Part shown: in pieces, positions 1-32,000 of the stretch
Position numbering within the stretch: position 1 is the first letter of the stretch
How the letters are laid out: each line of letters begins with the position of its first letter
Assembly (NCBI GenBank): GCA_021650915.1
Contig: CP091279.1
Location: forward strand, 3,630,001-3,662,000
Direction: 5' to 3'
Source: Candidatus Brocadia sp.
GTDB taxonomy: Bacteria > Planctomycetota > Brocadiia > Brocadiales > Brocadiaceae
Length of the DNA: 32,000 nt
Made by a program: the position numbers and the translations under genes
Notes under the pieces: model-generated
What the model was told of the DNA's origin: nothing
The model's database searches: none
The model's input: the letters and a program-made list of their open reading frames with translations, nothing else

Positions 1-638
1 TTATAGTAACTGGCTGAGGCAATCAGCTCCAGTCCTTCAGAACGACGCCAAAGGACGGATGCAGAAGCGCCGTCGGCAAAGAGTGCATTTGAAATGATCA
101 AACTCAAATCGTCCGCCATCTGATAGGTGGCGCTGCAGATCTCTACGGAAACACCCACGATCACCCCGTTATCAGAACTTTTTGCCATATCCTCGCAGAT
201 TTGCAGGTTGGGAATTCCTCCCCCACACCCGCTGCCAACCAGGTCATGGGCGCGTGTCTTGTCCGACATGCGGAGTTTTTCTATGAGATAGGTAGAGATG
301 CCGGGACAAATATATCCGGTGCAGGTATTCACCACCAATCCCGATACATCGTCCGGGGTCAATCCAACGGGGGTCAATGCCTTCAGGATTGCCTGAGATG
401 AAAGGTCTACCGCCCAGCGTGTAAAGCGTGCGATACGGTTATCCGGATGCTCGTGAATAAGACCCTTGAGGTCGTCCAGCGCAAGGTGTCTGTGCACTAC
501 GCTCGGATGGGCAAAAATCTTCCGCAGTATTGCCAGATTCTTTTTGCTCAGTTTGTCTGCATAGGCTCTTACCAGAAATTCCTCAGCATGGGCCTGGCTT
601 ACCCTGTAGGGGGGGGTAGTAACTGCTACCGATCCCAT
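1..638 (-). CDS. Type III polyketide synthase (chalcone-synthase-like), N-terminal 212 codons; 3' end lies beyond the window start
   Basis: Absent from the ORF track because there is no stop in the window. My translation of the minus strand from ATG 638-636 gives MGSVAVTTPPYRVSQAHAEEFL...VVNTCTGYICPGISTYLIEKL...LVGSGCGGGIPNLQ...VEICSATYQ...LFADGASA. These are the catalytic-Cys GxGCxGG loop and the ExCSxT(Y/F)Q and F(A/G)DGA motifs typical of type III PKS. Confidence 0.8.
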   Translation of the reverse strand, partial: MGSVAVTTPPYRVSQAHAEEFLVRAYADKLSKKNLAILRKIFAHPSVVHRHLALDDLKGLIHEHPDNRIARFTRWAVDLSSQAILKALTPVGLTPDDVSGLVVNTCTGYICPGISTYLIEKLRMSDKTRAHDLVGSGCGGGIPNLQICEDMAKSSDNGVIVGVSVEICSATYQMADDLSLIISNALFADGASASVLWRRSEGLELIASASYY

Positions 639-688
639 ACAAATCTTTTGTGAAGGAGGTATGGGTAACCTTTTATCATTATTCGCCA

Positions 689-2116
689 TCATACGTCCAT
701 TCCAAAAAGCCTGAGTCCGCGCCGGATAAAACGAGTGTATCGCCAGAGGGGGGACCTGACTCCTGCCCTGTATCCCAGGCGATTCAAGGCCGGAAGAAAC
801 GAAAGGCCAAGGGTATTGGAGTCAATATAATTTAGGTGTGTACCCAGCGCCTTTCGCAGGGTATTGATTAACCAATCCAGATCCAGGCCGGGAGAAAGGT
901 AAAACACGGGTTCCAGCATTTCCCGGGAAGGAAGCGCCAAAACACCTTCTTTACGAGCCCGCTGCTCAAGTTCAGTGCCAGGATAGATGCGTATTCCTAT
1001 ATTGAAAAATACCACGTCTTTCGGACGTATGAATTGCTCTGCAAAATGCAACGTTTCCTGAACGGTATCTTGTGTTTCGCATGGCCCTCCCAGCATGAAG
1101 ATCCAGAGGCAAGGTATATTGTGATGTTGAACGACCCGGGCTGCATGGTAGACGTGTTCTACGGTAAAACCTTTTTGGAGACCGTCCAGGACAACACCAG
1201 ATGCGCTTTCAACCGTAATACCCATACCAACGAAACCAGCCTCCTCCATTGCGGTAAGGAGGTCATCGTCTATGAAAAGCGGGTTTAATTCCAGGCTCTG
1301 GAGACGAACATCAGGTCTGGCTCTGGCAAGGCCATTACAGATGGCCAATGCATGATCATAGGGGGAATTAAATACATTGTCAACAAATTCAATGTCCCTG
1401 AATCCCTTCCCGGCAAGACGCTCAATCGTATCGACGACCACGGCGGGATTACAGAAACGATAGTCGTATCCTTCAATCTTCCGGTAGGTGCAGTAGACGC
1501 ATTTGAAGTGGCATCCGAGTTTTGTTTGAATGGGCACCGTCGACAACCTGGACAGGTAGGCATGCGTATCAATCCATCGGTGGAAACCGGGAACCAGACA
1601 GCCATCGGAAAAACGGGTTACATAACCGGTATTTTTCCTGAAGATACCATCATCCAACCATGCAACACCAGGAATTTGGTTCGGGAACTCACCTTGGGAA
1701 AGCGAAGCTGCCAATTGAGGAAAAACAACTTCCCCGTCTCCCAGGATTGCCCAGTCTGCCCCCGTATAACGAAGCAATTCTTCAGGCATGATGGCAACTG
1801 CAGCGCCGCCAAGAACAAGGGCAGATCGCGTCTTGCTGCGGATGGTTTTCGCCAGTGGCTTCAAATCCCGAAAGAAAGCCACGGGATTTTGCATATCATT
1901 ATTGTCGATGTTTCGTACAGAAAGACCGACAATGTCAGGATTGAATTTGACAAGTTCAGACTCCAGGGACGATACCGGGTCTTTCACAAACATCAAATCC
2001 AATACCCTGACCGCGTGACCTTCCCGTCTGGTGGCTTCAGCCACAAGGCATGCACCGATCGGTATAACGGGCACGGGTCCGCAGTATCGATTGGTAACGA
2101 CAATGAGGATATTCAC
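689..2116 (-). CDS. B12-binding-domain radical SAM enzyme (class B rSAM)
   Basis: 475-aa ORF. The N-terminal Rossmann-like B12-binding region is MNILIVVTNRYCGPVPVIPIGACLVAE...VGLSVRN. The CxxxCxxC radical SAM cluster motif is in KLGCHFKCVYCTY. It lies 50 nt upstream of the type III PKS on the same strand. Confidence 0.9.
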   Translation of the reverse strand: MNILIVVTNRYCGPVPVIPIGACLVAEATRREGHAVRVLDLMFVKDPVSSLESELVKFNPDIVGLSVRNIDNNDMQNPVAFFRDLKPLAKTIRSKTRSALVLGGAAVAIMPEELLRYTGADWAILGDGEVVFPQLAASLSQGEFPNQIPGVAWLDDGIFRKNTGYVTRFSDGCLVPGFHRWIDTHAYLSRLSTVPIQTKLGCHFKCVYCTYRKIEGYDYRFCNPAVVVDTIERLAGKGFRDIEFVDNVFNSPYDHALAICNGLARARPDVRLQSLELNPLFIDDDLLTAMEEAGFVGMGITVESASGVVLDGLQKGFTVEHVYHAARVVQHHNIPCLWIFMLGGPCETQDTVQETLHFAEQFIRPKDVVFFNIGIRIYPGTELEQRARKEGVLALPSREMLEPVFYLSPGLDLDWLINTLRKALGTHLNYIDSNTLGLSFLPALNRLGYRAGVRSPLWRYTRFIRRGLRLFGMDV

Positions 2117-2194
2117 ACAGGTACAATCCCTGGTTACCCTACAACGATTATTCCTCTCATTCCCAAAGAGTAAGTCTCATTGCACGCGGTAACG

Positions 2195-2809
2195 TCATTG
2201 CTTCTTTTGCAGTCTCAGCCCAATCTCAGCAAGCCGGCGACCAAGGGCACGGCAAATGAGCGCCTCCTGTGGGTCGATTTCCCGCTTGTTGTCTAATCCT
2301 GCAATATGTCCTGGCCCGTAAGGAGAACCGCCGCCCTGCGTAGAAAAAAGTTCTTTAACCGAATAAGGAACGCCGACCAGAATCATCCCAAGGTGCAGCA
2401 AAGGGCCCATTAAGGTAAGGATTGTCGTTTCTTGCCCTCCGTGAAGGCTTGCGGTGGAGACAAAAATACTTGCCGGCTTACTTTCTAATTCTCCTGTAAA
2501 CCACAGGGAGGTAAGTTGGTCAATCTGATTTTTCAGTTGAGCAGACACATTTCCAAACCTTGTTGGTGTCCCGAAGGCAATCGCACTGGCCGCTTTGAAG
2601 TCATCCAGGGTAACCAGGGGAACGTCTTTCTGCATTTCTCTGCCTGCCTTCATATCTTCACGGGATTCGATAACAGACGAAGGAATCAATTCCGGCACTC
2701 TGCGAATCAGGGGTGTTGCCCCTTTGACTTCCTGAACGCCTTCTGCCACGAGTTTTGCCATTTTGTATACGTTGCCATATGTGCTGTAGTAAACAATGAG
2801 CACTTGCAT
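2195..2809 (-). CDS. wrbA: NAD(P)H:quinone oxidoreductase, WrbA-type flavodoxin-like protein
   Basis: 204-aa ORF. It aligns along its length with remembered E. coli WrbA (VLIVYYSTYGN..., GTPTRFGN, GGQETT, GGSPYG). SD AAAGGAG lies upstream of the ATG. Confidence 0.9.
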   Translation of the reverse strand: MQVLIVYYSTYGNVYKMAKLVAEGVQEVKGATPLIRRVPELIPSSVIESREDMKAGREMQKDVPLVTLDDFKAASAIAFGTPTRFGNVSAQLKNQIDQLTSLWFTGELESKPASIFVSTASLHGGQETTILTLMGPLLHLGMILVGVPYSVKELFSTQGGGSPYGPGHIAGLDNKREIDPQEALICRALGRRLAEIGLRLQKKQ

Positions 2810-2911
2810 TGGGTTTTCTCCTTTGCTTTGCCAAATTTTTTAAGCTGAACGAGTTGGAAAGAATACTATCCGAAGCGCGGAATAATATGAGTCAATCCTG
2901 ACAGGATGGTC

Positions 2912-3226
2912 TTATTGAAGAAAACCAGCAGGCAAATGGTTGCAGGCAAGCCAGGAGCGCATATATTGTCTCATATCCAACGCGTCCTTGTCTCGCTGTG
3001 TACCGTTATTACGGTGCGTGTCATGGAAAGATCTCCTGATAAAGTGCTTAATCCTCGCTGCTTTTGCAGCCGTTGCCAGAATTTTACCATGCCGTGTTTC
3101 TCTGGTGAGCCCGCGTTGTTTAACCGTTCTGAGATGAGCGATCCGGAGAACTCCCTGAAGTAGCTTATTTTCTGAAGTATGATCGCTAAAAACTTGTTTT
3201 GCTACGAGATCCCTTTTATTTACCAT
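2912..3226 (-). CDS. Small basic hypothetical protein (104 aa from internal ATG; ORF-track version starts at 3262)
   Basis: A strong SD (ACAGGAGGAAACATT-ATG) precedes the ATG at 3226 (MVNKRDLVAKQ...). It sits about 75 nt downstream of the leader terminator. No family recognised. Confidence 0.55.
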   Translation of the reverse strand: MVNKRDLVAKQVFSDHTSENKLLQGVLRIAHLRTVKQRGLTRETRHGKILATAAKAARIKHFIRRSFHDTHRNNGTQRDKDALDMRQYMRSWLACNHLPAGFLQ

Positions 3227-3300
3227 AATGTTTCCTCCTGTCTCCTCTTTATTATCTTTCATTGATCACAAGCCATGGTTCTGTTCACCTGGCTATAAAA

Positions 3301-3353
3301 TAAAAAAGCCTTACTGCAAAGATATTTTGTGAAACATCTTCGGCAGTAAGGCT
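3301..3353 (-). terminator. Intrinsic terminator / expression platform of leader RNA copy A
   Basis: The minus strand reads AGCCTTACTGC-(25-nt loop with inner AAGAT/ATCTT pairing)-GCAGTAAGGCT followed by a T-run. The stem sequence is identical to the terminator at 28138-28191. Confidence 0.65.
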
Positions 3354-3361
3354 ATCTTTTT

Positions 3362-3458
3362 CGCGGGGGGGAGAGGCGCGTTGCCACGCGCCTTTACCTC
3401 ATATCCGTCAAAAGACCCTTTCCTTTGCGTCCCCTGATTGCCCAGGGTTTGCCTTTGT
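3362..3458 (-). promoter_or_regulatory. GEMM-I (c-di-GMP-I)-like riboswitch aptamer candidate, copy A
   Basis: The minus strand reads AAAGGCAAA-CCCTGG-GCAA-TCAGGG-GACGCAAAGGAAAGGGTCTT. This matches the 5' half of the Vc2 c-di-GMP-I aptamer as I remember it (GGCAAA, 6-bp stem, GNRA loop, 6-bp stem, GACGCAAAG). The 3' half is not obviously canonical. A paralogue lies at 28018-28100. Confidence 0.5.
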
Positions 3459-3684
3459 CGTAATGTTCTTCTCTTATGCTTGTTTGTAAAATGTCATTGC
3501 TTAAAACAGAAATGAAGATACTCTATCATAGATAACTAGGTATCTCAAGTAAAAATAAAATTATTATTGCATTAGCACATTTTAGTATGGTCAAATAAAG
3601 GACCGAAAATTTCAGGGTGCTGCCGGTATTGTTATTACGTATCGATGGTGCACTCATTCCAGCGAAAACAAAGGAGGGTTTGAT

Positions 3685-4947
3685 CTGAACGCATACCTTG
3701 TTCTTGTCCTCTGTATTTATATCCTGAAAGAGACCTTTGAATATGCCGTACAATATTTCAATCTCAGGTATATGAAGAAGGTTGGTATTTTCGTACCGCC
3801 TGAATTTGAAGGAATTGTAGACGAGGCTCTTTTAAAAAAGACCGGGGACTATGAGACAGAAAAGACGCACTTCAGCTTTTTCTCCTCGATACTCAGTAAT
3901 GTCGCTACGATCATATTCATTTTTTGTGGTTTGCTGAATATTTATAATTCCTGGATAGCATCCCTGAACCTGCCATTTATCATTTCCGGATGGCTCTTCT
4001 TTCTCATTCTATCTTATGGAGGTGAATTCCTGTCCGTGCCTTTCCGTTGGTACAACACTTTTAAGATAGAGAACAAATACGGATTTACCACTACGACTTT
4101 GCGGTTATGGGCGTCTGACTTCATAAAAACACTCTTTATTTCAACGGTTATGATATCTCTGATGGCATGTGCGGGCTTCTGGCTTATTCAGTGGAGTCCG
4201 CTGTACTGGTGGTTCTGGATATGGGGTTTTCTCTTTCTTTTCAGCATTTGTATGATGTACCTGTCTCCCTATGTTATAGAGCCGTTATTTAATAAATTCA
4301 CCCCGATTGAGAACGACGCGTTGAAAGAAAGGATTCGTGAATTAACGGATAAGGCCGGTATTCGCGCAAGCCGGATCCTCAGAATCGATGCATCAAAGAG
4401 GAGCAAACATACCAACGCTTATTTTACCGGTATTGGAAAAACAAAGAGGATCGTCCTCTACGATACCTTACTTGAGACCATGAACCATAGTGAGATCATC
4501 GCTGTGCTGGCACATGAGATAGGCCATTGGAAGAAAAAGCATATGCTGAAAACGATCATTGCGTTTGAGGTTGTTTCGTTTATTGCCCTGTATTGCTCGT
4601 TTAAAATACTGCAAAGCGATGCCCTTCTGACGCTCTTTCACATTCGCACCAATACCCTCTTTGCAAAAATTATTATCCTTGCATTCCTTGCTGATATCCT
4701 CTCATTGTCCTTTATGCCATGCGTAAGCTATCTTATGAGGAGACATGAAATGCAGGCAGACAGGGCATCATATGAACTTACGAGGGATCCGGAAAGCATG
4801 ATAAGCGCCCTTGTAAAGCTATCGAAAGAGAATCTCACCAATCTGTATCCGCATCCGCTCTATGTCACCTTGTATTATTCACACCCTCCCATCCTTGGAA
4901 GGCTTCGGTATTTCAGGAAATTGTTAGAAAAAGATATTGGGCGATAA
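3685..4947 (+). CDS. M48 family zinc metalloprotease, Ste24/CAAX-prenyl-protease-like. The first ATG is at 3772; a probable non-canonical CTG start is at 3685.
   Basis: HEIGHWKKKH (HExxH) motif and multiple TM helices. The in-frame sequence upstream of 3772 encodes NAYLVLVLCIYILKETFEYAVQYFNLRY, the first TM helix and the LNLR motif seen in Ste24 homologues. It contains no ATG/GTG/TTG. SD AAGGAGG (3671-3677) lies 7 nt before CTG 3685. Confidence 0.85.
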   Translation: MNAYLVLVLCIYILKETFEYAVQYFNLRYMKKVGIFVPPEFEGIVDEALLKKTGDYETEKTHFSFFSSILSNVATIIFIFCGLLNIYNSWIASLNLPFIISGWLFFLILSYGGEFLSVPFRWYNTFKIENKYGFTTTTLRLWASDFIKTLFISTVMISLMACAGFWLIQWSPLYWWFWIWGFLFLFSICMMYLSPYVIEPLFNKFTPIENDALKERIRELTDKAGIRASRILRIDASKRSKHTNAYFTGIGKTKRIVLYDTLLETMNHSEIIAVLAHEIGHWKKKHMLKTIIAFEVVSFIALYCSFKILQSDALLTLFHIRTNTLFAKIIILAFLADILSLSFMPCVSYLMRRHEMQADRASYELTRDPESMISALVKLSKENLTNLYPHPLYVTLYYSHPPILGRLRYFRKLLEKDIGR

Positions 4948-5068
4948 GGATGTCTTTTTTATGTTATGAAGGCTGGATACAATAACACCGTGTAAAAGCC
5001 TAATTCCTTTGCTATATTTGGCGCCTCTTCTTGCCGGTGTGGTGAAGGAAAAATCACAGGAGTTGTGA

Positions 5069-5611
5069 TTATGGTTCGTTTGTGCGGTGATCTGTTCTGA
5101 ACCACATTTCATAGAGGGGGAGAGAGATGTATGCCCCAAAACTCAGAATGAGAAGGATGTTAGAAATTGTAAAGGTAAGCACAAAATGAGGGGATGAATA
5201 TCTGATAAGCCATGGGGCCCCAAGATTCAACAGAATTCCCATAAATGAAGCTCCGTAGATGGTAACTTTCAACCCTTCACGGGTATGTGTCATAGCCATA
5301 ATGCGGGAGAGGATAAATATGACAATGGGCATGGAAAAGATATGGGTGTGTGTCACATCCAGGAGTTCCCGGTAGGATTTTGGGAAAAACAGCCCCTCTT
5401 CGAGCTTTGATCTGTTCTCCTCGGCTGACAACGGGGTGTTGATATCTTCCTCTTCGTTGCCACAATAGTAGCGTATGGTTTTTTGTGAAGAAAACCCCGT
5501 CCGCTCATAATAATTGAGAAAGCCAACGCCCAGGGCAACAGTCATAATGGATAGGAAAAAGGTAAAAAAGATCTTATTGCTTATGGGAAGCGACCACATA
5601 CCACTTGACAT
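5069..5611 (-). CDS. Integral membrane protein (about 4 TM, THTHxFSMP motif), function unknown
   Basis: ORF 5069..5653. The start at 5611 is preferred because AAAGGAG lies 6 nt upstream. It overlaps the apbE-fusion stop (5574) by 38 nt, which suggests translational coupling. Hydrophobic helices include IFFTFFLSIMTVALGVGFL and IFSMPIVIFILSRIMAM. Confidence 0.7.
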   Translation of the reverse strand: MSSGMWSLPISNKIFFTFFLSIMTVALGVGFLNYYERTGFSSQKTIRYYCGNEEEDINTPLSAEENRSKLEEGLFFPKSYRELLDVTHTHIFSMPIVIFILSRIMAMTHTREGLKVTIYGASFMGILLNLGAPWLIRYSSPHFVLTFTISNILLILSFGAYISLPLYEMWFRTDHRTNEP

Positions 5612-7361
5612 TGTCTTCTCCTTTGGCAGGGGATTTTTTAAACTTATCCGCAAAACCCTTTGTCATGGCAATTACGGTTTTCCCGTCATTGTCTTCATAG
5701 ATAATCATGGCATGAGCGTTGGGGATGGTCTTTGCCAGTTCCAGGCCTTTTTCGTGACCTAAAACAAAGAGGCTGGTTGAGAGTGCATCAACTTCCGTCC
5801 CAGTAGGCGCCACAACCGTTGTTGCCATGGTACCGGTTACCGGCCTTCCTGTAAGCGGGTTTATAATATGGGAATAGCGTTTTCCCTTCATCTCAAAGAA
5901 CCGCTCGTAATCTCCTGATGTAGCCGTAGCCTCATCCTTGAGTTCCAGATAACCCAGGATCTCATCCTTATTCCGTGGGTGTTGTATGCCAATTTTCCAT
6001 GCAGTTTTTCCAGGGGGTGTGCCCCACACATAAATATTTCCGCCAAGATTAATACATGCACTGCTCATATTGCATTTTTTTATGATTTCCAATGCCTTGT
6101 CGACCGCGTATCCCTTTCCAATAGCGCCCAAATCAATTTGCGTCAGCGCATTTTTAAAAAATACCGTGCCAGGCTTTTTTGGATCAGCATTTCTCTTTAC
6201 GACAATATTGTTATAAGAGACGGCCGGCAAGACCTTCTCTATCTCTTTGTCGGAGGGGATATGTCCTTTTTCGTGAAAAAACCCCCATAGAGCGACGATC
6301 GGCGAGACGGTGACGTCAAAAGCGCCGCCGCTGAGCTCGCTATAATGCTGTGATCGTTCAATCACATCAAGAAGTTCCCCCTGGCATGGTACGGGCGACC
6401 GCGCAGCATTCTTGTTGAGTTGAGAGAGTTCGCTCGTCTGCTTATAGTTACTCATAATACGGTCCATGCGTTCGATTTCATCCAGGGCTTCTTCAACGGC
6501 ATGGCCGGCAGCTTGCTCGTCCCCGGAATATACCGACACTTCAGCAAAGGTACCCATGATCATACGGGTTTGCTTCACCATTTTTATTTCAGGAGAGACG
6601 TCTTTGTGGTTTTCCGTTTCTCTTTTCTTGTGTTCTGTGTTTTTTTGAGCGTTCGCTGTCCCGTCGTTCGTGGTCTGAGATGTATTTGCTACGTGCACCG
6701 GTTCTGTTTTCAGAGGCAGGGCGACAGGTTCCGTGGTACGGGTGGTTGTATGCGCCGTTCTTTTCCCGCTGAGATAGTATGCATCAATAACAGCGAGCAC
6801 CTTTCTCACGCCTGCGCACATGTATTGAACAGACATGGTAGCGCCGGTGACATTAATGATGTCTTTGTTTATGCGAAGGGGATTTTTCAGAGACTTGCCC
6901 ATGAATTGATAGAGAAAGCGTTTTCTGGTAATTTCTGCGCCGCGGCTCTCACGGTAAACAAGGACTGCAACGTCCTTGATCTTTCCCGCCGGGGTTACCC
7001 CAACAATAAAGGTAAAGGGATGAAACTTGCCGATCTCCTCGGTAATAATTGCGTATGCCTGAATAGCGCCCTTCTTTTTCCCAAGATACACCTTAAATCT
7101 ATCCTCATAGAGTCTTCTGCTCAGAAGTTTTTCAAGGTTGTTTTTTTCTTCAGGGGACATAAAAATCTCGTCGGTTGTAATTTCATCACATCCGTGAAAT
7201 ACAAGGTCGAGCGCTTGTTCTTCTGTAAGGTAGGTCTGGATTTGAAAATTCTCTGCCGGTTCTGTCTCTGTTTTGGCCTGTATGGATTTCGAAATGAATG
7301 GAGTCAGCGCTCCTGCGAAGGAGAAAAGGGAAAAGAGAAAAATTATTCGTTTTGAAGCCAT
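5574..7361 (-). CDS. apbE: Fusion protein: signal peptide + FMN-binding domain (RnfG/NqrC/NosR-type) + ApbE FAD:protein FMN transferase
   Basis: 595 aa. The N-terminal signal is MASKRIIFLFSLFSFAGALT. The FMN_bind-like domain carries the flavinylation-type motif INVTGATMSV. A T/P/E-rich linker follows. The C-terminal ApbE body includes GAFDVTVSP, IDLGAIGKGYAVD, INLGGN and TSGDYERF. Confidence 0.88.
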   Translation of the reverse strand: MASKRIIFLFSLFSFAGALTPFISKSIQAKTETEPAENFQIQTYLTEEQALDLVFHGCDEITTDEIFMSPEEKNNLEKLLSRRLYEDRFKVYLGKKKGAIQAYAIITEEIGKFHPFTFIVGVTPAGKIKDVAVLVYRESRGAEITRKRFLYQFMGKSLKNPLRINKDIINVTGATMSVQYMCAGVRKVLAVIDAYYLSGKRTAHTTTRTTEPVALPLKTEPVHVANTSQTTNDGTANAQKNTEHKKRETENHKDVSPEIKMVKQTRMIMGTFAEVSVYSGDEQAAGHAVEEALDEIERMDRIMSNYKQTSELSQLNKNAARSPVPCQGELLDVIERSQHYSELSGGAFDVTVSPIVALWGFFHEKGHIPSDKEIEKVLPAVSYNNIVVKRNADPKKPGTVFFKNALTQIDLGAIGKGYAVDKALEIIKKCNMSSACINLGGNIYVWGTPPGKTAWKIGIQHPRNKDEILGYLELKDEATATSGDYERFFEMKGKRYSHIINPLTGRPVTGTMATTVVAPTGTEVDALSTSLFVLGHEKGLELAKTIPNAHAMIIYEDNDGKTVIAMTKGFADKFKKSPAKGEDNVKWYVVASHKQ

Positions 7362-7454
7362 AGAAATGTCAATGGATACGTGCGTTTATTGCCCGACAAT
7401 TACCTTTTGATATTTTTAGGAAGTTTCTGCCCTGAACTGCATGAGGTGTTTTGA

Positions 7455-7486
7455 TGAAAAAAAGGAAACCGTCTCAGCGTTTTCCT
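7455..7486 (-). terminator. Intrinsic terminator after the lipoprotein gene
   Basis: The minus strand reads AGGAAAAC-GCTGAGAC-GGTTTCCT followed by TTTTTTTC, 15 nt past the stop at 7501. Confidence 0.55.
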
Positions 7487-7500
7487 CTCTTGCGGAAGAA

Positions 7501-7980
7501 TCATGGCACATTGAGGATCTTTTCTATCCTCTGTAAATAGTCCCGCTCAATGGTGCCATCTGATACCGTACGATTCCATCGATACGCCCGGCTCCCGCCC
7601 GGCGCCTTTTCTTCAAGCTGGGCTTGCATAGAAACATAGGTTTTGGCTTGTTCTCCCGTTACCTGAATCGTCAGGCGATATCGTTCCTGCCATTCTCCTC
7701 CCGTAATTAATCCGGTAGATTTTGTCGTAGACCAGCCTTTTATCCACTGAGTTCTTAACAACCCTTTTTCCATATCTTTTATTTCAACCTGAATCCCCGT
7801 CATTGCCTGATCAACGGCGTTCCATACGGTATTTACATCAGCATCAAAATACCGGGAAACAGCCGTCATATTTCTTAAACCGAGGCGACCTGGAGTACAC
7901 CCGGTAAAAAAGACAGCAAAGACGGCAATGGATAACAATATGCCGCTAGAAGTAATGCTTTGTAATCGTTTTGGTTTCAT
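7501..7980 (-). CDS. Putative lipoprotein (possibly BamC/NlpB-like; weak)
   Basis: 159 aa. Signal peptide plus lipobox: LLSIAVFAVFFTG-C. The remainder is soluble. The family assignment is only an impression. Confidence 0.7.
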   Translation of the reverse strand: MKPKRLQSITSSGILLSIAVFAVFFTGCTPGRLGLRNMTAVSRYFDADVNTVWNAVDQAMTGIQVEIKDMEKGLLRTQWIKGWSTTKSTGLITGGEWQERYRLTIQVTGEQAKTYVSMQAQLEEKAPGGSRAYRWNRTVSDGTIERDYLQRIEKILNVP

Positions 7981-8076
7981 AGGAAACGAAAATAATAACA
8001 GAAATATGATTCTTTTACAAACACTTTGTTTAAGTTTTCTTTCGGCAGCTCACTGCAGTAAATACCTTTAATATGT

Positions 8077-8098
8077 GCAGTAATTGTACTGCTTTTTT
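8077..8098 (+). terminator. Orphan hairpin + T-run in the divergent intergenic region upstream of pssA
   Basis: GCAGTA-ATTG-TACTGC followed by TTTTTT. No annotated plus-strand gene lies upstream. Confidence 0.35.
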
Positions 8099-8439
8099 AT
8101 CAAAGAGACTGATATACCGATTTCATTATTTCTTAACCTATTTATAACTATCTTTGAATAAAATAGTTATATTAATACGATAAAAAAAAGATTTCTTCTG
8201 TCTCAGGCACACATTTTGTTGTACTGTCATAAGATCGTGTTTTTGGAATGTTTACATCCCATATCTTTTTACGCATCTGCGAAAGTTGTGCATAAGGCGT
8301 TGGTTTTTAAATTTTGTCTTCGTCGATCTTCTCACGGTAGAGCAACGAGGCTCGTCGCTCTATCGTCGTAACTTTGAAATTCCTGCACATATATTTTTTG
8401 TTATAGCAGACTATATACACTTTTGTCCGGAGGTTTATC

Positions 8440-9171
8440 TTGAAAATAAGGGAAATGTTGCCCACGGTAGTTACCCTGGGAAATATGATATGCGGTTTTT
8501 CTTCGATTTTGTGCGCCTCAAATCATCAGTTTGAGATTGCAGCCTGGTTAATTGTTGCGGCTATGGCATTGGACGCCTTTGATGGAAGGCTGGCACGCAT
8601 GATGAAGACTTCAAGCAAGTTAGGCTCCCAATTGGATTCAATGGCGGATTTGACAACCTTTGGTATTGCTCCCGCCATTCTTATGATCAAGACGTGCACG
8701 AATTTTCCCAATCTCTTTTTGTGGGGGGTTGGTTTGTTTTTCATGATATGCGCAGCCTTTCGGCTGGCAAGGTTTAACACACAAAAAGACGAAGAAACGA
8801 CTATGGCAAGGCATTTTTTTACGGGATTGCCCACCACGCTTTCCGGAGGAACCATTGCGCAACTGGTCATTCTGAATCACTTTATTCAAATAAAATTTGG
8901 TATTGACATCGTTGCTGTACTTCTCCCGTTCATTACCTTTGCGCTTGGGTTATTTATGGTAAGCAAAGTCCCGTTCTTCAATATTACCGGAAAAATCGGC
9001 CTTAAACAAGGAATTTGGTTTATGGTACTGGAATTTTCCGCGGCCATCGTATTCTTTGTGCTTACCCCTGAGTTAGCGCTATCCACGGCGCTCAGTTGTT
9101 ATTTAATATCATGTGCAATGTATGGAGTTGTAAAAGGCAGGCATCTTAAAAAAGGATACTCAGTGACATAG
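8440..9171 (+). CDS. pssA: CDP-diacylglycerol--serine O-phosphatidyltransferase (CDP-alcohol phosphatidyltransferase family)
   Basis: 243 aa. The DG(x)2AR(x)8G(x)3D(x)3D motif is in DAFDGRLARMMKTSSKLGSQLDSMADL. Multiple TM helices. TTG start 5 nt after GGAGG; an alternative ATG is at 8455. Confidence 0.88.
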   Translation: MKIREMLPTVVTLGNMICGFSSILCASNHQFEIAAWLIVAAMALDAFDGRLARMMKTSSKLGSQLDSMADLTTFGIAPAILMIKTCTNFPNLFLWGVGLFFMICAAFRLARFNTQKDEETTMARHFFTGLPTTLSGGTIAQLVILNHFIQIKFGIDIVAVLLPFITFALGLFMVSKVPFFNITGKIGLKQGIWFMVLEFSAAIVFFVLTPELALSTALSCYLISCAMYGVVKGRHLKKGYSVT

Positions 9172-9213
9172 CGTTTCTGATGAGAAAAAGTAAGCTTCAC
9201 TATTATTTTTATA

Positions 9214-10761
9214 TTAGATGAGTGTAATGAGCGGATAACGGTTTCTATAAAAATGCCCCTTGTAACGTCGAAGTAAATAATCTAAATAACCGATATCGTT
9301 ATTTTCAGGGATTAAAAACGCTGATGAAATTGATTCAATTCCGTATTCATCTCCTAATCTCTTGACAAATTTCGGACTGATTGAATCGGAGTATATGAAC
9401 TTTCTGATGCAATCTATCTCGTTTTCGGTTAAGTCCATTCCTTTTTTTCTGAAACCATGTATGACATTGTTAAATTCAAGCATGATCTCCTGCCCTTCGT
9501 CTGCGTTAAAATAGACACCAATTCCATCATTACTATCCATTATCTGCTGTGGAAAAGAGATTCTTGCCCATGGATTTTTCAAATGGTGTTTTTCCGTGAT
9601 CTGCGAAACGACTTCTTTTGATTGAGATTCATACAACTGCCTATAATGTTTTTGCACATCAGCAGCCATAGAAAGACCGTCCGGGTAAATAACCAGATCG
9701 TTGAAATGATATTTTACAAAGTCATGATAATGAATCTTTACCATTTCCCTCGCCTTTTTGGCAAGTTGATCACAATACCGGTATGCTATCCTGGATGATG
9801 TTTGAAGAAAAGCATCCTTCAATTGCGGAAGAGCTTCATCGGTTAGATTATGGTAAATTTTCTGCTCACCAGACCAGTACCATTCGTCATTCCACGGTAT
9901 AAGACTACCGAAAACAATCTGTGAGGTCTCGAAAGGCGTAATACCTTCTCCCATCCGGATGGTATAGAGTTTGTCACTGATCAAATTCACTGCTTCCATG
10001 AAATCATTTTCTATCTTCACAATCTTATACAAGGCCGCATGCCTTTCATACCAACATCGTAAGGTGTATCGTTGTGCTTCGGTAATGTCCAATATTGCTG
10101 CCAAAATATCAATCACACCAAGCCCCGACCATGTTGTTGTTTCCTGGCAAATGAAATCATCAATTGTCGAAATGTCAGGTTTTCCACCAGTCTCTTTTAT
10201 ATAATTTTGAAAGCAATAACGGAATAAATATGAATGCTGCCCTAACCAGACGAGTTTCTTTTTTACGTCCCAGCCAAAGGTGTTTGGCTGGGCAAGGAAT
10301 GTTTTTATTCCTGAATCACGAGGTATTTTTTTGAATCGGTCTGCCAGAAAATCAGCGGCAAGTGCAGCAATTCTGAGCAGGTCTCTATGAACAGGCGAAA
10401 GGATAAGGTGTGGTTTCAGTTCAGAACAAACAACCCACAGCAGATGGCAAATACGATATCTATTAAATGGCTCCTGTTCTCCATACTCTTCTGATCGATG
10501 AATGAATGGAAGCCGAACGCCAAAGAATTCCTGATGGTACTGCTCTAATGCCTTCCAGATACCAATATCGTTATGCATGTCTTCAGCAAATTCAACCAAT
10601 ACCTCCGCTAACTCTTCAAGATGCTTTTTCGTCAAACGAAACGTCCTGTAAGAAGAATCCAGTTCTTTAATAAATATCCGCTTAAGGTCATGAATTATAT
10701 CCGGAAGGCATTGGTCTGCCTTCCCGACATATCCAGGAGGTCTGTTTACCTGAAAATACAT
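9214..10761 (-). CDS. Hypothetical protein, 515 aa, no family recognised
   Basis: A long clean ORF with no competing frame, probably mostly helical and W/Y/H-rich. I could not recognise any catalytic motif. Confidence 0.75.
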   Translation of the reverse strand: MYFQVNRPPGYVGKADQCLPDIIHDLKRIFIKELDSSYRTFRLTKKHLEELAEVLVEFAEDMHNDIGIWKALEQYHQEFFGVRLPFIHRSEEYGEQEPFNRYRICHLLWVVCSELKPHLILSPVHRDLLRIAALAADFLADRFKKIPRDSGIKTFLAQPNTFGWDVKKKLVWLGQHSYLFRYCFQNYIKETGGKPDISTIDDFICQETTTWSGLGVIDILAAILDITEAQRYTLRCWYERHAALYKIVKIENDFMEAVNLISDKLYTIRMGEGITPFETSQIVFGSLIPWNDEWYWSGEQKIYHNLTDEALPQLKDAFLQTSSRIAYRYCDQLAKKAREMVKIHYHDFVKYHFNDLVIYPDGLSMAADVQKHYRQLYESQSKEVVSQITEKHHLKNPWARISFPQQIMDSNDGIGVYFNADEGQEIMLEFNNVIHGFRKKGMDLTENEIDCIRKFIYSDSISPKFVKRLGDEYGIESISSAFLIPENNDIGYLDYLLRRYKGHFYRNRYPLITLI

Positions 10762-10816
10762 TGTTATTGAGCCCTTTCTCCTTTACTCATTCAAAGACAT
10801 GCCTTTGATTTTAAAG

Positions 10817-11170
10817 TCAGGCAGGAAAATATCCTTCAAGCAATTTTAACATTCCAAGTGCATTTTTCACCGATTTTCCTGTATGGCAGTTATTGAACAT
10901 GACTAAGGTATTCCGGGTAGTACCGGATATTTTTTTTATATCAGACACAAAAACCTTCAATTCATCAGGGGTATACAGATAATCATACCGTTCTGATGCT
11001 GTTGCTTCAAACCAATTTGCATTCCTACCGTGAAATCTGAAATATCCCAGGTCAGTTGTTACCGTTGGATTATACGGCATGAGGCCTTTGAGTCGGGGTT
11101 CGTCTACGATACAGTATCCAATATGATGCTCTTTGAGAAACGTCAGGCCTTTTTCATTGTGCCAATAATA
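10817..11170 (-). pseudogene. DUF72 (UPF0759/YecE-like) gene, 5'-truncated at the IS630 boundary
   Basis: The track ORF 10817..11080 (GYFRFHGRN...YDYLYTPDEL...VMFNNCHTGKSVKNA) extends in frame upstream to 11170 (YYWHNEKGLTFLKEHHIGYCIVDEPRL). There it runs into the IS630 inverted repeat. No start codon and no N-terminal half are present. Confidence 0.7.
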
Positions 11171-11237
11171 TAGATTGTTGCATTAATTAAGTTAATAATT
11201 AGTTTCATTGCTAGATAAAATGTTGTAAAATAGGAGC

Positions 11238-11939
11238 ATGAAAGATGACGGAAGGAAGCTGTCAAGGGAGGTATTGGAGTCTTATCGAATCCGGGCGATC
11301 ACGCTCAGGGATAAGATGCATTATTCCGTTAAAGAAATAGGCGAGATATTTGGCATTAAGTATGAAAGTGTCTCAAGGTGGTTCTCTCAATACCGTCGTG
11401 GTGGTATAGAGGCGCTTAAGGAACGCAAAGCAAAGGGCAAGGCGCGAATTGTAAATGCGGATGATTTAAGATGGTTGCAAAGTGTTTTGCAGAATGTCGC
11501 GACAAAATATGGTTTTTCGACTCCGCTGTGGACCGGAACATATGTTAGAATTCTTTTCCGGCGAGAAGGAAAAGTGAATTTGGATCGCAGCACAATATGG
11601 CGATATCTGGTTCGGTTGGGTTTGAGTTTTCAAAAGCCGGAAAAACGTTATTCACAGCAAGACATGGATTTGGTAAAGACATGGATTAGCAAGGAGTGGC
11701 CTGAAATTCAGAAGTGGGCTCAGAAAAACCGGGCTATTATCTATTTTGAGGATGAGTCGGGCGTTTCCCTTGCGCCTGTTATTGGAAAAACATGGGCTCC
11801 GATAGGAGAAACCCCCGTTGTGCGTGTGACCGGGAAACGGGCGGCGTTTTGGCCATGTCGGCGATTTCGCCATCTGGCAGGATGTGTTTCCGTCTGGAGA
11901 AACGAAAAGTTAACGCCCAGGTTCTTATGGAATTTCTGA
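11238..11939 (+). CDS. IS630-family transposase, N-terminal part (HTH domains and first catalytic D)
   Basis: Winged-helix/HTH region (YSVKEIGEIFGIKYESVSRWFSQYRRGG) and IYFEDESG. After ...PVVRVTGKR the homology continues in the -1 frame. Confidence 0.8.
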   Translation: MKDDGRKLSREVLESYRIRAITLRDKMHYSVKEIGEIFGIKYESVSRWFSQYRRGGIEALKERKAKGKARIVNADDLRWLQSVLQNVATKYGFSTPLWTGTYVRILFRREGKVNLDRSTIWRYLVRLGLSFQKPEKRYSQQDMDLVKTWISKEWPEIQKWAQKNRAIIYFEDESGVSLAPVIGKTWAPIGETPVVRVTGKRAAFWPCRRFRHLAGCVSVWRNEKLTPRFLWNF

Positions 11940-12247
11940 ATCAAATTAGCGTGCAACATCCGCGGCGTAAGGTGGCGGTGATCATGGACCAAGCGCCTTG
12001 CCATGTTGCCAAAAGAATTAAAGCATTGAATGAGGGGTCATCGAAGCTACGCGTATTCCATCTGCCGCCGTATTCACCGGATCTGAATCCGGATGAAAAA
12101 GTTTGGCGGCATATGAAGCATGTCACGCTAAAGAATCACCAGGCACAGAACAAAAAACAACTTGGACGTTTAGTCATTGGAGCGCTTAGAAAAATACAGA
12201 AGAACCCTGAATTGACCAAGAAATTCTTTGAGAATTATTTAACATAA
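11792..12247 (+). CDS. IS630-family transposase, C-terminal part (second D and E of the DDE triad), -1 frame relative to 11238..11939
   Basis: GGVLAMSAISPSG..., VIMDQAPCH and LPPYSPDLNPDEKVW. The frame junction is near 11838-11842. Confidence 0.8.
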   Translation: MGSDRRNPRCACDRETGGVLAMSAISPSGRMCFRLEKRKVNAQVLMEFLNQISVQHPRRKVAVIMDQAPCHVAKRIKALNEGSSKLRVFHLPPYSPDLNPDEKVWRHMKHVTLKNHQAQNKKQLGRLVIGALRKIQKNPELTKKFFENYLT

Positions 12248-12275
12248 TCAATGCAACGAACTATATTTCAGAAAA

Positions 12276-12434
12276 TTACAAAAGGTTGTGATTAATAATT
12301 TTGCCATCTCCCGAAACATCTTCCATTCCTATAAATGTAACTGACTCCTCACAGCCAATTGGCTTGCGAGACGGCCTTATTTGGCACAAGCCCCCCAATT
12401 GACAATTATCCATTTTCAATTTTTCATTACTCAT
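12276..12434 (-). pseudogene. hsdS: Type I R-M specificity subunit (hsdS) N-terminal stub, about 52 aa
   Basis: MSNEKLKMDNCQLGGLCQIRPSRKPIGCEESVTFIGMEDVSGDGKIIN resembles the start of an HsdS target-recognition domain. SD GGAGGTGG lies upstream. It overlaps the yhcG end, stops after 52 codons, and the IS630 end is 13 nt away. Confidence 0.5.
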
Positions 12435-13042
12435 TACCACCTCCCGCTGTTCTGCCAAGCTCGGCTTCAATCTCCTCAATGCTCGGCAGGCCGGATTTCA
12501 GGTTTTCCGGCAATGAGCGGGTCGGTTCATATTCGGATATACCGATGGGTTTATGCATGTCTCGCAATGCATACTCGGCAAGAACCCTGTCTTTCGTTTG
12601 ACACAAAATAAGGCCAATAGTAGGTTGATCGGTCGGGTGTTTGAGCATGTCGTCAATTGCGGAACAGTGAAAGTTCATCTTCCCCGCGTATTCCGGCCTG
12701 AAGTCCCCTTTTTTCAGCCTGTTGTAATTGTGCCACAGCCTGTGGCATTATTGGCAATATGTTCGGATATTCACGATAAAAGCGAAGCATTCGCTTGATG
12801 TTCCGCTCTGAAAATCCTTTCTCTTCCGGTAACTCATTTCGTATATCTCTGGCAAGACGCGGAATAATCGTGGCTCCCCACCCTTCACGATCTTGCCTGT
12901 CCTGAATCATTCGCCCGATGTCCCTGTACATCAAAATCATCTCCGAGTTTGCGGAAAGCGTTGCTTTAACCTGCGCCTGGCGAATGCGGGTTTTAATATC
13001 GCTCAATAAGACGCCGTAGAATTCACGGCTGTTCATTTCCAT
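12427..13042 (-). pseudogene. YhcG/DUF1016 PD-(D/E)xK nuclease-family gene with an internal deletion/frameshift
   Basis: The N-terminal ORF 12653..13042 (ILMYRDIGRMI...WGATIIPRLARDI...GFSERNIKRMLRFYREYP) and the C-terminal ORF 12427..12678 are in different frames. My in-frame read upstream of the latter gives LKKGDFRPEYAGKMNFHCSAIDD...PTIGLILCQTKD...PIGISEY. Together they give about 210 aa against about 350 expected. Confidence 0.65.
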
Positions 13043-13247
13043 ACCAACCCCATTTTCTTCAGGTGCCCGTGTACCTTTTTCTCTAACGCATCCACTTCAG
13101 CAGTGATGGCAGGCAATGGGGCTTCATGGCGTTCTGCCAGTTCTTTGATGCGTCCCGTAAGCCGCTGGCTGATACGCTCCATTTCAGTTTTTATATCCCT
13201 TTCAAGCGCGGCCATCCATTTATCTTCTATTATAAGAATCTTTTTTT
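13033..13247 (-). pseudogene. hsdM: Displaced 3' end of hsdM (last about 71 codons), separated from the body by the IS66 insertion
   Basis: ILIIEDKWMAALERDIKTEMERISQRLTGRIKELAERHEAPLPAITAEVDALEKKVHGHLKKMGLVWK. It joins in frame to ...TEAEKK at 14967 once the IS and one TSD copy are removed. Confidence 0.8.
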
Positions 13248-14966
13248 GTAACTATTCAGCGTAATATCGCCCCCTATCGTTACGAGCTGGCAAAATCAGG
13301 CAATTTGCCGCGAAATACCATCCGTAATGCCTGACTTAAATTTACCCCTTGTTTTCGACAAGTCGAGAGATAACTACGGATGAGGCAGAAGATCTTCGCT
13401 CCGTCCAGAGAACGAAAACAGCCCGATATCTTCTGCTGAACCTTCGTCATCCTGATATCGTTTTCGGCCAGGTTATTCGTGAAGGGGACGTTTTTATTGT
13501 CCATAAATCTGAGCACATCACCCTCATACTCCCGTAATCGTTCCAGGAGATTCCGTGCTTTTGTCCTTTTTACCCGCCCTCTTTTCCCCTTGCGGTTCGT
13601 TTCATCAGGGGGCGGGCTTTCAGCTTCTGCGTTTTGTAATATCCCCCGGTACCTTTGCCGGTATTTCTCAGACTCGCCGTTTTCCAACAAACCCCCCGCA
13701 TCCTTTACCGCACGGTTTATCTCTTCGAGCAGGGCTTTCATCTCTTTCGCCCACGGTTGCTTCTTATCCTCTTCCCACACCCCCTCCAATTCCCTCAGGT
13801 GGTGTGCATTACAGAGCGCATGTGTACAGCGGGTGTAGGTGTAATACGCCTTCAAATGGTCGTGACAAAGAATCCCCCGAAACTGGGGCAGTATCCCGAT
13901 ACTATCCATCGCTTCCGTCCCACGTCTTTCGTGAGGGAAAAAGTGTGTCCACAAACTATTGGATGCACTATGCAGCCAATACCTGTCTCCGTTCTTGTTG
14001 ATGCTCGTTTCATCTGCCTGCAATACCTCTGATTTGACAAGTTCTTCCTTGGTTTTCCTCTCGAAGGCTTCCAGAGATTCGTAGGCATCCTTGTTAAAGT
14101 TGTAAAGAGAGCCTTCGCTCAGCGGTATCCCCATCTGCTCCTCAAAATACTCCTGGATCCTCTTATAGGGTATCAATTGATACTGTGACATATATACTGC
14201 GTGCGCTTTCAAATCCGGCCCATACTGCACTGCCTTTGTCACCCCTTCCGGAAATGACGCTACAAACCTACTTCCCTCCGCATCCTCAACTATCTCTGCC
14301 CGATACTCCGTTACCACCCTTGAAATCTTCATATCAAACACCTGACGCGACTCATAACCGATCAACCTGTATTTGCCGCTCGGATACTTCCTCCGGTCTA
14401 CTTTTATTACTTCCACCTTATCAGGATTGGCTACCTTTTTCAGCGTTACTCCATCATGACCCTCTTGCCCACCTGCCTTCCTCTCTCCTTTCGCCCTGCT
14501 CTTTCTCGTGCGATTCGGATCGCTTGCGGGCGGCTTACTACTGTTGCGACTGTTCCGGTTCAGACGTCCTACCAGCAGCGTTATCACTAACACCAACAAC
14601 TCTATCATTGACCTTATGGCAGGTGACAGACCTTTTTCCTCTGAAAGCAGCTTTTCTACTTTCCGCAGCGTTGCATCTATATCTATATTCTCTATCGTCA
14701 ATGGATGGCACCGGTATTAATAGCCTGAAATCATCTCCTGCGGCTATTATACCACAGGCTTTTTCACCCATTTTTTTCACCCTCTACCGCCCTACAAAAC
14801 TCTGTAATTCTCTGGCCGAACATACCCCACACCTCTCTTTGCAAAAACCTCCGATGGGCTACAGTGGCATCCTCCACAGCCATTTATTCTACCAACCAAT
14901 TCTACGGCCCCCTTTTCTCATGTTGACTGTCAACTAAATTCTAAAATATTTTCGCTGAATAGTTAC
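13248..14966 (-). mobile_element. IS66-family insertion sequence, single-ORF type (1719 bp)
   Basis: Perfect 14-bp terminal inverted repeats: GTAACTATTCAGCG at 13248-13261 and its reverse complement at 14953-14966. An 8-bp direct target duplication CTTTTTTT lies at 13240-13247 and 14967-14974. Confidence 0.9.
13280..14701 (-). CDS. IS66-family transposase
   Basis: 473 aa. It has an N-terminal coiled coil and a basic region (NSRNSSKPPSDP-like). The DDE core includes LQADETS, ILCHDHLKAYY, CNAHHLREL and FTNNLAENDIRM, all typical of IS66 TnpC-type transposases. Confidence 0.9.
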   Translation of the reverse strand: MTIENIDIDATLRKVEKLLSEEKGLSPAIRSMIELLVLVITLLVGRLNRNSRNSSKPPASDPNRTRKSRAKGERKAGGQEGHDGVTLKKVANPDKVEVIKVDRRKYPSGKYRLIGYESRQVFDMKISRVVTEYRAEIVEDAEGSRFVASFPEGVTKAVQYGPDLKAHAVYMSQYQLIPYKRIQEYFEEQMGIPLSEGSLYNFNKDAYESLEAFERKTKEELVKSEVLQADETSINKNGDRYWLHSASNSLWTHFFPHERRGTEAMDSIGILPQFRGILCHDHLKAYYTYTRCTHALCNAHHLRELEGVWEEDKKQPWAKEMKALLEEINRAVKDAGGLLENGESEKYRQRYRGILQNAEAESPPPDETNRKGKRGRVKRTKARNLLERLREYEGDVLRFMDNKNVPFTNNLAENDIRMTKVQQKISGCFRSLDGAKIFCLIRSYLSTCRKQGVNLSQALRMVFRGKLPDFASS

Positions 14967-17186
14967 CTTTTTTTCGGCTTCAGTAAGGGTCTTGTATTTA
15001 TCAAAGACCTTTTTCTCCAGGGCGGCCTGTGCATCTCTGATTTTCTTGCTTTCTTCAGCTTCCTGTTCTGCCAGCTTCACATATACCTTCAATATTTTTA
15101 ATTCTTCCTTGTCCTCAATTGTCCCTTGTTCATTATCCATTGTCAATTCTTTAACGCGTTTCTGCACACTGGCCTTAGTAATCTTATCCTTATCGTTTTT
15201 GGCATCGGCCATTAGCCCTTCTTCCCCGCCGTGTTCCTCTTCCATCTCTTCCATTTGTCTGACAATCGCATCACGGTCGGCCTCTAAATTATCAATGGCC
15301 TTTCGCTCTGTCGCAAAATAGCGGGCAACGATAAGCCCTTTGGGTATGAGGCGCCCTTCCCATTGTTTTTTATCTCTTTCTAATTCTCTCCCCACTTCCC
15401 ACCAGTCGCTTACCAGGGCATACACGTCATCCTGCATGGTTTCAGACCAGTAAACCATGAGATGCTGGTAAACATCGTATTTGTCGATCAGCTTTAAGCT
15501 GGAAAATACTTGCAGTAAATCTTCCGAGATTTCGTGTATCAGTTTTTTGGGTTTATCGCCAACGGCAATGCCTCTCAGTTTTGGTATGTTTTTGCTTTTC
15601 CATTGACTGAATACGGTGTCTACTTTTTTACTGTAAGCAGTAAACTCCGGGTGAGAGAAAATGCTGGGTTTTATGGCATCATGGGCAATAAGCAGCTTGC
15701 TGTAATTGACACGGTTTCCCGTCGTGAATAATGTCTTTCTCAGGGTCGGATAAACGTCCCAATACAAGTGCAAGGCGTCAATATCGTCATTGGGTATACC
15801 GCCCAGCAAATGCGCCTCAATATGCTGAATGTCCTCGCCCTCCTGGCTATCAATGTAGCGGGGGATATTCAGGTTAAACTCATTGGCCTCGATCTCCGTT
15901 ACCGGCGCCATGCGGCTGTATTTTTCCATTTCGAGCTGTTTGTTGAATACATCCACGATCTTGTGGATGTCCTGTTCCCGCAGGCGGTTTTTGTTGCCGT
16001 CTTTCTCGAAACCCTTGCTGGCATCGACCATGAAAATGCCTTTGCGGTGTTCTGCGCCTTCTTTATCAAGCACAATAATGCAGGCGGGGATGCCGGTGCC
16101 GTAAAAGAGGTTGGGAGGCAGGCCGATGATGCCTTTGATGTATCCCCTGCGAATGATATTTTTTCTTATTTCCCCCTCAGCGCCGCCGCGAAACAGCACC
16201 CCATGCGGGAGGATCACGGCGCCCTTGCCTTTGCTCTTTAAGGAGCGGATGATGTGCAGAAGAAAAGCATAGTCTCCATTTTTCTTCGGGGGTATACCGT
16301 AATCCTTGAAACGATCGTGGATATCGGATATGGTTCCATCCTGAACGGCAAATCCGTTACTCCATGCCTTGTATGAGAAGGGCGGATTGGCTACCGCAAA
16401 GTCAAAGGCCTTAAGTCTGCCTCTTTCGTCCAGAAACAACGGGCCGGAAAGGGTGTTCCCTTGTTTGATTTCTGCGGTCGGGTTGTTGTGCAGAATCATA
16501 TTCATGCGGGCAAGGGCGGCGGTGGCCACGTCCATCTCCTGCCCGTAAATCGTCATACCCGATTCTGATTCATCGGCCACCTTGAGCAGTAGCGATGCAG
16601 AGCCGCAGGTGGGATCATACCCTGTTGTTGATGGCGTTATTTTTGAGTTAAAAGTGATAATCTTCGCCATTATCCGGCTTACCTCGGCGGGGGTGTAGAA
16701 TTGTCCTTTGCTCTTGCCGCTCTCGGTGGCAAAGTGACGCATCAGGTATTCGTAGGCATCGCCAAGGATATCGTCCCCTTCTGCCCTGTTCTTACTGAAA
16801 TCGAGCGCCGGGTTTTCAAAGATGGCGATGAGATTGGAGAGGCGGTCAACCATCTCCTTGCCGCTGCCCAGTTTATCGGCGCTGTTGAAGTCGGCGACAT
16901 CGATGGTGCCGGTAAGCTTGTTGGCTTCGGCGATTTTTCTGATGATCTTCTTGTTAATGTCATCGCCAATGGTGGGCTTGCCTTTCAGGGCAACCATGTC
17001 TTGAAAGCTGGCGCCTTTGGGCACCGTAATAGGCGCATAGGGAACCCCGGCATATTTGTCAGAGATGTATTTGATGAACAACAGCACCAGCACATAGTCT
17101 TTATACTGAGAGGCATCCATCCCGCCGCGGAGTTCGTCACAACTTGCCCAGAGGGAGCCGTAGAGCTCAGATTTTTTGATAGCCAA
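14934..17186 (-). CDS. hsdM: Type I restriction-modification system methyltransferase subunit HsdM, C-terminus disrupted by IS66. The native sequence ends at 14967; the last 10 codons and the stop are IS-derived.
   Basis: HsdM N-terminal domain (MAIKKSELYGSLWASCDELRGGMDASQYKDYVLVLLFIKYISDK). AdoMet motif YDPTCGSASLL. Catalytic NPPF in VANPPFSYKAW. The C-terminal coiled coil is cut at EAEKK by the IS. Confidence 0.9.
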   Translation of the reverse strand: MAIKKSELYGSLWASCDELRGGMDASQYKDYVLVLLFIKYISDKYAGVPYAPITVPKGASFQDMVALKGKPTIGDDINKKIIRKIAEANKLTGTIDVADFNSADKLGSGKEMVDRLSNLIAIFENPALDFSKNRAEGDDILGDAYEYLMRHFATESGKSKGQFYTPAEVSRIMAKIITFNSKITPSTTGYDPTCGSASLLLKVADESESGMTIYGQEMDVATAALARMNMILHNNPTAEIKQGNTLSGPLFLDERGRLKAFDFAVANPPFSYKAWSNGFAVQDGTISDIHDRFKDYGIPPKKNGDYAFLLHIIRSLKSKGKGAVILPHGVLFRGGAEGEIRKNIIRRGYIKGIIGLPPNLFYGTGIPACIIVLDKEGAEHRKGIFMVDASKGFEKDGNKNRLREQDIHKIVDVFNKQLEMEKYSRMAPVTEIEANEFNLNIPRYIDSQEGEDIQHIEAHLLGGIPNDDIDALHLYWDVYPTLRKTLFTTGNRVNYSKLLIAHDAIKPSIFSHPEFTAYSKKVDTVFSQWKSKNIPKLRGIAVGDKPKKLIHEISEDLLQVFSSLKLIDKYDVYQHLMVYWSETMQDDVYALVSDWWEVGRELERDKKQWEGRLIPKGLIVARYFATERKAIDNLEADRDAIVRQMEEMEEEHGGEEGLMADAKNDKDKITKASVQKRVKELTMDNEQGTIEDKEELKILKVYVKLAEQEAEESKKIRDAQAALEKKVFDKYKTLTEAEKKVTIQRKYFRI

Positions 17187-17678
17187 TTATCTATTCTCTT
17201 ATTAATCGTCTCATAATAGAACACACATTAAGCTGTCCGTTTAGCGCTTCAATATTGGAGAAGGAAAGCATACGACGAATCAATACAATTATGAGACCCT
17301 TAATAATTATAAGAACCTTATTGGGAAAGATTAACCATGTTTAAAAAACAACACGGGTATTTTGAGAGGCACAGAGGTCTCGTAATATGTCCAATGATCA
17401 ATTTACCTGATGATTGCGGCAAATATGCGATTTAATAGATTTGTAAGAGAGACAGGAAGATCCCTTTTCAAGGAGACTGGCTGATTATAATAGCACTTTA
17501 CAGGAACAAATCAATACAAATTGGTTATGCTTTAGGGATGTGATCAACAATGATTAAAAAAAACAAGAATATTATACCCATCCAAAAAAATAAATGGGCT
17601 AAACGATCCCAGTGTTTATATTTATTAATGGGAAAATTTGGAAATATTTTATTGACCCCGAAAGGTATTAAAAAACCC

Positions 17679-17903
17679 TTATAGAATTTGTCGAAAATCG
17701 TCTTGCTCTGGTATTTTACTGGCTATTATTCCACTACACATACCAGAAAGAACAAAGCATAATAGAAAACATACCAATAACCAAAAAGGGCTACTGCTAT
17801 TCTGAAATATAATAAACTTGCCCGCAATCATGCTTATGATACAAGTACCTATGAAAAATTTGTAATAATCCATCAAAAGTTTAAGTCTATCCATTTCATC
17901 CAT
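17679..17903 (-). CDS. Possible small membrane protein (74 aa) in the AT-rich spacer
   Basis: Two hydrophobic helices (FFIGTCIISMIAGKFIIF and FWLLVCFLLCFVLSGMCSGIIA). No clear SD, and the AT-rich context makes chance ORFs likely. Confidence 0.3.
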   Translation of the reverse strand: MDEMDRLKLLMDYYKFFIGTCIISMIAGKFIIFQNSSSPFWLLVCFLLCFVLSGMCSGIIASKIPEQDDFRQIL

Positions 17904-18395
17904 TCCTTTGTAAATAATTTGCTCAGGTAAACAGACAACGTTTATTCTTTATTATAAATGAACTAACGTAGTTATGAAAGAACTGCAAGATCATATTAAT
18001 CTATCGGGCATACCTTTTCAATCGTTAACTTTTTAGTAGTGTACTTCTAAAGTGTACCTGAAGTTCAATAACCATAAACAATAATAGCCTGGTATGCCCT
18101 TGCTGACATACCAGGCTATTCTGCAAACTCCCTCATATCGTTTTACACCCCTTTCCCCAAAGATTTCCGATGCCTTTATCAGTATTCGATTTTTACCAAG
18201 GTACCTTGGATTACTTGCCTAAGAATACTCAGGAGATAAATTACCTTGTATACCTTATAAATACTGAGAATGAAGAGACTATCACACAACGTAAAGGCAT
18301 GGGAAAAGACCGGTGAACAGCCTATAATTTTCTTGCAATAAATTGAAAAATAATTACAATTATCTATATTCTACAGAATCGGAGTTGAAGAAACT

Positions 18396-18534
18396 GTAAC
18401 ACTTTAGTTTTTTGAAAAGGTAGGGGCGAAGCATTTGCCAGCTTGGGGTATAAATACATTTATGCCAATTCATGGCAAATGCTTCGCCCCTACACAGTGC
18501 GGTATTGTAATTTTTCAAAAAACTAAAGCGTTAC
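18396..18534. repeat. 139-bp MITE-like palindromic element
   Basis: Outer arms: GTAACACTTTAGTTTTTTGAAAA and TTTTCAAAAAACTAAAGCGTTAC. Inner arms: GGTAGGGGCGAAGCATTTGCCA and TGGCAAATGCTTCGCCCCTAC. Related termini occur at 25328, 26515 and 28707 (reverse complement). Confidence 0.7.
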
Positions 18535-18599
18535 AAGAAACACAGGAACATGCGGCATCTTATAATGATTGATTTGGATTCACGATAAGGAGATAGTGT

Positions 18600-19562
18600 T
18601 TGTCTGAAAAAACCGTGGCAGAACTTGAGAATTTAATCCTGGAGATTGAACACCAAATTGAGGATTTGCAAAGCGCTTCCTCAAATGACCACCTTGACCG
18701 GGGCACAGAGATACAGCATTTGAGGGAAAGGCGGGAACGCCTTCAGGTGAGACTATGCACGAAATTAACTCCTTACGATATTGTCAAGCTCGCCCGGCAT
18801 CCCTTGCGGCCCCTTTCCGCAGATTATGTTAATATGATGATTGATGATTTCGTCGAACTGCACGGCGATAAACGTTTCGGAGACGACAAGGCGATGATCT
18901 GCGGGTTGGGAAAAATCGGGAAGGAAAGGATTTTATTTATCGGACAGCAGAAAGGCAAGAGCACGAAGGAACGGATTGCATGTAATTTTGGGATGCCGAA
19001 TCCTGAAGGTTACAGAAAGGCGTTACAAAAGATGAAGCTTGCAGAAAAATTTCATCTGCCCGTCGTCACCCTTATCGACACACCGGGCGCGAATCCCGAT
19101 ATTGGCGCAGAGGAACGGGGACAGGCCCATGCAATTGCAGAAAATATTTATGAGATGTGCCGTTTGAAAACCCCGATTATCAATATCGTTATCGGCGAAG
19201 GTGGGAGTGGCGGCGCTTTAGGGATTGGGATTGGCGACAAATTTGCCATTTTGGAATATGCTTATTACTCTGTCATCTCACCGGAAGGCTGCGCAGCAAT
19301 CTTGTGGAAAAATGCTGAAAATGCCCCGGCGTCGGCTATGGCATTGCAGCTTACCGCAAAGGACCTCTTGCGCTTTGGCGTGGTTGACGAAGTTATCCCT
19401 GAGCCACTCGGCGCAGCGCACAAAAACCCTAAGGCTATGGCCGACATTCTTAAGACGCAAATAACGAAATATTTGGCAGAATTGAAGGGCGTTCCTATGA
19501 ACGATCTTATAGCAAATCGGTATGCGAGATACCGAAAGGTTGGTAAATATCGGGAAGAATAA
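18600..19562 (+). CDS. accA: Acetyl-CoA carboxylase carboxyltransferase subunit alpha
   Basis: 320 aa with RHPLRPLSADYV, FIGQQKG, TLIDTPGA, ERGQAHAIA, GEGGSGGALG and SVISPEGCA. TTG start after AAGGAG. Confidence 0.92.
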   Translation: MSEKTVAELENLILEIEHQIEDLQSASSNDHLDRGTEIQHLRERRERLQVRLCTKLTPYDIVKLARHPLRPLSADYVNMMIDDFVELHGDKRFGDDKAMICGLGKIGKERILFIGQQKGKSTKERIACNFGMPNPEGYRKALQKMKLAEKFHLPVVTLIDTPGANPDIGAEERGQAHAIAENIYEMCRLKTPIINIVIGEGGSGGALGIGIGDKFAILEYAYYSVISPEGCAAILWKNAENAPASAMALQLTAKDLLRFGVVDEVIPEPLGAAHKNPKAMADILKTQITKYLAELKGVPMNDLIANRYARYRKVGKYREE

Positions 19563-19706
19563 GAAGCAACGTCTTGCATCATAACCCGAATGAGTCTGAT
19601 GGGCGCCAAAGGTGGCGCAGCGTTACAATCTTTCCTAAAATCCTGCATGAAGTGGCATGCGACACTCCACAAAAACGATTTTACCGGCAAGGTAAAAATT
19701 CATCTC

Positions 19707-20627
19707 TCAAGGATGCGAAACCGGCGCTTCCCCGTCCGAGCTCTTTCCGGATAATTTATTCAAAAGATCCCGCACCTTTTTCATATCCTCCCAGACCTTT
19801 GCCTTGTCATTGGGATTCCTCAGGAGATAGGCAGGATGGAAGGTGACCATCATGGGGGTGCCCTTGTAATCGTGGAATCTTCCCCGTAAAGTGCCTACGG
19901 GGGCCCTGGTATTGAGTAACGTCTGCGCGGCAAAAGTGCCCAGGGCGCACAAGACCTTTGGCTGGATAATCCCGATCTGTTTCAGGAGATAGGGTATGCA
20001 GAGGGCAATTTCATCCGGGAGGGGATTGCGGTTTCCCGGCGGGCGGCACTTCAGGACGTTGGCAATATACACGTCGCTGCGCTTCAGGCCAATGGCCTCA
20101 ATAATTTTGGTGAGTAATTGTCCTGCGCGTCCAACAAAGGGTTCGCCCTGAAGATCTTCGTCGCGTCCTGGCGCCTCGCCCACGAACATCAAGGTTGCCC
20201 GGGGATTACCTGCGCCAAAAACAAGATTGGTGCGCGTCTTACCCAGGGGGCATTGGTGGCAAGCCTGCATTTCATTCCTCAGCGCTTCCAGGTTCTGCAC
20301 CTGTCCTTCTCCCCCGGTCGCGGAAGTTTGAGTGCTGCGTTGCCTGGAGGTGTTCCGGGACAAATACCCGTCAGTTCCTTCCGCCAGCTTGCAAACTGGT
20401 CCGCCGCTATCAGGGTTTTTCAGGGGCTGCTTCTCAGGGGAGGGGTGGCGCGGCTGCGGTTCACTTGGCTCGTTTGGCCGGGAAAGGGTAATGGTGTCGA
20501 TTCCCCACCCCTTTTCCATTTCCGTCCGGGTTCTCACCGCACGAAGTATGGATCGTAACTCTTTTTTTATTTCATCTGCAGACATGGTAATAGTCCGACA
20601 TGGTTTCCTGTGAGTATTGCCGAACAC
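19707..20627 (-). CDS. udg: Family 4 (Fe-S) uracil-DNA glycosylase with an N-terminal extension of about 110 aa
   Basis: CHQCPL..., FVGEAPGRDEDLQGEPFVGRAG, NVLKCRPPGNRNP and TFHPAYLLRNP. The start is ambiguous: GTG 20627 or ATG 20585. Confidence 0.85.
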   Translation of the reverse strand: MFGNTHRKPCRTITMSADEIKKELRSILRAVRTRTEMEKGWGIDTITLSRPNEPSEPQPRHPSPEKQPLKNPDSGGPVCKLAEGTDGYLSRNTSRQRSTQTSATGGEGQVQNLEALRNEMQACHQCPLGKTRTNLVFGAGNPRATLMFVGEAPGRDEDLQGEPFVGRAGQLLTKIIEAIGLKRSDVYIANVLKCRPPGNRNPLPDEIALCIPYLLKQIGIIQPKVLCALGTFAAQTLLNTRAPVGTLRGRFHDYKGTPMMVTFHPAYLLRNPNDKAKVWEDMKKVRDLLNKLSGKSSDGEAPVSHP

Positions 20628-20739
20628 CTCTTCCTTTTGATCCGGTTTTTCACAACTCCCTTGGCGCTCCTTTGTAAAAGGGGATGTGGTTGTGGTTTAT
20701 GGTGACGGGTTGTTATCAGTCTGAGGCGCCGCCTTTATT

Positions 20740-21777
20740 TTACAGGAAGGCCTTCTCTAATTCTCCAAGAATGAGTTGCTGCACTTCGGCAATAGTGCCT
20801 TGTATTTCACAGCCGGCGGCATACTTATGGCCGCCGCCGCCAAACTTTTTTGCAACGTCGTTTACATTAAACCCATTTCTGCTTCTGAAACTTGCCTTAA
20901 TCCAGTTGGGTTTTGTCATCTCACGGAGCAGCACCCCAACGGTCACCCCCTCGATTGACACGGGAATGTCGGCAAATTCCTGCGTGTCGATAGCGTTGAT
21001 CTTCGCCTTCTCCAGCATCTCTTTTGTCAGCCAGATGACGGCAATCCGGTTCCCGGCGTGGAGGCCGACCGTGTTGAGCACCCGGGCGCGCAACTGGATC
21101 AGGGGAAAACTATTCGTGTTGTAAACATTTTTCGAAATTTCTTCATGCCGTGCACCGCGTTCAATGAGAAATGCAGCAGCCCTGAGCGCCGCAGGGGTCG
21201 TATTGCTGTGGGTAAACCGGCCCGTATCCGTTACGATTGCTACATATAAGGCCGTTGCCATATCCGGGGTAATATCAATGTCCATCTCCCTCAAAAGAGT
21301 CAGAACAATTTCCCCCGTGGCGCACATATCCTCCGCAACCCAATTGACCGCGCCAAAATATTCATTCGAGATGTGATGGTCTACATTGATAATTTTCGCA
21401 TCTTCGGGAATAATTTCCTGTATCATGCCGAGACGCTCAAGAGTGGGGCTATCGAGGGCAAAAACAACCTCTGCGCGATCTTTTGGGGAATCTGGGTAGA
21501 TATAAACCCCTTCCGGCGGAATGATGAATTGATACATCTGGGGAGTTGGGGAATCGTTGGCGATACAGACCGTTTTTCCCATGCTCCTGAGGGCATGATA
21601 GAGAGCCACTTCCGATCCGATACCGTCTCCGTCTGCCCGGACGTGGGTAGTAATGAGGAAGCGCTGATAGCGTTTTACCATGCTACAGATTTCTTCCCCA
21701 TGCATCTTGACGATCGTGTCTTCCACTGGTTTCCCTCCCCTGATCAGAACGCAACATCGTGCGCTGAACACAGTCAT
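20740..21777 (-). CDS. nrnA: DHH/DHHA1 phosphoesterase (NrnA-like oligoribonuclease / pAp phosphatase)
   Basis: HVRADGDGIGS, NVDHHISN and GGGGHKYAAG (DHHA1). The track ORF extends to 21942, but homologues are about 320-345 aa. ATG 21777 follows GGAAGA; 21705 is an alternative start. Confidence 0.82.
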   Translation of the reverse strand: MTVFSARCCVLIRGGKPVEDTIVKMHGEEICSMVKRYQRFLITTHVRADGDGIGSEVALYHALRSMGKTVCIANDSPTPQMYQFIIPPEGVYIYPDSPKDRAEVVFALDSPTLERLGMIQEIIPEDAKIINVDHHISNEYFGAVNWVAEDMCATGEIVLTLLREMDIDITPDMATALYVAIVTDTGRFTHSNTTPAALRAAAFLIERGARHEEISKNVYNTNSFPLIQLRARVLNTVGLHAGNRIAVIWLTKEMLEKAKINAIDTQEFADIPVSIEGVTVGVLLREMTKPNWIKASFRSRNGFNVNDVAKKFGGGGHKYAAGCEIQGTIAEVQQLILGELEKAFL

Positions 21778-21964
21778 TTTGTCTTCCATTCGTTGCCAAG
21801 AAAGGGCGATTATAGGGGAAACAGAGCCCTTTGTCAAACCTTCTTTTCCCTTGCATTTTATTCGTTGATACGTTACCATGAGAATTTGTAAGAAAATTGT
21901 TTTTTTCTCATAATCTTCATGGTGAAATAATCTCAAGAGCATTGTTTAAAAAGGCAGGGGTGAT

Positions 21965-24343
21965 ATGTACAAGATCGTTGAAAAGACAAAGATCGCAGAA
22001 TCTAATTTCTTGATGAAAATTGAAGCGCCCAAGATTGCCAGTAAGAGAAAGGCCGGACAATTTGTCATGCTTCGCATAGATGAACCGGGGGAAAGAATAC
22101 CCTTAACCATTGCCGGATCCGATACCGTTCGCGGCACCATTACGATCATCTTCCAGGTTGCAGGCGATACGACCCGGCAGTTGTCCACCTTAAACGCCGG
22201 TGATTACTTGCTTGATGTCGTAGGGCCATTAGGACATCCAACCCACATTGAAAATTTTGGAACCGTGGTCTGTATTGGCGGTGGTCTGGGTATTGCCCTG
22301 GTGATGCCAATCGCTCAGGCGCTCCATGATGCCGGCAATACGTTAATATCTATTATTAGCGCAAGAAACAAGGATTTGCTGATTTGCGAAAAGGAGATGG
22401 AGGCGTGCAGCAACGAGTTCATGGTCGCCACGGACGATGGCTCCAAAGGCATCAAGGGCTTTCCCACGCAAATACTCCAGGATATGATTAACAAGGGCAG
22501 GAAGATTGACGTTGTTTTCGCCGTAGGACCGGTGCCGCTCATGGCTGCTGTCAGCAAACTCACAAAACCGTATAACATTAAGACGATCGTGAGTCTGAAT
22601 CCTATTATGGTGGATGGGACCGGCATGTGCGGCTGTTGCAGGGTCTTAATCGATAATAAGCCCAAGTTTGTCTGTGTGGACGGTCCGGAGTTTGACGGAC
22701 ACCAGGTGGATTATGAAAATTTATCACAGCGTTTGAAAACTTACGCAAACAAAGAACCGCGCGTGCCCAGTGTAAGCCAGGATAGTTCCTGCTGGAAACC
22801 GCCGGAAGACCGGGCGGGCACGGTTCACAAACCCGCCGTCTCAATGCATGCCTCTGAAGGACATGCCGTTATTGATCAACTGGCCGCGGGTCTTTCTGGT
22901 GCCGAGGCGGGCGGAGGAAAACCGGCCGCAAGGAAGATGGGCGCTATCCCGCGGCAGAAGATGCCGGAACAGGAGCCCAAAAACAGAATAAAGAATTTTG
23001 AGGAGGTGCCGCACGGATACACCCCGGAAATGGCCCGGCAGGAGGCGCTGCGATGCCTGCAGTGTAAGAAACCCCTGTGCTGTGACGGGTGTCCGGTAAG
23101 CATTGATATTCCCGGATTTATCAAGCTCATTGCCGAAGGCGATTTTCTTGCCGCGGCAAAGAAGATTAAAGAGACAAACGCCCTGCCCGCCGTTTGTGGC
23201 CGGGTATGTCCGCAGGAAGATCAATGTGAGAAGGTGTGTATTGTCGGCAAGAAATTCAAACCGGTGGCCATTGGGAATCTGGAACGTTTTGTGGCTGATT
23301 ATGAACGAAACCACGGCGCCGTGGAAATACCAACGATACCGGAGAAGACCGGTTATAAGGTAGCCATTGTCGGCGCTGGCCCCGCAGGCCTTGCCTGTGC
23401 GGGCGAGTTAATCAAGATGGGGCACGACGTAACGATATTCGAGGCGTTGCATAAGGCCGGAGGCGTGCTGGTCTACGGGATTCCGGAATTCAGATTACCC
23501 AAGACGATTGTAGCCTCCGAGGTGGAGTACCTCCGGAAATTAGGAGTCAGGGTCGAGCTGAATGCCGTTGTTGGCAAGGCGCAAACGGTGGATGACTTAT
23601 TGCAGAACGGTTTCGACGCCGTCTTTGTTGGCACCGGCGCCGGATTGCCCATGTTTATGGGAATTCCGGGAGAAAACCTGAACGGCGTTTATTCCGCGAA
23701 CGAGTACCTGACCAGGGTAAACCTGATGAGGGCGTATAATACAACCTACGCCACTCCTATTGCCATGCGAAAGAATGTGGCCGTGATAGGAGCCGGAAAC
23801 GTTGCCATGGACGCAGCCCGGACGGCGTTGCGCCTGGGCGCGGAGAATGTGTACATCGTGTACCGGCGTTCCCGGGAAGAAATGCCTGCAAGAGTTGAAG
23901 AAATTCACCATGGAGAAGAAGAAGGTTTGCAGTTCAGGTTCCTCACAAATCCTATACGGATCTTAGGGGATGAAAAAGGCTGGGTCAAAGGCCTGGAGTG
24001 CGTGCGCATGGAGCTGGGAGAACCAGATGAATCCGGGAGAAGGCGTCCCATCCCGGTGAAGGGATCGGAGTTTGTGATCGACGTCGAGTGTCTGATCATG
24101 TCCATTGGCAACGGCCCCAATCCCCTGGTTCAATCCACGACACCCGATATCCAGGTAAATAAATGGGGCAATATTGTCGCAGATCCGGAGACGTGCAAGA
24201 CGAGCAAGGAAGGGGTCTTTGCTGGCGGCGACATCGTGACGGGCGCTGCAACCGTAATCCTGGCCATGGGCGCAGGCAAAAAGGCGGCAAAGGCGATTGA
24301 CGCCTATGTAAGGTCGAAAAAACCGGTCGCCATGGCGAGCTAG
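21965..24343 (+). CDS. nfnAB: Fused NfnA-NfnB-type oxidoreductase. The N-terminal part is an FAD/[2Fe-2S] ferredoxin-NADP reductase-like subunit. The C-terminal part is a GltD/SudA-like FAD + 2x[4Fe-4S] subunit.
   Basis: Residues 1-265 align closely with remembered T. maritima NfnA (GQFVMLRI..GERIPLTIA, LNPIMVDGTGMCGCCRV, FVCVDGPEFDGH). A low-complexity linker of about 65 aa follows. The remainder is GltD-like (EALRCLQCKKPLC, VCGRVCPQEDQCE, VAIVGAGPAGLACAG, GAGNVAMDAART, VFAGGDIVTGAATVI). Confidence 0.88.
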   Translation: MYKIVEKTKIAESNFLMKIEAPKIASKRKAGQFVMLRIDEPGERIPLTIAGSDTVRGTITIIFQVAGDTTRQLSTLNAGDYLLDVVGPLGHPTHIENFGTVVCIGGGLGIALVMPIAQALHDAGNTLISIISARNKDLLICEKEMEACSNEFMVATDDGSKGIKGFPTQILQDMINKGRKIDVVFAVGPVPLMAAVSKLTKPYNIKTIVSLNPIMVDGTGMCGCCRVLIDNKPKFVCVDGPEFDGHQVDYENLSQRLKTYANKEPRVPSVSQDSSCWKPPEDRAGTVHKPAVSMHASEGHAVIDQLAAGLSGAEAGGGKPAARKMGAIPRQKMPEQEPKNRIKNFEEVPHGYTPEMARQEALRCLQCKKPLCCDGCPVSIDIPGFIKLIAEGDFLAAAKKIKETNALPAVCGRVCPQEDQCEKVCIVGKKFKPVAIGNLERFVADYERNHGAVEIPTIPEKTGYKVAIVGAGPAGLACAGELIKMGHDVTIFEALHKAGGVLVYGIPEFRLPKTIVASEVEYLRKLGVRVELNAVVGKAQTVDDLLQNGFDAVFVGTGAGLPMFMGIPGENLNGVYSANEYLTRVNLMRAYNTTYATPIAMRKNVAVIGAGNVAMDAARTALRLGAENVYIVYRRSREEMPARVEEIHHGEEEGLQFRFLTNPIRILGDEKGWVKGLECVRMELGEPDESGRRRPIPVKGSEFVIDVECLIMSIGNGPNPLVQSTTPDIQVNKWGNIVADPETCKTSKEGVFAGGDIVTGAATVILAMGAGKKAAKAIDAYVRSKKPVAMAS

Positions 24344-24347
24344 AACC

Positions 24348-24548
24348 ATGAGAGTTGCGTTAAACGGCGAGATAAAGGAATGCCCGGAAGGAACCACGAT
24401 AGAAGACCTGCTTGATTTGTATAAAATTGACAAAAACCGTGTTGCCGTAGAATTGAATTTACATATCATCCCAAGAAAAGAACTTTCTACACGAATGCTG
24501 AGGGATGCAGACGCACTGGAGGTTGTGACCTTTGTTGGCGGCGGATAA
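24348..24548 (+). CDS. thiS: Sulfur carrier protein ThiS
   Basis: 66 aa with a ubiquitin-like length and a C-terminal GG (…VVTFVGGG). It lies immediately upstream of and overlaps thiG. Confidence 0.85.
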
Positions 24549-25326
24549 GATCGAAAAGAGGATAGAGAACACCCCTCTAAAGATCGGGAGGTATGAGTTT
24601 ACCTCCCGGCTTTTTGTTGGCACCGGCAAATATCCTTCCATGGAAATTATGAAAGACGCCCTGGAGGCCAGTGGCGCAGAGGTCGTTACGGTAGCCGTTC
24701 GCCGGGTAAAGATCAGCGAGACGACGTCCCTGTTAGACTATATCGATACCAGGAGATACAAGATATTGCCCAACACGGCGGGGTGTTATTCAGCAGAAGA
24801 GGCGATCAGGACGGCGCGCCTTGCGCGGGAGGCAGGCATGTCCGATATGATTAAATTAGAAGTGCTCGGTGACGAAAAGACCCTCTTGCCAGATCCGGTG
24901 GAAACGTTAAAAGCAACTGAGACGCTGGTAAAAGAGGGATTTACGGTGCTCGTGTATACCTCTGATGACCCGATTATTGCCCGGAAACTGGAAGATGCGG
25001 GCGCAACCAGTGTTATGCCCGCGGGTGCGCCGATTGGGTCAGGACAGGGCATTTTAAATAAGAATAACATACGGATTATCCTCGAATCGGCAAAGGTACC
25101 TGTTATCGTTGATGCAGGCGTTGGCACGGCCTCAGACGTCTCTCTTGCCATGGAACTGGGCTGTGAGGGGGTATTGCTGAATACGGGAATTGCCCTTGCT
25201 AAAGACCCCGTCTGCATGGCAAAGGCAATGAGACTGGCATGTGAGGCAGGACGACTCGCTTTCCTTTCCGGACGCATACCCAAGAGACTTTACGCAAAAG
25301 CCAGCAGCCCTGAAAAAGATTTTTAG
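24532..25326 (+). CDS. thiG: Thiazole synthase ThiG
   Basis: 264 aa with [41 protein letters not shown] and [12 protein letters not shown]. Confidence 0.92.
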
Positions 25327-25327
25327 T

Positions 25328-25610
25328 GTAACAATGTAGCTTTTTGAAAATTTTTCGTATCTCTTCAGCGTACTTTCGCTCACCATCACTACGAGTGAAC
25401 AAAATAGCGCTTCTTTAATCCCGAAGGGATGTCATGATTATAGCATATCGTTATGCAATTATGGTCAACCCCGTAAGGGGTGACATAGTATCGCTATTTT
25501 CCCGATATTTCACCCCTTACGGGGTTGAATAAGGTGGCATGGACAAACTCTGTTTGTCCGTGCTGAACTACTATAAATCACAAATTGTGAGCCTGTGGAG
25601 TATAAATTGT
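25328..25610. repeat. Composite hairpin-repeat block L, the inverted partner of 28215-28707
   Basis: It contains a GTAACAATGTAGCTTTTTGAAAA terminus and an IS66-TIR-like GTATCTCTTCAGCGTAC. It also has the arm AATCCCGAAGGGATGTCATGATTATAG and the hairpins CAACCCCGTAAGGGGTG/CACCCCTTACGGGGTTG and GGACAAAC-TCT-GTTTGTCC. About 88% of roughly 205 bp match the reverse complement of 28497-28710. Confidence 0.75.
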
Positions 25611-25721
25611 TAGTTTTTAGTCTGGTCATTCCCGCCCGGGGAAATTTTATCCTGCAACACCGGAGAGACAGTCTTCATCACCTTGCTATTTTTTAAAACG
25701 GAAGGAATTTTTGAATCTCTT

Positions 25722-26498
25722 ATGCTTGCGAAAAGAATCATACCGTGTCTGGACGTCAAGGACGGGCGGGTCGTCAAAGGAACCAATTTCTTAAATTTGA
25801 AAGACGCCGGAGACCCGGTAGAAATAGCGGCATTATACGACAGAGAAGGCGCCGACGAACTAACCTTCCTCGACATTACCGCCTCCCATGAAAACAGGAA
25901 CATCATTCTTGACGTTGTAAAAAGAACTGCTGAACAGGTATTTATGCCGTTAACCGTTGGTGGAGGCATCCGTAATATTGACGACATCCGTCGGCTGCTC
26001 ACTGCAGGTGCAGATAAGGTCTCTATCAATACGGCGGCAGTGAAAGAGCCGGAGTTTATTACCAAGGCCTCCCGGCGATTTGGTAGCCAGTGCATCGTGA
26101 TCGCGATCGACGCAAAAAGGGTACAAGGCAATTTTGAAACACCACGATGGGAAGTTTACATAAATGGCGGCAGGACACCTACCGGCCTCGATGCCGTTGA
26201 ATGGGCAAAGGCCGCAGAGAATCGGGGAGCCGGTGAAATATTATTGACCAGCATGGACTGTGATGGCACCAGGGATGGGTTTGATATTGCATTAAACAAA
26301 ACGATATCCGAGGCAGTAAACATCCCCGTCATTGCATCCGGCGGGGCCGGTAAGGTAGAGCATTTTTACGATGTTTTTACAAGAGGAAAGGTAGACGCAG
26401 CGCTGGCCGCCTCAATTTTTCATTATAGGACGATTTCCATACAAACCGTGAAGGAATATTTAATAAAAAATGGTGTTAGCATAAGGCCATATAAGTAG
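25722..26498 (+). CDS. hisF: Imidazole glycerol phosphate synthase cyclase subunit HisF
   Basis: [20 protein letters not shown]..., [24 protein letters not shown] and IASGGAG. The track ORF starts 13 codons earlier at a TTG. Confidence 0.92.
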
Positions 26499-26514
26499 CT
26501 GAATGCCTTTTTTT

Positions 26515-26640
26515 GTAACACGTTCGTTTTTTGAAAAATTCTCTCTCTCTCTGGATAATATTGTCTTGTAGGGGCAGGTTTGATTGAATGAAATGAAACC
26601 CAGCGGATTTTTCAACGTTATGAACGGTTGGTGTTGGGCT
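26515..26640. repeat. Degenerate member of the GTAACA...TTTTTGAAAA repeat family, with a (TC)7 microsatellite
   Basis: GTAACACGTTCGTTTTTTGAAAAATTCTC, then TCTCTCTCTCTCTC, then TGTAGGGGCAGGTTTG (compare GGTAGGGGCGAAGC at 18419). The right end is poorly defined. Confidence 0.45.
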
Positions 26641-26656
26641 TTCTCTTGCGGTCTAC

Positions 26657-26743
26657 CCAACCCGAACGAGTCAGAAAAGCGGGTCAACCCTGTCAGGGTT
26701 ATGTCTATTCACATTTTTGCCAAAGATGTCAAAATGTTTTTTT
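26657..26743. repeat. 87-bp direct repeat, copy 1 (downstream of the PIN gene)
   Basis: About 93% identical to 27549-27635. It contains the perfect palindrome AACCCTGTCAGGGTT (26686-26700). Confidence 0.8.
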
Positions 26744-26763
26744 AGACACTAATTTACACAACG

Positions 26764-27207
26764 TTAAGTCTTATATATGAGGGCTAAGAATCTTGTTACA
26801 GAAATGACGGATATACCGTACTGTATCAAGAAAGAGGAAACCGATTTGTCAAACTTAATATCATCGTCTCTTGTGACAAGAAATGCTGTTTGTCCCTTTA
26901 TCGCTGTTTCAATGATGAGGTTATCATCTTTATCCCGGCAAATAGCAATATCTCCCGAGAGTAAAACAGATTCTGCCCGTTCTTCTACCAGTATTAAGAG
27001 TTCTTTAATATCGTTTTCGGTAATCCCATATTTATCTTTTATCCTTGGACGGTTAAGAACATCTGCAAGTTCTTCAAGTATAGGTTCTGAAATGACAGCA
27101 AGGAAAGCGCCTTCTTCAAAGGATTTTCTTAGTCTGGCGGGAAATCCGAATGGATTAAGCACAGAAGATACCCATATATTGGTATCAATAACAGCCTTAA
27201 CGGCCAC
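26764..27207 (-). CDS. PIN-domain toxin (putative ribonuclease of a type II TA pair)
   Basis: 147 aa with AVIDTNIWVSS, ISEPILEEL and FLVTRDDD acidic motifs. It overlaps the upstream antitoxin gene by 11 nt. Confidence 0.85.
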   Translation of the reverse strand: MAVKAVIDTNIWVSSVLNPFGFPARLRKSFEEGAFLAVISEPILEELADVLNRPRIKDKYGITENDIKELLILVEERAESVLLSGDIAICRDKDDNLIIETAIKGQTAFLVTRDDDIKFDKSVSSFLIQYGISVISVTRFLALIYKT

Positions 27208-27436
27208 GTTTTTCTTTTCTAACCTCTTCTATAGCATGGGAAATATCAGATTCTATTTCTTCCGGGGTGTATTGCTTCGTTGTTATATGTATTTTCCCAA
27301 TAATGCGATTAAAGCGGTTCTGCCAGTCATCAAGAGAGATGATCTTGATTGCAACCTTTTCATGCTCTTTGACCTCAATGTGCTGCAGTGGCTTAAAAAC
27401 ACCATTTTCAAAGATAGCATCTATTACTTTAGACAT
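27197..27436 (-). CDS. DUF104/AF2212-like antitoxin
   Basis: MSKVIDAIFENGVFKPLQHIEVKEHEKVAIKI is the signature N-terminus of DUF104 antitoxins paired with PIN toxins. The track ORF starts 25 codons earlier (27511). Confidence 0.75.
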   Translation of the reverse strand: MSKVIDAIFENGVFKPLQHIEVKEHEKVAIKIISLDDWQNRFNRIIGKIHITTKQYTPEEIESDISHAIEEVRKEKRGR

Positions 27437-27548
27437 AATTTTGTAACCCCGATATTTGAATATAAATCTTTGTAAGATTTTACTTGTAATGCATGAGGTG
27501 TTTTTTGTCAAGAAATATTTGTTGCAGCAAGGTAAGGGTAAGCATTAT

Positions 27549-27635
27549 CCAACCCGAACGAGTCGGAAAAGCGAGTCAACCCTGTCAGGGTTATGTCTAT
27601 TCACATTTTTGCCAATAATGTCAAAGTATTTTTTA
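27549..27635. repeat. 87-bp direct repeat, copy 2 (upstream of the antitoxin gene)
   Basis: Direct-repeat partner of 26657-26743. The palindrome AACCCTGTCAGGGTT is at 27578-27592. Confidence 0.8.
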
Positions 27636-27944
27636 TGAAACACTCATTCCTGATTTTGATTTGTTCTCTGTATTATAGTATTACTCTGCAAAAACTTCCT
27701 TTTTCTGTAATCTTTTCTTTGTGATCTTTGTGTAAAACTTTGCGTTCTTTGTGGTTGAACTTTTTTGGTTGCGGCTGTGCTGCGTTATGCGATAATTATC
27801 CATGCATCAACAATACACTGGTGACTACATACTCGTCTGCAAAAAATGCTAACTGCCACGATATTAAACACTTATTTGTTTTGCTTGAGGTGAGCGTCCA
27901 TTAATGAACCGAAAGGTTCGGGGATGGTCTCTGTTAGTTTTTTG

Positions 27945-27972
27945 TTGCAAAATAATTATTTCAAGGTATAAT
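27945..27972 (+). promoter_or_regulatory. Near-consensus sigma70-type promoter
   Basis: TTGCAA (27945-50), a 16-nt spacer, then TATAAT (27967-72). It lies about 45 nt upstream of the GEMM-like aptamer. Confidence 0.55.
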
Positions 27973-28017
27973 GATCGAGCGTTCTTTTTTATTAAGAACC
28001 TACGATGGATAGCTTGA

Positions 28018-28100
28018 TAAAGGCAAACCCTGAGCAATCAGGGGACGCAAAGGAAAGGGTCTTCCCCTGTACAGGGTAGTAGAGGGGTAAAATAACAGGT
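28018..28100 (+). promoter_or_regulatory. GEMM-I (c-di-GMP-I)-like riboswitch aptamer candidate, copy B
   Basis: AAAGGCAAA-CCCTGA-GCAA-TCAGGG-GACGCAAAGGAAAGGGTCTT. The architecture is the same as copy A. The innermost stem pair is A-T here and G-T in copy A. Confidence 0.5.
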
Positions 28101-28137
28101 TGTTACGTATACGGAAATACGGGTAGCACAAAAAGAT

Positions 28138-28191
28138 AGCCTTACTGCCAAAAAATATTTATATAAATCTTTGGCAGTAAGGCTTTTTTTT
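28138..28191 (+). terminator. Intrinsic terminator / expression platform of leader RNA copy B
   Basis: AGCCTTACTGCC, a 22-nt AT-rich loop, GGCAGTAAGGCT, then T8. Confidence 0.7.
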
Positions 28192-28214
28192 GGCTTTTTG
28201 GTGAAATTCATTTT

Positions 28215-28707
28215 GTGATAACAATTTATGCTCCACAGGCTCGCAGTTTGTGATTTATAGTAGTTCAACACGGACAAACAGAGTTTGTCCATGCCACCTT
28301 ATTATCAATTTATACTCGAAGGGTTCATAAACAATGATTTCTAACATTTCACATAACTTTTGTTCACATAAATGGTTAAAGTGTTTCAAAAATCACATTT
28401 TGTGAACTCCCCGAGTATAAAATTCATATTTTATGAGCATCTTGAGTATAGTTTTTTTTAAAATCCCGAAGGGATGACATGATTATAGAAAAAACACACC
28501 ACCCTATTTAACCCCGTAAGGGGTGAAATATCGGGAAAATAGCGATACTATGCCACCCCTACGGGGTTGACCATAATTGCATAACCATGTGCTATAATCA
28601 TGACATCCCTTCGGGATTACAGAAGCACTATTTTGTTTATGCGTAGTGATGGTGAGTGAAAGTACGCTGAATAGTTACGAGAATTTTTCAAAAAGCTAAA
28701 TTGTTAC
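28215..28707. repeat. Composite nested hairpin-repeat block R, the inverted partner of 25328-25610
   Basis: It contains the reverse complements of the L-block modules. The long hairpin arms are 28463-28489 and 28592-28618 (AATCCCGAAGGGATGACATGATTATAG / CTATAATCATGACATCCCTTCGGGATT). An inserted palindromic element lies at about 28309-28450. TACGCTGAATAGTTAC (28663-28678) is identical to the IS66 end. Confidence 0.75.
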
Positions 28708-28800
28708 ATTTCGTGAAAGAGGGGCAATTGCAACAAAAGGTGGACATGGAAATGGCTGAATATCAAATTTTTTATTTTAGAGAAGAGGAGGAAATGACGT

Positions 28801-31800
28801 ATGACGATTAATAAAAAGTCTCGAACAACACCATCGCTGTTGAGCGCCATGGTGTTCATATGTGCGGTTTTTATGGTGACCTTATGCGGGACAGGAGTTA
28901 CCTATGGACTTACCCATAGCAGTAATATTACCAGTGATGAGACGTGGTATACCGCTGACAACCCCCATATCGTTACAGGAGGCATACACGTATACAACAA
29001 TGCTACATTAAAGATAGAGGCCGGGTGTCAGGTAAGGTTTGATCCAGGAGCAGTCCTTTACTTCGGGTATTACAGCGGGGCTGCCCTGAACGCCACGGGT
29101 ACAAGCCTTAATCCCATCACCTTTACCTCAAACGCGGCGACCCCTGCGCCCAATGACTGGGATGGAATCGTCTTTTTCAACTCCACAGATGACGCCTCAA
29201 CGATTATGGACTATTGCACGGTGGAATACGGCGGGTATAGCGCTTATCAATCCAACATCTATTGCAACACCGCATCGCCTACCATCCAGAATTGCACCAT
29301 CCGGCACTCTGGCGAGTATGGGATATATTGTGACAACTATTCAGCCCCTACGTTAATCAACAATACGATAAGCAATAATGGCTGGTTCCCGATAACTTTA
29401 AATTGCAACAATCTGGACACCCATGTGGCGGGCAACACGGGGAGCGGCAACGGAACGGATGCCATTGAGGTGCGGGGCGGAGGTATTACCTCGAGCCATA
29501 CCTGGGTTCCGCAGGATTTCAACTTTACTGTAACGGATAGTATACATGTGTACAATGATGCCATTTTGACGATAAACCCCGGATGTCTTGTGAAATTTCG
29601 TCAAGGGACAGGGCTTTACATCGGGTATTACAGCGGGGCAACCTTGAATGCCACGGGTACAAGCCTTAATCCCATCACCTTTACCTCAGGTGTAGCAACC
29701 CCTGCGCCTGATGACTGGGAGGGAATCGTTTTTTTCAACTCCACAGTTGACGCCTCAACGATTATGGACTATTGCACCGTGGAATACGGCGGGTTTAGGA
29801 GTTATCATTCCAACATCAATTGTAATAATTCCTCGCCAACCATCCAGAATTGCACCATACGTTATTCTGACGAGTATGGGATATATTGTGACGACGCTTC
29901 AGCCCCTACGTTAACCAACAATACGATAAGCAATAATGGCGCCTTCCCGATAAGCTTGTTCTGCAACCTGCTGGATACCAATGTGACGGGGAATACGGGG
30001 AGCAGCAACGGAACGAATGCCATTGAGGTGCGGGGCGGAGGTATTACCTTAAGCCGCACCTGGGTTCCGCAAGACTTCTACTTCAATGTAACGGGGAGTG
30101 GTATCCATGTATTTAGCGACGCCATATTGACAATAAACCCGGGGTCTCTGGTAAAGTTTAACGCTATGACAGGCCTTTACATCGGGTATTACAGCGCTGC
30201 TACCTTGATCGCCGATGGCACGAGCGGCAATCCCATTACCTTTACCTCAAATGGGGCAACTCCTGCGCCTGGTGGCTGGGAGGGAATCGTTTTTTACAAC
30301 TCCACAGATGACGCCTCAACGATTTTGGACTATTGCACCGTGGAATACGGCGGGTATGACACTTTCAATTCCAACATCAATTGCGACCAGGCTTCGCCTA
30401 CCATCCAGAATTGCACCATACGGCACTCTGACGGGTATGGGATATATTGTGATAACGGCGCAGCCCCTACGCTTACAAACAATACGATAAGCAACAATGG
30501 ATTATTCCCCATAAGCGAGTTCTGCAACACGCTGGACAGCAATGTGACTGGGAATACGGGGATCGGCAACACGCCAAACGCCATTGAGGTGCGGGGCGGG
30601 AATATAACGTTAAGTCATACCTGGGTTCCGCAAGACTTCTACTTCAATGTAACGGGGAGTGGTATCCATGTATTTAGCGACGCCATATTGACAATAAACC
30701 CGGGGTCTCTGGTAAAGTTTAACGCTATGACAGGCCTTTACATCGGGTATTACAGCGCTGCTACCTTGATCGCCGATGGCACGAGCGGCAATCCCATTAC
30801 CTTTACCTCAAATGGGGCAACTCCTGCGCCTGGTGACTGGGAGGGAATCGTTTTTTACAACTCCACAGATGACGCCTCAACGATTTTGGACTATTGCACC
30901 GTGGAATACGGCGGGTATGACACTTATAATTCCAACATCAACTGCAATCAGGCTTCGCCTACCATTCAGCGTTGTCTCATAAGAAATTCGGATGGCTATG
31001 GAATTCATACAACGGGTAGCGGCGCACAGCCATTGATTTCTTGTTCAACGATAACGGACAACACACATGGCGTCTATGTAGCTAGTGGTAATCCAACCAT
31101 AGAAAATTGCAGCATTGCAGGCAATACAAGTTACGGAGTTTTCACTAATACATTCATTTATGCAGAAAACAACTGGTGGGGTAATGCCAGCGGTCCATCC
31201 GGCGTTGGACCAGGCTCTGGCGATGCCGTCAGCAGCGATGTGGACTATACCCCATGGTTAAGCGCGTATAACAGTTGTCTTGAGACGATTGTTTTAAGCC
31301 CGTCATCTGAGACGAATCTTATCGGCACCCAGCATACCGTTACTGCGACCGTGACAGATGATGCTTCTGACCCAATGGAGGGTATCGTGTTATTTTTTTA
31401 CATTACCTCTGGCCCACACGCAGGGCTAAATAGTAATGTTACAACGGATTCAAATGGTCAGGCGACGTTTACCTACACGGGGACGCTGGAAGGCACGGAC
31501 ATAATTGAGGCGAGTTTTACCGATTTTCACGGGCGGACCATAACATCAGGTCCGGTCACAAAGACGTGGGAATCGTTACCACCGACTCCAACGCCAACGC
31601 CTTCACCAACGCCGACACCGGAGCCAACACCAAGTCCAACACCGTCTCCAACACCGGAGCCAACACCGAGTCCAACCCCAAGTCCAACTCCGTCTCCGAC
31701 ACCAAGTCCGACCCCGACCCCTGCAGCATGTCCTTGTCCGGACGCAGAGGCATGCTATTCCTTTGACGAAGGGAATGGGAATGTGGCTGGCGACTCGTCG

Positions 31801-32000
31801 GGCAATGGTCATAACGGCGCAATCGCTGGCGCAAGCTGGACCATCGGAAATGACGGCAGTGGTCTGAGTTTTGACGGGGTTGACGATGAGGTATCAATTC
31901 CGGTCCTGAACAGCGAGGAAGTCTCCTTCAGCGCATGGTTCTATAAGAATGCGAATAATCCGTTGAGATATAGTTTCATCTTCGACGGAATCAGGACGCA
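28801..32000 (+). CDS. Large secreted/surface protein: signal peptide, tandem right-handed parallel beta-helix modules, Ig-like domain, PT-rich linker, LamG/concanavalin-like domain. The 3' end lies beyond the window.
   Basis: Absent from the ORF track (no stop in the window). ATG 28801 lies 8 nt after GAGGAGGA. My translation begins [32 protein letters not shown]. Repeats of ...[39 protein letters not shown]...[24 protein letters not shown]...[16 protein letters not shown] follow. Then come [11 protein letters not shown], an Ig-like segment ([22 protein letters not shown]...ATFTYTG), the (TPSPTPEP)n linker, and [30 protein letters not shown]...[14 protein letters not shown]. Confidence 0.85.
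28984..31000 (+). repeat. In-frame tandem repeat, period 558/561/561 bp, about 3.6 copies
   Basis: Unit starts (the IHV... codon) are at 28984, 29542, 30103 and 30664. Copies 3 and 4 are almost identical over about 340 bp (30058-30400 versus 30619-30961). Confidence 0.9.
31579..31722 (+). repeat. Pro/Thr/Ser-rich linker encoded by short degenerate tandem repeats
   Basis: [48 protein letters not shown], encoded by reiterated CCAACACCGAGTCCA-type units. Confidence 0.9.

Follow-up and report, generated by a model that had tools for sequence, protein, structure and literature searches.

One end of the window (the whole 32,000-nucleotide stretch of Candidatus Brocadia contig CP091279.1 that was analyzed) holds four co-directional minus-strand genes behind a riboswitch leader. 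ORF calling reproduced the coordinates of the initial annotation, with gaps of 102 nt (2810-2911), 78 nt (2117-2194), and 50 nt (639-688). From the leader onward, the features are as follows.

3520-3553, minus strand: candidate sigma-70-like promoter hexamers (TTTACT-17-TATGAT and TTGAGA-17-TAGAGT), upstream of the riboswitch
3339-3463, minus strand: c-di-GMP-I riboswitch aptamer (Rfam RF01051), whose P1b carries a 49-nt insertion hairpin
3296-3357, minus strand: intrinsic terminator/expression platform, with 5' arm AGCCUUACUGCCGAAGAUGUUU and 3' arm AUAUCUUUGCAGUAAGGCU, then UUUUUUAUUUU
2912-3262, minus strand: small ORF, 116 amino acids (104 from the ATG at 3226)
2195-2809, minus strand: WrbA, 204 amino acids
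689-2116, minus strand: B12-binding radical SAM enzyme (rSAM), 475 amino acids
1-638, minus strand: type III polyketide synthase (PKS), N-terminal 212 amino acids, running past the window start

In identical public contigs, gene callers place the PKS start alternatively at 692, where it overlaps the rSAM stop codon by 4 nt (ATGA) and the part in the window becomes 229 amino acids. The cluster had been thought to continue beyond the window start. This holds for the 3' end of the PKS gene: in 100%-identical contigs, 456 nt and the stop codon lie outside the window, adding 152 residues for a full protein of 364 amino acids. However, the genes that follow it, after a 199-nt gap, have no conserved association with the rSAM-PKS pair. 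Downstream of the PKS gene, too, no canonical terminator turned up, so the operon has no clear 3' boundary.

A minus-strand pattern scan found no terminator-like site in any of the three gaps. Its matches, 8 versus 4.0 ± 2.0 in shuffles, were weak 5- to 6-bp stems within coding sequence. The three intergenic stretches also folded no better than shuffles (z = -1.40, -1.45, and +0.90). Both analyses agree with the earlier impression that no convincing terminator separates the genes. The 78-nt gap between WrbA and rSAM contains neither a promoter-like site nor significant structure, and WrbA has the ribosome-binding site AGGAG. We infer cotranscription across the 102- and 78-nt gaps.

The leader, described at first only as riboswitch-like, is a c-di-GMP-I riboswitch: it matches RF01051 with 58.1 bits (gathering score 35; E = 4.5e-9). 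Like Vc2 of Vibrio cholerae (GEMM-I, RF01051), it passes the family threshold and has the canonical ligand-contact nucleotides, reading G/A/C at what we take to be Vc2 positions G20/A47/C92. As in other riboswitches of this type, the expression platform is a transcription terminator. Unlike them, the Brocadia leader has a long (49-nt), lineage-variable P1b insertion and belongs to a riboswitch-terminator cassette that is highly multiplied in Brocadia-like genomes. The aptamer core is invariant in orthologous leaders from five other Brocadia lineages (L009, L010, L012, L031, and L032) and in a second copy in the window, and the inserted P1b hairpin shows compensatory G-C to A-U changes. For some of the orthologous leaders, the variant model c-di-GMP-I-GGC gives the highest score, a point against the reading as a c-di-GMP-inducible operon.

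The terminator folds at -28.9 kcal/mol (z = -7.83 versus shuffles), and both of its arms are invariant across all of the orthologous leaders. Its 5' arm overlaps the aptamer 3' strand at 3339-3353. Because this strand doubles as the terminator 5' arm, the structure implies an ON switch. Transcription would start about 60 nt upstream of the aptamer; the position of the hexamers at 3520-3553 makes this a guess, as they are weak matches (9/12 to consensus) and their regional count is not above that in shuffles. Without ligand, the aptamer 3' strand AGCCUUACUGCC would pair with its downstream complement to form a strong terminator before the first ORF. With c-di-GMP bound, the AGCCUUACUGCC strand would be kept in helix P1b, and RNA polymerase would read through.

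Second-messenger control of such a cluster had been called unusual. The leader is indeed a c-di-GMP riboswitch, and we found no paper on a c-di-GMP-I riboswitch ahead of a PKS-containing operon. However, at least 110 metagenome contigs have this riboswitch-terminator module in front of other genes, and the design is so common in these bacteria that its presence upstream of a given operon is less remarkable. In the Brocadia subclade, it stands mostly before adhesin-like genes (Big_5, BACON, LamG, and beta-helix), and contractile-injection-system genes also follow it. One gene of this kind lies in the window.

The small ORF can also start at 3226, behind a strong Shine-Dalgarno sequence (AGGAGG). 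It had been listed as a small basic protein belonging to the cluster. Instead, it is an NmrA-like remnant, truncated, evolving fast, and under relaxed selection, and not an obvious functional partner. Its match to Pfam NmrA (24.5 bits; cut-off, 27) covers only profile positions 58 to 128 of 298, and a profile of five orthologues matches residues 48 to 134 of a 289-amino-acid NmrA-like protein (5f5n; E = 6e-5). It is 45 to 55% identical to its orthologues, versus 82 to 89% for the neighboring genes, and its dN/dS is 0.3 to 0.7, versus 0.03 to 0.08 for WrbA. Lineage L012 has a pirin gene in its place.

WrbA was named correctly in the initial annotation. It is an NAD(P)H:quinone oxidoreductase type IV, scoring above the cut-offs of TIGR01755 (191.7 versus 132.5 bits) and NF002999 (205.5 versus 141 bits) and matching Pfam FMN_red. 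It lies upstream of rSAM in 18 loci, all from freshwater Brocadiaceae; the exception is a Desulfobulbaceae locus (L083) with a 42%-identical WrbA downstream of PKS. WrbA is a Brocadiaceae add-on to the rSAM-PKS module.

The B12-radical SAM assignment was likewise sound. The protein matches the Pfam B12-binding (61.8 bits) and Radical_SAM (56.3 bits) domains, and 163 homologues all keep its CxxxCxxC motif (C202/C206/C209). Judged by its sequence, it is a class-B (cobalamin-binding) radical SAM enzyme resembling TsrM and BzaD. These nearest characterized relatives, TsrM, a tryptophan C2-methyltransferase, and BzaD, a C-methylase of the B12 lower ligand, both C-methylate aromatic rings. Like them, the Brocadia protein has its B12-binding domain at the N terminus and the radical SAM domain after it, but it scores far under their equivalog cut-offs (BzaD, the second-best curated model, 171 versus 450 bits; TsrM, 117 versus 500 bits). 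The nearest solved structure is TsrM (6wte; profile E = 5.8e-54), and R68 aligns with TsrM R69 in a conserved R-N-x-D motif. TsrM E273 is a glutamate that caps the unique iron of the cluster. The aligned residue in the Brocadia enzyme is valine, suggesting that it may use genuine radical chemistry. Its target could be the starter unit, the alkyl chain, or the ring, and the reaction could be something other than methylation.

The PKS had been at risk of proving to be a FabH-type enzyme. This reading was rejected: FabH models score 83 bits (cut-off, 292), the protein has a Cys-His-Asn triad (C156/H287/N320, at least 98% conserved in 120 homologues), and every one of its best solved relatives is a type III PKS. 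The N-terminal part matches Pfam FAE1_CUT1_RppA and Chal_sti_synt_N, and the full 364-residue protein adds Chal_sti_synt_C. Identity to any characterized PKS is about 30%, and the product class cannot be read from the sequence. The product could be a small aromatic made from malonyl-CoA only (of the tetrahydroxynaphthalene, phloroglucinol, or dihydroxyphenylacetate type), methylated by the rSAM enzyme and handled by WrbA as a naphthoquinone or benzoquinone. Such a compound would act as a redox-active pigment or shuttle rather than a membrane lipid. The best NCBIfam model, DpgA, fits this idea, but its 175.6 bits are far below the cut-off of 425. The top solved relatives include THNS (1u0m) but are led by Mycobacterium tuberculosis Pks11 (E = 3.5e-37), a long-chain alpha-pyrone synthase that uses long-chain acyl substrates. 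Nonexperimental labels point both ways, as one source calls a 98%-identical protein 1,3,6,8-tetrahydroxynaphthalene synthase, whereas JGI labels several homologues alkylresorcinol/alkylpyrone synthase. Neither an acyl-CoA ligase nor an ACP gene is linked to the module, which suits a malonyl-only enzyme. On balance, we consider this pigment or shuttle reading unlikely.

Adjacency of the PKS and rSAM genes proved to be conserved in relatives. In 72 of the 78 loci with enough room, the next gene downstream of rSAM, on the same strand, is PKS; the median projected gap is about 0 nt. These loci span three or more phyla and include all of the anammox genera sampled (Brocadia, Jettenia, Kuenenia, Scalindua, Loosdrechtia, Wunengus, and Subterrananammoxibius); orthologue pairs in Nitrospirota, Thermodesulfovibrionales, and Desulfobulbia are 55 to 61% identical. 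No other neighbor was conserved across lineages in the loci compared. Only rSAM and PKS of the proposed four-gene cluster stand as a conserved unit, whereas WrbA is confined to freshwater Brocadiaceae and the riboswitch to one Brocadia subclade. The pair has only generic annotation, and we found no paper on it.

Presence in every anammox genus sampled raises the idea that the pair acts in the synthesis of ladderanes or other anammox core lipids, with an rSAM enzyme paralogous to the "ladderane" radical SAM enzyme. How ladderanes are made is unsolved, and one proposal has their ladderane moiety made separately (PMC10139942). According to Rattray et al. (2009), Kuenenia has no PKS-like genes (PMC2649909), so the rSAM-linked PKS was never considered. 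The best NCBIfam model of the rSAM enzyme is TIGR04072 ("rSAM_ladder_B12," a lipid biosynthesis B12-binding/radical SAM protein), the family of the B12-rSAM of putative ladderane clusters (e.g., Kuste2803), which also occurs in anammox bacteria, and the match is full length. However, its 320 bits fall below the cut-off of 360. Ten diverse relatives (33 to 60% identical) all score 276 to 336, a pattern of a diffuse cloud and not of one specific paralogue, and many homologues from unrelated contexts reach the same scores. The context is a type III PKS, with no FASII or amxACP genes linked to the module, and the orthologous pairs outside anammox bacteria are in organisms for which ladderane production is not known. 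We consider a ladderane role unlikely and give it very little credence.

The distribution of the module also bears on its regulation. Many relatives have WrbA-(cupredoxin)-rSAM-PKS or rSAM-PKS alone, without the riboswitch, so the module can do without c-di-GMP control and may have internal promoters. The riboswitch might control the leader ORF only, or at most WrbA, with rSAM-PKS transcribed from its own promoter and its position incidental. Most lineages, including other Brocadia (L018, L026, and L040), have the pair without WrbA or the riboswitch; a cupredoxin gene between WrbA and rSAM in relatives shows that this junction is evolutionarily fluid; and one contig (L108) equals the window down to about 2100 but is only 76 to 93% identical across rSAM-PKS, as expected of a separable unit. 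However, the featureless 78-nt gap argues against a separate promoter, and so does the recurrence of riboswitch-X-WrbA-(cupredoxin)-rSAM-PKS, all co-directional, in six Brocadia lineages. We regard separate transcription as possible but doubtful.

Taken as a whole, the best explanation, to which we give an even chance, is a c-di-GMP-inducible Brocadia operon with rSAM-PKS product chemistry. The read-through transcript would carry the decaying NmrA-like ORF, WrbA (an FMN quinone reductase), and then the tightly coupled rSAM and PKS genes. These two form a self-contained module of ancient origin in anaerobes (anammox bacteria, Nitrospirota/Thermodesulfovibrionales, and Desulfobulbia). As for enzyme order and product, we infer the following. 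PKS would convert an acyl-CoA starter and malonyl-CoA to a phenolic or pyrone polyketide, either an alkylresorcinol/alkylpyrone or a malonyl-only aromatic. The rSAM enzyme would then C-methylate it or alkylate it by another radical route, and in Brocadiaceae, WrbA would hold the resulting quinone/hydroquinone reduced. An alkylresorcinol, alkylpyrone, or quinone-like product with a radical modification, as first proposed, is plausible on circumstantial grounds, namely accessory genes in relatives and a comparable known operon. The accessory genes (pirin, WrbA, and a UbiE/COQ5-type methyltransferase directly upstream of rSAM in L083 and nearby in L071 and L088) point circumstantially to phenol/quinone chemistry. 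However, WrbA, pirin, and NmrA-like proteins also count among the generic stress proteins and may have no more than a promoter in common. One Brocadia lineage would have recruited the module into a c-di-GMP regulon that otherwise drives adhesins and other surface proteins. Conserved across many anaerobes, the rSAM-PKS pair offers a promising route to a lipid-like natural product that is not yet known.

Planctomycetal and cyanobacterial operons for a methyltransferase and an FAD oxidoreductase as well as a type III PKS have the PKS gene last and yield alkylresorcinols methylated at C or O; the methyltransferase of G. maris methylates a carbon of the resorcinol ring (PMC10896814). The planctomycetal operon and hidABC of picocyanobacteria (hierridins) are the closest known analogues of the Brocadia run. 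In all of them, a short run with genes for a (putative) methylase and a flavoprotein oxidoreductase ends in a type III PKS gene, and the planctomycetal hosts share the phylum Planctomycetota with Brocadia. However, the candidate methylase in Brocadia belongs to the cobalamin radical SAM enzymes rather than the class I SAM methyltransferases, the flavoprotein there is FMN-WrbA rather than FAD dependent and accompanies the pair only in Brocadiaceae, and in one lineage the operon would be under riboswitch control. The hosts of rSAM-PKS are strict anaerobes. HidC has no demonstrated orthology with the Brocadia PKS. The srsABC (Streptomyces griseus) and bpsA-bpsB (Bacillus subtilis) operons combine a type III PKS and a methyltransferase, with or without a flavoprotein, and yield envelope-associated phenolic lipids or alkylpyrone methyl ethers. 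They resemble the Brocadia run as compact operons of a type III PKS and one or two tailoring enzymes but differ in the families of those enzymes. SrsC requires O2, and we know of no second-messenger riboswitch control of srsABC or bpsA-bpsB. Overall, the Brocadia run would be an anaerobic counterpart of the methyltransferase-oxidoreductase-type III PKS operons for phenolic lipids (hidABC and srsABC).

Four co-directional genes lie on the minus strand at the start of the window, downstream of a riboswitch leader. Their coordinates in the ORF list are as follows.

2912-3262, minus strand: small ORF, 116 aa
2195-2809, minus strand: WrbA ORF, 204 aa
689-2116, minus strand: B12-radical SAM (rSAM) ORF, 475 aa, GTG start
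from 638 past the window start, minus strand: type III PKS ORF, 212 aa visible

The gaps between them are 102, 78, and 50 nt, exactly as in the initial annotation. Completed from public contigs that are 100% identical to the window, the PKS is 364 aa long. Some gene callers use an alternative start at 692, which overlaps the rSAM stop codon (ATGA). The initial annotation had also seen no convincing terminator between the genes, and nor did we. A pattern scan found no terminator-like sites in the three gaps, and the three intergenic stretches folded no better than shuffled sequences (z = -1.40, -1.45, and +0.90). The pattern matches on the minus strand (8, versus 4.0 ± 2.0 in shuffles) were weak stems within coding sequence. 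A rival reading is that the rSAM and PKS genes are transcribed independently of the rest; we consider this unlikely, but still a serious minority view.

The initial annotation had the cluster continuing beyond the window start. This holds for the remainder of the PKS gene, but no further conserved module genes follow. On the extended contig the PKS is succeeded by a 199-nt gap and then by genes for a hypothetical protein, a deaminase, and a multihaem cytochrome, which accompany the module only in close Brocadia relatives. No terminator was found 3' of the PKS on this contig. For practical purposes, the PKS is the last gene of the cluster. Just past the window start (3928-4628 of L001, a contig identical to the window), ORFs of 185 and 49 aa together match one 247-aa protein of Brocadia WS118 (L009 12672-13415). 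This gene, which has no Pfam match, appears to be frameshifted in the window strain.

The PKS matches PF00195 (FAE1_CUT1_RppA) and PF08392 (Chal_sti_synt_N) over the part within the window, and PF02797 (Chal_sti_synt_C) in the full-length protein from identical contigs. Its triad of C156 (GSGCGGG), H287 (FHPGG), and N320 (FGNMSS) aligns with the triad motifs of Pks11, and each residue is at least 98% conserved among 120 homologues. The best 60 solved relatives listed are all type III PKSs, with Mycobacterium tuberculosis Pks11 at the top (E = 3.5e-37). The initial annotation had named a FabH-type enzyme as the case that would speak against a PKS. We rejected a FabH (KAS III) identity because the scores of the FabH models fall well short of the cut-offs (TIGR00747, 83 bits against 292; NF006829, 81 bits against 249) and the protein has a triad-bearing chalcone-synthase fold. 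By its sequence, then, the protein is a type III PKS of the chalcone synthase superfamily. The family has four further near-invariant cysteines besides catalytic C156 (C124, C129, C186, and C345). Two of them are in the motif NTCTGYxCPG, and C124, C129, and C186 are encoded at about window positions 135-323.

WrbA passed both curated cut-offs (TIGR01755, 191.7 bits against 132.5; NF002999, 205.5 bits against 141), which settles the identity first proposed for it. The rSAM protein, also correctly named at the outset, has an N-terminal B12-binding domain (PF02310, 61.8 bits) and a radical SAM domain (PF04055, 56.3 bits), with a CxxxCxxC motif (C202/C206/C209) that is invariant among homologues. 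These features assign it to the class-B (cobalamin-dependent) radical SAM enzymes, and homology with TsrM and BzaD suggests that it may catalyze methyl transfer or another cobalamin-dependent radical reaction. Among solved structures, TsrM is much the closest by profile (E = 5.8e-54), and its R69 pairs in the alignment with the invariant R68 of the window protein. At the site of TsrM E273, which we take to be the cluster-capping Glu behind the nonradical mechanism of TsrM, the window protein has Val. This substitution hints at genuine radical chemistry.

The best curated model for the rSAM protein is TIGR04072, the ladderane-cluster B12-rSAM model, followed by BzaD (171 bits) and TsrM (117 bits). 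Its TIGR04072 score of 320.4 bits is below the equivalog cut-off of 360. Ten relatives (33 to 60% identity) score alike, at 276 to 336 bits, so the window protein belongs to a broad cloud and we rejected it as a specific paralogue of the ladderane enzyme. The TIGR04072 enzyme sits in a FASII/amxACP-type lipid cluster, whereas the window enzyme has a type III PKS and WrbA as neighbors. Within 7 kb on either side of the module at 80 loci, there were no FabF, FabZ, ACP, or phytoene-desaturase-like genes. A ladderane or core-lipid role for the module would fit its best model. However, the score is subthreshold, orthologues occur in nonanammox bacteria, and the module has no FASII linkage. We therefore think it very improbable that the pair feeds ladderane or any other signature anammox lipid.

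The first gene of the run had been read as a small basic protein, and this did not hold up. It matches Pfam NmrA at 24.5 bits, below the gathering score of 27, and only over profile positions 58-128 of 298; a member of the NmrA-like family would be a full-length (~290 aa) Rossmann-fold protein scoring above 27 bits. There is no GxxGxxG motif in the small ORF, and its Brocadia pituitae orthologue has only a degenerate Rossmann motif (LVTGAPDTREG). A profile built from the five orthologues of the small ORF aligns with residues 48-134 of the 289-aa NmrA-like protein 5f5n (E = 6e-5). The small ORF is 45 to 55% identical between genomes in which the neighboring genes are 82 to 89% identical, and its dN/dS is 0.3 to 0.7, versus 0.03 to 0.08 for WrbA. 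The truncation and this dN/dS lend no support to a functional basic protein or regulator; the sequence is that of a truncated, decaying NmrA-like remnant. It may nevertheless be translated as a leader ORF. A strong Shine-Dalgarno sequence and the open frame are kept in five genomes, and AGGAGG precedes a second ATG at 3226. An intact, full-length NmrA-like gene at this place in relatives was also considered and rejected, because L011, L012, and L015 (other Brocadiaceae loci) have pirin there.

The leader had been described as riboswitch-like, and it can now be named.

3339-3463, minus strand: c-di-GMP-I aptamer (Rfam RF01051, 58.1 bits, E = 4.5e-9, full model 1-87)
3296-3357, minus strand: leader hairpin directly 3' of the aptamer, with arms AGCCUUACUGCCGAAGAUGUUU and AUAUCUUUGCAGUAAGGCU, then UUUUUUAUUUU
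3772-4947, plus strand: M48 (HtpX/Ste24-like) protease, divergent and adjoining the riboswitch promoter region

The aptamer match clears the RF01051 gathering score of 35 bits. The hairpin folds at -28.9 kcal/mol (z = -7.83), and its 5' arm starts within the 3' strand of aptamer P1b. Aptamer and terminator are thus mutually exclusive, and the ligand should favor read-through, making the leader an ON switch as judged from its structure. An A at Vc2 position 20 would point to cGAMP. In all seven copies aligned, the positions matching G20/A47/C92 (a soft test by alignment to Vc2, in its numbering) are G/A/C, which fits c-di-GMP rather than cGAMP. The orthologous leaders of five other Brocadia lineages show no variation in the aptamer core or in either terminator arm; their P1b insertions differ, with compensatory changes. 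For three of these five leaders the best-scoring model is the variant RF03167 (c-di-GMP-I-GGC), and the literature that we found on that class gives the name only. L009, L012, and the metagenome contig L108 also have the M48 protease gene at this place. Logan short-read contigs identical to the window (L001 to L007) all stop at 3325/3326, within the loop of the terminator, where the repeated riboswitch-terminator cassette presumably broke the assembly.

The PKS/rSAM adjacency is conserved in relatives. Among the best 80 loci from species-representative genomes, 72 have the PKS directly 3' of the rSAM gene on the same strand; two others leave no space for it, and it is missing from six. The projected gap has a median of ~0 nt. 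A 100% identical rSAM protein is present on a Brocadia contig, and the identity to Candidatus Brocadia pituitae and other Brocadia MAGs is 84 to 86%. The loci come from Brocadia, Jettenia, Kuenenia, Scalindua, Loosdrechtia, Wunengus, and Subterrananammoxibius (58 to 86% identity) and, outside anammox bacteria, from Nitrospirota/Thermodesulfovibrionales and Desulfobulbia (53 to 61%). Rattray et al. (2009; PMC2649909) stated that K. stuttgartiensis has no PKS-like genes. This needs correcting: MAGs of the Kuenenia lineage, like all other anammox genera that we sampled, carry a type III PKS. Targeted literature searches yielded no paper connecting type III PKSs with either B12 radical SAM enzymes or anammox bacteria (Kuenenia, Brocadia), and all database names of the two proteins are generic.

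Clustering of all neighboring ORFs at the 80 loci gave no universal third partner; the others are lineage specific. WrbA accompanies the module at 18 loci in all, upstream of the rSAM gene in Brocadiaceae and, at the one Desulfobulbaceae locus among them, 3' of the PKS. A CuA-type cupredoxin lipoprotein occurs at 14 loci (18 in the count of partner genes), at most of them encoded between WrbA and rSAM, and is deleted in the window. Pirin replaces the NmrA-like ORF in L012; L011 and L015 likewise have it 5' of WrbA. A UbiE/COQ5-like methyltransferase occurs at three loci, all of Desulfobulbia type and only some of those (directly 5' of the rSAM gene in L083, and in its vicinity in L071 and L088). 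DUF2147 is near the module at six loci, in some Nitrospirota. The cupredoxin has 123 aa and a CuA-like motif, CSHFCGxGHxxM (for example, L009 9611-9982); in the window, where it is missing, WrbA and rSAM are only 78 nt apart (2117-2194). More distant cupredoxins also adjoin the module in Scalindua and Nitrospirota. Compared with window positions 1-9186, L108 is ~100% identical from ~2100 upward (WrbA, small ORF, riboswitch, and M48 protease), but its rSAM-PKS part is only 76 to 93% identical and nearer to that of the Brocadia locus L010 (92%). With a breakpoint near 2100, L108 is either an assembly chimera or the product of recombination that replaced the rSAM-PKS module.

The window, the five other Brocadia lineages (L009, L010, L012, L031, and L032), and L108 have the riboswitch in front of the cluster. 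It was not found at the WrbA-rSAM-PKS Brocadiaceae loci L011, L014, L015, L022 to L025, L028 to L030, L033, and L034, and it is absent from at least one Brocadia locus with another upstream region, the scanned L018, whose architecture L026 and L040 share. Two leads were dismissed: a Jettenia riboswitch (L020, 101-190) precedes an unrelated gene and then opposite-strand genes, and L008, with a seemingly different upstream region, is a shorter contig that is 100% identical. The pattern of aptamer 3' strand plus terminator recurs in at least 110 metagenome contigs (L089 to L198), and the window has copies at 3303-3353 and 28138-28188. The second belongs to another riboswitch.

28012-28152, plus strand: second c-di-GMP-I riboswitch (54.8 bits), with terminator arms as in the cluster leader, to 28188
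28801-32000, plus strand: giant beta-helix repeat protein, ~610 nt 3' of the second riboswitch

The giant right-handed beta-helix protein is secreted, has at least 1,066 aa with a Pro/Thr/Ser linker and a LamG-like end, and runs off the window end. The first genes 3' of the cassette mostly encode secreted adhesin-like proteins (Big_5, BACON, LamG/CBM9, beta-helix, and SBBP propeller), and others encode contractile-injection-system proteins (Pvc16_N and sheath). Such multiplication, mostly before surface-protein genes, points to an extensive c-di-GMP riboswitch regulon in Brocadia-like bacteria. Because the targets are mostly of these kinds, the WrbA-rSAM-PKS operon would be a metabolic outlier in this regulon.

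Other features of the window are listed here. The region 11238-17186 is a mobile-element and restriction-modification patch with strongly negative GC skew.

5574-7361, minus strand: ApbE flavin transferase with an N-terminal FMN_bind fusion, 595 aa
within 11238-17186: HTH/DDE_3 (IS630-like) transposase fragment
13280-14701: IS66-family transposase
14934-17186: type I restriction-modification HsdM methylase
18600-19562, plus strand: AccA, acetyl-CoA carboxylase alpha subunit (malonyl-CoA supply)
20740-21942, minus strand: DHH/DHHA1 phosphoesterase (NrnA/GdpP-like), which could degrade pGpG or cyclic dinucleotides

The cluster is real, and the initial annotation read it largely correctly. We propose that high c-di-GMP would cause antitermination at 3296-3357 and that the read-through transcript would carry the leader ORF, WrbA, rSAM, and PKS. 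The PKS would make a phenolic or pyrone polyketide, the B12-rSAM enzyme would C-methylate it or modify it by another radical route, and WrbA would hold the quinone form reduced. The sequence-level parts of this model were observed directly; the ON logic, the co-transcription, and the chemistry are what we infer, and for the model as a whole we see the balance as about even. A competing proposal for the product, a small malonyl-only aromatic instead of a lipid, seems to us rather improbable. Beyond our model, the pair might be an unrecognized O2-independent route to C-alkylated phenolic or pyrone lipids, common to anammox bacteria, Thermodesulfovibrionales, and Desulfobulbia, which in Brocadia is co-induced with adhesins by c-di-GMP and remodels envelope lipids in granule or biofilm formation. 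We offer this tentatively, as a possibility with the balance against it.

A large share of global nitrogen loss is due to anammox bacteria, which also serve in wastewater treatment; there, the process succeeds or fails with granule formation, a step linked to c-di-GMP. A conserved, unstudied PKS/rSAM module is present in all sampled anammox genera and appears to be wired to c-di-GMP in Brocadia. As a solid discovery lead, it is a two-gene, clonable target for a new lipid or redox metabolite of uncultured anaerobes. If our model is true, cobalamin rSAM tailoring joins type III PKS chemistry, as an anaerobic alternative to alkylresorcinol operons based on O2 and SAM methyltransferases.

The closest documented analogue is the hidABC-type operon of aerobic Planctomycetota and cyanobacteria, in which methyltransferase and FAD oxidoreductase genes precede a type III PKS gene and the products are methylated alkylresorcinols (PMC10896814). 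The PKS gene is last in both operons. However, the partners in hidABC and srsABC are a class I SAM methyltransferase and an FAD-dependent oxidoreductase, whereas those of the window PKS are a B12-rSAM enzyme and FMN-WrbA, tailoring enzymes of other families that are oxygen independent. The window cluster is therefore an analogue, not a member, of the hidABC/srsABC-type phenolic-lipid operons. It is a type III PKS with tailoring enzymes, new in its cobalamin rSAM enzyme and under predicted c-di-GMP riboswitch control in one lineage, and not a categorically new system.

Follow-up and report, generated by a model that had tools for sequence, protein, structure and literature searches.

The window that we analysed is a stretch of 32,000 nucleotides from a contig of Candidatus Brocadia sp. 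(CP091279.1, positions 3,630,001 to 3,662,000), and its minus-strand segment 3297-3463 is, with high probability, a complete c-di-GMP-I riboswitch with a terminator as its expression platform, predicted to bind its ligand and to act as an ON switch. An Rfam cmscan of the whole window returned exactly two matches above the gathering score, both to RF01051 (gathering score 35) and both spanning model positions 1-87 of 87: copy A at 3339-3463(-), with 58.1 bits and E = 4.5e-09, and copy B at 28012-28152(+), with 54.8 bits and E = 2.9e-08. Our searches demonstrate that copy A is an ordinary member of the known class c-di-GMP-I (GEMM-I, RF01051); all features of RF01051 membership that can be checked in silico were found in the element, and the same model matches six other assemblies at 58.1-58.2 bits. 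Compared with shuffled sequences, the leaders of copies A and B fold far more stably, with z-scores of -5.9 and -6.9, respectively. An earlier note on this DNA had proposed such a covariance-model search, and both copies pass the RF01051 gathering score. It had also described the reverse complement of 3411-3456 as nearly identical to 28019-28064, and indeed both blocks are 46 nt long and differ at two positions: a G/A change at the closing pair of the first hairpin, which is structure-neutral, as had been claimed (G.U in copy A, A-U in copy B), and the last base of the block (T/C). The view that these are two functional regulatory RNAs and not a recently copied repeat is borne out by the RF01051 scores, the presence of the contact positions, and conservation with covariation across four genera. 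Both copies do face a downstream ORF, one with its ATG at 3226 (copy A) and the other starting at 28801(+) (copy B).

We mapped residues to the numbering of the Vibrio cholerae Vc2 aptamer by the 27-nt spacing between G20 and A47 and by the inter-helix pair C44-G83 (PMC4744006), a pair that is universally conserved; the ligand contacts of Vc2 are G20, A47 and C92, with G12, A39 and C104 as their equivalents in Vc1 (PMC4744006). In copy A (3339-3463, minus strand) G20 falls at 3453, C44 at 3429, A47 at 3426, G83 at 3352 and C92 at 3343, while in its paralog copy B (28012-28152, plus strand) G20 is at 28022 and C92 at 28148. The three contact bases and the C44-G83 pair are all as expected and have Vc2-like spacing, the distance between G20 and A47 being 27 nt as in both Vc2 and Vc1. 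The first hairpin of copy A (3432-3447, minus strand) has a 6-bp stem, CCCUGG/UCAGGG, capped by GCAA, a GNRA tetraloop of the GYRA type; after it come GACGC-AAA and then the second hairpin, the AAA being the linker that is the rule between the two hairpins of GEMM RNAs (PMC1950547). In the RF01051 alignment the second hairpin opens at AGGA-A-AGGGUC, directly 3' of the 5' block shared by the two copies, and closes at GAU-AG-CCUUACU, within what had been presumed to be a terminator arm. The canonical base of this hairpin contains a G.A mismatch and bulges; a single-sequence ViennaRNA fold of the aptamer-only transcript did not recover it and paired AAGGC with GCCUU instead, and RNAalifold recovered it independently in two ortholog sets. 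At the outer end of the aptamer only the pairs G14-C93 and C13-G94 are supported (95% paired; C13-G94 is CG in 41 copies, UG in 3 and UA in 2). An extended outer helix, AACAUU (3466-3461) with GAUGUU (3338-3333), was considered and rejected, just 64% of its cells being paired across the family of related copies described below.

The terminator shares a strand with this aptamer. Its stems had been reported to be identical in the two copies and its loops to be different, and this is what we found: both copies read AGCCTTACTGC...GCAGTAAGGCT, followed by a T run. The intrinsic terminator of copy A (3297-3353, minus strand) has its 5' arm, AGCCUUACUGC, at 3353-3343 and its 3' arm, GCAGUAAGGCU, at 3317-3307, with a perfect 11-bp stem, an upper stem AAGAU/AUCUU and the U tract U6AU4 (3307-3297), and that of copy B (28138-28191, plus strand) has AGCCUUACUGCCAAA at 28138-28148 and UUUGGCAGUAAGGCU at 28174-28184, then U8. 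The 5' arm AGCCUUACUGC is aptamer A82-C92, i.e., the 3' strand of the second hairpin with G83 and the ligand-contacting C92; as this arm doubles as the aptamer 3' strand, aptamer and terminator are mutually exclusive, and the terminator stem is conserved in sequence because it is the aptamer's own 3' strand. The element thereby has the make-up of an ON-type platform, namely a terminator hairpin with a U tract whose 5' arm overlaps aptamer nucleotides required for binding. The full-length minimum-free-energy folds of both leaders include the terminator hairpin, and forbidding the terminator 3' arm costs 16.1 kcal/mol in copy A and 23.7 kcal/mol in copy B; in these folding models the terminator is the thermodynamic default. 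From this default, together with the mutual exclusion of aptamer and terminator, we infer an ON switch.

The RF01051 alignment also overturned one proposal of the earlier note, that the element consists of an aptamer half, an unrelated spacer and a separate terminator: cmscan places the middle inside the second hairpin of the aptamer and scores it as an insertion at the tip (49 nt in copy A, 71 nt in copy B). What had been taken for a divergent middle is therefore a variable tip of the second hairpin, at 3358-3413(-) in copy A and 28062-28133(+) in copy B. The segments between the shared blocks are unrelated, as had been observed (56 nt in copy A, 3413-3358; 72 nt in copy B), and the GGCGCG-TGGCAA-CGCGCC hairpin described in the middle of copy A was located at 3392-3375. 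Although the two tips are unrelated to each other, each is conserved in its own lineage. RNAalifold of copy A with its Brocadia orthologues gave a tip hairpin with three double-compensated pairs (GGCGCG/CGCGCC versus GACGCA/UGCGUC), and the tip of copy B belongs to a subfamily of ~72-nt tips in which two helices covary, one of them a 5-bp hairpin with AGGGAA as its cap; from this lineage conservation and these compensated helices it follows that the tips are structured extensions. Across 59 copies the tip ranges from 25 to 240 nt in length, with a median of 56 nt. An unlikely idea is that the tip is no neutral filler but a tuning or docking domain specific to each gene. If it were true, there would be at least 6-9 near-identical c-di-GMP sensor-terminator modules per anammox genome, each individualised by a structured insert (e.g., the ~72-nt AGGGAA-capped subfamily, the tips made of the GUUUAAAC palindromic repeat, or the GGCGCG hairpin of copy A), and such an insert could adjust folding kinetics or the ligand threshold, stand in for the absent tetraloop receptor, or serve as a binding site for a second factor.

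Several other features of the tips were observed. In many paralogues the tip consists of tandem self-complementary C-N-GTTTAAAC-like units, the number of which varies, giving tips of ~29-73 nt (L060:2843-2915(+), L012:4759-4814(+), L018, L023, L031, L042, L044, L057 and L064), which on sequence grounds suggests an expandable palindromic repeat. Inserts of 152-240 nt are present in the tips of three paralogues (L068, in the copy matched at 7775-7814(-), L027:3049-3200(+) and L066:7349-7588(+)); they have sequence in common (…CACCGCAAGGGCGCTAAGGTCGCAAAG…) and resemble a short mobile element whose insertion into the tip spared the flanking aptamer strands. Two MAGs labelled Pacearchaeota and Latescibacterota carry GEMM-I RNAs with a GC-rich hairpin tip of ~60 nt (L013:458-640(+) and L062(-)) and a compensated second hairpin (GGAGCGGGUC…AGCCGCACUGCC), and thus long tips occur beyond anammox bacteria too, though the archaeal label (Pacearchaeota) may be a binning error.

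The wider family was collected by scanning contigs of one genome per species with the pattern GGCAAACC-N10-20-GGGACGCAAAGGNNNGGGTC. This pattern requires G20, so that A20 paralogues lie outside its reach, and it fixes parts of the 5' half, where invariance is therefore partly by construction. It identified 64 loci, mostly in Candidatus Brocadia, Jettenia, Scalindua, Loosdrechtia and other Brocadiaceae, with nine matches in Brocadia sp. DTUAMX2 and six in the complete genome of Ca. B. pituitae; 59 copies, the two of the window included, are of the anammox type. Two of the loci, L008 in Ca. B. pituitae and L070 in DTUAMX2, share both the leader and the first ORF with copy A and are clearly its orthologues. 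The 3' strand and terminator, which the pattern leaves unconstrained, are almost invariant, reading AGAYAGCCUUACUGCCGAAGAU...AUCUUUGCAGUAAGGCUUUUUU.

For covariation we aligned the 49 copies with an intact terminator, their tips trimmed (alignment A1). The aptamer structure is 86% paired in these 49 copies, compared with 36-52% for slid partners, and 13 of its pairs show double changes, with none of 500 shuffles reaching any of the observed measures. The signal lies mainly in the first hairpin, where four of the six pairs have double changes and 99% of cells are paired (one pair is UA in 26 copies, CG in 10 and GC in 8), plus the two junction-closing pairs, copy B having U-A at C13-G94. A lack of covariation, which the earlier note had named as a ground for giving up its interpretation, is hence not what the 49 copies show. 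The second hairpin and the terminator, the latter 93.5% paired across the family, are nearly frozen and so yield little covariation; the sole double change in the terminator (A to C with U to G) coincides exactly with the G.A mismatch of the second hairpin. As judged from the alignment, the frozen sequence fits a three-way constraint, in which one sequence would have to serve the second-hairpin 5' strand, the 3' strand and the terminator 3' arm, and the terminator stem would be conserved in sequence because of this three-way pairing. Two further weaknesses that the note had foreseen, location inside coding regions and random orientation, did not materialise: just four of the 59 aptamers lie under a stop-free frame of at least 120 aa, and most copies have the start of a same-strand ORF within a few hundred nt.

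Family members also differ around the terminator. In L060 (~1940(+)), L044 (~3110(+)) and L027 (~3225(+)) it is broken right after GAAGATGTTTA by a common foreign sequence (TGTCTTCCAGTTGTCCAATCGCAAGCCC…), and this TGTCTTCCAGTTGTCCAATCGCAAGCCC insertion in the terminator loop should, if the model of the switch is right, uncouple the switch in these three loci. In Ca. Loosdrechtia aerotolerans (L011:2954-3160(+), L030 and L034) the tip is short, at 25-33 nt, and the layout of the platform differs from that in Brocadia in that there is a separate downstream terminator, the 5' arm of which (AACCUUACUGC or GGCCUUACCC) looks like a duplicated aptamer 3' strand. Finally, L068 has a (CCAAT)n microsatellite of ~11 units at ~4360-4430(-), 3' of the riboswitch terminator and before the next ORF, possibly a slipped-strand variable tract.

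We propose the following sequence of events for copy A. As the leader emerges, the 6-bp GCAA-capped first hairpin would form first, and next the long irregular second hairpin, in which AGGA-A-AGGGUC would pair with GAU-AG-CCUUACU around the lineage-specific 56-nt tip. c-di-GMP is predicted to bind at the junction via G20 (3453), A47 (3426) and C92 (3343), and the bound ligand would keep the second hairpin closed. Without ligand, the much more stable terminator hairpin would form and transcription would stop near 3300; with ligand bound during transcription, the terminator would be unable to nucleate, and polymerase would read on into the NmrA-like / FMN-reductase / B12-radical-SAM / type III PKS operon, which makes the element a predicted ON switch. 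On this model, transcription most likely continues only when c-di-GMP is bound.

A riboswitch that binds c-di-GMP but works as an OFF switch, or mainly at the level of translation rather than by ligand-dependent anti-termination, is very unlikely here. Both ON and OFF GEMM-I switches exist, Cd1 being an OFF switch, and the family includes a member without a terminator, L031, with an ORF 50 nt downstream; nevertheless, in copies A and B alike the aptamer 3' strand forms the 5' arm of the terminator, so that a bound aptamer and the terminator are incompatible, a separate anti-terminator is not evident, and the Shine-Dalgarno sequence and ATG lie ~74 nt (copy A) or 610 nt (copy B) past the terminator and are unpaired with aptamer sequence. 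The identity of the ligand can be questioned along similar lines, as the fold and the ON-type terminator platform equal those of the Geobacter pilM cGAMP switch and the base 5' of G20 varies in the family (A, G, U or C), which might point to a Geobacter-like GEMM-Ib riboswitch sensing 3',3'-cGAMP, or both dinucleotides, rather than c-di-GMP. We regard this as highly improbable. The GEMM-Ib (cGAMP) riboswitches have A at the position equivalent to 20, A14 in Gs1761 (PMC6140456), whereas both window copies have G at this specificity position (3453 and 28022) and lack the adenine that would mark GEMM-Ib at the equivalent of Vc2 G20; wild-type Vc2, which has G20, discriminates against cGAMP, with a KD of ~10 uM versus picomolar for c-di-GMP (PMC6140456). 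We did consider the A before GGC as position 20, which would imply cGAMP, and ruled this out, since the G20-A47 spacing and the C44-G83 pair make that A position 19; it is position 19, not 20, that is free to vary among family members. Because position 20 is G in both copies, c-di-GMP and not cGAMP is the predicted ligand, as judged from sequence; the earlier suggestion of cyclic dinucleotides as ligands thus stands as regards the GEMM class and can be narrowed to c-di-GMP.

It could also be argued that the copies are a dispersed repeat, a mobile element or decayed relics that resemble GEMM-I without having a regulatory function, given that module and terminator are near-identical over many copies per genome (nine in DTUAMX2, six in Ca. 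B. pituitae) and that repeats and insertions cluster near some copies. This is extremely improbable when set against a module that is conserved between genera while tips, loops and flanks diverge freely, compensatory changes in the first hairpin, the retention of all ligand-contact bases, placement consistently 5' of genes and a regulon typical of GEMM. Moreover, the three-way pairing constraint can account for the frozen sequence, and the lone double change in the terminator sits at the G.A mismatch of the second hairpin.

The GGAGGA Shine-Dalgarno sequence and the ATG at 3226 are where the earlier note had placed them, ~74 nt past the T run (given there as ~75). The first ORF behind copy A (2912-3226, minus strand) encodes 104 aa with a weak NmrA-like match and has the GGAGGA 8 nt upstream; its orthologue in Ca. 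Brocadia pituitae, behind the same leader, has 151 aa, and from this comparison the 104-aa ORF looks like a shortened version. The rest of the putative operon (1-2809) comprises, by Pfam matches and all on the minus strand, an FMN reductase/flavodoxin-like gene (2809-2195) and a gene for a B12-binding radical SAM protein (2116-689), followed by one for a type III polyketide synthase, which from ~689 runs off the window. This gene order is repeated on six other contigs, and many contigs that encode the exact FMN-reductase protein also share the leader and the order of genes. The window, L002, L003 and L006 have an unbroken B12-binding radical SAM gene; in L001, L004 and L005 it is split into two or three ORFs, for which frameshifts or assembly errors could be responsible. 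A cluster of flavoprotein, B12-radical-SAM and type III PKS genes is an unusual target set for a c-di-GMP riboswitch, and no paper that combines anammox bacteria with type III polyketides and radical SAM enzymes came up in the literature searched. Upstream of copy A there is a candidate sigma-70-type promoter (3525-3553, minus strand; TTTACT-17-TATGAT) with 9 of 12 consensus matches, which is no better than in shuffled sequences and is weak evidence.

Copy B has a candidate promoter at 27945-27972(+) (TTGCAA-16-TATAAT, 10 of 12 consensus matches), and its downstream gene, which begins 610 nt past the terminator (28801-32000, plus strand, running off the window), encodes a protein of more than 1066 aa that is secreted and has beta-helix, NosD and Big_1 domains. 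The 610 nt that separate riboswitch B from this ORF consist for the most part of one arm of an inverted repeat of ~290 nt with 91-95% identity (25327-25612 / 28219-28708), the right copy being ~195 nt longer; between the arms lie hisF (25722-26498), a minus-strand PIN toxin/antitoxin pair, and copy B together with its promoter. Public contigs with an identical HisF mostly end at these repeats. The idea that the segment from hisF to riboswitch B is invertible is unsupported: the only two contigs long enough to span it share the orientation of the window, with no inversion seen, and the rest break at the repeats. Nested palindromes within the inverted repeat (28462-28618 and 25420-25528), one with 27-nt arms at 96% identity (28462-28488 / 28592-28618) around a palindrome with 13-nt arms and another with 23-nt arms (25465-25528), look MITE- or REP-like in sequence. 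Rfam matches in the 610-nt leader were limited to sub-threshold miRNA-like hairpins, which we dismissed as chance matches to the long palindromes, and a 232-aa ORF at 26777-27475(+) was likewise discarded, as it is not on record and the real genes there are those of the PIN toxin and antitoxin on the minus strand. Between the two riboswitches lie genes for an IS66-family transposase (13280-14701, minus strand), a type I restriction-modification HsdM methylase (14934-17186, minus strand) and a DHH/DHHA1 phosphoesterase (20740-21942, minus strand). No GGDEF, EAL or HD-GYP domain was found among the window ORFs scanned.

c-di-GMP figures in explanations of how granules and biofilms form in anammox reactors. 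The first ORFs behind family copies encode surface giants (BACON, SBBP/DUF7948/CBM9 and Kelch proteins), PilM, a prepilin-like protein, an N-acetylmuramoyl-L-alanine amidase, a sigma-54 activator, a radical SAM enzyme, a CHASE2-cyclase and a cytochrome c', which by analogy is the typical GEMM set of "environment, membranes, motility" targets. No paper about riboswitches of anammox bacteria turned up in the literature searched; this is a descriptive gap, not a sign of a new kind of element. For riboswitch biology there is nothing new in kind in a textbook receptor-less GEMM-I RNA that standard Rfam annotation detects, and the residual novelty is a lineage-specific, frozen sensor-terminator module with a hypervariable structured hairpin tip. 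The practical value, which is for anammox research, lies in naming directly from sequence the genes of Brocadia, Jettenia and Scalindua that are candidates for induction by c-di-GMP, among them genes for giant surface proteins (beta-helix, BACON, SBBP and Kelch), for pili and for a cell-wall amidase, as well as the copy A operon.

The expression platform is likewise of a known type, as comparison with characterized systems makes clear. With Vc2 the window copies share a two-hairpin aptamer, the AAA linker, a GNRA loop on the first hairpin, the G20/A47/C92 contacts, the C44-G83 inter-helix pair and a 5' cis-regulatory position; unlike Vc2, they have a GCAA (GYRA) tetraloop without the 11-nt tetraloop receptor and a second hairpin with a distal extension (56 nt in copy A, 72 nt in copy B), and the expression platform of Vc2 is not a terminator of this kind. 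Another counterpart is the GEMM subtype that lacks the receptor and whose terminator overlaps the second hairpin; it accounted for 78 of 322 GEMMs in the study of Weinberg et al. 2007 (PMC1950547, Fig. 2B), which already listed 'Plantomycetes' among the GEMM-rich phyla. The anammox copies resemble this subtype in that they have the AAA linker and a GYRA loop but no receptor, that an A is bulged close to where the second hairpin begins, and that the 3' part of this hairpin faces competition from the terminator; they depart from it in being unusually uniform, terminator included, while having a tip of unusually variable length (25-240 nt). The GEMM-Ib riboswitch of Geobacter metallireducens pilM is a transcriptional ON switch in which the terminator sequesters C75, the equivalent of C92 (PMC9262584); there as here aptamer and terminator are mutually exclusive and the C that forms the Watson-Crick pair with the ligand is sequestered (C75 there, C92 here), but the specificity position is A in pilM, a cGAMP sensor, and G in the window copies. 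The Clostridioides difficile Cd1 c-di-GMP-I riboswitch, an OFF switch (PMC9262584), has the same class of aptamer and also controls transcription. In Cd1, however, aptamer and terminator coexist and an anti-terminator competes with them, whereas in the window copies it is the terminator itself that competes with the aptamer, and regulation is therefore predicted to be opposite in sign to that of Cd1.

Follow-up and report, generated by a model that had tools for sequence, protein, structure and literature searches.

The leader at 27945-28191 and the gene behind it

Toward its 3' end, the window (the whole 32-kb stretch of DNA that was analysed) carries on its plus strand a putative sigma-70-type promoter, a match to the c-di-GMP-I riboswitch aptamer, an intrinsic terminator, a long spacer and the first part of a gene for a beta-helix protein. 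The coordinates of these elements, and of a second riboswitch on the minus strand, are collected in Table 1. The aptamers were located with Rfam release 15 at curated thresholds, by searching both strands of the whole window with 4227 families. Two matches were returned, both to RF01051 (c-di-GMP-I, GEMM-I) and both covering the full model. The match of interest, at 28012-28152 on the plus strand, scores 54.8 bits against a gathering score of 35 (E 2.9e-8, whole window) and is aligned over model positions 1-87 of 87, which establishes it as a member of the family. A first-pass annotation of this DNA had recognised the 5' half of a GEMM-I aptamer here and had proposed a search with this covariance model. 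The half that it recognised is part of the full-length match, which is far beyond chance and passes the gathering score.

Table 1. Features of the window, with positions counted from its first nucleotide
Feature	Coordinates	Strand	Details
Putative sigma-70-type promoter	27945-27972	+	-35 TTGCAA 27945-27950, N16, -10 TATAAT 27967-27972
Aptamer block AAAGGCAAACCCTGAGCAATCAGGGGACGCAAAGG	28019-28053	+	5' half of RF01051 match
G20 equivalent	28022	+	G; alignment to RF01051 and RF03167 consensus
First aptamer hairpin	28028-28043	+	6-bp stem CCCUGA/UCAGGG, GCAA (GNRA) tetraloop 28034-28037
C44 equivalent, C28046	28046	+	Alignment; interhelical partner of G28139 (G83 equivalent)
A47 equivalent (intercalating), A28049	28049	+	Alignment
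P2 5' strand AGGAAAGGGUC	28051-28061	+	RF01051 alignment, pairing checked; contains conserved G.A mismatch
P2 apical insertion, 71 nt	28064-28134	+	RF01051 alignment; consensus there about 17 nt
Aptamer 3' strand GAUAGCCUUACUGCC	28135-28149	+	P2 3' strand, G83 equivalent 28139, C92 equivalent 28148; doubles as terminator 5' arm
C92 equivalent, C28148	28148	+	Alignment
Intrinsic terminator (expression platform)	28138-28191	+	5' arm 28138-28152, loop 28153-28169, 3' arm 28170-28184, T8 28184-28191
Spacer (long leader)	28192-28800	+	609 nt, mostly dispersed hairpin repeats
Regulated gene (predicted)	28801-32000, runs past window end	+	SD GAGGAGG 28785-28791
Paralogous c-di-GMP-I riboswitch	3302-3463 (aptamer 3339-3463)	-	RF01051, 58.1 bits, full model
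Shared-strand terminator of paralogue	3353-3302	-	Same design as 28138-28191
ORF, 104 aa, after paralogue	3226-2912	-	Small ORF
Flavodoxin-like (FMN_red) gene after paralogue	2809-2195	-	Downstream of 104-aa ORF

In the RF01051 alignment, a short outer helix closes the aptamer's two adjacent hairpins, of which the first has a GNRA tetraloop, and the conserved junction GACGCAAAG is placed in the aptamer as well. The apical part of P2 is greatly extended, and folding predicts two sub-hairpins in the inserted segment, at about 28064-28087 and 28101-28129. A homologous insertion is present in three relatives of the leader (L066, L049 and L050). Because 71 nt are inserted in apical P2, the 3' strand is hard to spot. 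The first-pass annotation saw no obvious canonical 3' strand, and in this it was wrong; the strand GAUAGCCUUACUGCC is in place, displaced by the insertion. By every criterion that can be tested here on the sequence, 28012-28152 is a canonical class I c-di-GMP riboswitch aptamer. The DNA is from an anammox bacterium of the genus Candidatus Brocadia (Planctomycetota): contigs of several NCBI assemblies, among them GCA_000987375.1 (Candidatus Brocadia fulgida), encode proteins identical to those of the window, and the relatives that carry names are Candidatus Brocadia species. Four further assemblies of this species (L008, L009, L011 and L012) gave identical aptamer matches of equal length and score. 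These copies contribute no covariation information, as they are conspecific and their adjoining spacer is 99.3% identical.

The promoter, TTGCAA-N16-TATAAT, lies 40 nt upstream of the aptamer, where it had been reported in the first pass. It scores 10/12 and is the top sigma-70-like site in 27000-29200. Promoter-like sites are not enriched in this interval (4 found vs 6.6 expected), and the match alone is statistically unremarkable. The positions of the two boxes are conserved: in the orthologous leaders of L066 and L049, from two other Brocadia assemblies, TTGACA and TATACT-like boxes stand at the aligned -35 and -10 positions.

The gene at 28801 encodes a protein with a signal peptide, four Beta_helix repeat units, a Big_1 domain and a Pro/Thr-rich linker. 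In L008, where the gene is complete, the protein is 1197 aa long and terminates in a Laminin_G_3 (ConA-like lectin) domain. When the beta-helix protein was compared by tblastn with all riboswitch-linked loci, matches were obtained only in same-species assemblies, and the link between the riboswitch and the gene family was for that reason tested through protein homologues. A 75% identical orthologue, P0002, is encoded in GCA_026647655.1 (L066) behind an RF01051 match at 2753-2894 with the same terminator. Its ATG is at 3001, about 70 nt past the terminator U-run, and the P2 insertion is homologous to that of the window. The 69% identical orthologue P0004 (L067) is preceded by two riboswitches; the gene that comes after it codes for a Big_1 protein and is itself preceded by a third. 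No riboswitch was found upstream of the more distant relatives in L068 (B. carolinensis) and L069 (50% identity). Synteny with an orthologous gene is thereby established. The orthologous riboswitch-gene pair, together with the aligned promoter boxes, therefore identifies the riboswitch as the ancestral leader of the beta-helix gene. The original proposal of a riboswitch leader ahead of a beta-helix surface-protein gene is borne out by the RF01051 match, by the covariation described below and by the adjacent orthologue in L066.

The second RF01051 match in the window belongs to a paralogous riboswitch, which is followed by a small ORF and a flavodoxin-like gene. B. pituitae (L014) and Brocadia sp. 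DTUAMX2 (L065) have kept this riboswitch together with the small ORF. A plus-strand ORF at 26777-27475 was rejected as a gene: nothing is on record for it, and public calls place a PIN toxin and an AF2212-like antitoxin on the minus strand, so that we regard the ORF as spurious.

A riboswitch family in the Brocadiaceae

Relatives of the leader were collected with the exact pattern GGCAAACC-N4-G-N2-A-N4-GGGACGCAAAGGAAAGG, using one genome per species. The scan gave 57 pattern matches in 53 loci, all in Brocadiaceae or related Planctomycetota MAGs. The matched records are assigned to Candidatus Brocadia, Jettenia, Loosdrechtia, a Brocadiaceae bacterium, or Planctomycetes/Planctomycetia MAGs. This census is a lower bound, since the pattern is exact and demands GGAAAGG at the base of P2. 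Brocadia sp. DTUAMX2 has no fewer than 10 copies, and the complete genome of B. pituitae has at least 6. Across the family, the P2 insertion measures 25-240 nt, and about 50 of the 57 copies have a terminator that uses the same strand of the aptamer. Three members (L031, L032 and L046) carry a compensated change in which the aptamer strand reads CCUUCCUG and the other arm of the terminator is altered to CAGGAAGG.

Trimming gave 52 distinct cores, which were aligned for covariation analysis. In this alignment, 93.6% of the cells are paired and seven pairs are altered on both sides, a result reached by none of 500 shuffles. When partners were slid out of register as a control, pairing fell to 26-47%. 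Changes on both sides were observed for four of the six pairs of the first hairpin (99% of cells paired) and for all three pairs of the outer helix, where the window copy itself has U-A in place of the C-G of the family. Covariation is thereby established for these two elements. No variation is seen in the P2 stem across the family, partly through selection by the pattern, and the stem has no covariation support; its pairing is taken from the Rfam model.

For 46 members, enough downstream sequence was available to examine orientation. An ORF of at least 100 aa on the same strand begins within 150 nt of the terminator in 27 of these and within 400 nt in 37. The downstream ORFs that were examined encode large, apparently secreted repeat proteins, with BACON domains, an SBBP propeller combined with DUF7948 and CBM9, Kelch repeats, or an M23 peptidase combined with Ig domains. 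A 240-aa Amidase_2 protein recurs among them, and PilM and pseudopilin-like DUF1559 proteins, a sigma-54 activator, a CHASE2 cyclase and a contractile-sheath protein were also found. Genes for surface proteins, amidases or pilus components thus predominate behind the members examined, and products of these kinds are typical c-di-GMP outputs. Tandem relatives of the window leader occur at L067 (before the orthologous gene), L037 and L057, and in this the family resembles the tandem and multi-copy c-di-GMP-I arrangements of Bacillota (PMC12452182), whereas the window locus itself has a single aptamer.

Predicted switching and the 609-nt spacer

The terminator with its T8 run had been noted in the first pass with a stem of 12 bp, which is the G+C-containing core of a 15-bp stem formed between AGCCUUACUGCCAAA and UUUGGCAGUAAGGCU. 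If the A/T flanks are counted, the arms extend to 22 nt with 91% pairing, and the hairpin has an energy of -23.7 kcal/mol. Of the 15 nucleotides in the 5' arm, twelve (28138-28149) also belong to the aptamer: they supply its P2 3' strand and its C92 equivalent, together with the nucleotide with which the outer helix starts. Because these 12 nt are common to both structures, the two folds are mutually exclusive, and ligand binding should therefore give read-through, i.e., an ON switch. The unconstrained minimum free energy fold of 28012-28192 contains the first hairpin and the terminator (-65.5 kcal/mol), and with P2 enforced the energy is -40.4 kcal/mol. This puts the aptamer fold at a disadvantage of about 25 kcal/mol relative to the terminator fold, and we therefore assume that switching must be kinetic.

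In the mechanism that we propose, transcription would begin a few bases past TATAAT and the nascent RNA would form the two-hairpin aptamer at 28012-28152. Without c-di-GMP, the aptamer 3' strand AGCCUUACUGCC would pair with 28170-28184, giving the 15-bp terminator and its U8 run, and the transcript would end at about 28191. If c-di-GMP is bound through contacts with G28022, A28049 and C28148 while the next 40 or so nucleotides are transcribed, P2 and the outer helix would hold this strand. The terminator would then be blocked and RNA polymerase would read on, which amounts to an ON switch under kinetic control. Read-through would cross the repeat-filled leader to the gene at 28801, and high c-di-GMP would lead to more of the secreted beta-helix / Ig-like / lectin protein, a surface or matrix component. 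We infer binding of c-di-GMP by the window RNA from its conserved sequence, and within this model the switch would work in the ON direction. That read-through would still reach the gene at 28801 across the inserted repeats is the weakest step. All in all, we think it likely that this gene is controlled by a canonical class I c-di-GMP ON riboswitch whose promoter and leader occupy 27945-28191.

The cap gene downstream of the Bc2 riboswitch encodes a collagen-adhesion surface adhesin. Bc2, from Bacillus thuringiensis, is a class I riboswitch that acts as a transcriptional ON switch upstream of cap, and its function was tested in vivo (PMC11218506). The same class I transcriptional ON logic is predicted for the window leader. 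The two systems differ in that Bc2 comes from Bacillota and the window from Planctomycetota, in that the leader of the window is lengthened by inserted repeats, and in the basis of the assignment: whereas Bc2 was tested in vivo, we infer the ON direction in the window from the shared strand only.

The inserted repeats make up most of the segment between the terminator and the gene. The roughly 600 bp of repeats that the first-pass annotation had mentioned ahead of the gene at 28801 are confirmed, and they are dispersed repeats. Inverted repeats at 28309-28421 and 28462-28618 form long hairpins, and the blocks 28219-28303 and 28499-28708 recur in inverted orientation at 25327-25612, in the thiG-hisF gap, with 92-95% identity. 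A further copy of the spacer repeat lies 3' of the gene in L008, and the 27-nt arms of the repeat also occur in other Brocadiaceae genera. The spacer is strongly structured (z = -7.75). No Rfam family was found in it; a permissive scan of 27400-28900 gave sub-threshold matches to microRNA-type hairpins, which we treated as chance. The length of 609 nt compares with 13-150 nt in most family members (median about 45 nt), and the orthologous leader in L066 lacks the spacer. Alignment of the L066 and window leaders showed no reliable homology past the terminator from which insertion boundaries could be drawn, and only the difference in length is claimed. In our reading, REP/MITE-like repeats were inserted into the leader specifically in this lineage, and the resulting spacer could carry a promoter of its own or impede read-through.

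Such an insertion, of about 560 bp, might have left the riboswitch intact but uncoupled from the gene. The riboswitch would then yield only a short non-coding RNA, either terminated or read through, possibly trans-acting or serving as a c-di-GMP sponge, and the gene would be transcribed from a promoter in the spacer. This would fit with a spacer that is far longer than in most members, is built of repeats also found at 25327-25612 and is very strongly structured, as well as with the weak promoter-like sites (9/12) at 28232-28261, 28423-28452 and 28550-28577. However, no site in the spacer reaches 10/12 (none scores above 9/12), and the spacer has no canonical terminator and no plus-strand ORF of at least 80 aa, so that no ORF separates the riboswitch from the gene at 28801. 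In addition, aptamer, terminator and promoter have all remained intact, with scores similar to those of members that lie directly before their genes. Long leaders also occur elsewhere, with about 590 nt or more in five family members. The arrangement is 99.3% identical in the four other assemblies, which is a weak argument because they are of the same species. We therefore regard uncoupling as unlikely and retain control of the beta-helix gene by the riboswitch as the preferred reading.

Predicted ligand contacts and relation to known riboswitches

Vc2 from Vibrio cholerae is the structural reference for RF01051. We placed its numbering on the Rfam consensus ourselves, and the equivalents in Table 1 follow from this mapping. 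In Vc2, the ligand is contacted by G20, A47 and C92, and the interhelical C-G pair C44-G83 is universally conserved (PMC4744006). The window shares the two-hairpin aptamer and the single-stranded blocks AAAGGCAAAC, GACGCAAAG and AGCC...CUGCC with Vc2. In the alignments to RF01051 and RF03167, the equivalents of the three contact nucleotides and of the C44-G83 pair are all canonical in the window copy. The ligand-contact columns are also invariant across the family, the G20 column being G in 52 of 52 members. The C44-G83 equivalent stays C-G in 51 of 52.

The differences from Vc2 lie outside these positions. The tetraloop is GCAA in the window and GYRA throughout its clade (57/57 relatives), whereas Vc2 has GAAA; because the loop is not GAAA, the classical 11-nt receptor is not expected. 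No receptor was identified from the sequence; by the rules of GNRA docking, the conserved C-U/A-G step atop P2 may be a candidate. Unlike Vc2, the window RNA has a P2 with a G.A mismatch and a branched 71-nt apical insertion, and a terminator sharing the aptamer 3' strand serves as its expression platform.

The Brocadiaceae copies might be viewed as a structurally distinct GEMM-I sub-class, defined by the invariant P2 with its G.A mismatch, the exclusive use of GYRA loops and a hypervariable apical insertion of 25-240 nt, which is branched in the window copy. The altered tertiary architecture of such a sub-class, present at 10 or more copies per genome, would modify ligand affinity or specificity or allow a second input, and c-di-GMP signalling in anammox bacteria would act mainly through it, with direct control of a surface-protein and amidase programme of granule formation. 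We consider this reading, taken as a whole, quite improbable.

An altered ligand specificity had also been suggested in the first-pass annotation. One known case is that of the 3'3'-cGAMP riboswitches of Geobacter (GEMM-Ib), which have the same fold. Like the members of the window's family, they have multiplied to many copies in a genome and precede genes for extracellular or surface functions. GEMM-Ib riboswitches carry A at position 20, and the substitution G20A in Vc2 confers cGAMP binding (PMC7288161), whereas G is found in the window RNA and in each of the 52 distinct family members. The G at 28022 thus rules out the cGAMP signature.

A second candidate was the 'GGC' variant described by RF03167 (c-di-GMP-I-GGC), whose consensus is near-identical to that of RF01051. 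In a permissive scan, RF03167 scored 57.2 bits on the window RNA, which is higher than the 54.8 bits of RF01051 but lower than its own gathering score of 59. Its consensus reads GACGC-G-AA where the window has GACGC-A-AA, the differing nucleotide being A28049. The main text of the source paper gives no definition of the GGC variant, and the change of A47 to G was taken as its defining feature from a comparison of the two Rfam consensus lines. RF03167 passes its gathering score on four relatives that bear A47 (L056, L047, L057 and L036). Because it also accepts these relatives, its score does not report the variant nucleotide. Together with A28049 and the score below gathering, this rules out assignment of the window RNA to the GGC variant.

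More generally, the window RNA could be a GEMM-I specificity variant that recognises 3'3'-cGAMP, some other dinucleotide or whatever ligand RF03167 RNAs bind. The RF03167 score, slightly above that of RF01051 and near its own gathering score, points in this direction, as do the unusual invariant P2 with a G.A mismatch and the large insertion of the clade. On the other hand, position 20 is G and not A, position 92 is C, and position 47 is A and not the G of RF03167; moreover, the RF03167 score falls short of gathering and is uninformative on the variant nucleotide. With the equivalents of G20, A47, C92 and C44-G83 all canonical, the suggestion of altered specificity finds no support, and a variant of this kind is very improbable. 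c-di-GMP remains the ligand predicted for the window RNA.

The first-pass annotation had also allowed that the block of about 40 nt might be only a repeat, scattered without consistent orientation. The block is multi-copy, but it is consistently oriented (an ORF within 400 nt in 37 of 46) and its stems show compensatory changes. A dispersed genomic repeat that resembles GEMM-I by chance and has no regulatory role would account for the near-identical copies (at least 10 in one genome), a few of which adjoin transposase genes (L052 and L060), but it is contradicted by covariation and synteny and, as judged from the sequences, effectively refuted: stems are maintained by compensatory changes, ligand-contact nucleotides are invariant, copies consistently face downstream ORFs, each has its own promoter, about 50 of 57 have the terminator on the aptamer strand, and riboswitch-gene pairs are kept between species.

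The window leader is thus an ordinary member of a well-known riboswitch class. For riboswitch biology the locus is routine: the curated model detects it, its defining nucleotides are canonical, and any Rfam-based annotation would flag it. Anammox bacteria have not been grown in pure culture, and industry employs them as granules or biofilms. The amount of matrix polymer in anammox granular sludge correlates with the level of c-di-GMP (PMC11224092). Among the papers searched, none dealt with riboswitches in Brocadia, other anammox bacteria or Planctomycetes. The locus and its 57 relatives name candidate c-di-GMP outputs of anammox bacteria, i.e., beta-helix/lectin, SBBP-propeller, Kelch and BACON proteins, a peptidoglycan amidase and pilus components.

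Second riboswitch and neighbouring genes in the window

The window holds a second c-di-GMP-I riboswitch, whose terminator has the same shared-strand design as that of the riboswitch at 28012-28191. The pair of this riboswitch and its small downstream ORF is kept in B. pituitae (locus L014) and in Brocadia sp. DTUAMX2 (L065), with 54-56% protein identity.

Features in the window and in related loci (L-handles, loci from other assemblies)
Feature	Coordinates	Strand	Remark
Second c-di-GMP-I riboswitch	3302-3463	-	full-length match, 58.1 bits
104-aa protein ORF	3226-2912	-	weak NmrA-like match; downstream of second riboswitch
FMN_red (flavodoxin-like) gene	2809-2195	-	downstream of second riboswitch
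Defence and mobile gene cluster	11238-17186
IS630-like HTH/DDE_3 ORF pair	11238-12247		apparently frameshifted
IS66-family transposase	13280-14701	-
HsdM methylase	14934-17186	-	type I restriction-modification
DHH/DHHA1 phosphoesterase gene	20740-21942	-	6 kb upstream of main riboswitch
Dispersed intergenic repeat	28219-28303, 28499-28708; 25327-25612; L008 21959-22217		25327-25612 is an inverted copy
PIN-domain toxin / AF2212-like antitoxin pair	26764-27207, 27197-27511	-	divergent from riboswitch promoter
232-aa ORF	26777-27475	+	overlaps PIN / AF2212-like pair
Small hairpin GTTCTT-N7-AAGAAC	27981-27999	+	between -10 box and aptamer
84-aa ORF	28038-28292; L011 8281-8535	-	over aptamer and terminator; called as gene in public assembly
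5-codon mini-ORF ATG ACG TAT GAC GAT TAA	28794-28811	+	overlaps beta-helix gene start, different frame
Riboswitch cluster, L067	1817-1958, 2692-2844, 6544-6723
Riboswitch cluster, L037	3573-3711, 4106-4165, 5197-5346
Riboswitch cluster, L057	1812-1935, 2793-2934

The defence and mobile gene cluster is absent from assemblies L008-L010, which are syntenic elsewhere and carry a helicase-C gene in its place. Among DHH/DHHA1-type proteins are NrnA-like nanoRNases, which break down pGpG, the degradation product of c-di-GMP; tying the phosphoesterase gene to the riboswitch locus is pure speculation. The 232-aa ORF, for which there is no gene on record, is probably spurious.

Leader and spacer of the beta-helix gene

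The 84-aa ORF, for which no Pfam match was found, almost certainly reflects a false gene call at the riboswitch. The small hairpin lies in a part of the leader whose alignment to the Brocadia leaders L066 and L049 is poor. At the beta-helix gene itself, the distance from the Shine-Dalgarno sequence suits the ATG at 28801 better than that of the mini-ORF.

In the dispersed repeat of the spacer, small CCC(C)-GNNA-GGG(G) hairpins are nested in long inverted repeats (28309-28421 and 28462-28618). Copies of its 27-nt arm AATCCCGAAGGGATGACATGATTATAG with about 96% identity occur in Brocadia, Jettenia and Loosdrechtia loci. The repeat matches no Rfam family and looks REP/MITE-like.

Assignment to RF01051 or RF03167

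The gathering score of RF03167, the c-di-GMP-I-GGC model, is reached by four anammox riboswitches (L056 2729-2833, L047 1604-1714, L057 1812-1935 and L036 7155-7256), all of which carry A where the GGC variant has its defining G; window 28013-28153 scores 57.2 bits. In clan competition RF01051 loses to RF03167 on A-bearing anammox riboswitches where the latter passes, and automated annotation would give these the wrong GGC-variant label.

Riboswitch-gene pairs in related genomes

Clustered or tandem c-di-GMP-I riboswitches are found in related anammox genomes (L067, L037 and L057). In L067, two riboswitches lie in series upstream of the beta-helix gene orthologue, and the third precedes the next gene, which codes for a Big_1 protein.

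A riboswitch also recurs in several species upstream of an approximately 240-aa ORF (L019, L020, L031, L032, L035, L042, L046, L055, L058 and L059). The product was a secreted Amidase_2 protein (N-acetylmuramoyl-L-alanine amidase) in all five ORFs scanned among these 10 loci. The promoter is a perfect TTGACA-N16/17-TATAAT in every one of the ten except L058, where it matches at 11 of 12 positions, and GGCAAACC begins 14-15 nt after the end of the -10 box. This is the best-conserved riboswitch-gene pair of the set.
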